Program-made: the position numbers and the translations under genes
Source of the DNA: Heterodontus francisci
Taxonomy: Eukaryota
Length of the DNA: 64,000 bases
NCBI RefSeq assembly: GCF_036365525.1
Contig: NC_090387.1
Location: forward strand, 76,073,300-76,137,299
Direction: 5' to 3'
The notes under the pieces: generated by a model
Told to the model about the DNA's origin: nothing
What the model saw: the letters and a program-made list of their open reading frames with translations, nothing else
Databases searched by the model: none
Shown: piece by piece, positions 1 through 64,000 of the stretch
Layout: the number at the start of each line of letters is the position of its first letter
Numbering within the stretch: the stretch's first letter is position 1

Positions 1-58
1 CGGTCCCGCCGCGGCCTGTCTCTGCTTTGTGTCTGTTTCCAGCCCGGTAATTTTTGCT

Positions 59-171
59 ATGGCTGTGGTTCCACCAAACCGCTCGCAGACCCGCTGGCCC
101 CGCGGAGTTCCTCAGTATGGGAGCAAATATTTGCAGGCCAAGCCGCTGACCTTGGAAAGGACCATCAACCT
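59..171 (+). CDS. NUDT21: NUDT21/CPSF5 (CFIm25) exon 1: [38 protein letters not shown]
   Basis: ATG at 59; translation matches the CFIm25 N-terminus; donor CT|GTGAGT at 171/172 (phase 2); CpG-rich context. Confidence 0.96.
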
Positions 172-364
172 GTGAGTAACTGGCGGTTTTAATGTATTGG
201 ACGGCTGGGCGCGGACCTCTGTACAAAATTCTATACAGCTAGGCGTATGTGTACTTTAAAACTAGAAGAGCAAGAAACTGTAAATAGGTTCCCCATTATT
301 GAACACTGTGTGGGGCTGAGTACCCACGTTACCCCGAGTAATTTGCGTTGGGAAGTGGTGCAGT

Positions 365-785
365 GTATCTTTTAGATGGTGCACACTGTTGCCAGTGTGT
401 GCCATTGGTGGAGGGACTAAATGTTTAAGGTGATGGATGGAGTGTTGATGAAGCGGGCTGCTTTGTCCTGGGTAGTGTTTGGAACTGCACTCATCCAAAC
501 AAATGGAGAGTATTCCATCACACTTCTGACTTGTGCCTTGTATATGGAGGACAGGCTGTGGGGAGTCAGGAGGTGAGTTACTCGTTGCAGAATTCCCAAC
601 CTCTGACCTGCTCTTGTAGTCACAGTATAAATATGGCTGGTCCAGTTAAGTTTCTGGGCAATTGTAACCCCCAGGATGTGGATAGTGGGGGATTCAGCGA
701 TGGCTGTTGAACATCTTGGGAAAGTTGGTTAAATTCCCTCTTGTTGGAGATGGTCATTACCTGGCACTTGTATGGCGCAAACATA
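365..785 (-). mobile_element. Fragment of the tRNA-headed LINE family (C-terminal ORF region)
   Basis: Translates to TTRAGQRLGILQRVTHLLTPHSLSSIYKAQVRSVMEYSP, matching 43605-44156. Confidence 0.85.
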
Positions 786-874
786 ATTAATCTCTCTTGT
801 CCTTTTAATCTTTTTAAACTTGGTGATGGCCAATTCCCATAATGCAGGTCATCACCTGGGTTTCTCAACTTAGT

Positions 875-1292
875 TAATTAATTTCAACTTCCCCAATATC
901 AACTGGGAGAGTCTTAGTGCAATACACTTAAAGGGGGTGGAATTTTTAAACTGCATATAGGAGAGCTTTTTGAGCCAGCCCGTAGAAAGTCCTACAAGAG
1001 AAGGGGCGGTACTGGACAAATGTTAAGGTGCGAGGGGCAAAGTTTAGAGGGGATGTGCGAGGCAAGTTCTTTACACAGAGGGTGGTGAGCGCCTGGAACT
1101 TGCTGCCGGGGGAGTTGGTGGAAGCAGGTACGAAAGCGATGTTTAAGAGGCATCTTGACAAATGCATCAATAAGATGGGAATAGAGGGATGCGGTCCCCA
1201 GAAGTGCAGAAGGTATTAGTTTAGACAGGCATCAAGATTGGTGTGGGCTTGGAGGGCCGAATGGCCTGTTCCTGTGCTGTGCTGTTCTTTGT
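875..1292 (+). mobile_element. CR1 LINE remnant (endonuclease piece joined to the 3' end)
   Basis: FNFPNINW...PTREGAVLD coding sequence abuts FFTQRVVSAWNLLP and the GGCCGAATGGCC tail. Confidence 0.85.
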
Positions 1293-2469
1293 ACTATGTG
1301 GATGCTCTTGTATCCGGTACTGGGTGTTCGATTCTGGACCCCTTAGGTTCAACTTATTCCTGTTCACAAGTTTCTTAGATGTCAGTATCTGCAGGCACAG
1401 TCCAAATCTTGGGTTTTTCCGTATGAGTCTGTAAATATGAATCTGTTGTACACCTCGTCCGTCAGTCTGGGGTTTGCATACTTGAGATTGTGCAAGTGTA
1501 TGATTTGTCTATTGTGTTCCAAAAGTGCCTCTTTTGTTAAATATACTTTTTGAGGATTCATTTTTGAAAGATTGAAGAAATGTTAAACGTTGGGGTTTTC
1601 AAAGGGGGTCATTAACAGTCACTTGATTTTGATTAAAAACAGTCCCTGGAAATATTTTTTTAAAAGGTGCACAGAGGTCTTGAGGGAAAACAAGCCTTTC
1701 TGGGAAGCCACCTGACTTCCAGCTCTAAACAACTTTGGACACCTGGAGAAGTTGTTTGCAAAGAAGTGACAGGTCAAGACTGATGGAGGTCAAAATGTTG
1801 ACCTCCTATTGTTGGTTTTGCTTTTGAATTGTTTTGAGTTGGGGTTGAACTGTTTAAAAAGGGTGAGAACTTCAAAGAAGAGAATTCCTAAGGCAGGAGA
1901 CCAAAACCCAGCTCTGCTTTCCAGCACCCCTAAAGGACCATGAGAAGTCCACCGTGTCAACTCATCTCATCTCCTGTGTTTGAAGAAAAGCCTGCTAAAT
2001 TAATTCTCAACGCTGCCTGAAAAGATCCCAGTGTGTGTGTGTGTGTGGTTTTTTTTAACTTATTCTGGGATAACAATAGTCTATGACTGTATTGCTAAGT
2101 GGAGAAAAAATTTAAATATATACTGACCCGCAGTGAAGCGCAACTACAATAAACAGTGTATTGCTCCCGCCTTGGCCATTCCTATTATTGACCTGCCGGT
2201 ATCGAATCATGTGCCTGCAGCTTGTAATAGTTTGTGGTCAGTTAGTGAATTGAAAGGGGCATAGAGAAATATATATGCGAATGATTCTGTTGGCAACTAA
2301 ACCAATGGAAAGTACGGTGGGAGCTCCCCCTCCCAAGAGTGGAAATATTCAGTTCAAGGAGACAACTTTAGGTGAATAAAGAATCAATATGACTAAAAGG
2401 ACTGGGAGAAGATGGAGGAGTGGATATATTTTGTTTTATTTATGGATCAGGTGGTAAAATAAAACACCT

Positions 2470-5400
2470 GAAATAGGAGCAGGAGTAGACCAAATGGCCC
2501 ATCATTCAATATGATCATGGCTGATCTTGGACTTCAACCTCTTTTCCCCTGCTGTTTGCCATATTCCTTGATTCCCTGAGGCCAAGAATCTCTGTCCCAG
2601 CATTAAATTGAAGGAGCATCCACAGCCCTCTGGGGTAGAGAATTCCAAAGATTCACAACCCTTTGAGTGAAGTAATTTCTCTTCGTCTTAAATGATTAAC
2701 CCCTTATCCTGAGACTGTGCCCCGTGTTTTAGATTCCTCGACCAGCAGAAACCATCTCTGCCTACCCTGTTTAGTCCCTTCAGAACCTTGTATAGCTGTC
2801 TCTCGTTCTTCTAAACTCCAGAGTCCCAATTTACTGAGCTTCTCATGATAGGACAGCTCCTCATCCCAGGGACCAATTTAGTGAAACTTCGCTGTACTGC
2901 CTCCGTTGCCAGTATAATCCTTCCTTTAAAAATGGAGACCAAAACTACATACAGTACTCCAGATGTGGTCTCACCAAAACACTATACAATTATAGCAAGA
3001 TTTCTCTATTCCTGAACTCCAATCCCCTTGTAATAAAGGCCAACATGCCATTTGCCTTCCTAACAGCTCACTGTACTTGCATACTAGCTTTCTGCATTCC
3101 TTGTACAGGCACACCCAAGTCTCTTTGAATGTGAGCACTTACAAGTTTCATGCCCTTTAAAAAGTATTCTTTTCTATTCTTAAGACCAAAGTGAATAGCC
3201 TCACACTTCCCTACATTATACTCCATATGTCATCTTGTTGTCCACTCACTTAACCTGTCTATCTCTGCAGCCTCCATGTCCTCCCCACAGTTTACCTTTC
3301 CACATACCTTTGTATCATCAGCAAACTTGGATACATTACTCTATCTCTTCGAAGTCATTAATATAGATTGTAAATAGCTGAGGCCCCAGCACTGATTCTT
3401 GCGGCACTCCGCTATTCCCTGTCTGCCAACTTGAAAATGCCCTGTTTATGCCTACTCTTTGCTTCAGATCCATTAACCGATCCTCTATCCATGCTAATAT
3501 ATTGCCCCCAACCCGATGAGTCCTTATCTTGCCTATTAACCTTTTGTGTGGCACTAATCGAATGCCTTTTGGAAATGCAGGTATACTACATCGACTGGTT
3601 CCCCTTTATCTACCCTACCAGTCACATTGTCAAAAAAAACTCTAATAAATTTGTCAAACAGGATTTCCCTTTAGGAAAATCATGTTGACTTGTTCTAATC
3701 ATACTGAGCTTTTCTAAGCACATTAAGACTTTCTTCATAGATTCCAGCATTTTTCCAATGATAGGCTAACTGGCCTGTAATTCACTGTTTTCTCTCTCAC
3801 CGCTTTTCAAGAAAGGAGGGAAACGTTTGCCAACTTCCAATCTGATGGACTAGTCCCAAAACTAAGGAATTCTGGAAAATCATAGCAACAGAGATGGTGG
3901 ATATGTTAGCTATCTCTTAGAACCCTAGTGTGTAGGGATTTCAGATTTTAGTCAATTAAAGTTTCTCCAATACTTTTTCTCTGCTGGTATCAATTTCCAT
4001 AATTTTCTCTCTCTAGTTCCTAGGTTACTGTATTTCTGGTATGGAACTTGTGATTTCTACTGTGACTAAATATTTGTTCAATGCCTCTGCCATTTCCTCA
4101 TTCTGCTTCTAAGAGACCAGCATTTACTTTAGCTACTCTCTTCCTTTAATATATACCTATAAAAGCTCTTATCTGTTTTTATATTACTGGCTAGTTTACT
4201 CACTTTTTTTAAATCAACTTCTTGGTGGCTTTTGGCTGGTTTCTAAAACACTCCCAATCCTCAGACTTGTCTTTTTTTTGTTGCAACATTGTAAGTCTCT
4301 TTTAATCTAATACTGTCCTTAACTTCCCGAGTGAGCCACGGATGGGTCTTTTTTGCTGAGTTTTTGCTTTTCAATGGAATGTATTTTTGTTGAACATTTT
4401 GAATTGTTTCTTTAAAGGTTCCCCTTTGTTAATTTACTGCGATGCCTTTTGGTCTATTTACCCAATTTACCTTAGACAGTTGTCCTCTTATTCCTACATA
4501 ATTGGTTTTGTTTATGTTTAAGATTCTTGTTTGTGATTGAAGTATGTCACTTTCAAACTTACCATGAAATTCAGTGTATTATCACTATTTCCCAATGGAT
4601 CTTTTTACTATGACATTATTAATTAACACAATACTAGATCTAAGATAGCTTTATCCCTAGTCAGCTCCACAGCATATTGCTCCACAAAACTCCCAAAAAC
4701 ATTCTACCAACACTTCTAGACCACTTTTGCCAATTTCATTGTCCCAGTCTATATGAAGCTTAAAGCCTCCCACAGTTATTAGACTGCCTTTGTTACAAGC
4801 TTCAATAATAATTTCTTGTTTAATGCTCTGTCTAATGGTATAACTACTGTGAGAGGGCCTATAAACTACACCCACCAGTGTTTTCAGATTCTTGCTATTC
4901 CTAATTTCCACCCATACTGACTCTACTTCATGATCTTCTGAGGTCAGATCCTTTCTCACTAATGTCCTTGTGTTATCTTTACTATCAGGGCTACCCCTCT
5001 TCTCCCACTCTGTCTGAAATATTGTGTACACTGGAATATTTATTTCCCAACCTTGTTCACCATGTAAACTTGTCTCTAATGGCGATTAGATCTAAATCAT
5101 GTACCTCTATTTGTGCCACTAGTTCATCTATCCTATTGCAGATGCTTCGTGCATTCGGATAAAGAACCTTTAAAATTTTTTTTTTTACTTGTTTCCTGCA
5201 ATGACCTTATTCACTGATGTACAATTTTTGTCCAACTCTGTCCCTTCCTGTCTGTTTTGCTTGTCTTTACCCACAATGCTATACTGTTCCAATGCCTTGA
5301 CCTTTCTCTTTGGATTTCTAAATCTCCCTTCACCTGACTCCTTCCCTCCATCCCTCTTTCCCCCCCAGCCCCCACCGTATGTTCGCAACTTCTAGCATTA

Positions 5401-5790
5401 TCTGCTGGCGTACTCTTAAGTTTGTATACTCTGTCCTTTACTGCCACACTGATTATCATTACCCTCATTGTTCTATTGCTCTCTTGCTTTCTCCTTGCTC
5501 TTTAAATTATAACCTCTTCCCTCACTTGATCCCTTGCTCACGATTTAGTTTAAAACCCTTTCTACCATCCTAGTTATACGACTTGCCAGAACACAGGTCC
5601 CGGCATGGTTGAGGTGAAGCTCATCCCAACAGTACAGCTTCCATTTTCCCCAGTACTGGTGCCAGTGCCCAATGAATCAAAACTCATTTCTCCCACACCA
5701 ATATTTGAGCCATGCATTTAACTCTCTACTCTTATTTACCCTAGACCAGTTTGTTCATGGCTCAGGTAATAACCCTGAGATTATTACCTT
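2470..5790 (-). mobile_element. Degenerate CR1 LINE (end of ORF1, ORF2 EN-RT, 3' tail)
   Basis: ORF pieces GVVYRP (EN) and GVPQESVLGPQLFTIYIND (RT); CR1 tail near 2470. Confidence 0.9.
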
Positions 5791-6264
5791 GAATAAAATT
5801 AAATAGATGCTTAATTCAAATTCCCCAGACTCTAAATGGCAGAATTTAATGTGCTGCATTAAGTTGTGCAGTTATTATGTATGTTCTGATGCATATAGAA
5901 GGTATAAAATTTTACAGACCTGTGGGCCAAGCTGCTTGTTCTGGTGAAGCTGATTGCTGTATGTAATGTGCCATTGTATGTTTGGAAGTATTTTCTAGCC
6001 AAACAACTAAAGAGGAATATTCAACCTGTGATGGTTAACATCACCCATTTCTGTGGTGTCTTCGTACCTGCAGGTTTCCTAGGCATTGCATTATTGTGTG
6101 TAGTGTCTCCCTATGAGCATTTGCTTATAACAGTAAATAAGAGGCAAACCAAGTCACTGACTGTTGAAGGGATTAAGCTGTTGTGAATCTGTATCAGTAA
6201 CTCAAAAGTACTCGAAATAACAGGTCGGTCAGCATTATTGTTAACTGAGTTTTTAGATGTGCAA

Positions 6265-7075
6265 TTTTTTTTGTTTGCTCATGGTATCTGGGCATTGCGA
6301 GGCCACATTTATTGCCATCCCTAATTGGTGGTGGGGAGCTGCCTTCTTGAACCACTGCCGTCCTTGTGTAGATGTACTGTTGGGAAGGGAGTTCCATGAT
6401 TTTGATCCAGTGACAGTGAAGGAATGGTGTTCCTGCCCTTGTCCTTCTAGGTGGTAAAGGCTGCAGAGTTATTGAAGGAGCCGTGGCACATTTCTGCAGA
6501 GCATCTTGTAGATGGTACCCACTGATGCCACTCTGGGAATGAGTGTCTTAAGATGGTGGGTGGGATGCCTATCAAACGGGCTGCTTTGTCTTGGATGATG
6601 TGGAGCTTCTTGAGTGTTGGAGCTGCAGTCATTCAGGCAAGTGGAAGATATTCCATCACACTCCTGACATGTGCCTTGTAGATGCTGGACAGGCTTTGAG
6701 GAGTCGGGGGTGAGTTATTCGCCACAGAATTCCCAGCCTCTGACCTTTTCCAGTTAAATTTCTGGTCAATGGTAACCCCCAGGATGTTGATGGGGGATTT
6801 GGCGATGGTAATTCTGTTGAACATCGAGTGGGGGGATAGTTAGATTCTCTCGGAGATTATTATTGCCTGGCACTTGTGTGGCATGAATGTAACTTGCCAC
6901 ATAACAGCCCAAGCCTTAATGTTGTCCAGGTCTTGCTGCATGCAGACATGAACTGTTTCAGTATCTGAGGAGTTGTGAATGGTACTGAACAGTGCAATCG
7001 TCAATGAACATTCCAACCTGACTTGATGTTGGAGGGAAGGTCATTGAGGGAGCTGAAGATGGTTGGGCCGAGACT
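6265..7075 (-). mobile_element. 5'-truncated copy of the tRNA-headed LINE family
   Basis: PINILGVTIDQK, SSIYKAHVRSVMEY, LKKLHIIQDKAARLIG; same 3' tail as 44145-44218. Confidence 0.85.
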
Positions 7076-7914
7076 ACGTTGTCCTTCAGAACTGGACAAA
7101 GAAACAGGCATTTTCGTATGGTGGTAGAGGACGAAGAGAATGTGAATGAGCAAATATATCAGAATGGGAATAAATTGGCTGAATGGTCTGTAATCTTAAT
7201 ATCTAATTTCTCAACAGCAAGGGGTGCTTATGTGGGATGAGTCTCATGTCTGGAGGCAGATAGAGATCTTTTGTCACAATACAGCACTGGCAGAGAAGGG
7301 GCCTGTGGTGTAAACTTGTTAACTTCCCCTCTCCCCTCCCCTTTTCTTGCAACTGACAGCAAACCCAATGTTTTTACTTTTGTTTTGATTTCAAAACTTT
7401 TTTTGTTTCTTGTATCTTTGATCCTCGACTATTTGTGCATTCTTTTCTCTGTATCACCCTATTTAACCATCCTTTCTTTATTTTACAGTTTGCAGGTTAC
7501 TTAACCAAGGAGGAGCTTCTGTGAATAGTTTCAATGCCTTTTCCACTATTTTGTAAACACCTTAAATGTCTGTTTATATTTCAGCTTGCAGTTCTAATGA
7601 GTTACGTGCCTGAACAGTCAATAACCTCTTTTTCTCTTGATGCTACCTGGCCTGTTGTGTCTTTCCAGTATTCTTAGTTTTCCTTTTTTAACTTTATGAA
7701 AGCTGCATGACAAACTGTTGTAGATGCAAATGTAAACTTCCTCCTGTACAATGCATATGGAATCTAGTATTCTTACAGGCCAAATAAGGAGTCTTAGCCT
7801 CTGATTCAATAGCGCATTGTCATGTTCTGACACTTGCAGGTTAACATATATGTCTTCGGGCAGGGTTGGGGTTTGAAAGAAATTATGTATGGCCAAGAGA
7901 CAAGTTTAAGGGTC

Positions 7915-10170
7915 TGCTGTGTAGGATTAATTAATGACCTCATAGTTAAGGTGACCCTAGGTAGCAGCAATCATAATATGATTGAATTTTACATTCAGTA
8001 TGAGGGAGAGAAAAGTGGGTCAAAGACTAGTATTTTAAACTTAAATAAGGGCAACTATGAGGGCATGAAAGCAGAGCCAGCTAAAGTGAACTGGCAAATC
8101 AAGTTAAGGAATGCAGTGGTAGACATTTTAAGGGGATATTTCAGAATAGATGCATTTCAACGAGAAAGAAAAAATTCAAGGTTGGGACTCTCCATCTGTG
8201 GTTAACTAAAAAAGTTAAAGATAGTATCAAACTTAAAGAAAAAGCCTATAATTGCGTTAAAAATGGGATGGCAGGTCAGAAGATTGGACAGAATATAAAA
8301 AACAGCAATGAATGATTAAAAGATTGATAAGGAAGATAAATTTAGAGTACGAGAGAAAGCTAGCTAGAAATATAAAGACAGATAGTAAGAGTTTCTACAG
8401 ATATTTAAAAAAGAAAAGGGTTAACAAAGTGAGCATTGGTCCTATAAAAAGTGAGTCTGGGGAATGAATAATGGATAATCAGGAGATGGCAGATGAATTC
8501 AACAGATGTTTTGCATCAGTCTTAACTATTGAGGATACAAGTAACATCCCAGTATGAGCTGGAAGTCAGGAAATGAAAGGGAGGGAGGAACACAAGAAAA
8601 TTACAATCACCAGGGAAGTGCTACTGAACAAATTGTTGGAGCTGTGGGCTGAGGTGCCTAGGTCCCACTGGACTTCATCCAAGGGTATTAAAAGAAGTGG
8701 CTCATGAGATAGTTGATGCGTTAGTTTTAATTTTCCAAAATTCCCTAGATTCGGGGAAGGTTCTGTTAGATTGGAAAATAGCGAATGTAACTCCTTTATT
8801 CAAAAACGGAGAGACACAAAACAGGAAACTACAGGCCAGTTAGCTATCGTCTGTCTTAGGGAAAATGTTAGAAGCTATTATTAAAGACGTTATAGCAGGG
8901 CATTTAGAAAAATTCAAGGTAATCAGGCAGAGTCAACATAGTTTTGTGAACCAAATGTTTAACCAATTGGAGTTCTTTTGAGGGAGTTACATGTGCTGTG
9001 GATAAAGGGGAAACGGTGCATGTATTGTACTTAGATTTCCAGAAGGTGTTTGATAAGGTGCCACATCAAAGGTTATTGCAGAAAATAAAAGCTCATTGTG
9101 TAGGGGGTGTAACATATATTGGCATGGATAGAAGGTTGGTTAGCTAACAGGAAACAGAGTAGGCATAAATGGGTCATTTTCTAGTTGGCAAGATGTAACG
9201 AGTGGTGTGCCACAGGGATCTGTGCTGGGGCCTCAACTTTTTACAATTTATATAAATGACTTGGATGAAGGGACCGAAGGTATGGTTGCTAAATTTGCTG
9301 ATGACACAAAGATAGGTAGGAAAGTAACTTGTGAAGAGGACATAAGGAGGCTACCAAAGGATATAGATAGGTTACGTGAGTGGGCAAAGACCTGGCAAAT
9401 GGAGAATAATGTGGGAAATTGTTGACTGGCAGGAAGAGTAAAAAAGCACATTAAATGGTGAGAGTTTGCAGCGGGTTCAGGGTGTCCTATTGCATTAATC
9501 GCAAAAGGTTAGTATGCAGGTACAGCACATAATTCGGAAAGCTAATAGAATATTGTCGTTTATCGCGAGGGGAATTGAATACAAAAGTAGGGAGATTGTG
9601 CTTCAGCTATAGAGGGCATTGGTGAGACCACATCTGGAGTACAGTGTACAGTACTGGTCTCCTTGTGTAATGAAGGATGTCAATGCGTTGGAGGCAGTAC
9701 AGAGAAGTTTTACTAGACTAATACCTGGAACGGGCGGGCTGTCTTGCGAGGAAAGGTTGAACAGGCTAGGCTTATATCTGCTGGAATGTAGATGAGTAAG
9801 AGGTGACTTGATTGAAACATGTAAGATTCTGAGGGGTCTTGACAGGGTGGATGTGGAAAAGATGTTTTCCCTTGTGGGAGAATCTAGAACTTGGAGTCAC
9901 TGTTTAAAAATAAGGGGTCACCCATTGAAGACAGAGATGAGAAATTCTTTCTGAGGGTCGTGAGTCTCTGGAATTCTCTTCCTCAAAAGGCAGTGGAAGC
10001 TGAGTCTTTGAATATTTTTAAGGCAGAGGTAGGTAGATTCTTGATCAAGGAGGTGGTAGGTTATCGGGTAGGTGGAAATGTGGAGTGATCAGTTCAGACA
10101 TGAACTAATTGAATGGCGGAGTAGGCTCGAAGGGCTGAATGGCCTGCTCCTAATTCATCTGCTCGTAACT
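7915..10170 (+). mobile_element. 5'-truncated degenerate CR1 LINE
   Basis: LGSSNHNMIEF (end of EN), PQGSVLGPQLFTIYINDL...KFADDTK (RT), RVVSLWNSLP, CR1 tail. Confidence 0.92.
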
Positions 10171-10484
10171 GTAGCAATTGATGCGGTTTCTAGCATACTC
10201 AAGGTTGTGAAAAGTGTAGCTTCTGAGTGTCAGACTGGAATGCACAGCTAACAAAGCGTTTTAATTTATTTCAGGCCAGTGCTGCATCAGTTGGGGTTAT
10301 AGATAGGGTGCTGCAATTGACTTCTGTGCTTGTGGGGTATGGGGATTAAAATATTAGACCAGGATGCTGGCTACGTGTCTCATTAGACTTGCTGTGTGCA
10401 GAATTAAAACTTCTTTAAAAGACATTAAGCTTAGAGTAACAATATTGTTTTATAACATTTTTTCTACAAACCATTTTATAATTC

Positions 10485-11062
10485 AAAGTGATTCCTGACA
10501 ACGCAGCCGGCCACAGACATCAACAGGCTGCGCCAAGATGTGCACATGCGCAGATGGGCTCCTGTTGTCTGCGCGTGCGCTGCGTTCTGACTTGCCAGGA
10601 CTGGTTAACGCATGCGCCGATTATGTAATTGCGTGACGTGTGCATCTTCGGGCAACGCGCCTGGTCGGCCTCTGCGCATGCGCTTTATGCATACCACAAT
10701 GCAACGCCAGTGGGTGTTCACCCATGCGTCAAGCTCCGCCCCCCCCCCCCCCACCCCCCCCAATCCTGCTCTCTCTGGCTGCTCTTTTTCTCCCCCCCAA
10801 CTCCCCCCCCCCCCCCCCCTCCAAACTCCCCTGGTCGCTGCTCTCTCCGCCGCTCCGCTCTGCTCCCTCGCTCACTCTCTCCCGCCATTGTGTGCTGCCA
10901 TGTGTTTACGTTAGGTTACCTTCATGTGATTATTTGAGCAGTGCCATCTTTAGTCCTGGCAGCTGCCTGAAGTCAGACTGTGACATTTTAGTGGCACATG
11001 CTGCATTTGCGCATGTGCCACTGCAGCACCACCTGGAGGTAGCATTGTCAGCAAATGCAGCC
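10485..11062. mobile_element. Putative non-autonomous DNA transposon (CpG-rich)
   Basis: Flanked by direct repeat TTTATAATTC (10475-10484 and 11063-11072); imperfect subterminal inverted repeats CTGACAACGCAGCC / GGTAGCATTGTCAG; 12-bp hairpin at 10990-11022. Confidence 0.45.
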
Positions 11063-12370
11063 TTTATAATTCCTGTGTATTAAATTAGTTTGGAATTCGA
11101 GTTTCTTTATAAGCCACAGGATCTGGAAGGTTCAGTTTATTTTTCCAGCTTTTTCCTCTAATGACTGCATGCTGGCATACCATTTCACAGGCACCACCAA
11201 CTTTTAAATGTCTTGCCCGAATGCTCATTCAGTTGTAACTGGAAGTCATTTGCCCATGAATGGCAATCACAGCCAAGCACTAACTTGTACTCACCAGCAC
11301 CTGGAATTGCTGTGGGGTTTCTCATAATCCCCTGCAATGACCTTCAGTGGAACTTCTAGAGTAAATAATCATTTATGCTGAATTCTCACAGAAGAAATTT
11401 TTTAACCCCCACCTCCAGCCAAACACCTTCCTGCTGATGCTTGCACAGTGACACTCCAACCATGGTCTCTTAATACTAATAATGGGTGAGAACCTTGGCT
11501 TTTCCGCCCTAGTGCTGGAGATAGTTATAACTGCTGGCCGGAGATCTGTGAACTCAGCACAGACCAAGTATCTGAAGAACTAATGAGCAACTTTTCTTGA
11601 GGAAGCAAAGATTCTTGAGTCCTGTTGGATATATATTTCTGGTCTTAAGATGTACAGGCAACTTGGCTGGGTCTGCAGAATGGTGTGTTCCCAGGGGCAA
11701 AAGTTGTAAAAGGCAGGTTGATGTGCAGTCTTCACTGAAGAAACTGATCTCAGCTGGGGCAGTGCAATCAGTCTCTGGTTCCCTCCCCCCTCCCTCCCCC
11801 CAGAGGTGCCATATTAGGTGCCATAATATTTCAGGTGAAATATTAAAATGAAGTGGTTATCTACTTCTGGTGAGGTGGTTTTCAAGTTCTCCTGGTCCTG
11901 ACCTGCATTCCTCAGTCAACCAATCCCACCAGCAACAGATAAATCACTCCTTCACATTTATGAAGGAAGGGTTCTGATTTATAAGTCACTGCTCCAATCA
12001 ATATGGTTCTGAACAAATCAAATGTTATGTTTATTAAGCATTAATACTTGAACATTTACTTTAAAAGGCAGTTTTTGCAATAAAACCTGATGGTTTGATC
12101 GTGGATTCAAATGTTCTACAGTTTGGTGCTCAGTATCTTTTGTCAAATCAAAAATCTTATCCATTTCTCTGATTGTGACCAGTGTCTGAAACTGCTTTGC
12201 AGAGTGGGTGGGGTAGATTGAGATCGTGTTAGAAGTCCTAATATCCCATGCAATGGAAACTCTAAGGAGGTGGTATATTTTTCCCCCTGAATCTGGGCCA
12301 GTGACCATGTGCTGGATCTGGCTGTGTCCCTGTTTGGAAAATTCCCTGTTGAGAAAATTTCCTGTTCTAG

Positions 12371-12664
<294 letters not shown>

Positions 12665-12847
12665 TGAGTGCAACTCTAAAAGATTTTCCAGTTTTGGGGT
12701 GTGAATGATCAAACCTTTGGGTAAACTACCATAAATATGCAGTTAGTTATTGATCAGTGCATTGCACTGTAGAGCTTTTTGGTTTTCCTTTGCCGGTGAT
12801 CTTGCCATGCATCATCGAGGATAATTGCTGACTAAAAGCTAACAAAA

Positions 12848-13270
12848 CAACTTGAATTTATATGGTTCCTTTTAATGTAGGAAAACATCCAATGATGCTT
12901 CAAAGGGGCATAAGACAAGTTTTGGCACAGAGCCATAGGATGAGACATTAGGGCAGGTGACTAAAAGATTGGTCAGGGATAAGTTTTAAGGAAGCTCTTA
13001 AAAAGAGGAGAGGGGTTTTAGGGAGGGAATTCCAGCTTAAGGCCTAGACTGCTGCATGAACTCCTAATATTGGTAGGCTAAGGGATTAGTGGGGAAGGTG
13101 CAGAAGAGTCCAGAGTTGGAGGAGGGTTATAAGGCTGGAGGAGATTTAAGATAGTGAGGGGTAAAGCCATGGAGGGATTTGAACATGAGGATGAGAATTT
13201 TCAAATTAATTTGTTGGTGGTCTGGGTGTCAATGTAGGTTAGCGAGCTTTTGGTCGCTGAGTGAGCAGCA
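12848..13270 (-). mobile_element. Old L2-type LINE 3' fragment
   Basis: Same motif series (GGGAGGGAATTCCAG...GGAGGGATTTGAA...GATGAGAATTTT...TGTAGGT) as 62790-63150; partial copy at 45685-45990. Confidence 0.6.
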
Positions 13271-14341
13271 CAGAGAGTTTCCTAACTTTCTTCCCATGGT
13301 GTGAGAGAAAGAGAGGAGGCTGGAGGCAGCTATCATTTGCTTCCCAAGAAAATACCAAAAATGCATAGCCAGTCAGTCATTTATGAAGAGATGCCAGATT
13401 TTGTGTTTTACCCATCTGATGAAGGGTTAATGCTAGAAACATCATAACCTGTTTTATCACTTTACACTACATAAAATCTACCAGGATGGTAGAGGTGAAA
13501 TTTTTCTTAACTGTAATCTTAGCATGATGTCCCTTTTGATATTTACCCTCACCCCGCGTCAACAAAGGATTTGGGGTTATGTGCAACCAGGTGTAGTGAG
13601 CAAATTCCTTTGACCTTTCAACTGCTTTGAGTTCAGCCTACCCATTAGTTTTAACCCTATTCCTAATGTGCTTTGGTTCCCAGCACAAAGCTGGAAGTAA
13701 TCTGTCCTCAACTTGATCTTGGGCAGGAGGATGTCTAGTGAGAGAATGTAGATATCCTGGTGTAGTAGGGAAACCGATATTTAGACTTGGATTAAGGGAC
13801 ATATAAACCTACTTCAGTGTACTGGACTGTTCCATGTGGGCACCAGTTTTCCATAATGAGGACAGTTTTCGCTGCTAAGACGTTGACATTCTTCAACTTG
13901 ATCGACTTGATATTTTTTTAATATGTGAGGGAGAGTACAGCATGTACCCTTTTACTGGCTAATTTCCTCTTCGAAAGGCATTGACCCCCCCTGTTGGGTG
14001 ATGTTATGCAGGTGTTTTTACCTCCTGCACATGCCAAAATGATTGGCAAGAGCAGTCAGTTTCTCCACAGCGGGTATTGCAGCTGAATCCAGTCCTTGTC
14101 TTGCCTAATGTGTACTGTTCTAGGAGCAGTCACTGGATGGTGATCAGGAGATGGAAACGTCATGTCTTTTACCTTTTGCCCTAAGCCAGGGGTACTAAGG
14201 CCAGTTAGAACATCCTATTAACTCAGCAGAGAATGGGGATGGCTAGGTAAGTTTGTTGCTTGTGAGCTATCAAAGGAGTATTTGAATCTTTAAAGTCAAT
14301 GAAGCTAACTACCAGTGCATCAAAATTAGTCTAATGCCTGA

Positions 14342-14617
<276 letters not shown>

Positions 14618-15082
14618 TGACTGGATTTGATCTCTGTGTGGTACTGTCCTCATGTCACGTGATTTAATAGTACCTAATTAGTGCTGCTTTGTGTACTTGT
14701 GTTTTGAGGAGCTCGGAGTAGATTTTAGATTTCGACTTGTACATTTATGGAAAATTGCTGTCTGCTGTTGAGTCCTGTGCACCTTGTTGTGAAGCTTTTT
14801 TTCCCAACCTAATCTAGGTGTTTAAAAATGGGTATTTCATTTGTACTAACACTTTTGCAAATAAATAGAAGGGGGTAGAATGGACAGAGAGCAAAATGAG
14901 AGGATCTTCAGAACAGCTGGTAATTTTGATTTTGTTCTGAAGCCAGTCTGTATTGAATGTTGTATTTATAATCTCGATAACAGTCACAAACTTTTTCCTG
15001 GGAGAGGGGTTGGAAGGGTCCTTCAAATGAACAAACCCGATTAAGGTCGGCTTCTTTCAGGGTGGCTGAAGGAATGATCTAA

Positions 15083-16025
<943 letters not shown>

Positions 16026-17062
16026 TGCACATAATGCTGTAAAAATCATCTTCGTCATTGAGGGACACTGTCATTTATAAGATGTGATGTGAAGCTCTGG
16101 ATATATAGGCCTGTCGTAGTTTCTGGCTTCTCAAAGATATTAAAACTAAATGGTTACAATTTCTTAAGCTCCATAGAGCTTTTTAGGCAGGATTTGACTT
16201 TAACTGGGTAGTATACCAATTGATCTGAACTTGTCTTTAGCCACAGGATTCTGAAATAATTCTGATTAGTCCCTTGTGCTCCACTTGGTATTAATCAAAG
16301 AATGGAATAGGTCCTCAGTAAGGAGTCCTTTCTTTAAAGAAAATTTCCAGTATGCCTCTTTGACTTCTGTTATTTCAATTATCTGATTCTCCCACTCCTT
16401 TAGCAACTGAGGATATTGGACCAGGATTGCTGCAGAGTGGAGTAAACACCTGGCAAACTTCCAACAGCATCTTTTTTAAAAACAAGATTTATAGTAAAAT
16501 ATTTTAAATTACATCCATTTTTAATAGTTTACTTCCACTTGATCCTAGTTTTCATTGATTCTTGTCACTGACTATCCTGTCCTGGGTGGTTGCCTTTATT
16601 CACTTCTGTCCTTGGCAATTCCCTGCTGATTGATTTTTAAGAGTCTGTTTTCTCTCAAGGTTCACTGGTGTTGCCTCTAGAATAAGGTTACATCTGTATC
16701 TTTGCCCAAGTTAGAGCACCCAACATGTCAGTTAGTGGTGGCTTCTCTGCATGGAGTCATTTAACCCTCAGCGCATTCTTTCCTTCACTAAAACCCATTC
16801 TTTCTTCCCTTCTCTCCCTGCACATTCTTTCCTTGGCACTATTTGATGGCTAAGTAGTGATTTGGAGCAGAGCCGTTTAGGTAATGATCTATTCTCTTCC
16901 TCCTGCTCCTCGTCCTCCTCTTCCCCAACCACCCAGATGTGGGATCCAGGGGACAAGTACAGCCGCCTTCCTGTTGCTACCCTGGTAAAGTGAGGTACTT
17001 CGCAAAGTCCAGGCATTTAAACCAGGATCGACATGGTCTTTAAGAGTTGGCTATTGATTGGA

Positions 17063-20000
17063 TAGAACAAAGAACAAAGAAAATTACAGCACAGGAACAG
17101 GCCCTTCGGCCCTCCAAGTCTACGCCGATCCAAATCCTCTATCTAAACCTGTCGTCTATTTTCTAAGGGTCTGTATCTCTTCACTTCCTGCCCATTCATG
17201 TATCTGTCTAGATACATCTTAAAAGACGCTATCGTGCCCGCGTCTACCACCTCCGCTGGCAATGCGTTCCATGCACCCACCACCCTCTGCGTAAAGAAAT
17301 TTCCACACATATCCCCCCTAAACTTTTCCCCTTTCACTTTGAACTCGTGTCCCCTTGTAATTGAATCCCCCACTCTGGGGGAAAAAGCTTCTTGCTATCC
17401 ACTCTGTCTATACCTCTCATGATTTTGTACACCTCAATCAGGTCCCCCCTCAACCTCCGTCTTTCTAATGAAAATAATTCTAATCTACTCAACCTCTCTT
17501 CATAGCTAGCGCCCTCCATACCAGGCAACATCCTGGTGAACCTCCTCTGCACCCTCTCCAAAGCATCCACATCCTTTTGGTAATGTGGCGACCAGAACTG
17601 CACGCAGTATTCCAAATGTGGCCGAACCAAAGTCCTATACAACTGTAACATGACCTGCCAACTCTTGTACTCAATGCCCCGTCCGATGAAGGAAAGCATG
17701 CCGTATGCCTTCTTGGCCACTCTATTGACCTGCGTTGCCACCTTCAGGGAACAATGGACCTGAACACCCAAATCTCTCTGAACATCAATTTTCCCCAGGA
17801 CTTTTCCATTTACTGTATAGTTCACTCTTGAATTGGATCTTCCAAAATGCATCACCTCGCATTTGCCCTGATTGAACTCCATCTGCCATTTCTCTGCCCA
17901 ACTCTCCAATCTATCTATATTCTGCTGTATTCCCTGACAGTCCCCTTCACTATCTGCTACTCCACCAATCCTAGTGTCGTCTGCAAACTTGCTAATCAGA
18001 CCACCTTTACTTTCCTCCAAATCATTTATGTATATCACAAACAACAGTGGTCCCAGCACGGATCCCTGTGGAACACCACTGGTCACACGTCTCCATTTTG
18101 AGAAACTCCCTTCCACTGCTACTCTCTGTCTCCTGTTGCCCAGCCAGTTCTTTATCCATCTAGCTAGTACACCTTGGACCCCATGCGCCTTCACTTTCTC
18201 CATCAGCCTACCATGGGGAACCTTATCAAACGCCTTACTGAAGTCCATGTATATGACATCTACAGCCCTTCCCTCATCAATCAACTTTGTCACTTCCTCA
18301 AAGAATTCTATTAAGTTGGTAAGACATGACTTTCCCTGCACAAAACCATGTTGCCTATCACTGATAAGCCCATTTTCTTCCAGATGGGAATAGATCCTAT
18401 CCCTCAGTATCTTCTGCAGCAGCTTCCCTACCACTGACGTCAGGCTCACCGGTCTATAATTACCTGGATTATCCCTGCTACCCTTCTTAAACAAGGGGAC
18501 AACATTAGCAATTCTCCAGTCCTCCGGGACCTCACCCGTGTTTAAGGATGTTGCAAAGATATCTGTTAAGGCCCCAGCTATTTCCTCTCTCGCTTCCCAC
18601 AGTAACCTGGGATAGATTCCATCCGGACCTGGGGACTTGTCCACCTTAATGCCTTTTAGAATACCCAACACTTCCTCCCTCCTTATGCCGACTTGACCTC
18701 GAGTAATCAAACACCTGTTCCTAACCTCAACATCCGTCATGTCCCTCTCCTCGGTGAATACCGATGCAAAGTACTCGTTTAGAATCTCACCCATTTTCTC
18801 TGACTCCACGCATAACTTTCCTCCTTTGTCCTTGAGTGGGCCAATCCTTTCTCTAGTTACCCTCTTGCTCCTTATATATGAATAAAAGGCTTTGGGATTT
18901 TCCTTAACCCTGTTTGCTAAAGATATTTCATGACCCCTTTTAGCCCTCTTAATTCCTCGTTTCAGATTGTGCCTACAATCCCGATATTCTTTCAAAGCTT
19001 CGTCTTTCTTCAGCCGCCTAGACCTTATGTATGCTTCCTTTTTCCACTTAGCTAGTCTCACAATTTCACCTGTCATCCATGGTTCCCTAATCTTGCCATT
19101 TCTACCCCTCATTTTCACAGGAACATGTCTCTCCTGCACGCTAATCAACCTCTCTTTAAAAGCCTCCCACATATCAAATGTGGATTTACCTTCAAACAGC
19201 TGCTCCCAATCTACATTCCCCAGCTCCTGCCGAATTTTGGTATAGTTGGCCTTCCCTCAATTTAGCACTCTTCCTTTAGAACCACTCTCGTCTTTGTCCA
19301 TGAGTATTCTAAAACTTACGGAATTGTGTTCACTATTCCCAAAGTAGTCCCCTACTGAAACGTCAACCACCTGGCCCGGCTCATTTCCCAACACCAGGTC
19401 CAGTATGGCCCCTTCCCGAGTTGGACTATTTACATACTGCTCTAGAAAACCCTCCTGGATGCTCCTTACAAATTCTGTCCATCTAGACCTCTAACACTAA
19501 GTGAATCTCAGTCAATGTTGGGAAAATTAAAATCTCCTATCACCACCACCCTGTTGCTCCTACAGCTTTCCATAATCTGTTTACATATTTGTACCTCTAT
19601 CTCACGCTCGCTGTTGGGAGGCCTGTAGTACAGCCCCAACATTGTTACCGCACCCTTCCTATTTCTGAGTTCTGCCCATATTGCCTCACAGCTCGAGTCC
19701 TCCATAGTGCCTTCCTTCAGCACAGCTGTGATATCCTCTTTGACCAGTAATGCAACTCCTCCACCCCTTTTACCTCCCTCTCTATCCCGCCTGAAGCATC
19801 AGTATCCTGGGATATTTAGTTGCCAATCATGCCCCTCCCTTAACCAAGTCTCAGTAATAGCAATAACATCATACTCCCAGGTACTAATCCAAGCCCTAAG
19901 TTCATCTGCCTTACCTACTACACTTCTTGCATTAAAACAAATACACCTCAGACCACCAGTCCCTTTGCTTTCATCATCTGCTCCCTGCCTACTCTTTCCC

Positions 20001-21514
20001 TTAGTCATGCTGACTTCATTATCTAGTTCCTTACATCCTTACTCTTTACTGACCTCATTTGGTTCCCATCCCCCTGCCACATTAGTTTAAACCCTCCCCA
20101 ACGGCGTTAGCAAAAGCACCCCCAAGGACATTGGTTCCAGTCCGGCCCAGGTGTAGACCGTCCAATTTGTAATAGTCCCACCTCCCCCAGAACCGGTCCC
20201 AAAAATCTGAACCCCTCCCTCCTGCACCATCTCTCAAGCCACGCATTCATCCTGACTATTCTTTCATTTCTACTCTGACTATCACGTGGCACTGGTAGCA
20301 ATCCTGAGATTACTACCTCTGAGGTCCTACTTTTTAACTTGGCTCCTAACTCCCTAAATTCTGCTTGTAGGACCTCATCCCGTTTTTTACCTATATCATT
20401 GGTGCCTATGTGCACAACGACAACTGGCTGTTCACCCTCCCCCTTCAGAATGTTCTGCAGCCGATCTGAGACATCCCTGAACCGTGCACCTGGGAGGCAA
20501 CATACCATTCGGGAGTCTCGTTTTCGACCACAGAACCGCCTATCTACTCCCCTTACAATTGAATCCCCTATGACTATAGCCCTTCCACTCTTTTTCCCGC
20601 CCTTGTGAACAGCAGAGCCAGCCACGGTGCCATGAACCTGGCTACTGCTGCCTTCCCCTGGTGAGCCATCTCCCCCAACAGTATCCAAAACGGTATACCT
20701 GTTGTGGAGGGAGATGACCGCAGGGGACACCTGCGCTGCCTTCCTGCTCTTTCTCTGCCTTTTGGTCACTCATTCCCTTTCTCCCTCAGCAATCCTAATC
20801 TGCGGTGTGACCAATTCGCTAAACGTGCTATCCACTACCTCCTCAGCATCGCGGATGCTCCAAAGTGAGTCCATCCGCAGCTCCAGAGCCATCATGCGGT
20901 CTAACGAGCTGCAGCTGGACACACTTCCTGCATGCGAAGGAGTCAGGGACATCAGCCATGTCCCTGAGCTCCCACATTGAGCAAGAGGAGCATGTCACGG
21001 GTCTGAGATCTCCTGCCATTTTTAATCTTAAGCTTAAACTTAGTTAAATGAAAAAGGAACGAAAAGTTTTTTACCAATCACACGATTAAAAAAAAAAGAG
21101 AAATAGAAAAAGGCTTACCTTATCTACACCCCACCGAGTCCTTTTTTTTTTGGTTAGAGGAGGAGGGCAGGTGGGAGACACTACAGGTGTAGTGTCTCGG
21201 GTTCAGAAACGGCCCAAATATATAGGGTTTTACTTACCCAGCAGCCCCCTGGTCTCCGCCGAAAACCAAAGGAAATTAAGTTTACTTTAAACTGACCTTC
21301 CCAGTTGCTCACTCGCTCGCACTCTCTGCTCCCGAAAAAGCTGCTGCAGTGAAAGGCAAGTTATTTTAAATGGCCCAAATATATAGGGTTTTACTTACCC
21401 AGCAGCCCCCTGGTCTCCGCCGAAAACAAAAGGAAATTAAGTTTACTTTAAACTGAGCTTCCCAGCTGCTCACTCGCTCGCACTCTGCTCCCGAAAAAGC
21501 TGCTGCAGTGAAAG
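17063..21514 (-). mobile_element. Near full-length young CR1 LINE (tandem 5'UTR monomers, ORF1 zinc finger plus esterase, ORF2 EN-RT)
   Basis: ORF1 from ATG 21019 (MAGDLRPVTCSSC...CRKC, IGDSIVR, HIGTND); ORF2 pieces including a 612-aa frame; (TCTTTGT)n tail at 17063. Confidence 0.96.
17334..19172 (-). pseudogene. CR1 ORF2 reverse-transcriptase portion (612-aa open segment of a disrupted ORF2)
   Basis: NYRPVSL, DFSKAFD, QGSVLGP, FADD; the EN part upstream is broken into separate frames. Confidence 0.92.
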
Positions 21515-22024
21515 AGTTATGCAGACTCATTGAGTTACTTTTTTCCCTCACTTCTTTGTTCTGTTAGTAACTCTATCTATATTTTCTGCATAGCCAAAAT
21601 TAAAATACATGTGTTCGCCTGAAACCAAAGTGAATGTTTGTGGGATGTAATATCCCCATATAATAGGATGCTTGTGGGAAAAATTCTCTGGCTGCGATTT
21701 TAACTCTTGGTTTTAATTCTATTTTAATACAGTGTAGTGCAATTTCGCCCATTAAGTGTTGAGCAGAATTATTTTCCTGAGAGTTCTGCTATCTATCAAA
21801 ATGGTACTTGACATCCTGTTGAGATTTTTGTACAAACCAGACTGAGATGACTGATTAGTATAACAGTAGCTTATGCTGACTTAGTTTTGGCATTATTTGA
21901 AGTATATTTTTATCCAGTAATGATGGGGGGGTATTAGTTCACGTATCCCCTTGCATATTCAATGGATATTATAGGTGAATGCTCCTGAATTAGTCTCTTT
22001 TACTGAGAGAAATATCTTGCCTAA

Positions 22025-22153
<129 letters not shown>

Positions 22154-22257
22154 TAAGACAGACAGTCTGTGTGTGTGTGTGTGCCTGGACATGTGATTGC
22201 ATTCACACAAGCTCTGGAGTAGTTTAACTAAAGGTACTCTTAAGACGAAGACTGCAT

Positions 22258-22650
22258 TGCAAAGACGAGCTTGCACTAATGTCATACTATTCACTTCCTT
22301 TGGATTTCTGAAAATACTTCACAGCAAATTAATACTTTGTAATGTGAGCAAGCGCAACAGGCAATTTGTGCACAGCAAGGTCCAACGAGCAGCAATGAGA
22401 TAAATGTGTTTGTGTCATTGGTTGAGAGATAAATATTGGCCAGGACACTGGAAGTTCCTTGCTATTCATTAGTTACTGCCACGAGATCTTTTGAGCAGAC
22501 AGACAGCGCCTCGGTCAATGTCTTATCTGAAAGACTGCATTTCTGACAGTGTGGTTATACCTCAGTATTGCATTAAAGTCAGCCCAGGTTATATGTGCAA
22601 GTTACTTGGAAAACAGCTTGAACTGCTTGACTGAGGCATGAGTGCTGCCA
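22258..22650 (-). mobile_element. DeuSINE-like SINE (degenerate)
   Basis: Reverse complement of Deu-domain-type sequence GTGTCCTGGCCAATATTTATC(T/C)CTCAACCAA...TTGCTGTGCACAAATTG. Confidence 0.7.
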
Positions 22651-23943
22651 TAGCTGGTCTGAATGAACAAAGTCTCCCTTCTCCCTCACCAAAAAACAGA
22701 TTCCAGTTGACCCAGCAACTGGTGCATGTTCTTAGCGATGGTAACGTCTATCTGAAATGATCTAATTGAATTGGTATGATATGAGGGATAGATTGATGGT
22801 GTATTAATGATCCAAATGCTTTCTTTCTGGTATTTTTCTGCGCTGTCATACATGTGGAACTCTACTTTCTATTTTTTAAACCACTTAAAATATTTTTTCT
22901 CTTCCCTTAAAGGCTTTGGCCACACACAATCCCTTACCTCGAGTATTATTTTTACAGACACTCGCTGACTCTTCCCTTAAGTGGTCAACATTTGATGCAT
23001 GTGACTGTCTGAAGACTGACTAGCAGAACAACATAGCCAAGCCCAATTTTTTGTTCTCTTTTGTCATGCACACGCGTGTTTCATAAAAGTCATTGGGTTG
23101 GAAATGATGGAATCCTGGTTCTTTCTCCTATCACCTTCCTATCCCAGGGAGTCTGCTTTAGCTAGGGTCATACAACTCAACACTGATTGAATGTGGATTT
23201 GACTGCTTTTTGTGTTTGAAGGATGAATGCTCTACTTGGGGTTTCAGAACTTTGTGTAACTAAGCCCAAACCTGTCGTCAAGACCCACCTATGGCCACCT
23301 TCTAACAGGAATTATGGGCCATTGATGAAAATTGCCCATAAGCTCAAGAGGAAGATCACTGAGGTTAGTTATGCCATTCCCCACTACCCCCCTCCCCAGC
23401 TTAGGTCACTAACTTTGCACAATCTGTTAACTTAACTGTCTGCCGGGGTAGGCAGTAAGGCTCAATTACATGTTATCCTCAATTTAATTGGACATCTAAT
23501 CTTATGACGTGCACCATTTGTTAGATTTTTTTTTCCAGCACAATATTTCAGCTTAAGTTTGTGCCCTTTCAGTCGCTGGAGGTGTGTGCTGATGACAGTT
23601 GGGACCTTGGTGAATGACTGACAGGACCACGAGGCGGAGAGTATCGTAGATAGCACGTATGGAGAGGTGGTCACACCGCAGGCTCAGACTCCACAGCCAG
23701 GAAGGGAATGGGTGACCACTAGGCAGGCAGTTCAGGAATCTCCTGTGGATATTCCCCTGCAAAACAGATATACTGCTTTGGATACTGTTGGGGGGAATGG
23801 CCTCTCTGGAAAGCAGCAACAGCCCAATTCTTTGCACCACGGTTGGCTCTGCTACACAGGGGAGGAGTAAAAAGTGCGGGAATGCAATTGTTATAGGGGA
23901 TTCAATTGTGAGGGGAATAGATGGGCATTTCTGTGGCCGCAAA

Positions 23944-23984
23944 AGAGTTCTGAAGAAGGGTCTGTGACCTGAAACGTTGACTCT
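23944..23984 (+). ncRNA. Minimal type I hammerhead-ribozyme motif in a Penelope-type short repeat (repeat spans about 23948-24050)
   Basis: Stem I AGAGTT/GACTCT, core CTGAAGA(A), stem II GGGTC-TGT-GACCT, GAAA, palindromic AACGTT helix III. Confidence 0.65.
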
Positions 23985-24356
23985 GCTTGTCTCTGCACAG
24001 ATGCTACCGGATGTGCTGAGTATTTCCAGCATTTCTTTTTGTTCCAGATTGGTATGTTGCTTCCCTGGTGATAGGGTCAAGGATGTCTCAGCGGTTACAG
24101 GACATTCTGAAGGGGGAGGGTGAACAGCCAGTGGTCGTAGTACACATTGTTACAAAAGACATAGGTTTAAAAAAAAAAGGATGAGGTCCTAAAAGCAGAA
24201 TATAGGGAGTGAGGAAGTAAGTTGAAAAGTAGGACCTCAAAGGTAGTGATCTCAGGATTACTACCAGTGCCATGTGCTAGTCAGAGTAGAAATAGCTGGA
24301 TATACCGGATGAATGCGTGGCTGAAGAGATGGTGTGAGGGGGATGGTTTTAGATCC

Positions 24357-24887
24357 CATTAGTTGCACAAAGAGAGACGAAGTCCGACTGTAGCTTTAAG
24401 AAACTTTATTGCAGTACTTCTTGGTTACATCATCAGCAAAGCAAATTACAACAACACCTTTGCCTCCACCTTTCTCCTCCGTGGTGGTGCAAGGAAATTA
24501 AGCCTTTCTTATAGTTCTTCATACACATCAGTGACACCCCCTTTAAGTTCCCAATTGGTTTACAAATTCTGCAGTTTCTTGGTGTCAGGGCCTGATTGGG
24601 GTCCTGCCTTGTCAATGTGTTTTTAACTTCTTATTTCATTTTCTCATGGCTCTTATCTGTTTTTGAACTGTAGTACAATATAGGCTTTTATGAAGCAGCT
24701 TACAGCTGTCCTGTGAATCTTGCTTGGTAGTCTACTCCTTCTACTCCTACTGATAAGCTGTTCCTACAGCACTGAAAGAGCTACTATTAATTTCTGATAA
24801 GCTGTCTCTGCAGCTCCGAAGTTGTTAGTAGTACATGATTGATTAATTATTTCACCTTAAATGTCCCCATGTTATTCTGTTCTCACA
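24357..24887 (-). mobile_element. Probable solo LTR inserted in CR1 ORF1
   Basis: Interrupts collinear CR1 sequence; on - it begins TGTGAG and has TATAAGAAA followed about 100 nt later by AATAAA. Confidence 0.5.
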
Positions 24888-27800
24888 GCTGGTTTTGGGG
24901 GAGGTGGGACCAGTACAAACTGGACAGGTTACACCTGGGCAGGACTGGGACTGATGTCCTAGGGGGAGTATTTGCTAGAGTGGTTGGGGAGGGTTTAAAC
25001 TAAAATGGAAGGGGGATGGGAACCTTTGCAAGGAGTCAGAGGAGGGGGGAGTCCAAGACGAGAACAAAAGCCAGCAAGGGGAATAAGAAAAGTGATAGGC
25101 AGAGAAATCAAGGTCCAGAATCAAACCGGACCACAGTGAAAAATAGTGGAAAGGGGACAAGTAAGGTTAAAAAGACTAGCCTTAAGGCTTTGTGCCTTCA
25201 CGCGTGGAGCATTCGCCATTAAGTGGATGAATTAATTGCGCAAATAGATGTAAAGTGGTATGATATAGTCGGGATTACGCAGACATGGCTGCAAGGTGAC
25301 CAGGGGTGGGAAATGAACATCCAGGGTATTCAGTATTTATGAAGGACAGACAAAAAGCAAAAGGCGGTGGAGTTGCATTGCTGGTTAAAGAGGAAATTAA
25401 CGCAATAGTGAGGAAAAATATTAGCTCTGATGATGTGGAATCTTATGGGTAGAGCTGAGAAAGACTAAGGGGCAAAAAACGTTAGTGGGGGTTGTATATA
25501 GACCCCCAAACTGTAGTGGTGATGTTGGGAATGGCATTGAACCGGAAATTAGAGACGCATGCAATAAAAGAACATCCATAATTATGGATGACTTTAATCT
25601 GCATATAGAATGGGCAAATCAAAATAGTCACAATACCGTAGAGGGGAAATTCTTGGAGTGTATACGGGATGGTTTTCTGCACCAATACGTTGAGGAACCA
25701 ACTAGAGAACAGGCCATCCTAGACTGGGTATCGTGTAATGAGAGAGGAATAATTGACAGTCTAGTAGTGCGAGACCCCTTGGGGACGAGCGACCATAATA
25801 TGATAGAATTTTTCAAGATGGAGAGTGACTTAATTGATTGAGACAAGGGTCCTGAATCTTAGTAAAGGAAACTAGGAAGGTACGAGGCGCGAGTTGGCCA
25901 TGACAGATTGGGAAACGTTACTTAAAGGGATGACGGTGGACAGGTAATGGCAAACATTTAAAGAGTGCATGGATGAACTGCAACAATTGTTTATCCCTGT
26001 CTGGCACAAAAGTAAAACGGGAAAGGTAGCCAAACCATGGCTTACAAGGGAAATCAGAGATAGCATTAGATCCAAGGAAGAGGCATATAAATTTGCCAGA
26101 AAAAACAATAGACCTGAGGATTGGGAGCAGTTTAGAATTCAGCAAAGGAGGATCAAGGGATTGATTAAGAAGGGGAAAATAGAGTATGAGAGCAAGCTTG
26201 CAGGGAACATAAAAACTGACTGTAAAAGTTTCTATAGGTATGTGAACAGAAAAAGATTGGTGAAGACAAATGTAGATCCCTTACAGTCAGAAATGGGAGT
26301 TTATTATGAGGAACAAAGAAATGGCTGACCAGCTAAATGCATACTTTTGTTCTGTCTTCACAAAGGAGGACACAAATATCATACCAGAAATGTTGGGGAA
26401 CACGGGGCTTAGTGAGAGAGAGGAACTGAAGGAAATCAGTATTGGTAGCGAAATGGTCTTGGGGAAATTGATGGGATTGAAGGCCGATAAATCCCCAGGG
26501 CCTGATGGTATGCATCCCAGAGTACTTAAGGAAATGCCCTAGAAATAGTGGATGCATTGGTGGTCTTCCAAGATTCTATAGACTCTGGAACAGTTCTTAC
26601 AGATTGGAAGGGAGCTAATGTAACCCCACTATTTAAAAAGGGAGGTAGAGAGAAAGCAGGGAATTAGAGACCAGTCAGCCTGACGTCGGTTGTGGGGAAA
26701 ATTCTAGAGTCCATTATCAAAGATTTTATAGCAGTGGTAGAATCGGGAAGAGTCAGCATGGATTTACAAAAGGGAAATCATGCTTGACAAATCTACTAGA
26801 ATTCTTCGAGGATGTAACTAGTAGAGTTGATGAGGGGGAGCCAGTGGATGTGGCTTATTTGGATTTTCAGAAGGCTTTTGACAAAGTCCCACATAAGAGA
26901 TTAGCGTGTAAAATTCAAGCACATGGGATTGGGGGTAGTGTATTGCGATGGATAGAAAATTGGATGGCAGACAGGAAACAGTCGGGATAAATGGGTCTTT
27001 TTCCGAATGGCAGACAGTGACTAGTGGGTGGGATCGGTGCTAGAACCCCAGCTATTCACAATATATATTAATGATTTAGATGAGTGAACTAAATGTAGTA
27101 TCTCCAGATTTGCAGATGAGACAAAACTGAGTGGGACAGTGAGTTGTGAGGAGGATGCAGAGAGGCTTCAGGGTGATTTGGACAAGTTGAGTGAGTGGGT
27201 AGATGCAGTATAATGTGAACAAATGTGAGGTTATCCACTTTGGTAGCAAAAACAGGAAGGCAGGTTATTATCTAGCTATAAACTGAGAGGGGAATATGCA
27301 GCGCGACCTAGGTAAGCATGTAGGTGCAACAGGCGATTAAAAAAAATTGCAAATGGTATGTTGGCCTTCATAGTGAGAGGACTTGAGTACAGGCACAGGG
27401 ATGTCTTGCTGCAATTATACAGGGCCTTGGTGAGGCCACACCTGGAATGTTGTGTGCAGTTTTGGTCTCCTTATCTGAGGAAGGATGTTCTTGCTACAGA
27501 GGGAGTGCAGCGAAGGTTTACCAGACTGATTCCTGGGATGGTGGGAGTGAATTATGAGGAGAGATTGAGTCGGTTAGGATTATATTTGCTGGAATTCAGA
27601 AGAGTGAGGGGGGATCTCATAGAAACCTATAAAATTCTAACAGTACTTGACAGGGTAGATGCAGGGAGGATGTTTCTGATGGTGGGGGAGTCCAGAACCA
27701 GGGGTCATAGTCTAAGAATATGGGGTAAACCTTTCAGGACTGAGATGAGGAGAAATTACTTCACCCAGAGAGTGGTGAGCCTGTGGAATTCGCTACCACA

Positions 27801-28409
27801 AAGCAGTTGAGGCCAAAACATTGTATGTTTTCAAGAAGGAGTTAGATATCACTCTTGGGTCTAAAGGAATCAAAGGGTATGGGGCGAAAGAGAGAACAGG
27901 TTACTGAGTTGGATGATCAGCCATGATCATAATGAATGGCGGAGGAGGCTCGAAGGGCCGAATGGCCTACTCCTGCCCCTGTTTTCTATGTTTCTATGAT
28001 GAGCAGTCTATATCCTTAGCCGATGAGATTTAAGGTTGAGGAAAGGAACGAACGACTGATGTGGGTGAATTAAATTCAATTCAAGTGCCGAAAGGAAAAT
28101 AAAGACTGCATTGAGAGAAGCGACAGATATTAAAAATCTAGAATTTGCTACTTGCAAGAGTGGTGCATAATTTAAATTGTTCCCTTTCTAGGCTGGAGAG
28201 ATTGATTGCCATTGCATTAACAATTATTCCAAATTAAAAGCATACTTGAGCTTTTAAGCATGAGCCCTAACTTTCTGCGACAAGGTTGTGAAAAATAACA
28301 GGATGTTGAGGGTGATCTGCCGCTTGTGAAAGGCAAATGGCTCAGCGGTCTGAAGTGACCAGCTCGTGTCTCTAATTTTCTGCCTGATTTGTGAATTAAG
28401 ACAATAAGG

Positions 28410-28716
28410 TTTCATGGGCTAGACATAAGTGGTTTCCACTGAGTGGGGGTGAAAAGCTAGGGCTGATTTTGAATGATACTCAATAGAGAATTTGGGGGAC
28501 TCTTGTTTACCCAGAAAATTGTTAGAATGTGGAACTCAACCACAAGGAATGGTTAAGGCAAATAACACACATGCATTTAAGGGGAAGCTAGATAAACATG
28601 AGCGAGAAAGGAATAGAGGCTTTTGGTATAATATGGATGGAGTGGTGGGAGGGAGGTTTGTGTGGAGCATAAAGTTGTGTAGAATGGTCTGTTTCTGTGC
28701 TGTACATTTGATGTAA
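28410..28716 (+). mobile_element. Old CR1 3' fragment
   Basis: AFKGKLDKH-coding segment and tail AATGGTCTGTTTCTGTGCTGTA. Confidence 0.7.
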
Positions 28717-28735
28717 TAAAGGTGTTTTCTTGTGA

Positions 28736-28990
<255 letters not shown>

Positions 28991-29370
28991 TAATTCGGTA
29001 ACACGTGCACATGCTACTGCTTCATTGAGACCTTCAGATTGTTTGAAGCTTAATAGTTTGGGAGAGGAATTAGCACTTTTTTTTTGTGGATTGGGAAGGT
29101 CTAAACAGCTTCATATCGAAATGGGCTTAACAGGCCTGTGGATAATAAATGTGCCAGTCATGAATCTGATCTGTACTGACTTGTGTTGATCCTAATGTTC
29201 GCTTATCTTGCCCATTAAAAGTAAGACTTGTGGGGGTGCACTGAAGGCTTACCTGGAAAATTGAGCAACATGTTGCAGTTTTATCTGTGACATCTTTTCC
29301 TTGTTTATGGCTTACCAGTTTTCTTGGGCAAACTGAAAACATTCTTTATTCTTTGCCCTACTTGGATTAG

Positions 29371-29980
29371 TAACAGGAGTAGGCCATTTAGCCCCTTGAG
29401 CCAGTTCTGTCATTGTGATATACAACTTAACTCCAGATATCTACCGTTGCTCTATAACCCATAATGTCATTGGTTAACAAAAGTCTTGTCAGTCTCCGAT
29501 TCTAAATTTAACAATTGATCTCGCATCAATTGCTGTTTGCAGAAGAGAATTCCAAACACCTTTTTATTTTTGGGTGTAAGTGTTGCCTAACTTCACTCCT
29601 GAAAGGCCTTCTAATTTTTAGACTATGCCCCCTTGTCCCAGACTCCACAACCAGTGGAAATAGTTTTTCTCTCAACTTTGTTACACTCTTCTCACAATCT
29701 TTGATCAAATTACCCCTTATTGGTCCAAATTTCAGGAATACAAACCTATTTTGTGTAATTTAGCCGCTCGAGTCCAGGTGTTTTGGGAAATCTATGCTGC
29801 AATCCCTCCAAGGCCAGTATACCCTTCAAAAGAGGAGCTGCTCAGCACTGCCCACATTGTGGTGTAACCAGAGCTTTATATAGTTGGAGCATAACTTCTG
29901 CCTCCTTGTTTTTCTAGTTGTCTCGATATAAAGACCACGATACCATTAGCCTCTTTGAATATTTTCTGGACCAGTCCATG
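29371..29980 (-). mobile_element. Old CR1 3' fragment
   Basis: REKLFPLVVESGTRGHSLKIRRPFRSEVR; CR1 tail at 29371. Confidence 0.8.
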
Positions 29981-31788
29981 ATGTATTAATCTACATATTG
30001 TACAGACAGTAAGAATTAAATCTAATTCCAGTAACTAACTAACTTGGAGAATATGTAGGGTGCTTGTGTCAATGCTCTGAGGACAGAATATATCCTGCCA
30101 GATCACTTTTATAAATTGCTGTTCTGGGTTTATTTGCAAGTCAGATTTACATAAAACAAGGTACATGGGCAACGTAAATAAAAAAGGGTGAATATGTCCT
30201 TTACAAAAAGCTGTATGTACAGCAGCTTGTCACCCTTGCTTTGGGTGAATTGATGGAGCCTTCTTTTCTTGGTACACAGTCTGCAGTCTTTACCGATATA
30301 ATGGCATGCTTGGAATGAGAACTTTGTCTTCCAGGCTCTGAGCTAAAGATATCAGAACTTAAGCTAGCAGTCAGCAATGCAATATTTAATCTGTGAGCTG
30401 GCCTTTGATAGCTAATTTTTGAAGTGGTCAAGTAACAAGCAAGTGAGCAACTAAATCTTTAGATCCTTGTAGCTGGTGTTTTGAACAGTTCCTTTTAGCA
30501 ATTTTTTCCCCACCTGCTTGTTTTCATTTACGTATCACAAAAATTGGTGCAATGATTAACATTTTTTAAATTGCTGTCCCAGCCATCAAAATTTATTTTA
30601 TCGCATTTGTTTTGGTTCATGGAGGGTGCATCTCTTCCATTTCTTTCTTAAGGAAGAGCCACTTCCATTTTGACCTTATTACTTGAAATTATGCAAAAAT
30701 GAAGAGCCATTCTGATTTGGGATAGTCCCTTCCACCTTGGATCACCCAGACACTTCCTGTGGACACAAGGGGCAAGATTTGCTGAAGCAGGCATCTTGTG
30801 GCCTGCCTGCTTTAGTGAGACCTTTTCCTGTACACTTCAGTTGATTTATTTTTTTGCCTTGTAATTGGAGATGTGAGCTCATAACAGAACAAGGGCAACG
30901 AGGTTTCTGACACTTTGGCAAACAGCATAGCCAACTGTGTCTTAACCATTGAGATTGAAGGATTAAGAAAGAGAAAGAACTGAAAAGGGGGGTGAATTAA
31001 TGAGTGAATTAAATGTCATCAGAAAGGGAAAGAAAGATTAGATTGAAAGACAAGAAAATGGAAAACAAAATAAAATGATGTTTTAAAATCTTCAATTCAA
31101 TACTTGAAACAAGACTGCATGCCTTTAATTACTTTCTGGGCTAGAGGTTGATTGGCAGCCATTAAAAATTATCACATCATTAAAAGGGTACTTGCATTAG
31201 TAACAATTATTAGATTTAACTTTTTGGTGAGTTTAATGAGCAATTAATATGCAAACTTCATGAAACTAGAGAAAGGGTTTTCCTGAAGCTAGTGACAGTG
31301 GTGCAAATTGTCCAGTAACTTGTAGCAATTCGCAATACAAGCAATATCTTCCTTGCCACAAATTTCTAGCCAATTTTCACGCTGATTGTCAATCCCACTT
31401 TTTCAATAAATTCTCACCCAATAAAGAGGTGGAGTTTTTGCATGAGCTGGGGGAGGTGAAGACCTCCAGGAAAGGGTCCATGCCCACACTATCCTTTTTG
31501 TTTCATGATTTGTTTTGCTGTGGCTTTTAATTTGTTGTGTGCCACAAATTAGTTGTCTTTTAAAACCAATTGACTCTGGGGGGGTTCCAATTCAAGTCAG
31601 GTTGGCTGCTTCAGTACATACAATTGGGCAACCTCAAGCCTGAGACCCAATTCATTTAATTCAGTTTAAAAAAAAAAAGATTTTATCCTTTTAATACCCT
31701 TAGGTTTAATTGCATTGTTCATGTTTAATATATTTAAGATATTGCATTTTTCAGTGTACTAAAATTCTCTAACTTTTTTAAATTCTAG

Positions 31789-31810
31789 GTTTAATTTTAT
31801 TTATAACTGA
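31789..31810 (+). CDS. NUDT21: NUDT21 exon 7 coding part: (R)FNFIYN-stop
   Basis: Acceptor TTCTAG|G; canonical C-terminus FNFIYN then TGA at 31808-31810; exon lengths sum to 681 nt = 226 aa plus stop. Confidence 0.97.
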
Positions 31811-32082
31811 AGTTAGTGGACATCTCTGATACAAGATCATGGTGGCCATATGGGTCCAGTTTTCCTGAACATCTTTAGGTGTGGCTTCCATCAGCCACAG
31901 ACTTTAATCAGTTCTTCAAACCAAACCCGGTGGCATTTTGCAGCACCTGCCCTGACTTTGCTGGTGCTCAATTGGGATTCTACTCAACTCTACACCAACG
32001 ATGAAGCCAAGGAACTGAACTGGCGCTTTTTAAAAAAAAAAAGTTTCCTTCTGCTCGTGTAATTGTTTGCATTTTCTACTTT

Positions 32083-32088
32083 ATTAAA
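32083..32088 (+). promoter_or_regulatory. Candidate proximal poly(A) signal (ATTAAA) of NUDT21
   Basis: ATTAAA about 270 nt after the stop, followed by U-rich sequence. Confidence 0.45.
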
Positions 32089-33650
32089 TGGACAAAGATA
32101 CCTTTTTATTTTCTGAGGGTTTTAATCTATGCATTTTGTTGTTTCGCCCAGTTCATTTTGACTTTGTAATTAGATGTGGCTCTCAAAACCTAGTTGGATT
32201 GATAAAAATTCACTCGTCCAATTCTGCTGCTTCAGTTTGTATGGCAGAAACTTAGTTTTTAATCTGCTCTTTTGGGGCAGTAGTTTTCTAGTCCAACTGC
32301 AGCCTCATACAGTTTTGGTCTGTTTTATGATCAGTTCTGGAACCCTTGGCTTATACTATTGGCTGAGATGTTAATTCTTTCCTGTTATGCAAATGCTCGT
32401 ACTTTATTTTAGCTGTATGCTTCATACCATGTCATTGAGGTGTGCAAATGATCTGACTGCAGTTAGTTTATGGGCCTGTCCAATTTGCTGCAGTATCTGC
32501 TGGGTGCAATTTCAGTTTTGTGTGTAATTTGATTTTCAGAAAAGTCATAAGGCTGTATACAAATCTTCATGAACTTGTCAAAATATATTCAAGTATCTAG
32601 TTTGGGGGGAAGGGTGGAAATTCTTCAAGCCACAATGGGGAAAAGTTCAACTTGAACTGCACTTGTGCTATACGATTAACCTGGGGTATGAAAATCTTCC
32701 ACTAGATGAGCATAGCTTGGTCTTGAAGGGTAGTGAACCACCAGTGGGTCTAGGTTTGTGTACTCAGTTGGTAGTGGGTCCATTGTTCATTCTAACTTCA
32801 GTTTTTAGTTCTAATTCTGAAGTTCTTCTGATTTTGGAAATGTCTTTTAAATATTTACACTGAATATTTCAACATGGAAGGATTAGATATTTATTTCACA
32901 CTATCTCAATGCCTCGAAAATGAAGAGTTCTTAGCAAGAGCCATGTGATGAGGTAGAATATGGGAATGTTAGGATCATTGTAGTGTTGCACTTCATTGTA
33001 CCAGTAGGATGTGCTAGAACGTTACCTGTGGCAAATGCTGGGTACAGGTTTTAGAAGTGCTGTTACTTGGATTGCTGTGGGCATGTATAATTCATACTGG
33101 GTCTGTGCTGCATGCAATTATACAGTAATGTATTTTGCCTTCCAAAGCTAGTCGGTGTCTGGAGAGAACTGTAAAATAGTCTAGTGGCAAGATGTGAATG
33201 AGTCTGTCACTGCTGAGTGATGAGGAGAAAATGAACTTGTATTGCCTAAGTGCAATGGACTTGGCTTAAATAGGGTGTCCCAAGCATTCCATGATGCTAT
33301 CACTGGTTTCTCACTGTAACTTTGGCAACCCATGAGATATGATAAATGGCTCCTTACACTCTATGGTACAAAAATGTTTGATAGCCTTGAGCTTGCACTA
33401 TATGAATACTCTACCAGCTGACCAGTTTATGTAAATGTTGGTCAGACTTTATATCCTATTCATATAGTAAAGTTGACTATTTTCTTCCAAATGAGTTCTT
33501 GAGCCGAAGTACAAATATTTGTTGAAAAACCTCTGATTAAACCCCTCTCTTCATGGGGGCATTAAAACCTGGGTATAGATCTTGTGACTTTTCTCCTGAG
33601 CATTTGTGTTCCTGAAACTCCCTTTCTCGACATGGTCGTGCTAACCTAGA

Positions 33651-33656
33651 AATAAA
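33651..33656 (+). promoter_or_regulatory. Candidate distal poly(A) signal (AATAAA) of NUDT21
   Basis: First canonical AATAAA I found after the stop codon; GU-rich element (GTTGTGTCCTGTTCTGTT) about 40 nt downstream. Confidence 0.6.
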
Positions 33657-34192
33657 CTGATTTACAATGGTGGAACCATGGGTCTACCTTCGAGTTGTGT
33701 CCTGTTCTGTTAGTATCCTTTATCTATTTTCAGTTTCTGCTTAAACTAGGCTGGGTTCAGCCAGCTGGCACATTTTGCAACACCACCACAATGAAAAATA
33801 CACAGGCTTGGACCACCGTCAGAGTCCATGTTAGCTGTGCTGTCTGTCTGACCCTGTTGGATCTTCAGGTTTGACTCCAATTGAGCTGTGCTTCTCTTGG
33901 AGTGATGTGAAATAAGTTGCTTCTGTGTTTTAATAGTTGCTGTCTGTACTGAACTCACTACTGTGTGTAGTAAAGATTTGAAAAAGTATGGGTTTCTATT
34001 AATTTTTAATTGCTTTTGATTTTATTTTAAATGGTATGTTAGATTAGCCTGTGGTATATTTTAGTTATGCTTTCCTCTTAAGGATAGAAAGGATTTTTTT
34101 TTCTGTGTGTAAGTTTGTCTGACCCTCTATTGAAACTGGGTTATGTCAAAATTGGATCCTACTGTAGTTTAAACAATTTGGTGTGCTGTCGA

Positions 34193-35091
34193 TGTCATGT
34201 AAATCCCACCTGCCAAGAATGAGAGACATATTTTGCCACTTGAACATTAAAACTTAAACTTGTTGCTGGGAAGAAAAGAGGGCCTATCACAAGGAGTAGC
34301 CAAGCCCTTGACGGGAAAGACATTTGCATTGTAACACACTGGAAAAGGACAAAGGGGCCACTTCCTGACACATTCAATCCACAATGGACTTCTGATTGCC
34401 AGACTTTGAGGGTGGAGGGGCTTGCATGCCTGGTTAACTGTTAAGATGGATGAATACAGAAACTGATGTGGTCAGAGCAGTTTAGGCACAGGAAGAACTG
34501 GTGGAGTTTTTTGAATTTAAACTTGCCAGAGTGTTTAAACTGAGAAAGCTCTTTGCTCCTGGGCTCAGAACATCTCTGTCCTGTCTGCTGTCATCACGCT
34601 TTCACCAGCTGCAGAAGCCAGTGAAGACCTATGAAGTAAAAGAGGGAAAAGTCTCCCACAGAAACCAGGTTTAAGAATACTGGACTCTAAGGAAAAGCAA
34701 GACTACCTACAATCAAGGACCCTACCGTGAGCTCCTTTCTTAGTAAAAAGCCTCTCTTCAGAGATTGCCTCAAACTCTCCACTATTTTTCTTTTTTCTGT
34801 CTATTTGCACGTGTGCATTGTGTATGCATGCTACCATAGGGTGCAGTAGGTAACTAGGCCTTAACCAAATTAGAGATTAGAGTTTAAGTTTTAATAAATT
34901 TCACTATTCTGTTTTCACTGTAAGAAAACGTGTTTTTGCTCATTTCTTTGCCGGATAATTGGAAAACAGTGAACAAGGATTCACCAAAGGGCAGCTCAAA
35001 CATAGTGTGATTAGAAACAAAACCCTGTTACAATAAGACTAGGTGAAGGCTAAAAGGGACCCCGAGCCACCTTTCTCACCTGATCATAATA
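34193..35091 (+). mobile_element. Probable solo LTR (about 900 bp)
   Basis: Starts TGTCATG, ends CATAATA (imperfect inverted termini), internal AATAAA at 34893; no convincing TSD. Confidence 0.45.
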
Positions 35092-35104
35092 GTGGGGTTA
35101 TAGG

Positions 35105-35110
35105 TTTATT
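35105..35110 (-). promoter_or_regulatory. Candidate poly(A) signal (AATAAA) of the IgSF receptor gene
   Basis: TTTATT on + about 550 nt past the stop codon. Confidence 0.35.
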
Positions 35111-35659
35111 AGCTTTCCCTCTCCTTCTGGAACGGAGAGGACCACAATGCAGATAGTATTTACAAGGAATGAGTTATAATTTGTTAAACAATAGTCAATA
35201 GTCGTTTTTTAAATGTTGGATTCTTAGACTTCAAGCCACTCCTTATGATTTGACCATGCAAGCTTAATTTTTAAGAGCCATCACAAGCTGCCAGGGCAAT
35301 TTTTTGATGACCACTGGTTGATGTCGCGGCAAAAACATTGTGCATGTTTGAAATCCAGAACATACGGATCGCAGTACGTTTTCAACCTGCCGCCTGCGTA
35401 AATCTGGCTTTGCAAACCCTGCTCTCGGCTGGTTCTGTAATGGGCCGACGACCCATTCCACCAGTTTACTGCCTCATCATTGAAGGTGAAAATCAACACT
35501 TCACCAACCCCTCCCAACACACGAGATGCGTGTGAGGTTCCAGAACGTTAGTCCTTATTCCAGCTGCAATAAATGAAAACAATGACAGACGCACATTTAA
35601 TGGTGTATAATCGAATACCCTGGACCGACATCCCAGTTCCTCGGACTATGTTTAGATTC

Positions 35660-35797
35660 TTAGCTTCTCTCTTTCTTTATGAAGTTTACTTCAGCATACA
35701 CTGCGCTCTTGTCTTGTTTAGGTTTTGATGTTTTCTTGGAATCAGCAAGCTGTAGAGTGGCGTAAGTCAGCTGGTTCTCACCGCTTCTTTGTTTAGT
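35660..35797 (-). CDS. IgSF receptor terminal exon with ITIM: TKQRSGENQLTYATLQLADSKKTSKPKQDKSAVYAEVNFIKKERS-stop
   Basis: Acceptor CTTTTACAG|ACT, phase 0; ITIM LTYATL plus distal ITIM-like AVYAEV; TAA at 35662-35660. Confidence 0.85.
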   Translation of the reverse strand, partial: TKQRSGENQLTYATLQLADSKKTSKPKQDKSAVYAEVNFIKKERS

Positions 35798-36045
35798 CTG
35801 TAAAAGTAATATTTCGTATCACCCGTTAATCTATTGCCCACTCATTGCTTGAGGTAATCGAGGTTTGAAAAAGGCTGTAGTGAAAATTCTTCTCATCAAT
35901 TACCAACTTCAGATTGTAACCGGATTTTGTTTTGGTTTATTTCTCTCCGGTTTCTCCCTTCTCTGCAAACGATTCATGTTTTGTTCCAATTCCAAACCCT
36001 CCCCTAAATCTTACTGGTATTCCGCTTTAACCTTCATATAAAATT

Positions 36046-36180
36046 AGTTCTGAAGAAAGGTCACAACCTGAAACGTTAACTCTGTTTCTCTCTCCATTGA
36101 TGCTGCCAGACCTGCTGAGTATTTCCAGCACTATCTGTTTTTCTTTCAGATTTCCAGCATCGGCAGTATTTTGCTTTTAT
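36046..36180 (+). mobile_element. Penelope-type short repeat with hammerhead motif (36046-36081)
   Basis: AGTT-CTGAAGA-A-AGGT(CACA)ACCT-GAAACGTT-AACT; flanked by the 15-bp direct repeat TATAAAATTAGTTCT. Confidence 0.8.
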
Positions 36181-36444
36181 AAAATTAGTTCTCCTGCTGA
36201 TGCAGCCCATTTAAGGGAGAAGATTGATACTTCAATTAAAATAGAAAAATGAATTTCATACTGGTCTGTTCATGGTATTTGGAATGACGGCCCTGTTGTT
36301 TGAGCCTCGACAGCCAATATGACCCTTACCCCATGGATGAGGCTCCAAGGTCACATTTTTCAGCCGCCTTTCCCCTGCTATCACAGAGTGATGATTTTGT
36401 GTAGAAATGGTTTGGATATCATTCGCGGCAATTTCTTGCCCTAC

Positions 36445-36555
36445 CTGGGGATAGACGGTGTGGTCTATCTCATGTCTACGTTTGGGGGGTCCTTTGTCGT
36501 CTCTCAAGTTTAGAGTAGCGTAGGCGGCAAATTGTTCACTTGGTCTTAGTATTTC
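36445..36555 (-). pseudogene. Orphan or decayed cytoplasmic exon: EILRPSEQFAAYATLNLRDDKGPPKRRHEIDHTVYPQ
   Basis: 111-nt open frame homologous to the terminal exon (YATL...VY), with donor CAG|GTAGGG, but preceded by TAA where an AG acceptor is expected. Confidence 0.55.
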
Positions 36556-37002
36556 TTATCTTATTTTTACAGGTTGTACAGATAGCTGAGAATCTGATAC
36601 AGCAGCCAGCTACCATCAATTGGAACTGAGTCTGAAAGTGTAATATGGAGAGAGTAACCGATAGAATTAGGGCTTAATTGCATTCTGTCCACTCACAATC
36701 ATTTTATTCAATATCTCACCTATAGGGTGAGGAATAGTTCCAAATAAGAAATCCGGAGCGCTCAAACCTTAATCCTCAGTCAGCCCAGCTTATTGGAAGA
36801 CCTTGCAGGCCTGAAATTGTCCTTGTTCCACTTCCAGCCACTTCCATCCCGAGCCGGAAATCAGCCGCTGAGACCCTAGCCATTCACCCCCTCCCCGCAA
36901 CTGCCTAACCCAGGGTTTCAGGGTTCAGACCAATTATCTACCGGTAGCACTGTCCCAGCTTACAGATCAGAGGCGGGGACGGCACCTGGGACCTTCCGAA
37001 TC

Positions 37003-37170
37003 TGAAAGCAAAATACTGGGGTTGCTAGATATCTGAAATATCAACAGAAAGTGCTGGAAATACTCTGCAGATCTGGCAGCATCTGTGGAGAGAGAAGCAG
37101 AGTTAACCTTTCAGGTCTGTGACCTCTCATGAAAGATCAGTGTCCTGAAACGTTGCCTCCGTTTCTCTCA
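37003..37170 (-). mobile_element. Penelope-type short repeat with an inverted partial copy
   Basis: Reverse complement of the 36046 repeat followed by a + strand CCTGAAACGTT...TTTCTCTC copy. Confidence 0.7.
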
Positions 37171-37320
37171 CCTTCCTAACCTGTCTGGTTGTGCTGCACA
37201 ATGTCTTAATTAAGCAACTGGGTATGTCCGATTTTTAAAATAATTTGAATTATGAAAGAGGAAGTTGTCAGAAGTATATGTTATGGTAAATACAAATATT
37301 TATCTTGGCCTTAAAATCAA

Positions 37321-37568
37321 GATGTACAGTTCAAAAACAAGGAATTTAGCAAAACCTTTCTAAATCACTGGTGAAGCCTCAGCTGGAGCACTGTGTTCAA
37401 TTCTGGGCACCACACTTTAGGAAAGATGTCAAGGCCTTCGAAAGCATGCAAAGGAAATTTACTGAAATGGTATCAGGAATGAGCGACTTCAATTATGTCG
37501 GGGAGACTATAGATTCTACGATTGTTCTCTCTAGAGCAGAGAACGTTAAGGGGAGATTTAATAGAGGT
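37321..37568 (+). mobile_element. Old CR1 3' fragment, part 1 (continues at 40721-40980 and 44219-44290)
   Basis: KPQLEHCVQFWAPHFRKD...; collinear continuation after the two nested insertions. Confidence 0.8.
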
Positions 37569-40500
37569 CACAGAGTCATAGTCATAGAGTTATACAGCAC
37601 AGAAACAGGCCCTTTGGCTCATCGTGTCTGCGCCGGCCATACAGCACCCAACTGTTCTAATCCCATATTCCTGCACTTGACCCGCAGCACTGTATGCTAT
37701 GGCGTTTCAAGTACTCATTTAAATACTTCTTAAATGTTGTGAGGATTCCTGCCTCCACCACCTCTTCAGGTAGTGCGTTCCAGATTCCAACCACCCTCTG
37801 GTGAAAAAATGTTTCCTCAAATCCCACCTAAACCTCCTGCCCCTTACCCAAAATCTATGCCCCCTGGTTATTGACCCCTCCACTAAGGGAAAACGTTTCT
37901 TCCTATCTAACCTATCAATACCCCTCATAATCTTGTACACCTCAATCATGTCCCCCCTCAGCCTTCTCTTCTCCAAGGAATATAACCCTAGCCTTTTCAG
38001 TCTCTCTTCATAGCCGAAATGCTCCAGCCCAGGCAACATCCTGGTGAATCTCCTTTGCACCCTCTCCAGTACAATCACAACCTTCCTATAGTGTGGTGAC
38101 CAGAACTGTACACAGTACTCCAGCTGTGGCCTAACTTGTATTTTATACGGCTCCATCATAACCTCCCTGCTCTTATATTCTATGCCTCGACTAATAAAGG
38201 CAAGTATCCCATATGCTTTCATAACCACCTTATCTACCTGTACTGCTGTCTTCAGTGATCTTTGGACAAGTACACCAAGGTCCTTCTGACTTTCTGTACT
38301 TCCTAGGGTCCTACCATCCATTGTGTATTCCCTTGCCTTGTTAGTCCTCCCAAAATGCATTACCTCACACATTTCAGGATTAAATTCCATTTGCCACTGC
38401 TCCGCCCATTTTACCAGCCCATCTATATCTCCCTGTAATCTAAGGATTTCCTCCTCACTATTTACAACATCACCAATTTTCGTGTCATCTGCGAACTTAC
38501 TGATCATACCTCCTATATTCACATCTAAATCATTAATGTACACTACCAACAGCAAGGGTCCCAGCACTGATCCCTGTGGTACACCACTGGTCATAGGCTT
38601 CCAATCGCAAAAACAGCCCTCAACCATTACCCTCTGCCTCCTGCCACTTAACCAATTTTGGATCCAATTTGCCAAATTGCCCCGGATCCCATGGGCTCTT
38701 ACCTTCTTAACCAATCTCCCATGTGGGACCTTATCAAAAGCCTTACTGAAATCCATGTATACTACATCAACTGCTTTACCCTCATCGACACATCTAGCCA
38801 CCTCATCAAAAAATTCAATCAAGTTAGTTAGACATGATCTCCCGCTATCAAAGCCATGCTGACCATCCCTGATTAATCCCTGCCTCTCCAAGTGGAGATT
38901 AATCCTGTCCCTCAGACTTTTTCCAATATTTTCCCAACCACTGATGTTAGTCTCACCGGCCTGTAATTACCTGGTTTATCCCTACTACCCTTCTTGAATA
39001 ATGGTACCACATTCACTGTCTTCCAGTCCTCTGGTATCTCTCCTGTGGCCAGAGAGGATTTGAAAATTTGTGTCAAAGCCCCTGTTATCTCCTCCCTTGC
39101 CTCACATAACAGCCTGGGATACATCTCATCTGGACCTGAGGATTTATCCACTTTTAAGCCCGCTAAAACAGCTAATATTTCCTCCCTTTCAATGCTAATA
39201 TGTTCAAGTATATCACAATCCCCCTCCCTGATCTCTACACCTACATTGTCCTTCTCCATAGTGAACACTGATGAAAAGTAATCATTTAAAACCTCACCTA
39301 TGTCCTCCAGCTCCACACAAAGATTGCCACTTTGGTCCCTAATGGGCGCTACTGTTTCCCTGGTTATCCTCTTACCCTTAATATACTTATAAAACGTCTT
39401 GGGATTTTCCTTTATCTTGCCCGCCAGTGTTTTTTCATGCCCCCTCTTCGCTCTCCTAATTACTTTTTCAAGTGCCACCCTACACTTTCTATACTCCTCG
39501 AATGCCTCCATTGTTTTCAGTGCTTGGGATCCGCCGTAAGTCTCCTTTTTTTTCCTGATCCAATTCTCTATATCCCTTGACATCCAGGGTTCCCTGGGCC
39601 TGTTAGTCCTACCCTTCACCTTAACGGATACATGTTGGCTCTGAACTCTCACTATTTTCTCTTTGAATGGCTCCCACTGATGTGATGTAGACTTTGCTAC
39701 AAGTCGCTGCTCCCAGTCTACTTTGGCCAGATGCTGTTTTATCATATTGAAATCAGCCTTCCCCCAATTCAGTACGTTTATTTCTGGTCCATCTTTGCCC
39801 TTTTCCATAACTAGCTTAAATCTTAAATGGTCACGATCCCCGAAATGCTCCCCCACTGACACTTCTACCACTTGACTGGCTTCATTCCCTAGGATTAGGT
39901 CCAGTACTGCCCCTTCTCTTGTAGGACTTTCTACGTACTGGCTCAAAAAGCTCTCCTGTATGCATTTTAAGAATTCTGCCCCTTTTAAGCCTTTTGCACT
40001 AAGACTATCCAGTTAATATTGGGGAAGTTGAAATCCCCTACTATTATTACCCTATTATTTTTACACCTCTCTGAGATTTGCCTACATATCTGCTCCTCTA
40101 TCTCTTCCTTACTATTTGGAGGTCTGTTGTAGACACCCAGCCAAGTGATTGCCCCCTTTTTGTTTTAAGTTCTACGCATATGGCCTCATTTGAGGAACCT
40201 TCTAAGACGTCATCCCTCCTTACTGCAGTAATTGACTCCTTGATCAACAGTGCAATGCCACCTCCTCTTTTATCCCCTCCCCTGTCGCGCCTGAAGATTC
40301 TATACCCTGGAATATTGAGCTGCTGGTCCTATCCCTCCCTCAACCATGTCTCTGTGATCGCAATAATATCATAATCCCATGTGCTAATCAATACCCTCAA
40401 TTCATCTGCCTTACTAGTAAGACTCCTTGCATTGAAATAGATGCAATCCAACCTTGCATTTTTCCCTTGTGCCTTACCAGGTCTATATTTGCTCTGCCTT

Positions 40501-40720
40501 CCAGGCAGACTCACTTTCAGTTCTATATTACCCACTACTGTACCTCAACTCTGTATCCCATCCCCCTGCCAAATCAGGGGACTCCTGTACTACCTACCTG
40601 CAACTATTACTCCGCCTGGTGGTCACCCATCACTTTTCTGCCTGTACTGCCATTACCTGCGATGTGACTACCTCTCTAAATGTGCTATCCATGAGGTCCT
40701 CAGCATCATGGATGCTCCAC
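37569..40720 (-). mobile_element. CR1 LINE (ORF2 in three to four pieces, internally deleted ORF1 remnant)
   Basis: 390-aa RT and 344-aa EN/linker frames; FNARSL and TETW endonuclease motifs. Confidence 0.95.
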
Positions 40721-40980
40721 AGGTGTTCAGAATTATGAAAGGTTTTGATAGAGTAAATCAGGAGAAGCTGTTTTCACTGGTGGTTGGGTCGGTATCCAGG
40801 GGACAGAGATTTAAAATAATTGTCAAATAATCAGGGAAGATGAGGATATTTTTAATGCAGCCTGCTGTTGTGATCTGGAATGCACTGCCTGAAAGGGTGG
40901 TGGAAGCAGATTCAGTAGAAACTTTCAAAAAGGATATATATACTTGAAATGAAAAAAATGTAGGGCTATTGGTAAATGTG

Positions 40981-43900
40981 GGGAGGCAGTGGCGTCGTGG
41001 TATTGTCGCTGGACTAGTAATCCAGAGACCCAGGGTATTGCTCTGGGGACATGGGTTCAAATCCCACCACAGCAGAAGGTGGAATTTGAATTCAATTAAT
41101 AAATCTGGAATTTAAAAAAAGCTAGTCTAATGATGGCCAAGAAACCATTGTTGATTGTTGTAAAAATCCATCTGGATCACTAATGTCCTTTAGGGAAGGA
41201 AATCTGCTGTCCTTACCTGGTCTGGCCTACATGTGACTCCAGACCCACAACAATGTGGTTGACTCTTACATGCCCTCAGAAATGGCCTAGCAAGCTACTC
41301 AGCTGTATCAAACCACTACGAAGTCAATAAAAAGGAATGAAACCAGATGGACCAACTGGCATCGACCTAGGCACTGGAAATGACAATGGCAAACCCAGCC
41401 TGGTCGACCCTGCAAAGTCCTCCTTATTAACATCTGGGGGCTTGTGCCAAAGCTGGGACAGCTGTCCCACAGACTAGTCAAGGAACAGCCTGACATAGTC
41501 ATACTCACGGAATCATACCTGACAGACAATGTCCCAGACTCTGCCATCACCATCCCCGGGTATGTCCTGTCCCACTGGCAGGACAGAACCCAGCAGAGGT
41601 GGCAGCACAGTGGTATACAGTCGGGAGGGAGTTGCCCTGGGAGTCCTCAACATCGACTCTGGACCCCATGAAGTCTCATGGCAGCAGGTCAAACATGAAC
41701 AAGGAAACCTCCTGCTGATTACCACCTACTGCCCTCCCTCAGCTGATGAGTCAGTACTCCTCCATGATAAACAACACTTGGAGGAAGCACTGAGGTTGGC
41801 AAGGGCACAGAATATACTCTGGGTGAGGAACGTCAATGTCCATCACCAAGAGAGGCTTGGTTGCACCACTACTGACCGAGCTGGCCGAGTCCTAGAGGAC
41901 ATATTTGCTAGAATGGGTAAGCAGCAGGTGGTGAGGGAACAACAAGAGGCGAAAACATACTTGACCTCTTCCTCATCAATCTGCCTGCCGCAGTTGCATC
42001 TGTCCATGACAGTATTGGTAGGAGTGACCACCGTACAGTCGTTGTGGAGCCAAAGTCCTGCCTTTACATTGAGAATACCCTCCTTCGTGTTGTGTGGCAC
42101 TACCACCGTGCTAAATGGGATAGATTTCAAACAGATCGAGCAATGCAAAACTGGGCACCCAGGAGGCGCTGTGGGCCATCAGCAGCAGCAGAATTGTACT
42201 CAACCACAATATGTAACCTCATGGCCCAGCATATCCCCCACTCTACCATTACCATCAAGCCAGAAGACCAATCCTGGTTCAATGAAGAGTGCAGGAGGGC
42301 AATGAGGTGTCAACCTGGTGAAGCTACAACACAGGACTATCTGCATGCCAAACTGCATAAGCAGCATGCAATAGACAGAGTTAAGCAATCCCATAACCAA
42401 CGGATCAGATCTAAGCTCTGCAGTCCTGCCACATCCAGCCATGAATGGTGGTGGACAATTAAACAACTAACTGGAGGAGATGGGGGAGCCCAGCACATCA
42501 GTGCAAAAGATAAGGCTGAAGCATTTGCAACAATCTTCAGCCAGAAGTGTCGAGTTGATGATCCATCTCGGCCTCCTCCTGAAGTCCCCAGCATCACAGA
42601 TGCCAGACTTCAGCCAATTCGATTCACACTGCGTGATATCAAGAAACAACTGAAGACACAGGATACTGCAAAGACTATGGGCCCTGACAATTTGCTGGCA
42701 ATAGTATTGAAGACCTGTGCTCCAGAACTTGCCACACCCCTAGCCAAGCTGTTTCAGTACAGCTACAACACTGGCATCTACCTTGCAATGTGGAAACTTA
42801 CCCAGGTATGTCCTGTACACAAAAAGCAGGACAAGTCCAACCCGGCCAATTACCGCCCCATCAGCCTACTCTCAATCATCAGTAAAGTGATGGAAGGTGT
42901 CATCAACAGTGCTATCAAGCAGCACTTGCTTAGCAATAACCTGCTCAGTGATGCTCAGTTTGGATTCCGCCAGGGCCACTCAGCTCCTGACCTCATTACA
43001 GCCTTGGTTCAAACATGCACAAAAGAGCTGAACTCAAGAGATGAGGGGAGAGTGAGTGCCCTTGACATCAAGGCAGCATTTGACAAAGTATGGCATCAAG
43101 GCACCCTAGCAAAACTGAGGTCAATGGGAATCAGGGGGAAAATCCTCTGCTGGCTGGAGTCATACCTAGTGCAAAGGAAGATGGTTGTGATTGTTGGAGG
43201 TCAATCATCTGAGCTCCAGGACATCACTGCAGGAGTTACTCAGGGTAGTGTCCTGGGCCCAACCATCTTCAGCTGCTTCATCAATGACCTTCCTTCAATC
43301 ATAAGGTCAGAAGTGGGGATGTTTGCTGACGATTGCACAATGTTCAGCACCATTTGTGACTCCTCAGATACTGAACCAGTCCGTCTATAAATGCAGCAAG
43401 ACTTGGATAATATCCAGGCTTGGGCTGATAAGTGGCAAGTAACATTCATGCCACACAATTGCCAGGCAAAGATCATCTCCAACAAGAGATTCTAACCATC
43501 TCCCCTTGACATTCAACGGCATTACCATCGCTGAATCCCCCACTATCAACATCCTAGGAGCTACCATTGACTAGAAACTGAACTGGAGTAGCCATATAAA
43601 TACCGTGGCTACAAGAGCAGGTCAGAGGCTAGGAATCCTGTGGCGCGTAACTCACCTCCTGACTCCCCAAAGCCTGTCCACCATCTACAAGGCACAAGTC
43701 AGGAGTGTGATGGAATACTCTCCACATGCTTGGATGGGTGCAGCTCCAACAACACTCAAGAAGCTCGACACCATCCAGGACAAAGCAGCCCGCTTGATTG
43801 GCACCACATCTACAAACATTCACTCCCTCCACCACCGATGCACTGTGACAGCAGTGTGTACCATCTACAAGATGCACTGCAGCAATGCACCAATGCTCCT

Positions 43901-44218
43901 TAGACAGCACCTTCCAAACCCGCGACCTCTACCAACTAGAAGGACAAGGGCAGCAAATGCATGGGAACAGCAGCACCCGCAAGTTCCCCTCCAAGTCACA
44001 CACCAACCTGATTTGGAACTATATCGCCGTTACTTCACTGTTGCTGGGTCAAAATCCTGGAACTCCCTCCCAAACAGCACTGTGGGTGTACCTACCCCAC
44101 ATGGACTGCAGCGGTTCAAGAAGGCAGCTCACCACCACCTTCTCAAGGGTAATTAGGGATGATCAACAAATTCTGGCCTGGCCAGCGACGCCCACATCCC
44201 ATGAATGAATAAAAAAAA
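40981..44218 (+). mobile_element. Full-length tRNA-headed single-ORF (APE-RT) LINE, CR1/L2 group, disrupted copy
   Basis: A box 40990-41000, B box 41054-41064; ORF about 41380-44156 with NIWGL, ILTES, YCPPS, SDH, NYRPISL, QGSVLGP, FADD; A-rich tail. Confidence 0.92.
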
Positions 44219-44399
44219 GTCGGCGAGTGGGCCTAATTAGATAGTAATTTCAAAGGGCCAGCACAGACACCATGGGCTTCGTTCTTGCTGTAGGGTTCTA
44301 TGAATCTATGAAATTTACTTAATATCTTGTGGACAGAATGTAAAATTTCTTGCTTTTCCCCCGCCTCTTTTTGGAACATGAAGAACATTGTCACCCTAC

Positions 44400-44443
44400 C
44401 AGCTCTTTCGCCTGACCCGCTTCCTCAGAATTTTTCTTACTGC
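44400..44443 (-). CDS. IgSF receptor short cytoplasmic exon: GSKKNSEEAGQAKEL
   Basis: Strong acceptor TCTTCTCTTTCCCTCAG|GC, donor CTG|GTAGGG; 44 nt converts phase 1 to phase 0 as required. Confidence 0.75.
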
Positions 44444-44680
44444 CTGAGGGAAAGAGAAGACAACATTGAATAGCTTAATCAGTGTATAAGCAAAACATCA
44501 TGCTTTCAATGCTAAACACAGGTACTGTGTAAAGTAAGGAGACTTGAAAGTGCAGATCTCTCTGAAGATGTTAAGCAGTACCAGCCATGACAGCGCAGAA
44601 TGCTGTGCATTACCTTCTCATACCCCGCAGTGGCGCTGCACCCAATGGAGTAGACCTTGCATTTATGCAATCGTGTCAAA

Positions 44681-45004
44681 CAGGGTTGTCCAACCTTTTC
44701 ACGCGGGTGGGTGCACAATAGCCGGTTCTGACTTTTTTATAAAGCGCGCTGGAAAACCCCGAATCTGTCATAAGTTCGGAACCGCTGTTTCCCCCTCCCA
44801 GTACCTGTCAGCTGTGAAACTGACTTGCAATTTTTTAAAAAGTCGGTCTGGAAAAATAAGCCAATGAGAAATTTCTCTGAAATTACCGGTCGCAGATTCC
44901 TTGCGAGGATGAGGAACAGCCCGATGCAGTTTACATCCGTGGGTCGGATGGAAACCTTTGGCTGGCCGGATCCTGGCCCGCGGACGGTATGTTGGATAAC
45001 CCTG
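44681..45004. mobile_element. hAT (Charlie-like) MITE
   Basis: TIRs CAGGGTTGTCCAAC / GTTGGATAACCCTG (13/14 match); 8-bp TSD GTGTCAAA / GTGTAAAA (7/8). Confidence 0.85.
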
Positions 45005-45537
45005 GTGTAAAACATGTAATAGAGAGTCGGCAACCCATTTTACATCTCAGAATTACGATACAAATAAAATCTGGACGAGATGCAAAATAGGTTGTCCTTA
45101 CCAATTCGATATCACCCATTTTACATTATCGCAGAAAGTCAAAATCTACTTCAAAGCGTTTACACTTCAAGATCTGGACCAGCACGGATAGTAAAAAAAT
45201 GCAAAACATTTAAGGATTCCGGGTATTGCAAAATAGAAATGAAAAAGTCGAATGAATAGTTCGAATGGGAAAGTGAAATATTTGCATTTCAAAATCCGGT
45301 ATACATGGTCATATTCAACTACCCAGCACATAAAGCTGCTATTGCTATTTATTCTTCCCGTTTGCGCATGTGCGCAGGTTGGCGCAGTCGGATGACGTCA
45401 CCGGCCGGCGGCGTTGTCAAGAATCACTGTTATTCTTCGACAACGAAGGACGAAGGGCACCTGCCCTTTCTGTATTGTAACAATACAACTGGGCCTTAGA
45501 AAATAAAAGTATTCGGTGGAATAAGAAATATTCTTAC

Positions 45538-45642
45538 CATCTGATGCCTTTAATTTGAGTCTGGTCAAAATTATTATTAATAATAAAATTGCCAGTATGC
45601 CCCCTGCACATCCAAAAATCAGCGGAAATTTGTTACCAATAT
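45538..45642 (-). CDS. IgSF receptor transmembrane exon: DIGNKFPLIFGCAGGILAILLLIIILTRLKLKASD
   Basis: Acceptor CCTGCAG|AT, donor GAT G|GTAAGA, phase 1-1; hydrophobic helix with no charged residue, followed by basic stop-transfer residues. Confidence 0.85.
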
Positions 45643-45785
45643 CTGCAGGATCAACAGATAACTGAAATAAGAAACTGTAGAGCACAGCACTTATACAGCG
45701 CGTTTAACATAGTAAAACGTCAAAAGGCATTTCACAGAGAATCACCAAACAAAATTTTAAACCAAGCCACATAAGGGGATATTAG

Positions 45786-45876
45786 AAATAAAAACAAGAA
45801 ATGCTGGAAATACTCAGCAGGTCTGGCATCATCTGTGGAGAGAGAAGCAGAGTAAACGTTTCAGGTCAGTGACCTG
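45786..45876 (-). mobile_element. Truncated Penelope-type short repeat nested in an L2 fragment
   Basis: Reverse complement of the 51128 repeat; 13-bp direct repeat AAGGGGATATTAG at 45773-45785 and 45877-45889. Confidence 0.8.
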
Positions 45877-46382
45877 AAGGGGATATTAGGACAGCTGGAG
45901 ATAGAGTTCAAGGAGCGTCTTAAACGAGAGAGAAATAGAGAGCCGGAGAGATCGGGAATTTTAAAGTTTAGCGTGTAGACAACTGAAGGCAGGGTTTGCA
46001 GAGAACAGATGAACATAATGATATTTCCAAATATTCAATTTAAATTCACGGGATGTAAAGTGACTCTGGTAGAATCGATCCATTTTATCTGTAGTTTCAT
46101 TTTATTTGGCAAGAATTTGACAAGGAATAATCTTTCAAGTTCTGAGCAGCTCGCACATCAACCTCGCGTTTCAGATCTCTTCACAAAGAGACTCTTCTTC
46201 CTTCACCTACAAACCATCTTGAATATTTTATTTCGTTCCCATTTATCTGGCATTGAGAGTAAATACAGTCCACATTCACTCCATACCCTCGAGTTTGAAC
46301 AGTGTTCCAGCTGCATGTCTAATAAGTGAATACAGATTGAAGTAATTACCACGTTCCCCGCTGTATATATTTGCAAACGTAC

Positions 46383-46679
46383 CTCGATTGGCGGTGTAGC
46401 TGACACTGGCAGGTACCAGAAGAGAGACATGAGATGCCAGACAGGTGTAAACAACTTCATTCGGGGCAGGTTGTACTTCTTCCAAAAAACTGGAAACCTC
46501 ATAAAGTCCCTCCGTGCTCTTGTTTTTCACAGTTTCTATTCCGCTCAGAATTTCGACACCATCTCTTAACCAGGAGATTTCTAAATGCTCCGGGTAAAAG
46601 GCAGCAGTTTTACACTCGAGTTTCAGAGATTCTGTTGAAATTCCTTCAACAGCAGCGATTTTCAGGGGGGTCGGGGGAA
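46383..46679 (-). CDS. IgSF receptor C1-set domain exon
   Basis: Acceptor T-tract...ATTAAAG|TT, donor CGA G|GTACGT, phase 1-1; C1 motifs LECKTAAFYPEHLEISWLRDG, GLYEVSS and YTCLASHVSL. Confidence 0.92.
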
Positions 46680-47154
46680 CTTTAATGGAGAGAAAAAAAA
46701 AAGATTTTTTAAATTTAAAGGAACACATTCCCAGTTTTCTACTCTTATGCTGTTACAGCCCTACGGTTACAACAGTTATCGTTGCTGTCGTTTTTTAAAC
46801 TTTATGTTTGCATTTATCTTATAAATCGTTGTACAGCGCACAGCAAATTGACGAACTGTATTACAAACGATGCACAAAGAGGAGGAATCTCCAAGGGCTG
46901 GTTACATTCAGGGAAGCAGACGCCACTGCTCTGAATGGAAGTATCAGATCCTGGCCCGGGATTGGGGTTTACAGTAATGATCCCAAGTGAGATTCCTGTC
47001 CCACTATATTGGAGTGAGCGTAAACCAGTTCACACGAACAGCGGAATCGACTCTCGTTATTCCGTAAGAATCATTGCCGTACTGAACATTTTGTTTGTTT
47101 ATTTCAAAATTGGTCGTTTTCGAATATTCCACATATTTCAAAACATATTTTCTT

Positions 47155-48228
47155 TTATTGGCAAGATGGATACAGAACTGGCTCGGTCATAGAAGACAGA
47201 GGGTATCAGTGGATGGGTGTTTTTCTGAATGGATGGATGTGACTAGTGGTGTTCCGCAGGGATCAGTGCTGGGACCTTTGCTGTTTGTAGTAAATATAAA
47301 TGATTTGGAGGAAAATGTAGCTGGGCTGATTAGTAAGTTTGTGGATGACACCAAGGTTGGTGGAGTTGCGGATAATGATGAGGATTGTCAGAGGATACAG
47401 CAGGATATAGATCGGTTGGAGACTTGGGCGGAGAAATGGCAGATGGAGTTTAATCCGGACAAATGTGGGGTAATGCATTTTGGAAGGTCTAATGCAGGTG
47501 GGAGGTATACAGTAAATGGCAGAACCCTTAGGATTATTGACAGGTGGAGAGATCTGGGCATACAGGTCCACAGGTCACTGAAAGTGGCAACGCAGGTGGA
47601 TCAGGTAGTCAAGAAGGCATACGGCATGCTTGCCTTCATCGGTCGGGGCATAGAGTATAAAAATTGGCAAGTCATGTTGCAGCTGTACAGAACCTTAGTT
47701 AGGCCACACTTAGAATATTGCGTGCAATTCTGGTCGCCACACTACCAGAAGGACGTGGAGGCTTTGGAGAGGGTACAGAGGAGGTTTACCAGGATGTTGC
47801 CTGGTCTGGAGGGCATTAGCTATGAGGAGAGGTTGGAAAAACTCGGATTTTTTTCACTGGAACGACGGAGGTGGAGGGGCGACATGACAGAGGTTTACCA
47901 AGTTATGAGCGGCATGGACAGAGTGGATAGTCAGAAGCTTTTTCCCAGGGTGGAAGAGTCAGTTACTGGGGAACATAGGTTTGAGGTGCGAGGGGCAAAG
48001 TTTAGAAGGGATGTGCGAGGCAGGTTTTTTACACAGAGGGTTGTGAGTGCCTGGAACATGCTGCCAGGGGAGGTGGTGGAAGCAGATACGATAGCGACGT
48101 TTAAGAGAAATCTTGGCAAATACATGAATAGGAAGGGAATAGAGGGATATGGGCCCCGGAAGTGCAGAAGGTGTTAGTTTAGGCAGGCATCAAGATCAAG
48201 AATGGCCTGTACTGTTCTTTGTTCTTTG
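47155..48228 (+). mobile_element. 5'-truncated young CR1 LINE (uninterrupted ORF2 C-terminal third)
   Basis: Open frame to 48177 with QGSVLGP and FVDD; (TTCTTTG)n tail. Confidence 0.95.
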
Positions 48229-49983
48229 GTTAATATTGAAAAGATGATGTGTGTAATCAAAATATCTCTGATGTCGATATTGAATCCAGACAGGATGTTT
48301 TTATATGTATAGATTAGAATCCGTGCATTACAACATTTCAACGTCTATGGTGGAGATTTCAGATCGTGCAGCTTTCACCTAAGGAACTTTCTCCAGAGGG
48401 GGAACCGAGGGCTGAAACGTTTTTCACCTTATGAAAGGGTTATATTGGTAATTATATATCAATGTGTAGATCCATACAGAAGAGGGAAACTGAATGGGAA
48501 ATCCTAACTCCGAGTGCATGTTTTATATAATTCCAGGGGTTGCGCCCTTCCCCAAGTTCATTCGGCCTGTTTAACACGTTTTGCCTGGATTCTGCTTATA
48601 TCAGTCCTACATTTACCATTTACTAATACGAACCTGTGTCCGCTCGATCTACAGTCACTGTTTAGCTGGAAAGACAGGCCGTTTATTAGGTTTGCATTGT
48701 TTTGCCAATTTATTACCATCTCCTTAACATTTTTTCTTTCCACATTTACTTTTCCGACGTTGTAGTAATAGAAAATGATTAAATTAGGGACATTATTAAC
48801 TTGCAAAATTATATTAGCCTTTATTTCAAACAAAGGCTCAGAATTCCTCTATTCTTTTACCATGGATTTGCTTTAGAGATAATATGCAATGCAGTAGAAT
48901 TTCAGTGGAGGAAGCCGGTGCTTTTTTGATCTCCCGCCGTAATTTCGTGTGGGGTTTGGGGAGTGTAAATAGAAATCATGAATGACAAATACGGAGCCCA
49001 GGCGTTTATACAAATGCTCGGTGATATCCTTCCAGTATTTGACGGGTTGAGAGTATGTAAAAAAAGTCCACTTGGCGTACGACAGAGGTTCAAACACGGG
49101 CATTGGGTAGCTTCACTGTTCAGCAAGCTGGAGGACTTGGGCTGGAATCCAGTATTGAGGGCAAGATCAACACCTCCCTTCTCACTGAATTGGAGGATTC
49201 ATTTGTGAAAAGAGTTTGGTAGCTCAAGCAAGTCATCAGTGGACACAGGTGCACAGCATAAATTGCGGACATAGGAACAGAGAGAACATGCAGCCCCTCG
49301 AGCTTGCTGTGCCATTCATTTATATTATGGTTGATTTGCACATTAACTCCATTTTCCCAAATTAATTCATTTCTCTTGATACGCACACCTAACAAAAACT
49401 ATCCACCTCAAATATCGGACAATTTGGTATAGAAAGTATTAAATAGGCAATTTTGAGCAGTGGACAGTTATCTGGTGCGAGAAATATTCAGGGCGGTAGT
49501 AGGAAAGTGTTCATCTGAGCTTGTAACGAGTCACCTTGTTGGGGTAGGTTATTTGGTCTTTTATGTTGTATAAAAGACTGGACCTAAGAGGTGTTAAAAT
49601 TGTTCCCATTGTTGCACTTTGGCACCGTTATTTTGGTGAGAAGGAACCTTATCCTATCGATTAATTTCAAACTAAGGTTTAAATATTTGTTTTCACTCTC
49701 TTGGCTTAATAACAATTGTAACTACACCAAAAGCACTCATTGGGTGAAAAACACTTTGGAATGCTCTGAGGACAACGAGAGGGTGAAATTGGTCTTTACG
49801 CAGTAGCGCAAAACTGGCGATAGCGAATCGGCGGTCGTTGTACTCCGGGGTCAGTGGAAAAGAAAATCCCGAGATGAGTAAAACGAATTTGTTATCAGCA
49901 AGTTTTCTTCCAGTGATAAAAGTGAAATTCCATATATTGCACACAGCTGAAAAAGTCCCACTCCCTGGTACAATGACACTTAC

Positions 49984-50319
49984 CGTACACAGTAAGCTGG
50001 GAACCACTTCCATTTGCAATAGATTCTTGATGTTTTACTTTACAGTAATACACTCCAGAGTCGGCAACACTCGCATTCAGAACATCAAATGAACTACTTC
50101 CTTTTTTTACATTAAATCGCTTTCTGCTGTCTGGTTCCAGAAACGATCCCTCGCCGCGTTTCCACCAATAAACATCGGGAGTATCTTGAAATAGCGGAAA
50201 TGTACAGCGCATGGAAACACTCGCACCTCTGACAACCTTCAAGAATTTAGGGAACTGATCCACTTTGTTCGAAGTTACTTCAGCGGTAACAGTTGCATAC
50301 ATCAGATAAAGAAAAATAA
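49984..50319 (-). CDS. IgSF receptor V-domain exon (VJ-type V-set, includes the rest of the signal peptide)
   Basis: Acceptor TTTCTCTTAG|TT, donor TAC G|GTAAGT, phase 1-1; motifs VSMRC, VYWWK, DSGVYYC and J-like NGSGSQLTV. Confidence 0.92.
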
Positions 50320-50719
50320 CTAAGAGAAATAAAACACAAAAACCATTAAAAACACCAATAAGCGAATTGGAGAAACACAATATCTAATTTTGCAATACAT
50401 AACAATTGTAGACACTTCTAAAATATGATTGAAGCTATTCTGAAACGGCAGCATATGCCAACTAAAGGTACCTGGCCAAACCATGCCCAAAAGAGCCATG
50501 TACTGAACTGAAGCTGTCACCGACATGTTGCAAGTAAAACATTAGATAGCCACTTGGTGTAAATGAGAATCGTAACCTGGATGGTTTGGGCAAGAAATGG
50601 ATTTGATAGATAAATATATTAAGCATGTGACCATGACATGAGGTATCACATGACTACGACGGCGTATTGAGTCCGGTTACATATACTTCTGCGTGGGAGT
50701 CTGTGAAGTAGGAGGTCAC

Positions 50720-50741
50720 CTGCTGGCTGAAAAGTTTTCAT
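50720..50741 (-). CDS. IgSF receptor, candidate leader exon (MKTFQPA + G)
   Basis: ATG preceded by an in-frame TAA; donor CAG|GTGACC, phase 1; joins the V exon to give signal peptide MKTFQPAVIFLYLMYATVTA. An alternative candidate lies at 59166-59178. Confidence 0.6.
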
Positions 50742-51127
50742 CGAATGCTTTTACAGACGCTCCCGGCCCTTCGATCCGACAATCTTCCAACACCCGTCTT
50801 TAACCCTCTTCTCAATACTGAAAATGATGATTCAGGCCGCAGGCGCGGGTAGTCCTCCAACATCTCATCTCAGGGAACCTTCTTCATGCAGGAGCATGGA
50901 CAGTGAGAGTGGGCAAATATTTAGTCCTGGGCGCACAGTCTAGTGCGATCGTGATCTCTCCCAGCCTCCATGCACCTGGACGTCTAGCAGAAGTCACTGG
51001 AATGGCAATTAGGATTAATTAATCTGCTCATCTCTCTTCCTCTACTTCAGAATTGGTGATGCCTATTTCAACATCATCCAAGACAGAGATGAAATTCTGG
51101 ACCTGTACCCACATGGTTCAATGATAC

Positions 51128-51228
51128 AGTTCCGAAGAAGGGTCACTGACCCGAAACGTTAACTCTGCTTCTCTTTTCACAGATGCTGCCAGACCTGCTG
51201 AGTGGTTCCAGCATTTCTTGTTTTTATA
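51128..51228 (+). mobile_element. Penelope-type short repeat with variant hammerhead core (CCGAAGA)
   Basis: AGTT-CCGAAGA-A-GGGTC(ACT)GACCC-GAAACGTT-AACT; flanked by a 43-bp duplication. Confidence 0.8.
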
Positions 51229-51599
51229 TTATATATGAAATTCTGGACCTGTACCCACATGGTTCAATATTACAGTTATTGGTCCAGCAGGCTTGAAATG
51301 CAACAAAGAATATTCACGATGAGTGCAGATGGAACTGCGAGGAGAAACTGACTAGAATCACCACATTTAACTGATTGTAAAGAGAAAGAAGATTTCAATG
51401 TAAGTGAGGCCCGTCATTCACAGCTTGTTGTAGGTTCCAGTTTCCAAATCTGCTCCGTGTCGAGTTAGTTGACCTGAAGTGGGAGGCGAAAATCATTCAG
51501 GAGTCTTGTTTCTAACTGCCGACCAGTTGAGCTGTATGAACCTTTGGTAGTAGCAGGACGGGGCTAGGCTGTAACTTACTTCCCCCCAAATGTCAGATC

Positions 51600-52030
51600 C
51601 TTTGATTCTTTCGCCAATCACCTTAAATTTCTACCCTCTGGTTACCGACCCTGCTGCCACTGTGAACAGTTTCACCTCATTTGCACTATCAAAACTGTTC
51701 ATAATTTTGGAACTCAGCTATCACATCTCTTAACCGTCTTGACTCCAAGGAACAGCCCTAGCTGCTCTAGTCTATCCACATAACTAATGTCCCTCAATTC
51801 TACTAAATCTGTTCTGCACCTCCTCTAAGTCACCTCCTTCCCGAAGTGTGGTGCCCAGATTGAAACATAGCACGCCAGCTGAGGCCTAACTACTGCTTTA
51901 TAAAGATTTAGTATAACTTCCTTGCCTTGTACACTATGTCTCTTTTAATGAAGTCTCGGATACCCTGTGCTTTTTAATATCCTTCTCATTTGTCCTGCCA
52001 TTTCCAAAAATTGGAAGTACAACCCAGATC
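51600..52030 (-). mobile_element. Old CR1 fragment
   Basis: Reverse complement of LYKAVVRPQL...QSGHH-like coding sequence. Confidence 0.65.
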
Positions 52031-52424
52031 TTTATTTTCATTGAAATCTCCTTTCTCTTTGCAATCAGTAAAATGTGAGTCATTCTCCTCATAGTTCCAT
52101 CTTTAGGTAGGGTTGGAATGATAGCAGGTCTCTATAGTGAACATAGAAGGCGGTGTCCTAACATCTCAACCAATTAGGGACAGAATGCTGATAGTTATTC
52201 TATTAAACTGCATTCATTGTTGTGGTTTGGTAACGTATGAATATGAATTCACTATAAAACATATAGTACTCCTGTTTGCTCCAATCTGTTCTGAAGGAGC
52301 GAACTGGTGGTAGCAGCTTGATTGGTGAAGATTGATTGTTCACCTCAACTGTCCTCCCTCATTGAAACCCAACAATTGGCCAGCACTTCACTCTTAAATA
52401 CGAATACGAACATATATATCAGCA

Positions 52425-52668
52425 TATGAATTAGGAGCAGGAATAGACCATTCAGCCCCTCAACCTGCTCTACCATTTGATCAGATCATGGCTGATCTGA
52501 TTCTGACCTCAACTCTACTTTCCTGTCCACCCGCTATAACATTTGACTCCCTTGTTAATCAACCTAACCTTAAAATATTCAATGACGCAGCCTCTACTGC
52601 ACTCTGGGAAGAGAATTCCAGACTTACGACCCTGTAAGAGAAAAAAAATCACATCTTCGTCTTAAATG
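52425..52668 (-). mobile_element. CR1 3' end fragment
   Basis: TTAGGAGCAGGAATAGACCATTCAGCCC...GATCATGGCTGATC, same tail family as at 2470. Confidence 0.75.
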
Positions 52669-53289
52669 GCAGTCACCAACAGCAGCGCTCGGGAAACCAA
52701 TCATCCATTCCGGTGATTCCCATCGAAAGCGGAGGATTGGGCGCCCTACCTCATAGTCTAGCCCTGAGTTGTCCAACATACAGTCCGCAGAATGTGGCCC
52801 GTTGAAGCTTTCGATCCAGCCCGCCAGTCCTCTGTGACTGACAACTGATTGGTGACTCGGGAGAAACCGTGCTTGATGCACGGTTCATTGGACTCCCCGC
52901 TATTTGGAAACATCATTTAATTGCCGCTTGTGAAAATGGTGGATTCAGCACCAATGAAAATCACCTGGAAATTCCTTGTGTCCTAAGAGAGCAACTGGGT
53001 AGATGGAGAGGGAGAGAGGGCAACACAAACTGGAAGAAGAGAAAAACAAACCGAAGAGAAGAGAAACACAACGTGGCACTCCTGTACGTCAGGCACAAGG
53101 GTAGGTGGGACCGGCGTCGGAGGGATGGCGGATGCCTGTCTGTGATTGGTCACTGTCTGTGATTGACAGCGGGCTGCCTGGGCGGGGTGAGCACTGATTG
53201 GCGGTTCACAGTGCAGACACACTGGGATCAGGCGCCTTTGCTGTTTTTGTGCAGTTCAGGGAGTGGGCGGGAATGGGAGCAGGGAGCAT

Positions 53290-53850
53290 TGAACCACGAG
53301 TGGCGAACTGTGAGCGGAGAATCATGAGCTGGGAGCAGTGAACCATGAGCGACGCGTGGTGAGTGGCGAGCTGTGAACCATGAGTGGCGAGTGGCAAAAC
53401 ACAAGTGGGGCGAGCGAACCATGAGGGGGAGCGGTGATTTATGAATGGGGAGCGGCAAAAATGAGTGGGGAATGGTGAATCATGAGCGTGAAGTGGGAAG
53501 TGGCGAGCCCTGAGCGGGGAGTGGACAACAGCGAGCCATGACTGTGGAGTGGCAAACAAATAATGGGGAGCAGTAAACCATGAGACAGAAAGAGGGAACA
53601 GGGAGGGAGACAGAGAGGGGGGGGGGGCGGGAGGTGGAGACACAGAGACGGGGAGAGACAGAGGGGGAGAGAGGGAGAGACAGAGAGAGGGGGAGAGACA
53701 CACAGGGAGAGTGCGGGAGGGAGATACAGAGAAAGCGTGGGGAGAGAGACACAAAGAGAGGAAGGGGGAGAGTGACAGACAGAAGGAGAGACGAAGCGAG
53801 GGGGAGAGAAAGAAAGGGAGAGAGATAGACAGAGAAGGGAGAGAGAGGGG
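53290..53850 (+). repeat. Degenerate minisatellite (about 21 bp, GAACCATGAG core) followed by a (GA)-rich polypurine tract
   Basis: Repeated AACCA(T/C)GAG units to about 53583, then about 270 nt of almost pure G/A with GAGACA units. Confidence 0.85.
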
Positions 53851-54289
53851 ACATCGATCTGGAATACTACGCATCGCTACACCAAGTGTGTGTGCAGAGA
53901 TTGACTAGGAATGTAAGCAAAAACAATGGCAGGTATGTCAATAAGTCAGTGTTCAACATAGTGATGAGAAAGTAAGCCAGTAAATGAGTCTTCTTATTTA
54001 AAGCGTTTTCACAAAAATGAACAATAGTTGTTGATTCACTTCATAGTAAAACAAATTTTAATGCCTTTATCTTTCCGAAATTATCTCACCGCCTTCCTAT
54101 ATAGGACAAAAATTGTAATGTGCACCGCCCCCCCCCCCCCCCCCCCCCACCCTCCTCCGCTCCACCACGCGAATAGCTTTGACACTTCTGGTCTAGCCAG
54201 GGCTGGCACTGTGGGGAGTCGAGAACCATTATCGGATTGGCCAAAACAAAGAAGGGAGTCTGGCACAGAGAGAATCAGCCAGATTTTTT

Positions 54290-57200
54290 TTTGTTTTCAC
54301 TGGAGTGCTGACTTGGGTTGCACTAGAGTGTTAAAGTGGAAGTTTGGTGACTGAGGATAAATAAGGGTTAATTTTATCTTAAGTCTAGTCTGTCTTTTAT
54401 TTAGCAGATTAACTTAACAGTTGCTGTTTGGGTTGGAGAAGGTGAGTTTTAGACCAGCTTTAAACAGAGTTCACTCAGGCACTGCTTGCAGCTGCACCTT
54501 GTTAATTAGAGAATTGGCTTAAACCAGTTTTCAGGGGCTAGAGTCAGTCAGTATAAAAATGGGCCATCTTACAGTGCTGACCTTGTTTGTACTGGAGTGC
54601 TGACTTAGGTTGCATTACAGTGTTAAAGTGGAAGTTTGGTGACTGAGGAAGTTCGGTGAGGAGGGAGCGAGGAGCTCCTTTCATTTCCTACCTGTCCCCA
54701 GAGTGACGGGAGCTGAGAGTCTCCAAAGAGCACAGCTGACTGGTGAGTAAGTCCTGGTGGGTATTTTTCAAAGTGGATTGAATTGCAAGTCATTATTTTA
54801 GCAAGACTTAGTTGTTTTTTAAAAATTATAATCTTCTAAAGTTTTAAATTTAAAGGGTTTAGTCATGGCAGGAGAGCTTGCAGCCGTGGTTTGCTCCTCT
54901 TGCTGCATGTGCGAAACCGGGAACATTTCCAGTCCCTGGGACCAGCATGTGTGCAGGAAGTGTGTCCAGCTGCAGCTCCTGGAAGCTCGGGTTTCAGAGC
55001 TGGAATGGTGGCTGGAAACACTGTGGAGCATCCGCGAGTCTGAGAGCATTGTGGATAGCACGTATAGAGAGGTGGTCACACCACAGCTGAAGGGACTTGA
55101 GGAAGGAAGGGAATGGGTGACCACCAGGCAGTCCAAGAGAATCAGGAAGGTAGTTCAGGAGTCCCCTGGAGTCCCACTTGCAAATCAGTATTCTATTTTG
55201 GAGGCTGATGAGGCTGGTTCCTCCAGGGAGAGTGGACAGAGCCAAGCTTCTGGCACCACAAGCAGCCTGTCTGCACAGGAAGGGGGAAAGAGAGGAAGAG
55301 CAATAGTAATAGGGGATTCTATAGTCAGGGGAACAGATAGGTGCTACTGTGGCCGTCAACGTGACTCCAGGATGGAGTGTTGCCTCCCTGGTGCCAGGGT
55401 CAGGGATGTCACTGAACGGCTGCAGGGCATCCTGAAAGGGGAGGGTGACAAGGCAGAGGTCATGGTACATGTTGGTACCAATGACATAGGCAGAAAGAGG
55501 GATGAGGTCTTGCATCAAGAATTCAGGGAGTTAGGCAGTAGACTAAAAAGCAGGACCTCTCGGGTTGTAATCTCTGGATTACTTCCAATGCCACGTGCTA
55601 GCGAGTATAGAAATAGGAGAATAGCACAGATGAACGCGTGGCTTAAGAGTTGGTGCAGGAGGGAGGGTTTTAGATTCCGGGACCACTGGGACCGTTTCTG
55701 GGGAAGGTGGGACCTGTACAAGCAGGACGGTCTACATCTGCACCAGACGGGGACTAACATCCTTGCTGGCGGGTTTGCTAGTGCTGTTCGGAGGAGTTTA
55801 AACAAATTTGGCAGGGGGAGGAGATGCAGACTCCTAGCAGAATAGGAACACAGCTAAACACAGGAAAGCGAACAGGTCAGAGGGAATACAGCGGAAGTAA
55901 GTTTCAAGGGAGTAAAACCAGGATGGAAGGCCTCTGCTTGAATGCCAGGAGTATTGCAGGTAAAACGGATGGGTTAAGGGCAATGATTGACACGTGGAAT
56001 TGTGATATAGTAGCCATCACGGTGACATGGTTGAGGGAGGGGCAGGATTGGCAGTTCAATATCCCGGGATATAGAATCTTCAGGCGAGACAGAGGAGGGG
56101 GTATTGCAATATTAGTTAAGCAGTCAGTTACTGCAGTGAGGAGAGATGATATCTTGGAGGGGGCATCAAATGCAGCTTTATGGGTAGAGTTTGGGAATAA
56201 AAAAGGGGCAGCCACATTGCTAGGTGTTTATTATAGACCCCCAGATAGTCAGCGGGAAATTGAGGAGCAAATATGTGCGCAATTTGCAGAGGTGTGTAAA
56301 AATAATAGGGTAATTATATTAGGTGATTTCAACTTTCCCAACATTAATTGGGATAGTCATCGTGTTAAGGGCTTAGATGGAGTGGAGCTTTTTAAATGCA
56401 TACAGGAGAACTTTTTAGCTCAATATGTAGAGGATCCAACAAGGGAGGGTGCAGTGCTGGACCTAATTCTGGGAAATGAAGCCGGACAGGTGGTTGATGT
56501 GTTGGTGGGGGAGCATTTTGGTGATAGTGACTACAACATGGTACAATTTAAGCTTGTTATGGAGAAAGAAATAGACAAGTTGTAAAAAAAGGTTTTGGAT
56601 TGGGAGACAGTGAATTTTAGTAAAATAAGGCAGGATCTGGCCAAGGTAGACTGGAAAGAGTTATTTGTCGGGAAATCTACAGAAGAGCAGTTGGGGGAGG
56701 GGGGGGGGGGGGGGGTGGGGTGGTGGTGGCGTGGGTGGCATTCAAAAAGGAAATGGGGAGGGTACAGGCCCAACATGTTCCCTCTAGGGTAATAGTTGGA
56801 GCAACAAGCCCAGAGAACCATGGATGACCAGAAACATTCAGGGTACGATGAGAAGGAAAAGAGAGGCTTTTAGCAAATACAAGGAGAGCAAATCAATGGA
56901 AGCATTAGTGGAGTACAGAAAGTGTAGGATGGAGATTAAGAAAGCACTTAGGAGAGCAAAGAGGGAATATGAGAAAACTCTGGCTGGTAAAAGTAGGGAA
57001 AATCCCAAGATATTCTAAAAGTATATCAGTGGGAAGAAGATAACCAGGGAAAGAGTAGGACCCATTAGAGACCAAGGGGGAAATGTGTGGCTGGAGCCAG
57101 AGGACATTGGTAGGGTGTTGAACGAATACTTCACATCTGTCTTCACCCAAGGGAAAGAGGATGTAGATATGGAACTTAGAGAGAGAGACTGTGAGGTTCT

Positions 57201-58866
57201 TGAGCAATTTGTCATAGGATGTGACAAGGTATTGGAGGTTTTGGAAGGCTTAAAAGTAGACAAATTTCCAGGTCCAGACGATTTGTGTCCCAGGATGCTG
57301 TGGGAGGTGAGGGTGGAGATTGCAAGGGCTCTGACCCGAATTTTTAATTCCCCTCTGGCCACGGGGGAGGTGCCAGAGAACTGGAGAACAGCTAATGTGG
57401 TCCCACTATTTAAGAAAGGTTGTAGAGATAAGCCAGGGAACTACAGACCAGTGAGTCTCACGTCACTGGTAGGGAAACTATTAGAGAAAATTATGAAGGA
57501 GAGAATCTATCACCACTTGGAGAGGCAACATTTGATTAGGAATAGTCAGCATGGCTTTGTCAGAGGGAGGTCATGCCTAACAAATTTGATTGAATTTTTT
57601 GAGCATGTGACCAGGTGTGTAGATGAGGGTAGTGCAGTTGATGTAGTTCACATGGATTTCAGCAAAGCCTTTGACAAGGTCCCACATGGGAGACTTATCA
57701 AGAAAACAAATGCACATGGGATACAAGGTAACTTGATAAGGTGGATTCAAAATTGGCTTAGCTGTAGGAGACAGAGAGTGATGACAGATGGCTGTTTTAG
57801 TGACTGGAAGCCAGTGTCCAGTGGCGTACCACAGGGATCTGTGCTGGGTCCCCTATTGTTTGTCATTTATATAAACGACATAGATGACTATCTGGGGGGG
57901 GGGGGGGGGGGGGGTGGGGCAGGATCAGTAAGTTCGCAGATGACACAAAGATTGGCCGAGTGGTTAACAGTGAGGTGTCTTGGGTTACAGGAAGATATAG
58001 ATGGGATGGTCAAATGGGCAGAAAAATGGCAGATGGAAGTTAACGCTGAAAAGTGTGAGGTGATACACTTTGGAAGGAGTAATGTGACATGGAAGTATTC
58101 AATGAATGGCCTGATCCTGGGAAGTTCCGAGGAACAAAGGGACCTTGGTGTGTTTGTCCATAGATCTCTGAAGGCAGAAGGGCAGGTTAATAGGGTGGTG
58201 AAAGAGGCTTATGGGACAATTGCCTTTATCAATCGAGGCATAGATTGCAAAAGCAGGAAGGTCATGTTGGAGTTGTACAGAACTTTGGTAAGGCCACAGC
58301 TGGAGTACTGTGTGCAATTCTGGCCACCACATTATAGGAAGGATGTGATTGCATTGGAGGGGGTGCAGAGGCGATTCACCAGGATGTTGCCTGGGATGGG
58401 ACATTTAAGCTATGAAGAGAGGTTGGAAAGGCTTGGATTGTTTTCACTGGAGCAGAGAAGACTGAGGGGTGACCTGATCGAGGTGTACAAGATTATGAAG
58501 GACATGGACAGGGTGGATAGGGAGAAGCTGTTCCCCTTAGTTAAAGGGTCAGTTATGAGGGGTCACAAGTTTAAGGTGAGGGGTGGGAGGTTTAAGGGGA
58601 ATTTGAGGAAGAACGTTTTTACCCAAAGGGTGGTGACGGTCTGGAATGTCCTGCCTGGGAGGGTGGTAGAGGCAGGTTGCCTCACATACTTTAAAAAGTA
58701 CCTGGATGAGGCACTTGGCACGTCATAACATTCAAGGCTATGGGCCAAGTGTTGGCAAATGGGATTAGGTAGACATGTCAGGTGTTTTAATGCTTCGGTG
58801 CAGACTCGATGGGCCGAAGGGCCTCTTCTGCACTGTATTATTCTGTGATTCTGTGATTTTTCTGTG
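54290..58866 (+). mobile_element. Near full-length CR1 LINE
   Basis: Duplicated 5'UTR segment (54299-54357 and 54591-54649), open ORF1, disrupted ORF2 (55824-58728), (TTCTGTGA)n tail. Confidence 0.96.
54865..55845 (+). CDS. CR1 ORF1p (CxxC-CxxC zinc finger, leucine zipper, SGNH/GDSL esterase)
   Basis: 326-aa open frame: CSSC...CRKC, LQLLEARVSELEWWL, IGDSIVR, HVGTND, DGLH. Confidence 0.85.
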   Translation: MAGELAAVVCSSCCMCETGNISSPWDQHVCRKCVQLQLLEARVSELEWWLETLWSIRESESIVDSTYREVVTPQLKGLEEGREWVTTRQSKRIRKVVQESPGVPLANQYSILEADEAGSSRESGQSQASGTTSSLSAQEGGKRGRAIVIGDSIVRGTDRCYCGRQRDSRMECCLPGARVRDVTERLQGILKGEGDKAEVMVHVGTNDIGRKRDEVLHQEFRELGSRLKSRTSRVVISGLLPMPRASEYRNRRIAQMNAWLKSWCRREGFRFRDHWDRFWGRWDLYKQDGLHLHQTGTNILAGGFASAVRRSLNKFGRGRRCRLLAE

Positions 58867-59504
58867 TGTCAGTTTCACCGAATTAAGCCCACGATATTTT
58901 TTGGAAGGTGAACTAGAAAGGGTGTACGAGGCTGGTGTGAACGTTTTATGCATTCTGTAGGTTGTAGTTTTGCGATTTGGTGCAAGTGGCAATTTGGAGA
59001 AAAGCTATGCTTTGGGGTCAAGGTGCACCTGTAGGACTACAATTAAATCATATAAGGTAGCGTCGCGTGCATATCAGTTAACAATTTTTGTTTTTACACA
59101 ACGGAGTGTGCAATTAGTCTAAACAAAACCTTTCCACATGTAAGCTAATTTTTTCCATATTTCACCATTTTTCCTCATTTGGAGGTTGTAAACATTTCCT
59201 ACAGTGAAAGGGTAATCCTGTTAGAATGATAAGTATTTTAGTTACGGATATTTTACGATGCCGGTAGCTGAAGTGGTGGGAAATATTTAAGCACATGACT
59301 GTGTCAGATGACAGGTTACAGCTCGGTTCCTGACTCGTCGGCATCGCCTGTACAAACTCTGAACGGGGAGCGCAGCAACAACACAGCAGCAGTCTTTGAT
59401 CGCGAATGCATTCATTCAGCTGGGTAAAAGGATGCTGACTATAATAGAGAGAGCTTGCAGCGCAAGCTGCATATGATTTAGATTGAAATAATGATTGCAA
59501 TACA

Positions 59505-59925
59505 GTGGTAACACTCTCTCCTGTGAGTCTCACTCCAGAGACTTCAACACATAATCGAGGCAGACACTTTAATGCCGTACTGAAGTAATGCTGCACACTC
59601 TGTGGTGTCCCATTTCAGATGAATCATTAAAACAAGACTCCTTCGTCCCTCGCAGGTGGATGTAAATGATCCTTCCAGACAATTGGAAGAGGAATAGGGA
59701 GTTCTTAGTTTCCTAGCCATTATTTATTTCTCATCTAAAATCACTAAACAAAAAATGATTATCTGGTAGTTATCACATTACTTTTTATAGGACCCTGCTG
59801 TGCACAAAGTGTTGTTCATTTCCTACAACAGTGACTACACTTCAAAAAGTACTTCATTAGCTGTAAAACGGTTTGGTGGTGGGTGTCCCAAGGTAATGTA
59901 AGGCCCTATAGAAATATTTTTTTTC
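59505..59925 (+). mobile_element. DeuSINE-like SINE
   Basis: CAGGTGGATGTAAATGATCC...GATTATCTGG...CAGTGACTACACTTCAAAAAGTACTTCATT. Confidence 0.75.
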
Positions 59926-60434
59926 TTCAAATGATGCCTTTTCACCTTCCAGATGCGATGAATATTTTTCAATGATGTTGATATGCAACACAAATACCGC
60001 CATCTTAACTATAGCTGCCAATCATGTAAGGTTGGGCAATTTGCTGACTCTGAAGGATTGGATCGAAGCACCACAAATACTGAATTACGGAATTATTTTT
60101 AACTGAGAGAAACTTTGGGACAGACTCAATATTCTCTTCCTTTCCTCGACATTGATATGTTCTAAATCCACCGAAGACTACTGCAGTGAGTTACTCATTT
60201 TAACACAATTTAAAATGAAGAAATACACAATTAACTAACAGGATATGCAAATGGAACACATCAATCATAAGTAAAGAGTGTTGCCTTTAATTTTAATGTA
60301 TCGAATTATTTTGATAGTTTAAGGATGATATTGAAGCAATAAAGCCACTCCTGAGCAGTTTTATTCCAAAATATTGATGAGGGCCTGCATTCCTGGAAGT
60401 GCTTTTTTCTAACCAAGAGATAATAAACAATGGG

Positions 60435-60630
60435 TTTCTCTATCTCTTCAGGTGGACATAAAAGATCTCATGACACATAAAGCTCTCCTGTCGTTCTGAC
60501 CAACATTGTTCCCTCAACCAGCATTACTATCTACAGATTATCTGGTCTTTTATCTCATTGCTATTTGTGTGACCTTTCAGTTTGCTAATTGACAACCTCC
60601 TTTCTCTACATTACAGCAGTGACAACACTT
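60435..60630 (+). mobile_element. DeuSINE-like SINE fragment, interrupted by the HE1-like SINE
   Basis: TCAGGTGGACATAAAAGATC...CAGTGACAACACTT, resuming as TTCAAAAGTA at about 60951. Confidence 0.7.
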
Positions 60631-60948
60631 ATTTTTTATATTTGGAGATACAGCACTGAAATAGGCACTTCGGCCCACCGAGTCTGTGCCGACCAACAAC
60701 CACCCATTTATACTAACCCTACAGTAATCCCATATTCCCTACCACCTACCTACACTAGGGGCAATTTGCAATGGCCAATTTACCTACCATCTGCAAGTCT
60801 TTGATGGTGGGAGGAAACCGGAGCACCCGGCGAAAACCCACGCGGTCACAGGGAGAACTTGCAAACGCCACACAGGCAGTACCCAGAATTGAACCCGGGT
60901 CCCTGGAACTGTGAGGCTGCGGTGCTAACCACTGCGCCACTGTGCCGC
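60630..60948 (-). mobile_element. HE1-like V-SINE
   Basis: Head GCGGCACAGTGGCGCAGTGGTTAGCACC...GGTTCAATTC, V-domain and CR1-type tail. Confidence 0.9.
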
Positions 60949-61674
60949 TTTTCAAAAGTAAAACATTTGGATCATCTTTTTTGAATGGCAGAGCAAGCCC
61001 GAAGGGCCGAATGGCCTACTCCTGCTCCTATTTTCTATGTTTCTATGTTATGTTTTTTTTTATCTCGACGTGAAAAGCGCTGTACATATACTGTTTATCA
61101 GTTTTATACTGTTGTTAGTGTGATCTTGCTGTATGCAAATTTGCTTCTAGTTTTGCCTATTTCAAAAGTAATCAGTATGAGGCGCTTTGGGACATTTCAT
61201 AAGCGAGGTAATGAGATGTTATAAATGAATGTAAGTCATTCTTTCACTCATCATAGTGGCATATCGGATACCCTGCAAACTTGATGGGAATTTGGAATTT
61301 ACCAAGCATTTCTAGAAGTTAGAGAATTAAATATTATACATATTATTAAGATGGATGAGTCACAGGGCCATCGTTAGTGTTACAGGATTAAGCTGCAAAG
61401 TTATTTTCCACGGAAAACTATTTCCACTTCACAATGTAAATCTGGAGCCAGGACCCCACTGGAATCCAGAACAGTTGAAGGGAGTTCCACTTCTGGGTCT
61501 TGAGTTACAGGCGATTTGACATCACTACCCTTTGCACAGCATCTCAAGTACTGTGGCAGCCAGCTATGGTACATGAGGACATTGGTAGTGGCCCGTTGTT
61601 TGCCTTTTTACAGAAAGTAACTGTCTAAGCGACAAGGAGAGATATTAAAGCACGATCCCACATCATATTGATGT

Positions 61675-61890
61675 TGCTCTGGCCAATATTCATCCCTCAA
61701 CCAACTTCACTAAAACAAGTTATTTGGCCATTATAATGTTGCTGTTTGTGGAACGTTGCTGTGCGCAATATGGCTGCCACGTTTCCTGCATGACAACAGT
61801 GACAACACATCAAAAATACTTAATTGGCTGTAAAGCGCTTTGGGACTTCAAAGGGTCGTGAAATGTGGCATATCAATACAAGTTCTTTCG
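61675..61890 (+). mobile_element. DeuSINE-like SINE 3' half
   Basis: CTGGCCAATATTCATCCCTCAACCAAC...TTGGCTGTAAAGCGCTTTGGGAC. Confidence 0.75.
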
Positions 61891-62789
61891 CCAATTTTAC
61901 TAGTGCTATTTTCTCTTATAACAAGGCCATCTATCCATTCAAATATATAATCTAATATACTGGATGAAATTACGTATAATGAGATGTTTCTGAACAATAA
62001 CGTTATTCTCTATTACAGCTGAAAATGAGAGTCAATTTTTTAAAATAGTCGCTCCCTTGATGTAACCTATTTCATGTTGAGAGTGTGGTATACGGAGAGA
62101 GATTTCTCCGGACCTTATCGATTTTATAATGATTAGCGCCAAAATCATAAATGGTTCACTCTACGACGTTCTCACAGAAGGAGCTCCATATCTCTGAAGT
62201 TAATTACGTTTAACATTTAGCTGATATCGTGATAATTGCTTAGCATTTCAATTGTCAGAATCAGCCTGCCGAGGAATCGCTAAACACAGACATTGCAGAA
62301 CAACTGCAGATATGTTTGGTTGCGAGATTTCAAATACATTTCTTAAATTATACTTCTTTTGAACGTCGAACATCGAACGCTAGCACTGTGCAACTTGCAT
62401 GGCCTGAGGCGGGCGCAGCCACTAACCACAAAGTGTTTCCATTATGCCACTAGCAGAATCGCCTTGCAGTTCTATTCTCCCAGTGACTACAATTTCCCAT
62501 TAGCTCAAACTACGAGTGCACTTTGTGGTAAATGATCAGCTAAATGAAGAAATCAGCTTCAAGATGAGATCTATTTTTTTATAGAAAAGTTGCACAAGTT
62601 TACACATGAGCAACTGCAATCGCGTATTAGAAACTGAAATCTAAAATAGATGTCTCTGTGGCGAGAACCCTTCATCAGAATGGAAGATGTTTACAGATAG
62701 GAAGCATTTAAAAAGGGGCAGAACAAATGGAAAGGGGAGGCAAACCCACACATAAAGACACCTACGCCGACACACAAACACTTACCATA

Positions 62790-63150
62790 CAAGTCGCATT
62801 TGTATAGCGCCTTCAAAGTAGTAAATTATCAAAAAGCGCTTCGTACAGAACATTAACAAACACATTTTAACACTGAACAATATAAGGTTCTGGTGACCAA
62901 CAGCTTTTAAAGGAGGAAGGAGCAGCAGAGATATTTCGGGTTGGAATTCCAGAGATTCGGGCCTCGGCAGCTGAAGACACGGCCACCAATGTCGGAGTCA
63001 AGAAAATTGGGGTTGGACAAGAAGCCAGAATGCGAGTAGTATGGAGGGATTTGAAAACAAAGATGAGAATTTTAAACTAAAGGCGTTGCAGGACCCGGAG
63101 GCAGTGTAGGTCAACGAGCATGAGGAACGAATGCGACTTGGCGTGAGTTA
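62790..63150 (-). mobile_element. Old L2-type LINE 3' fragment
   Basis: GCATTTGTATAGCGCCTT tail; homologous to 12848-13270. Confidence 0.65.
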
Positions 63151-63415
63151 TATACACACATATGCATACACACAGACACACACATACACATACAAACTCA
63201 TACATGCACCCATTAAAAAAAAACTTCTATTAACTCTATGACTCATTATAGCACCTTTAATGATTCAGGAAATCCCAAAGCACTTTACAGCCAATTAAAT
63301 GTAATCACTGTTGTAATGCAAGAATACACATACGCACTCGCACACACCCATACACCAAAACACATGCAAATACATATGTACACCATGCACATATATGCAT
63401 ACACACACACACACA
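63150..63415. repeat. Imperfect (CA)/(CATA) microsatellite clusters
   Basis: Directly visible at 63152-63208 and 63325-63415. Confidence 0.8.
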
Positions 63416-63544
63416 GATGGGAGAATGGTGGTATTTAAGTGGAAAACGGGATCATTTTCCTTCCTCGCTCACACAATATGTTTATTTCCATTCACTCTTC
63501 CCTTAGTTTCATTCCCATTTTATCTGCAACTTCCTGTTCGAATT

Positions 63545-64000
63545 GTCCAATCAGATTTCCACCCAAACATAGCTCCGAAATAACCCTAATCAAATTCGCA
63601 AATTGCATTTTGCAATGGCGACCTCATATCCGCTTCATTACAAAGACTGCCTACTACCACCTCTGTAACATTACCTGTCTTCACCCCACCTCAACCCTCT
63701 GCAGCAGAAACATTTATCGATGCCTTGTTGACTCCATTGTTGATCAATGGAAGCTCGTGGAAATAAAAATCCGAAGTAACGTAAAACAGGCTGCTGATCC
63801 ATTTACACCATTGCACATAGTCATGATCTACCCAATTACATAAATGTACTCCTAGCTGATCCCCTAACTCCCACCAACCTCCAATTTGCATAAACTTTAG
63901 CTCATCCAAAACACTGCTATCCATATCCTATCCCATATCAAGTTATGCTCACCCATCATCCCTCACCTGGCTGACCGACATTGGTTTCTCACATACCACC
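63545..64000 (+). mobile_element. Degenerate L2-type RT fragment
   Basis: HSSEITLIK and ITKTAYYHLCNI segments resemble L2 ORF2. Confidence 0.6.

What the first reader, a model, noticed from the sequence alone, without database searches (positions are those of the whole stretch)
35660..50741. Non-rearranging VJ-C1 inhibitory receptor with antigen-receptor-chain architecture
Seen: six phase-compatible exons give a protein of about 313 aa: signal peptide, V domain with the J-like diglycine motif (YYCKVKHQESIANGSGSQLTV) in the same exon, a single C1-set domain, an uncharged TM containing Cys and GxxxG (GCAGG), and a tail with LTYATL and AVYAEV. I saw no CACAGTG heptamer at the V/J boundary. Established: VJ plus C1 is the Ig light chain/TCR layout; outside rearranging receptors and MHC, C1 domains occur in few families (SIRP, tapasin, B7/nectin-like); mammalian SIRP-alpha is V-C1-C1 with ITIMs; germline VJ-C1 genes are discussed as relics of the pre-RAG receptor. 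Inference: this is a cartilaginous-fish two-domain SIRP-like or VJC1-type SHP-1/2-recruiting receptor, informative about the origin of antigen receptors. The ORF track shows it only as scattered fragments.
Basis: partly seen in the sequence, partly recalled or inferred. Interest (0 to 1): 0.78.

Follow-up and report, generated by a model that had tools for sequence, protein, structure and literature searches.

The report
Horn shark SIRP-like V-C1 inhibitory receptor
This is a real, spliced horn-shark gene for a cell-surface "brake" receptor built like a single antibody or T-cell-receptor chain that never rearranges; it is one more copy of a large shark, ray and chimaera gene family that databases list under misleading automatic names.

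Summary
The gene is real. Six minus-strand exons, all GT..AG (leader 50526-50472, V with built-in J 50319-49984, C1 46679-46383, TM 45642-45538, short tail exon 44443-44400, last exon 35797-35660), translate exactly to RefSeq XP_067905823.1. This is a 324-aa Heterodontus francisci protein auto-named [quoted passage not shown], that is SIRP-alpha-like. Public transcript contigs join leader-V, V-C1 and C1-TM at exactly these borders. The two tail junctions rest on the RefSeq model and homology only.

The V-set and C1-set domains, the J-like motif inside the V exon, the absent heptamer, the uncharged GCAGG membrane span, and LTYATL and AVYAEV are all confirmed.

It belongs to a multigene family. 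All 43 profile hits and all 19 named look-ups are chondrichthyan. Some relatives carry ITIM tails; others have short tails and an arginine in the membrane span. Function (SHP-type phosphatase recruitment) is inferred. It is SIRP-like in design but not a proven SIRP: it has one C1 domain, not two, and Ig light chains score equally well.

The scan found this family before on other DNA of this genome. I found no paper describing it.

The parts
50472..50526 (-). Leader exon. ATG at 50526, donor CCAG|GTACCT, phase 1.
   Evidence: A transcript contig in run X1 joins 50319 to 50472. With the other five exons it translates exactly to RefSeq protein P0162. Sequence.
49984..50319 (-). V exon with the J-like motif in the same exon (…YYCKVKHQESIANGSGSQLTVY). 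Its first 11 codons extend the signal peptide.
   Evidence: Pfam V-set E 1.2e-11. Joints 50319->50472 and 46679->49984. No CACAGTG nearby..
46383..46679 (-). C1-set constant-domain exon. It starts with the family signature VPPTPLKI.
   Evidence: Pfam C1-set E 1.6e-8. Exact-match transcript contigs lie at 46442-46540 and 46576-46680. Joints at 46679->49984 and 45642->46383. C1 hallmarks counted.
45538..45642 (-). Stalk, transmembrane and juxtamembrane exon: an uncharged span with GCAGG, then the stop-transfer residues RLKLK.
   Evidence: Joint 45642->46383 in run X1.
44400..44443 (-). Short cytoplasmic exon of 44 nt (SKKNSEEAGQAKEL). It moves the reading phase from 1 to 0.
   Evidence: tblastn of paralogue P0011 residues 210-225. 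Splice sites. Part of the exact match to P0162. No read evidence was obtained for its two junctions.
35660..35797 (-). Last coding exon, with ITIM LTYATL (35770..35753), a second tyrosine motif AVYAEV (35704..35687) and stop TAA 35662-35660.
   Evidence: It is 95.7% identical to the paralogue's last exon. It is also the last exon of RefSeq isoform X1, P0204.
36394..36558 (-). Decayed tail module (…FAAYATLNLRDDKGPPKRRHEIDHTVYPQ…), homologous to an exon that paralogues still use. It is not part of the product.
   Evidence: 68% identity to P0011 229-278. There is an in-frame TAA at 36558-36556. The three AGs downstream of it give phases 1, 2 and 2, none the phase 0 needed after exon 5 (my reading). 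Absent from P0162.
50646..50741 (-). It is not used as coding leader.
   Evidence: No joint from it was seen. Run depth is 0 in bins 50552-50900. The observed joint ends at 50472. The region resembles the 5' end of paralogue P0164's model.
37719..39946 (-). LINE reverse-transcriptase ORFs inside the long last intron.
   Evidence: ORFs of 390 and 344 aa whose translations read as reverse transcriptase. These two were not scanned against Pfam.
41529..44156 (+). A second LINE in the same intron, on the opposite strand.
Evidence: ORFs of 258, 448 and 183 aa.
47095..48177 (+). LINE reverse-transcriptase fragment in the V-C1 intron.
   Evidence: ORF of 360 aa. Very high repeat depth in the RNA contigs.

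Best explanation
A functional, expressed, germline-joined (non-rearranging) immune-receptor gene of the horn shark.

The product is a 324-aa type I membrane protein. It has one V domain that ends in a built-in J-like strand, one C1-set domain, an uncharged membrane span and a 69-residue tail. The tail holds a canonical ITIM (LTYATL) and, 22 residues later, a second tyrosine (AVYAEV).

Proposed mechanism (inferred):
- The V domain binds a cell-surface or pathogen ligand.
- Src-family kinases phosphorylate the two tyrosines.
- The pair docks the tandem SH2 domains of SHP-1/SHP-2-type phosphatases.
- These damp activating signals in the same cell.

The gene is the inhibitory type in a chondrichthyan-wide multigene family. 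Other members have short tails and an arginine in the membrane span, which is the activating type. The family therefore works like SIRP, KIR or NITR paired receptors.

Shown: gene structure, splicing of the first four exons, domain types, family membership, conservation of the ITIM. Inferred: ligand binding, phosphorylation, phosphatase recruitment, cell type.
For: - Six GT..AG exons translate exactly to RefSeq XP_067905823.1.
- Transcript contigs of run X1 join 50319->50472, 46679->49984 and 45642->46383. Intron bins outside repeats have depth 0 in all three runs.
- Pfam V-set and C1-set both score above their curated cut-offs.
- There is no heptamer at the V end.
- AlphaFold2 model of the 88-92% identical paralogue P0151: two Ig domains at pLDDT above 90, a TM helix at 222-251 and a disordered tail.
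- Family: 31 hits to the paralogue and 43 profile hits, all chondrichthyan.
- Of 48 family rows, 42 have a TM, 23 have at least one [SIVL]xYxx[ILV] in the tail and 14 have the [LV][TS]YAx[LV] form. Most relatives with tails of 35 residues or fewer have an arginine at the start of the span.
- The tyrosines are 22 residues apart. From my own knowledge, this is in the range seen in PD-1 and SIRP-alpha tyrosine pairs.
Against: - The second motif has Ala at position -2. It is therefore neither a canonical ITIM nor an ITSM. Chimaera relatives have TEYAEI there.
- This copy lacks the tail modules, with their four further tyrosines, that its close paralogues keep. Here they survive only as a decayed pseudo-exon.
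- The ancestral V-exon acceptor is lost. An upstream AG adds 11 hydrophobic residues to the leader.
- The junctions TM->exon 5 and exon 5->last exon were not seen in reads.
- The runs are only guessed to be RNA by their record, and all three come from one sample.
- There are no binding, phosphorylation or expression-by-tissue data.
Confidence: 0.72

Rival explanations
1. It is a true orthologue or co-orthologue of tetrapod SIRP-alpha that lost (or never gained) the third domain. It would serve a CD47-type 'don't-eat-me' axis on myeloid cells.
For: - RefSeq's pipeline names it, and many relatives, SIRP-alpha-like.
- The family profile matches the SIRP-alpha ectodomain 2wng_A at 102.8 bits over V plus the first C1, and SIRP-gamma at 88.6 bits.
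- Close paralogues have four or more tail tyrosines, like SIRP-alpha (recalled).
- The family includes relatives with a basic residue in the membrane span, like SIRP-beta.
Against: - There is one C1 exon, not two.
- Fab light chains score about 86-88 bits in a single stretch. SIRP is therefore no closer than antigen-receptor chains.
- With single exons, SIRP is not among the best 60 PDB hits.
- The copies are lineage-specific expansions.
- The tail-only search found nothing outside the query.
- Synteny could not be examined.
Confidence: 0.12
2. It is a weakened or decaying copy. The loss of the tail modules, the non-canonical second motif and the shifted leader acceptor leave a receptor that signals poorly, acts as a decoy, or is on its way to becoming a pseudogene.
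For: - There is a relic module with an in-frame stop and no usable acceptor.
- AVYAEV stands where other members have an ITSM-like motif.
- The leader is 11 residues longer than in the three close paralogues.
- An earlier scan note reports another copy whose inhibitory exon is read out of frame (not checked by me).
Against: - The open reading frame is intact over 975 nt, with canonical splice sites.
- Exact-match transcript contigs exist.
- The canonical ITIM is kept.
- AVYAEV is also present in the full-tailed paralogues P0151 and P0163, so it is not a defect of this copy alone.
Confidence: 0.1
3. It is a B7-H6/B7-type ligand or adhesion molecule (V plus a C1-like domain) rather than a receptor of the antigen-receptor or SIRP type.
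For: - The best rigid two-domain structural match of the paralogue model is B7-H6: 4zso_E, Z 17.1, rmsd 3.4 A, 188 residues aligned, 23% identity.
- RefSeq names several relatives 'natural cytotoxicity triggering receptor 3 ligand 1-like'.
Against: - The next rows (Rst, PD-L2, butyrophilins) lie within about 1-1.5 Z units, so the ranking reflects the extended domain arrangement in the model.
- Foldseek puts Fab light chains and a TCR beta chain first.
- The J-like GxGxGSxLxV motif, the true C1 hallmarks, the ITIM tail and the relatives with arginine in the membrane span all fit a paired receptor.
Confidence: 0.04

Closest known systems
SIRP family (SIRP-alpha, -beta, -gamma) of tetrapods
   Same: - An N-terminal V domain with a J-like strand, followed by a true C1-set domain.
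- An ITIM-type tyrosine tail in inhibitory members.
- Short-tailed relatives with a basic residue in the membrane span.
- The family profile hits 2wng_A at 102.8 bits.
- C1 hallmarks as defined for SIRP-alpha in PMC2785349 (passages read).
   Different: - One C1 domain instead of two.
- This copy has two tail tyrosines rather than four.
- It is no closer in sequence to SIRP than to Ig light chains.
- The family expanded within cartilaginous fish.
- CD47 binding and synteny are untested.
Ig light chains and TCR chains (rearranging antigen receptors)
   Same: - The V-J-C1 layout, with phase-1 introns at the leader/V and V/C1 borders.
- Foldseek's best matches are Fab light chains and a TCR beta chain.
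- The best single-domain sequence matches of the V exon are shark V-NAR and TCR alpha V.
- The best match of the C1 exon includes a lambda constant domain.
   Different: V and J are one germline exon with no recombination heptamer. The tail carries an ITIM. There is no sign of rearrangement.
UrIg / UrIg2 (non-rearranging shark antibody-like genes; PMC12227049, abstract and passages read)
   Same: Non-rearranging VJ plus C1 genes kept in elasmobranchs. UrIg2 (9dmx_A) is among the top PDB sequence hits of the C1 exon and of the family profile.
   Different: UrIg2 is V-C1-C2-C3 and forms disulphide-linked dimers like an antibody. This gene has one C1, a membrane span and an inhibitory tail. The UrIg paper does not mention SIRP or ITIM (0 occurrences of each).
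PRARP genes of chicken and other non-mammalian vertebrates (Fu et al. 2019, J Immunol; not held, so recalled only)
   Same: As I recall, these are non-rearranging IgSF genes with a VJ-type V domain, discussed as remnants of the antigen-receptor precursor. PMC10751288 and PMC11599192 cite them among VJ-domain genes (passages read).
   Different: I could not read the paper or fetch any PRARP sequence, so the relationship is untested.
NITRs of bony fish (recalled)
   Same: A multigene family of germline V-with-J receptors, in inhibitory (ITIM) and activating (charged membrane span) forms.
   Different: As I recall, NITRs have no C1-set domain. Not tested here.
B7-H6 (NCR3LG1)
   Same: A two-domain V plus C1-like ectodomain. 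It is the top VIA-align match, Z 17.1, and the source of the automatic names of some relatives.
   Different: The match is tied with many other V-C pairs. B7-H6 is a ligand, not a paired receptor. See the third rival explanation.

Membership tests
IgSF C1-set domain | Pfam C1-set match above the curated cut-off | tested here: met
   PF07654, E 1.6e-8, 35.2 bits against a cut-off of 21.
IgSF C1-set domain | (F/Y)(F/Y/H)P at the BC loop; 13 residues between the strand-B Cys and the strand-C Trp; xVxH after the strand-F Cys (criteria from PMC2785349) | tested here: met
   FYP is present and there are exactly 13 residues. The strand-F motif reads C-L-A-S-H, with Ala for Val. The His is invariant in 30 of 30 aligned relatives.
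Non-rearranging (germline-joined) VJ gene | V framework and J-like GxG...L.V strand in one exon, with no recombination signal heptamer at the V end | tested here: met
   One exon, 50319..49984, holds YYC through GSGSQLTV and then the donor. The nearest CACAGTG sites are at 44078 and 51658. Nonamers and degenerate heptamers were not searched.
SIRP family | V-C1-C1 ectodomain (three domains) | tested here: not met
   There is only one C1 exon between V and TM. tblastn with four family proteins finds no second C1 in the window. The product equals the 324-aa P0162.
SIRP family | Sequence nearer to SIRP than to other V-C1 proteins | tested here: inconclusive
   Family profile against the PDB: SIRP-alpha 102.8 bits in two stretches, SIRP-gamma 88.6, Fab light chains 86-88 in one stretch. 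No tree with SIRP could be built because no SIRP sequence was available to the tools.
SIRP family | Cytoplasmic ITIM-type tyrosines that recruit SHP-1/SHP-2 | tested here: inconclusive
   The motif LTYATL is present and conserved in the family. Binding cannot be tested. The tail-only homology search returned only the query.
SIRP family | Orthology by synteny with the SIRPA region; CD47 binding | not testable with these tools
Paired activating/inhibitory receptor family | Closely related ectodomains on ITIM tails, and on short tails with a charged residue in the membrane span | tested here: met
   Of 48 family rows, 23 have an ITIM in the tail. Most relatives with tails of 35 residues or fewer (P0021, P0050, P0071, P0097, P0165, P0166, P0167) have Arg at the start of the span; P0099 (41-residue tail) has it too. 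The nearest V to the window's, P0164, ends like those short-tailed forms. Adaptor binding is untested.
Rearranging Ig/TCR loci | Separate V and J segments flanked by recombination signals | tested here: not met
UrIg family | V followed by several C domains (V-C1-C2-C3), antibody-like dimer | tested here: not met
   This gene has a single C1, a TM and an ITIM tail. The UrIg2 architecture is taken from PMC12227049.
PRARP | Sequence relationship to chicken PRARP genes | not testable with these tools
   The paper is not held and no PRARP sequence is at hand.

The most novel reading that the evidence does not exclude
The chondrichthyan V(J)-C1 paired-receptor family to which this gene belongs may be the closest living representative of the two-domain, non-rearranging, ITIM/adaptor-coupled receptor from which both SIRPs and the rearranging antigen-receptor chains descend. 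That would make it an older and simpler form than SIRP's V-C1-C1. [quoted passage not shown]
Probability: 0.13. Interest if true: 0.85.

Novelty: new variant of a known kind. Interest (0 to 1): 0.48.

Why it matters
C1-set domains are almost confined to antigen receptors, MHC molecules and a few associated proteins. Germline VJ-C1 genes are therefore the material from which models of the pre-RAG receptor are built.

A large family found so far only in cartilaginous fish, with V(J)-C1 ectodomains on inhibitory or activating-type anchors, would add a third non-rearranging lineage beside NKp30 and UrIg. It would also give sharks a SIRP/KIR-like paired receptor system that has not been studied.

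This particular copy adds detail rather than a new principle. It shows tail-module loss, a shifted leader acceptor and a read-through RefSeq model that fuses two tandem genes. These are useful for anyone curating the family, whose automatic names are inconsistent: SIRP-alpha-like, B7-H6-like, tapasin-related, lambda light chain-like, TCR beta-like.

Tried and rejected
Rejected. The observed joint runs from 50319 to 50472. Depth is 0 over 50552-50900.

Tail module 36555-36445 as a coding exon. Rejected. There is an in-frame TAA at 36558-36556. The three AGs downstream of it give phases 1, 2 and 2, while exon 5 ends in phase 0. The module is absent from the RefSeq product. An in-frame join straight from the TM exon, skipping exon 5, is formally possible but would use an acceptor with no pyrimidine tract.

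Tail-only homology search (P0106 residues 261-368, E up to 10). Only the query itself among 37 candidates. It says nothing about SIRP.

Profile search of 5.8 billion proteins. All 43 hits are chondrichthyan, but only the 8000 candidates sharing most words were scored. Absence from bony vertebrates is therefore not shown.

Structure searches. Foldseek gave Fab light chains and a TCR beta chain. VIA-align wide gave B7-H6, Rst, PD-L2 and butyrophilins, all nearly tied. Neither discriminates between candidate families.

V hypervariability among four close paralogues. 24 of 99 V positions and 25 of 99 C1 positions vary, so V shows no excess.

Literature. Nine searches (plus, which failed) found no paper on this family.
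- The PRARP search returned unrelated uses of the acronym.
- Fu et al. 2019 is not held.
- Most subscription journals are outside the library.
- Supplements are closed and I did not ask for them. Gene lists in the supplements of PMC12227049, PMC10751288 or PMC11599192 could mention such genes.

I therefore could not compare the paralogues' genomic loci, their coding DNA or synteny.

Full report
**What is there**

The gene lies on the minus strand. The ORF list and the sequence show four pieces:
- A V-type exon that ends …YYCKVKHQESIANGSGSQLTVY, followed by the donor G|GTAAGT.
- A C1-type exon that opens VPPTPLKI.
- An exon with an uncharged hydrophobic span holding GCAGG.
- A last exon with LTYATL and AVYAEV before a TAA.

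Scanned exon by exon, the V exon matches Pfam V-set (E 1.2e-11, 45.2 bits, cut-off 26). The C1 exon matches C1-set (E 1.6e-8, 35.2 bits, cut-off 21). The membrane exon and the tail exon match nothing meaningful.

The C1 exon has the three hallmarks that Hatherley et al. use for C1-set domains (PMC2785349, passages read). These are FYP at the BC loop, exactly 13 residues between the strand-B Cys and the strand-C Trp, and C-x-A-x-H after the strand-F Cys.

No CACAGTG lies anywhere between 44,084 and 51,658. The window has 15, against 10.3 expected. V and J are therefore one germline exon without a heptamer. I did not search nonamers or degenerate heptamers.

**Exon model**

The TM exon ends in phase 1 and the last exon begins in phase 0, so a fifth exon is needed.

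A full HMMER scan of 1.84 billion representative proteins with the V exon alone gave 819 hits at E ≤ 0.001. Many are giant multi-Ig proteins. The single-stretch hits of about 220-420 aa form a family. The best of them, P0011, is 92% identical over 76 residues.

tblastn of P0011 on the window found the missing exon at 44444..44397. Its splice sites are tctctttccctcag|GC… and …GAGCTG|GTAGGG.

A search with the full-length paralogue P0151 then returned P0162. P0162 is RefSeq XP_067905823.1, 'tyrosine-protein phosphatase non-receptor type substrate 1-like isoform X3 [Heterodontus francisci]', on a 99,651,266-bp record.

A script compared the six window exons with P0162:
- leader 50526..50472
- V 50319..49984
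- C1 46679..46383
- TM 45642..45538
- exon 5 44443..44400
- last 35797..35660

They total 975 nt, every intron is GT..AG, and the translation is identical to P0162.

I ran no search or fold with the joined product of my own model. Family-level work used the paralogue.

**Transcription**

The run search with the V exon listed three runs of one sample and one study, recorded as 'RNA? (a guess)'.

I laid them on 45400-50900 (5,501 letters). Their contigs cover the exons. Depth is zero in the non-repeat intron bins, for example 45952-46319 and 48712-49815 in all three runs.

Run X1 shows three joints, each in one contig and each CT..AC on the plus strand, which is GT..AG on the minus strand:
- 45642->46383, depth 9.9, side 44
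- 46679->49984, depth 34.3, side 24
- 50319->50472, depth 14.8, side 30

These are exactly the predicted exon ends, so the material behaves as RNA. Two C1-exon contigs match the window without any difference (46442-46540 and 46576-46680).

Other contigs carry 1-6 differences. Two of the differences would change residues to what the close paralogues have: V to M at the YYC motif, and G to E in RGEG. I read these as paralogues or the other allele.

A fourth joint, 50286->50472 in run X3, has non-canonical ends on the window (TA..AC). It corresponds to the acceptor position the paralogues use (…VWP|AAEV…). I take it for a paralogue's contig laid on the window.

In this gene that acceptor is gone. 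An AG 33 nt upstream is used instead, which adds 11 hydrophobic residues to the leader.

Depth is 0 from 50552 to 50900, and the joint ends at 50472.

They rest on the RefSeq model, on phase and on homology.

**The family**

Names and species were looked up for 20 representatives found with the V exon. Nineteen are named RefSeq or UniProt entries of cartilaginous fish. One is an unnamed ENA fragment.

The species seen across searches are Heterodontus francisci, Scyliorhinus canicula, Carcharodon carcharias, Chiloscyllium punctatum and plagiosum, Heptranchias perlo, Mustelus asterias, Mobula hypostoma and birostris, Narcine bancroftii, Hemitrygon akajei, Hypanus sabinus, Pristis pectinata, Cetorhinus maximus, Rhincodon typus, Hemiscyllium ocellatum, Scyliorhinus torazame and the chimaera Callorhinchus milii.

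The automatic names are inconsistent: SIRP-alpha-like, SIRP-beta or -gamma-like, B7-H6-like, tapasin-related, lambda light chain-like, TCR beta chain-like, uncharacterized.

The search with P0151 gave 31 proteins at E ≤ 1e-10. A profile of 30 family members (A1, without P0162) gave 43 at E ≤ 1e-8. All are chondrichthyan. Because only the 8000 word-sharing candidates were scored, this does not show absence elsewhere.

The alignment shows a family signature: G-x-G-[ST]-G-[ST]-x-L-x-V, then [VAT]PPTPL[KE]I. Invariant residues are the Cys and Trp of the V domain, D-x-x-x-Y-x-C, and the Trp, Cys and His of the C1 domain.

Quick maximum-likelihood trees (SH-aLRT support only) were built from 51 V rows and 48 C1 rows. 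Isoforms and duplicates were left out, as listed in the scripts.
- In the V tree the window's protein sits with three other horn-shark copies (support 89). They lie inside a shark-and-ray clade of 19 rows (support 94).
- In the C1 tree it sits with the horn-shark copies (support 92), inside a clade of 20 rows (support 97).

The copy is therefore a recent, lineage-specific duplicate, not a one-to-one orthologue of a characterised gene.

**Tail and pairing**

Of 48 family rows:
- 42 have a membrane span.
- 23 have at least one [SIVL]xYxx[ILV] in the tail. A few of these are juxtamembrane chance matches in short-tailed forms.
- 14 have the [LV][TS]YAx[LV] form seen here.

Most relatives with tails of 35 residues or fewer have an arginine at the start of the span, and several end it with an acidic residue followed by His (…IVDH, …IVEH). 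This is the pattern of adaptor-coupled activating partners.

The V domain nearest to the window's belongs to P0164. It is 93% identical by tblastn and is sister in the V tree (support 93). P0164 has no span in its model, but it ends like those short-tailed forms. I read P0164 as the likely activating-type twin.

In the window's product the two tyrosines are 22 residues apart. By my own knowledge, this suits tandem-SH2 phosphatases.

The second motif is AVYAEV, where chimaera members have TEYAEI. It is shared with the full-tailed paralogues P0151 and P0163.

The close paralogues carry tail modules, with four further tyrosines, between exon 5 and the last exon. In the window these survive at 36543..36394 with 68% identity. 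Three things exclude them from the product:
- An in-frame TAA precedes them at 36558-36556.
- No phase-0 acceptor is available.
- The far half has drifted.

This is the 'orphan tyrosine module' of scan note s1-872149. I confirm its homology and conclude that it is a dead exon.

**What it resembles**

With single exons against the PDB:
- The V exon's best single-domain matches are a shark V-NAR (E 3.8e-6) and TCR alpha V domains.
- The C1 exon's best matches are a lambda constant domain (within 2rcj_C), shark UrIg2, IgM and MHC class I alpha-3.

With the family profile:
- UrIg2 scores 123.8 bits over three C domains.
- SIRP-alpha (2wng_A) scores 102.8 bits in two stretches, the better one covering V plus the first C1.
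- SIRP-gamma scores 88.6 bits.
- Fab light chains score 86-88 bits in one stretch.

SIRP is therefore about as close as light chains, no closer.

The AlphaFold2 model of P0151 with A1 has both Ig domains above pLDDT 90, a helix at 222-251 and a disordered tail.
- Foldseek ranks Fab light chains and a TCR beta chain first (E about 1e-15, 19-24% identity).
- VIA-align over 48,161 representatives ranks B7-H6 first (Z 17.1, rmsd 3.4 Å, 188 residues aligned). Many other V-C pairs follow within 1-1.5 Z units.
- For the C1 domain alone it ranks MHC class II membrane-proximal domains and Ig CL (Z 15-15.7, rmsd 1.4-2.0 Å). For the V domain alone it ranks a skate NAR V domain and CD79b.

Structure confirms V plus C1 but does not pick a family.

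Against the SIRP definition, the three-domain architecture is not met. I therefore call the gene SIRP-like in design and do not file it as a SIRP.

**Literature**

- The UrIg2 paper (PMC12227049; abstract and passages read) treats UrIg and UrIg2 as the most promising non-rearranging relatives of antigen receptors. It names NCR3 as the other MHC-linked VJ gene. It contains neither 'SIRP' nor 'ITIM'.
- PMC10751288 and PMC11599192 (passages read) list NKp30, PRARP, SIRP, CD79, NITR and CD8 among VJ-type genes. Neither describes a shark V-C1 ITIM family.
- The other searches found nothing on it.
- Fu et al. 2019 on PRARP is not held, so the possible kinship with PRARP is recalled and untested.
- Supplements were closed.

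**Earlier notes of this scan**

Eight follow-up notes describe the same family elsewhere in this genome, with the same reading: a SIRP-like V-C1 family with inhibitory and activating forms, present in RefSeq under automatic names, with no paper found.

I reached the RefSeq identity, the family range, the paired forms and the blank literature through my own calls. These repeat the earlier readings on new DNA. They are not independent biological evidence.

**Verdict**

A real, expressed, intact gene and an ordinary member of an under-described family. Gene structure and domain types are settled. The inhibitory mechanism is a well-founded inference. Its place relative to SIRP, PRARP and antigen receptors remains open.

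Noticed in passing
window 35660-35797 and beyond the window's high end (>64000): RefSeq accessions XP_067905821 (P0204, isoform X1), XP_067905822 (P0163, X2) and XP_067905823 (P0162, X3) are consecutive, so they are isoforms of one RefSeq gene. P0204's last 46 residues are 100% the window's last exon. Its other parts are only 39-89% like the window, so they lie outside it. RefSeq therefore fuses two tandem family genes through a read-through model.
   Followed up: partly
proteins P0163/P0204 against the window's V exon 49984-50319 and C1 exon 46383-46679: The neighbouring gene's V domain belongs to another subfamily: it groups with Heptranchias P0112 (SH-aLRT 99). Its C1, TM and tail belong to the window's subfamily (C1 89% identical). 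This points to exon shuffling or gene conversion between family members.
   Followed up: partly
window 50286-50320: The V-exon acceptor used by the paralogues (…VWP|AAEV…) reads TA instead of AG here. An AG 33 nt upstream is used instead, which lengthens the signal peptide by 11 hydrophobic residues. A contig with the paralogue-type joint was laid on the window in run X3.
   Followed up: partly
window 45768-45951 and 47056-48343: Intronic repeats with summed RNA-contig depth of 10^4 to 2x10^5 in all three runs. They have many loose ends at 45784-45852, as expected of abundant SINE or LINE transcripts. A sequence like the first repeat recurs near 36050-36130.
   Followed up: no
window 17334-20769 and 54865-58728: Two LINE copies with a GDSL-esterase-type ORF1. 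The second also has an endonuclease and a reverse transcriptase (Pfam RVT_1 E 2e-36 and 7e-32; Lipase_GDSL_2; Exo_endo_phos). Outside the receptor gene no ORF of 130 aa or more matched anything but LINE domains, and four family proteins found no further family exon in the window.
   Followed up: partly
window 50750-50881: The region upstream of the leader is homologous (41% over 44 residues, with a stop) to the N-terminal extension in paralogue P0164's RefSeq model. That extension is therefore probably 5' UTR mis-called as coding.
   Followed up: no

What the first reader, a model, noticed from the sequence alone, without database searches (positions are those of the whole stretch)
40981..44218. 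Candidate RNA polymerase III-transcribed protein-coding LINE: tRNA-Thr head, no ORF1, no TTTT in 3.2 kb
Seen: the element starts with a tRNA-like unit. It has A box TGGCGTCGTGG (40990-41000), a perfect anticodon arm CTGGA-CTAGTAA-TCCAG (41009-41025, anticodon AGT = Thr), an enlarged variable hairpin, and a T-arm/B box GGTTCAAATCC (41054-41064). About 300 nt later a single APE-RT frame begins (ATG near 41380) with no ORF1. Scanning every line, I found no run of 4 or more T on the sense strand over 40981-44218, although A-runs occur. Ordinary CR1s in this window have many sense-strand T-runs (several in 47155-48228 alone). The two other family fragments (365-785, 6265-7075) and the derived SINE also lack sense-strand T4. 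Established: vertebrate Pol III uses internal A/B boxes and terminates at T4 or longer; LINEs are normally regarded as Pol II transcripts. Inference: the family is transcribed end to end by Pol III and has purged terminators from its coding sequence. That would require cap-independent translation, possibly via the conserved 41090-41380 leader. This copy has frameshifts and stops, so it is inactive.
Basis: partly seen in the sequence, partly recalled or inferred. Interest (0 to 1): 0.88.

Follow-up and report, generated by a model that had tools for sequence, protein, structure and literature searches.

The report
Shark LINE with a tRNA-type head
A 3.2-kb protein-coding jumping gene in a shark genome starts with the tRNA-like promoter module normally found only on short non-coding SINEs, and it has no TTTT stop signal for RNA polymerase III anywhere along its length, so it may be the first LINE copied by that polymerase, though transcription itself was not tested.

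Summary
Window 40981-44218 (+) is one retrotransposed unit inserted cleanly into an older repeat. It consists of:
- a tRNA-Thr(AGT)-like head with near-consensus A and B boxes;
- a leader of about 300 nt;
- a single broken APE-RT frame with no room for an ORF1;
- AATAAA plus an A-tail.

The sense strand has no T4 run.
- It is the longest TTTT-free stretch on either strand of the 64-kb window (3505 nt against 1282 nt for the next).
- Under a synonymous-codon shuffle, 3.4 runs are expected (P=0.016). Only T runs are depleted.
- Seven other LINE fragments in the window have 8-13 T4 runs each, and none of 19 intact relatives has zero.

The SINE at 15281-16025 (-) is this element minus its ORF.

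By its features the LINE fits the elasmobranch "Zenon" (CR1-group) elements. The papers I found on these do not mention a tRNA head. Related protein fragments are annotated in three shark species.

Pol III transcription and cap-independent translation remain inference, because no raw RNA reads or other genomic copies could be fetched.

First-stage readers of this scan noted the same architecture on other pieces of this genome (s1-871653, s1-871826, s1-872185). I could not check those notes.

The parts
40981..44218 (+). Full element: tRNA-type head, leader, single APE-RT frame, 3' UTR and A-tail. It inserted as one unit into an older repeat.
   Evidence: The flanks 40720-40980 and 44219-44330 align contiguously to another copy of the host repeat at 37560-37945 (-). 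There is no T4 run on the sense strand.
40981..40985 (+). Five-nt 5' leader (GGGAG) ahead of the tRNA-like +1. The same start (GGGAGGC) is seen in the SINE copy.
   Evidence: Sequence and alignment of the LINE and SINE 5' ends. It lies 9-10 nt upstream of the A box, where a type-2 Pol III start would be expected (inference).
40986..41074 (+). tRNA-Thr(AGT)-like head with a long variable arm.
   Evidence: ARAGORN; cloverleaf-like minimum-free-energy fold. Rfam gives only a sub-threshold tmRNA/T-arm match at 41025-41069.
40990..41000 (+). A box TGGCGTCGTGG, one mismatch to TRGCNNAGTGG. The SINE copy has TGGCATAGTGG.
41054..41064 (+). B box GGTTCAAATCC.
   Evidence: It is the only A-box/B-box pair in the window and in the 80 relative loci by regex scan.
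41075..41312 (+). Leader shared with the derived SINE.
   Evidence: 87% identical to window 15553-15370 (-). The SINE joint 41307->44115 is seen in contigs of runs X1, X15 and X16.
41313..41389 (+). LINE-specific part of the 5' UTR. It holds candidate start codons at 41337, 41380 and 41386, none in frame with the endonuclease in this copy.
41390..44156 (+). Remains of the single ORF: endonuclease about 41390-42050, RT core 42824-43351, C-terminal domain to the TAG at 44154-44156. It is broken by frameshifts near 41580, 41957 and 43508. It carries in-frame stops at about 43388, 43494 and 43572. It also lacks about 30 nt relative to other copies at about 42301 and 42479.
   Evidence: blastx frame map; collinearity with 941-983-aa LINE proteins; Pfam; loose ends and inserted letters in read laying.
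44115..44218 (+). 3' module shared with the SINE: the last 13 codons, a 54-nt 3' UTR, AATAAA at 44208-44213 and an A-run at 44211-44218.
   Evidence: Thousands of contigs diverge into unrelated A/T-rich flank just behind 44218.
44354..44357 (+). First TTTT downstream of the element, 136 nt into the flank. It is the candidate Pol III stop for this copy.
15281..16025 (-). SINE copy made of the head, the leader and the 3' module of the LINE. It is interrupted by a nested insertion of another SINE at about 15555-15890.
356..776 (-). 5'-truncated fragment of the same LINE family (77% identical to 43450-43884), with no sense-strand T4.
6265..7072 (-). 5'-truncated fragment of the same LINE family (71-75% identical to 43253-44218), with no sense-strand T4.

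Best explanation
This is an inactive full-length copy of an elasmobranch poly-A, single-ORF LINE of the CR1 group (Zenon-like). Its own 5' end is a tRNA-derived module with an internal type-2 (A box/B box) promoter.

Shown:
- The head, leader, ORF and A-tail inserted as one retrotransposed unit.
- The unit starts at the same nucleotide as the family's SINE, 5 nt upstream of the tRNA-like +1.
- The SINE is the LINE with 41308-44114 deleted.
- The sense strand specifically avoids T runs.

Inferred:
- Source copies are transcribed from the head by RNA polymerase III, as a SINE is. Transcription runs through a body kept free of T4 terminators and through the encoded A-tail, and stops at the first T-run in the flank.
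- The uncapped RNA is translated without scanning, and the protein reverse-transcribes its own RNA, priming on the A-tail.
- Internal deletion then produced a SINE that keeps the promoter and the RT-recognition end.
For: - Single-unit insertion with clean boundaries.
- tRNA call and A/B boxes.
- Identical 5' start GGGAGGC in the LINE and the SINE, 9-10 nt upstream of the A box and 5 nt upstream of the tRNA +1. This is what a primary Pol III transcript looks like, not an RNase P-cut end.
- No T4 in 3238 nt. It is the longest TTTT-free stretch in 128 kb of strand sequence, 2.7 times the next longest. Two of the next four longest stretches cover other fragments of this family.
- Under a synonymous-codon shuffle T4 is 0 against 3.4 expected (P=0.016), and T>=3 is 14 against 19.9 (P=0.015). 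A, C and G runs are normal.
- Seven other LINE segments of the same window have 8-13 T4 runs each, at or above expectation.
- None of 19 intact relatives has zero T4, including poly-A-tailed relatives with the same T content. Only 1 of 19 reaches P<=0.05 in the same test.
- Phe is 2.2% of the protein against a median of 4.2% in 110 homologues, and TTA codons number 0.
- The SINE deletion joint 41307->44115 appears in contigs of three runs. Contigs bridging leader to ORF occur in a second organism (X15, 41071-41439) and in the source organism (X16, 41238-41825).
- First-reader notes report three more head-bearing copies of 3.1-3.3 kb on other pieces of this genome. I did not check them.
Against: - There is no direct evidence of transcription, polymerase or 5' chemistry. 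All runs were contigs.
- The T4 signal is modest on one decayed copy, and it disappears under a second-order Markov null (P=0.23).
- From general knowledge, no Pol III transcript of 3 kb and no Pol III-made natural mRNA is known.
- A tRNA-like structure at the extreme 5' end, plus 12 upstream ATGs in the leader, would need an internal ribosome entry mechanism. The evidence for that is only a weak fold z-score of -2.2.
- Word depth over the head bin is about half that over the leader bins. This could mean that headless or 5'-truncated copies are common, although the tool warns that contig depth cannot rank parts.
- None of 45 distant relatives carries a tRNA, so the head is a lineage-specific acquisition.
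Confidence: 0.5

Rival explanations
1. The head does belong to the LINE lineage, but the protein-coding RNA is an ordinary capped Pol II transcript. It would start from an internal promoter in the head or leader, since tRNA-type SINE modules can act as mobile Pol II promoters. In this reading the tRNA-like part serves another purpose (RNA stability, ribosome or RT recruitment) or is a relic. Pol III would make only short or abortive products and the SINE RNA. The lack of T runs would follow from C-rich codon usage and low Phe content.
For: - All LINEs studied so far, apart from rDNA-resident R2, are regarded as Pol II transcripts (general knowledge; Kojima 2018, PMC5786205, assumes this for bipartite LINEs).
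- The T4 deficit is not significant once tri-nucleotide content is modelled.
- The element has an AATAAA signal at 44208-44213.
- Third codon positions are C-rich (31% C).
Against: - The synonymous shuffle keeps codon usage and protein sequence and still gives P=0.016, for T runs only.
- Relatives with the same T and C content have normal T4 counts.
- A Pol II start at exactly the nucleotide used by the SINE would be a coincidence.
- Pol III bound to a near-consensus A/B head would in any case run into a body that has nothing to stop it.
Confidence: 0.3
2. Head-bearing LINE copies are recurrent dead-end chimeras. In this reading the true LINE masters are headless. The SINE arose as Kojima proposed, by adding a tRNA head to a bipartite 5'UTR+3'end derivative. 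During reverse transcription of LINE RNA the enzyme sometimes switches, within the homologous leader, onto abundant SINE RNA. That would produce head+leader+ORF copies like this one.
For: - Template switching and the bipartite LINE-to-SINE route are documented (PMC5786205; PMC6740152 discusses copy-choice for Zenon derivatives).
- The leader offers about 240 nt of homology.
- The head bin has lower word depth than the leader bins.
- I could verify only one head-bearing LINE copy myself.
Against: - It does not explain the T-run avoidance across the ORF.
- One deletion turns the LINE into the SINE, which is the simpler history. Lepidopteran Zenon repeatedly gives such deletion derivatives (PMC6740152).
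- No strongly supported alternative upstream sequence appears between 41075 and 41390 among the loose ends listed by read laying, though only the best-supported rows are shown.
- First readers noted at least three more head-bearing copies in about 14 Mb of this genome. These notes are unchecked.
Confidence: 0.15
3. The juxtaposition is a coincidence or an assembly artefact: a SINE happened to insert exactly at the 5' end of a LINE, or the assembly collapsed.
For: Sharks have very many SINE and LINE copies, and nested insertions are common. One is seen inside the SINE at 15555-15890.
Against: - A separately inserted SINE would carry its own 3' tail and A-run between the leader and the ORF. None is there.
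- The host repeat is interrupted once, at 40980/44219.
- Contigs from other runs bridge the leader and the ORF.
Confidence: 0.03

Closest known systems
Zenon elements (CR1 group) of elasmobranchs, coelacanth and hagfish (GBE 2026, PMC13343379; 'CR1-Zenon like LINE' in the whale shark preprint 10.1101/443036)
   Same: - Single APE-RT ORF, no ORF1 and a poly-A tail. The paper gives this combination as unique to Zenon within the CR1 group.
- Elasmobranch host.
- High conservation among sharks. The paper reports more than 84% identity between species consensuses. Here about half of this copy's 31-mers recur in other organisms' runs.
   Different: The paper contains no occurrence of 'tRNA' and does not describe a SINE-type head, a derived SINE or T-run avoidance. 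RT phylogeny against Zenon references could not be run here.
Persaeus, the short internally deleted element (SIDE) of lepidopteran Zenon (PMC6740152)
   Same: [quoted passage not shown] It reaches high copy number.
   Different: Persaeus and its Zenon have no tRNA, 5S or 7SL similarity and no Pol III promoter. Here both the LINE and its derivative carry one, so the derivative is at once a SIDE and a tRNA-SINE.
tRNA-derived SINEs (SINE2) with LINE-derived bodies and tails; Kojima's bipartite-LINE route to SINEs (PMC5786205)
   Same: - Head with A and B boxes, a body from a LINE 5' UTR and a tail from the LINE 3' end.
- No internal T4.
- The element starts at the presumed Pol III start.
[quoted passage not shown]
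   Different: Here the head sits on the autonomous, protein-coding element itself. Kojima assumes the LINE partner is transcribed by Pol II and that the head is added only to the short derivative.
Alu/L1-type poly-A retrotransposition, and SINEs such as B2 that carry AATAAA (PMC8466645)
   Same: An encoded A-tail preceded by AATAAA. There is no terminator of its own at the 3' end, so a Pol III transcript would end in the flank.
   Different: Those are non-coding elements of a few hundred nt that depend on a separate LINE. This one encodes its own enzyme.
R2 elements (general knowledge, not tested here)
   Same: A precedent for a LINE that does not use Pol II. R2 is co-transcribed with rRNA by Pol I, self-cleaved, and its uncapped RNA is translated.
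   Different: A different clade, endonuclease and polymerase. R2 has no promoter of its own.

Membership tests
APE-type non-LTR retrotransposon (LINE) | Reverse transcriptase domain | tested here: met
   Pfam RVT_1 at E=2.5e-29, 102.9 bits against a cutoff of 29.6. There are 142,684 HMMER hits with E up to 0.001.
APE-type non-LTR retrotransposon (LINE) | N-terminal apurinic-type endonuclease | tested here: inconclusive
   Only sub-threshold Pfam matches on the frame-shifted pieces: Exo_endo_phos 0.055 and Exo_endo_phos_2 0.004-0.007. The pieces are collinear with the N-terminal 220 residues of full-length LINE proteins.
APE-type non-LTR retrotransposon (LINE) | Insertion as a discrete unit with a 3' A-tail or repeat; 5'-truncated copies exist | tested here: met
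   Clean interruption of the host repeat, an A8 tail after AATAAA and two 5'-truncated fragments. Target-site duplication is not discernible.
Zenon (CR1 group) | No ORF1 | tested here: met
   Only about 400 nt lie between the 5' end and the endonuclease start, holding short uORFs only.
Zenon (CR1 group) | Poly-A tail, unique among CR1-group elements according to PMC13343379 | tested here: met
   Contigs diverge into unrelated A-rich flank just behind 44218.
Zenon (CR1 group) | RT domain clusters with named Zenon references | not testable with these tools
   No Repbase or Dfam sequences are available. The nearest full-length protein (P0002, 44% identity) is unnamed.
tRNA-derived SINE (SINE2) | tRNA-derived head with A and B boxes at the extreme 5' end | tested here: met
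tRNA-derived SINE (SINE2) | Short, non-coding and non-autonomous | tested here: not met
   The element is 3238 nt long and carries an APE-RT frame of about 920 codons. The SINE at 15281-16025 does meet this feature.
RNA polymerase III type-2 transcription unit | Internal A and B boxes with the start about 10 nt upstream of the A box | tested here: met
   The boxes have one mismatch each to the consensus, and their starts are 64 nt apart. The element's 5' end lies 9-10 nt upstream of the A box. The start site itself is inferred from the retrotransposed copy.
RNA polymerase III type-2 transcription unit | No T4 or longer run between the start and the intended 3' end; a terminator downstream | tested here: met
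   No T4 in 3238 nt. The first TTTT lies 136 nt into the flank.
RNA polymerase III type-2 transcription unit | Occupancy by TFIIIC/TFIIIB/Pol III, with a 5'-triphosphate transcript resistant to alpha-amanitin | not testable with these tools
   Only assembled contigs were available.

The most novel reading that the evidence does not exclude
A family of autonomous retrotransposons in sharks is transcribed end to end by RNA polymerase III from a tRNA-derived internal promoter. It has purged T-run terminators from 3 kb of coding sequence, partly at the cost of Phe codons. Its uncapped RNA is translated by internal initiation. The family's SINE arose simply by deleting the ORF. This would reverse the usual picture of how SINEs acquire LINE parts.
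Probability: 0.45. Interest if true: 0.92.

Novelty: new variant of a known kind. Interest (0 to 1): 0.78.

Why it matters
If the reading is true, it would have three consequences.
- It would be the first protein-coding retrotransposon, and one of the very few natural mRNAs, made by RNA polymerase III. That would extend by about tenfold the length of RNA this polymerase is known to make in vivo.
- It would give a concrete, testable route for the origin of SINEs: a tRNA-headed LINE loses its ORF. This contrasts with the accepted stepwise assembly from a tRNA, an anonymous body and a borrowed tail.
- It would explain why SINE bodies often match LINE 5' UTRs.

Even if Pol II makes the coding RNA, a LINE lineage that carries a SINE-type head at its 5' end is an undescribed architecture for the abundant elasmobranch Zenon-like elements. 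These elements make up a noticeable share of very large shark genomes.

Tried and rejected
I could not fetch genomic copies around the same-family proteins or around the closest full-length relative, P0002.
- The metagenome scan returned only distant relatives (28-40% identity, one short segment at 50%). None has a tRNA or an A/B-box pair. I used them as controls only.
- Exact-pattern scans of viral contigs and genome contigs with a conserved leader 26-mer found nothing.
- The search of earlier findings by sequence was blank.
- Read laying could use only Logan contigs. It shows no starts, ends, strand or expression. No best-supported loose end was listed at the 5' boundary, so I could not count how many copies begin at the head.
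- Rfam gave no tRNA-family hit above threshold, only a partial tmRNA/T-arm match and a sub-threshold mir-33-like hairpin on the opposite strand. I take the hairpin as chance.
- Rejected: the head as an RNase P processing signal that trims read-through transcripts. Both the LINE and the SINE start 5 nt upstream of the tRNA +1.
- Rejected: T-run avoidance as a general property of poly-A-tailed or T-poor LINEs. Controls L015, L017 and L019 have poly-A tails, L017-L023 have T content of 0.19-0.25, and all have normal T4 counts.
- I did not build a family consensus or a repaired reading frame. The start codon of the family is therefore left open.
- No paper describing a tRNA-headed or Pol III-transcribed LINE was found in nine full-text searches. 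Repbase, Dfam and Ogiwara et al. 1999 (HE1/HER1) could not be consulted.
Full report
**What is there.**
- Window 40981-44218 (+) begins with GGGAG, followed by an 89-nt tRNA-like unit. ARAGORN calls it tRNA-Thr(AGT) at 40986-41074, and it is the only tRNA in the 64-kb window.
- Folded alone, the unit gives an acceptor-like stem, an anticodon arm, a long variable hairpin and a T arm.
- Rfam's tRNA model did not report it. Only a sub-threshold tmRNA/T-arm match appears.
- A leader of about 300 nt follows. From 41390 to the TAG at 44154-44156 the sequence is collinear with single-ORF LINE proteins of 941-983 aa, from about residue 6-25 to within 5 residues of their C-termini.
- Pfam finds RVT_1 (E=2.5e-29) and weak endonuclease matches on the frame-shifted pieces.
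- There is no room for an ORF1.
- The element ends with a 54-nt 3' UTR, AATAAA (44208-44213) and an A8 run.

**How this copy is broken.**
- There are three frameshifts, near 41580, 41957 and 43508.
- There are three in-frame stops, at about 43388, 43494 and 43572.
- Compared with other family members, about 30 nt are missing at about 42301 and at 42479.
- The ATGs at 41337, 41380 and 41386 are not in frame with the endonuclease in this copy.

**It moved as one unit.**
- The flanks 40720-40980 and 44219-44330 align contiguously with another copy of an older repeat at 37560-37945 (-). That repeat was therefore interrupted once by the whole 3.24-kb unit.
- A separately inserted SINE would have left its own tail and A-run between the leader and the ORF. 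None is present.
- No target-site duplication could be made out.

**Relation to the SINE.**
- The element at 15281-16025 (-) matches LINE 40981-41115 (82%) and 41094-41279 (87%), and then the 3' 75-100 nt. It is interrupted by a nested insertion of a different SINE.
- The SINE starts with the same GGGAGGC.
- Contigs from three public runs carry the deletion joint 41307->44115, or 41310->44118.
- The SINE therefore equals the LINE minus 41308-44114. It retains the last 13 codons of the LINE ORF.
- One deletion of a head-bearing LINE is the simplest history.

**T runs.**
- The sense strand has 0 runs of T4 or longer, against 12 A4+, 11 C4+ and 6 G4+.
- Expected T4+ is 5.1 from base composition (P(0)=0.005), 2.4 under a first-order Markov model (P=0.09) and 1.5 under a second-order model (P=0.23). 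The higher-order models absorb the deficit of TT (112 against 146) and TTT (14 against 31), which is itself part of the signal.
- I took the reading frames from blastx and shuffled synonymous codons among positions. This keeps the protein and the codon usage. It gives 3.4 expected T4 runs (P(0)=0.016) and 19.9 expected T>=3 runs against 14 observed (P=0.015).
- A, C and G runs match the same null. With uniform synonymous usage, none of 3000 simulations had zero T4 runs.

**Controls for the T-run result.**
- Seven other LINE segments in the same window have 8-13 T4 runs each, at or above the iid expectation.
- Nineteen intact ORFs of relatives from metagenomes never have zero T4 runs. Those with comparable T content (0.19-0.25) have 4-12. 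Only 1 of 19 reaches P<=0.05 in the same test.
- Poly-A-tailed relatives behave normally, so poly-A priming does not explain the deficit.
- The protein has 2.2% Phe against a median of 4.2% in 110 homologues, which puts it in the lowest 1%. It uses no TTA codon.
- Over both strands of the window, the longest TTTT-free stretch is 40848-44353 (3505 nt). The next longest is 1282 nt. Two of the next four longest cover the two other fragments of this family.
- The first TTTT downstream lies 136 nt into the flank.

**Family and distribution.**
- HMMER against 1.8 billion representatives gave same-family fragments at 72-77% identity. They are annotated as uncharacterized proteins in Heptranchias perlo, Heterodontus francisci and Rhincodon typus. 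The family is therefore widespread in sharks.
- About half of this copy's sampled 31-mers recur in runs of several other coded organisms.
- More than 700,000 contigs per genome run lie on the element at 80% likeness or more.
- The closest full-length protein is unnamed, at 44% identity and 983 aa.
- A 2026 survey of CR1-group elements reports that elasmobranchs carry "Zenon" elements. It defines these by the absence of ORF1 and by a poly-A tail, a combination it calls unique in the group. [quoted passage not shown]
- This element fits those features. Its RT phylogeny could not be tested.
- Lepidopteran Zenon repeatedly gives internally deleted derivatives (Persaeus). Those explicitly lack any Pol III promoter (PMC6740152).
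[quoted passage not shown] He proposes that heads are added to bipartite LINE derivatives, with the LINE itself made by Pol II.
- I found no description of a tRNA-headed or Pol III-transcribed LINE. Repbase and Dfam were not available.

**How it most likely works.** Two things are shown.
- An RNA that started at the SINE start site and ran to the A-tail was reverse-transcribed and inserted.
- That start lies 9-10 nt upstream of the A box and 5 nt upstream of the tRNA +1. This is the look of an unprocessed Pol III primary transcript, and it argues against RNase P trimming of a read-through RNA.

The rest is inferred. A near-consensus A/B head that evidently drives the very successful SINE will also recruit Pol III on the LINE, and nothing in 3.2 kb would stop the polymerase. 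Full-length Pol III transcripts are therefore expected. The T-specific avoidance, which reaches down to amino-acid usage, suggests that such transcripts matter for propagation. Translation would have to bypass a structured 5' end and many upstream ATGs. The leader's fold is only mildly better than shuffles (z=-2.2).

I put this reading at about 0.5. The rivals are:
- a Pol II-made coding RNA with the head serving another role, about 0.3;
- recurrent LINE/SINE template-switch chimeras, about 0.15;
- coincidence or artefact, about 0.03.

**Limits.**
- Only one head-bearing LINE copy could be examined.
- The scan's first readers noted three more copies of 3.1-3.3 kb on other pieces of this genome, two of them also said to lack TTTT (s1-871653, s1-871826, s1-872185). 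I could not read those sequences.
- All sequencing runs were assembled contigs.
- Word depth over the head is about half that over the leader. This is unexplained, and by the tool's own warning it is not interpretable as copy number.
- I built no consensus and no repaired frame.

Noticed in passing
window 15555-15890 (-): The SINE copy of this family carries a nested insertion of about 340 nt from a different tRNA-type SINE (it begins GGGCAGCACAGTGGTTAGCACTGC... and ends in an AAATA-rich tail). Beside it, AAATCTGGAATT is duplicated in tandem.
   Followed up: partly
window 2564-3980 (-), 7927-10040 (+), 17200-20029 (-), 25259-27852 (+), 37666-40532 (-), 47095-48255 (+), 55824-58785 (+): Seven fragments of other LINE families are present. 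They are C-poor (13-15% C) and G-rich on the sense strand, unlike the C-rich tRNA-headed family, and T4 runs occur at or above expectation. About a third of the window is LINE-derived.
   Followed up: partly
window 43833-43895 (-): A sub-threshold Rfam match to the mir-33 precursor (34 bits against a gathering score of 50) lies on the antisense strand of the LINE ORF. It is probably a chance hairpin.
   Followed up: no
window 40954-41334 (read laying bins): Summed contig word depth over the tRNA head is about half that over the leader in all four runs. Possible causes are 5'-truncated or headless copies, other SINEs that share the leader, or faster CpG decay of the head.
   Followed up: no
L011:1023-4445: This metagenome LINE relative has a (CAT)n tail. 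It is the only control with a significant T4 deficit under the synonymous shuffle (20 against 31 expected). It has no tRNA.
   Followed up: no
window 40600-40980 and 44219-44330; 37560-37945 (-): The repeat that hosts the insertion has several diverged copies in the window (68-76% identical). It ends in the CAGCACAGAC...GGGC motif common to many shark repeats.
   Followed up: partly
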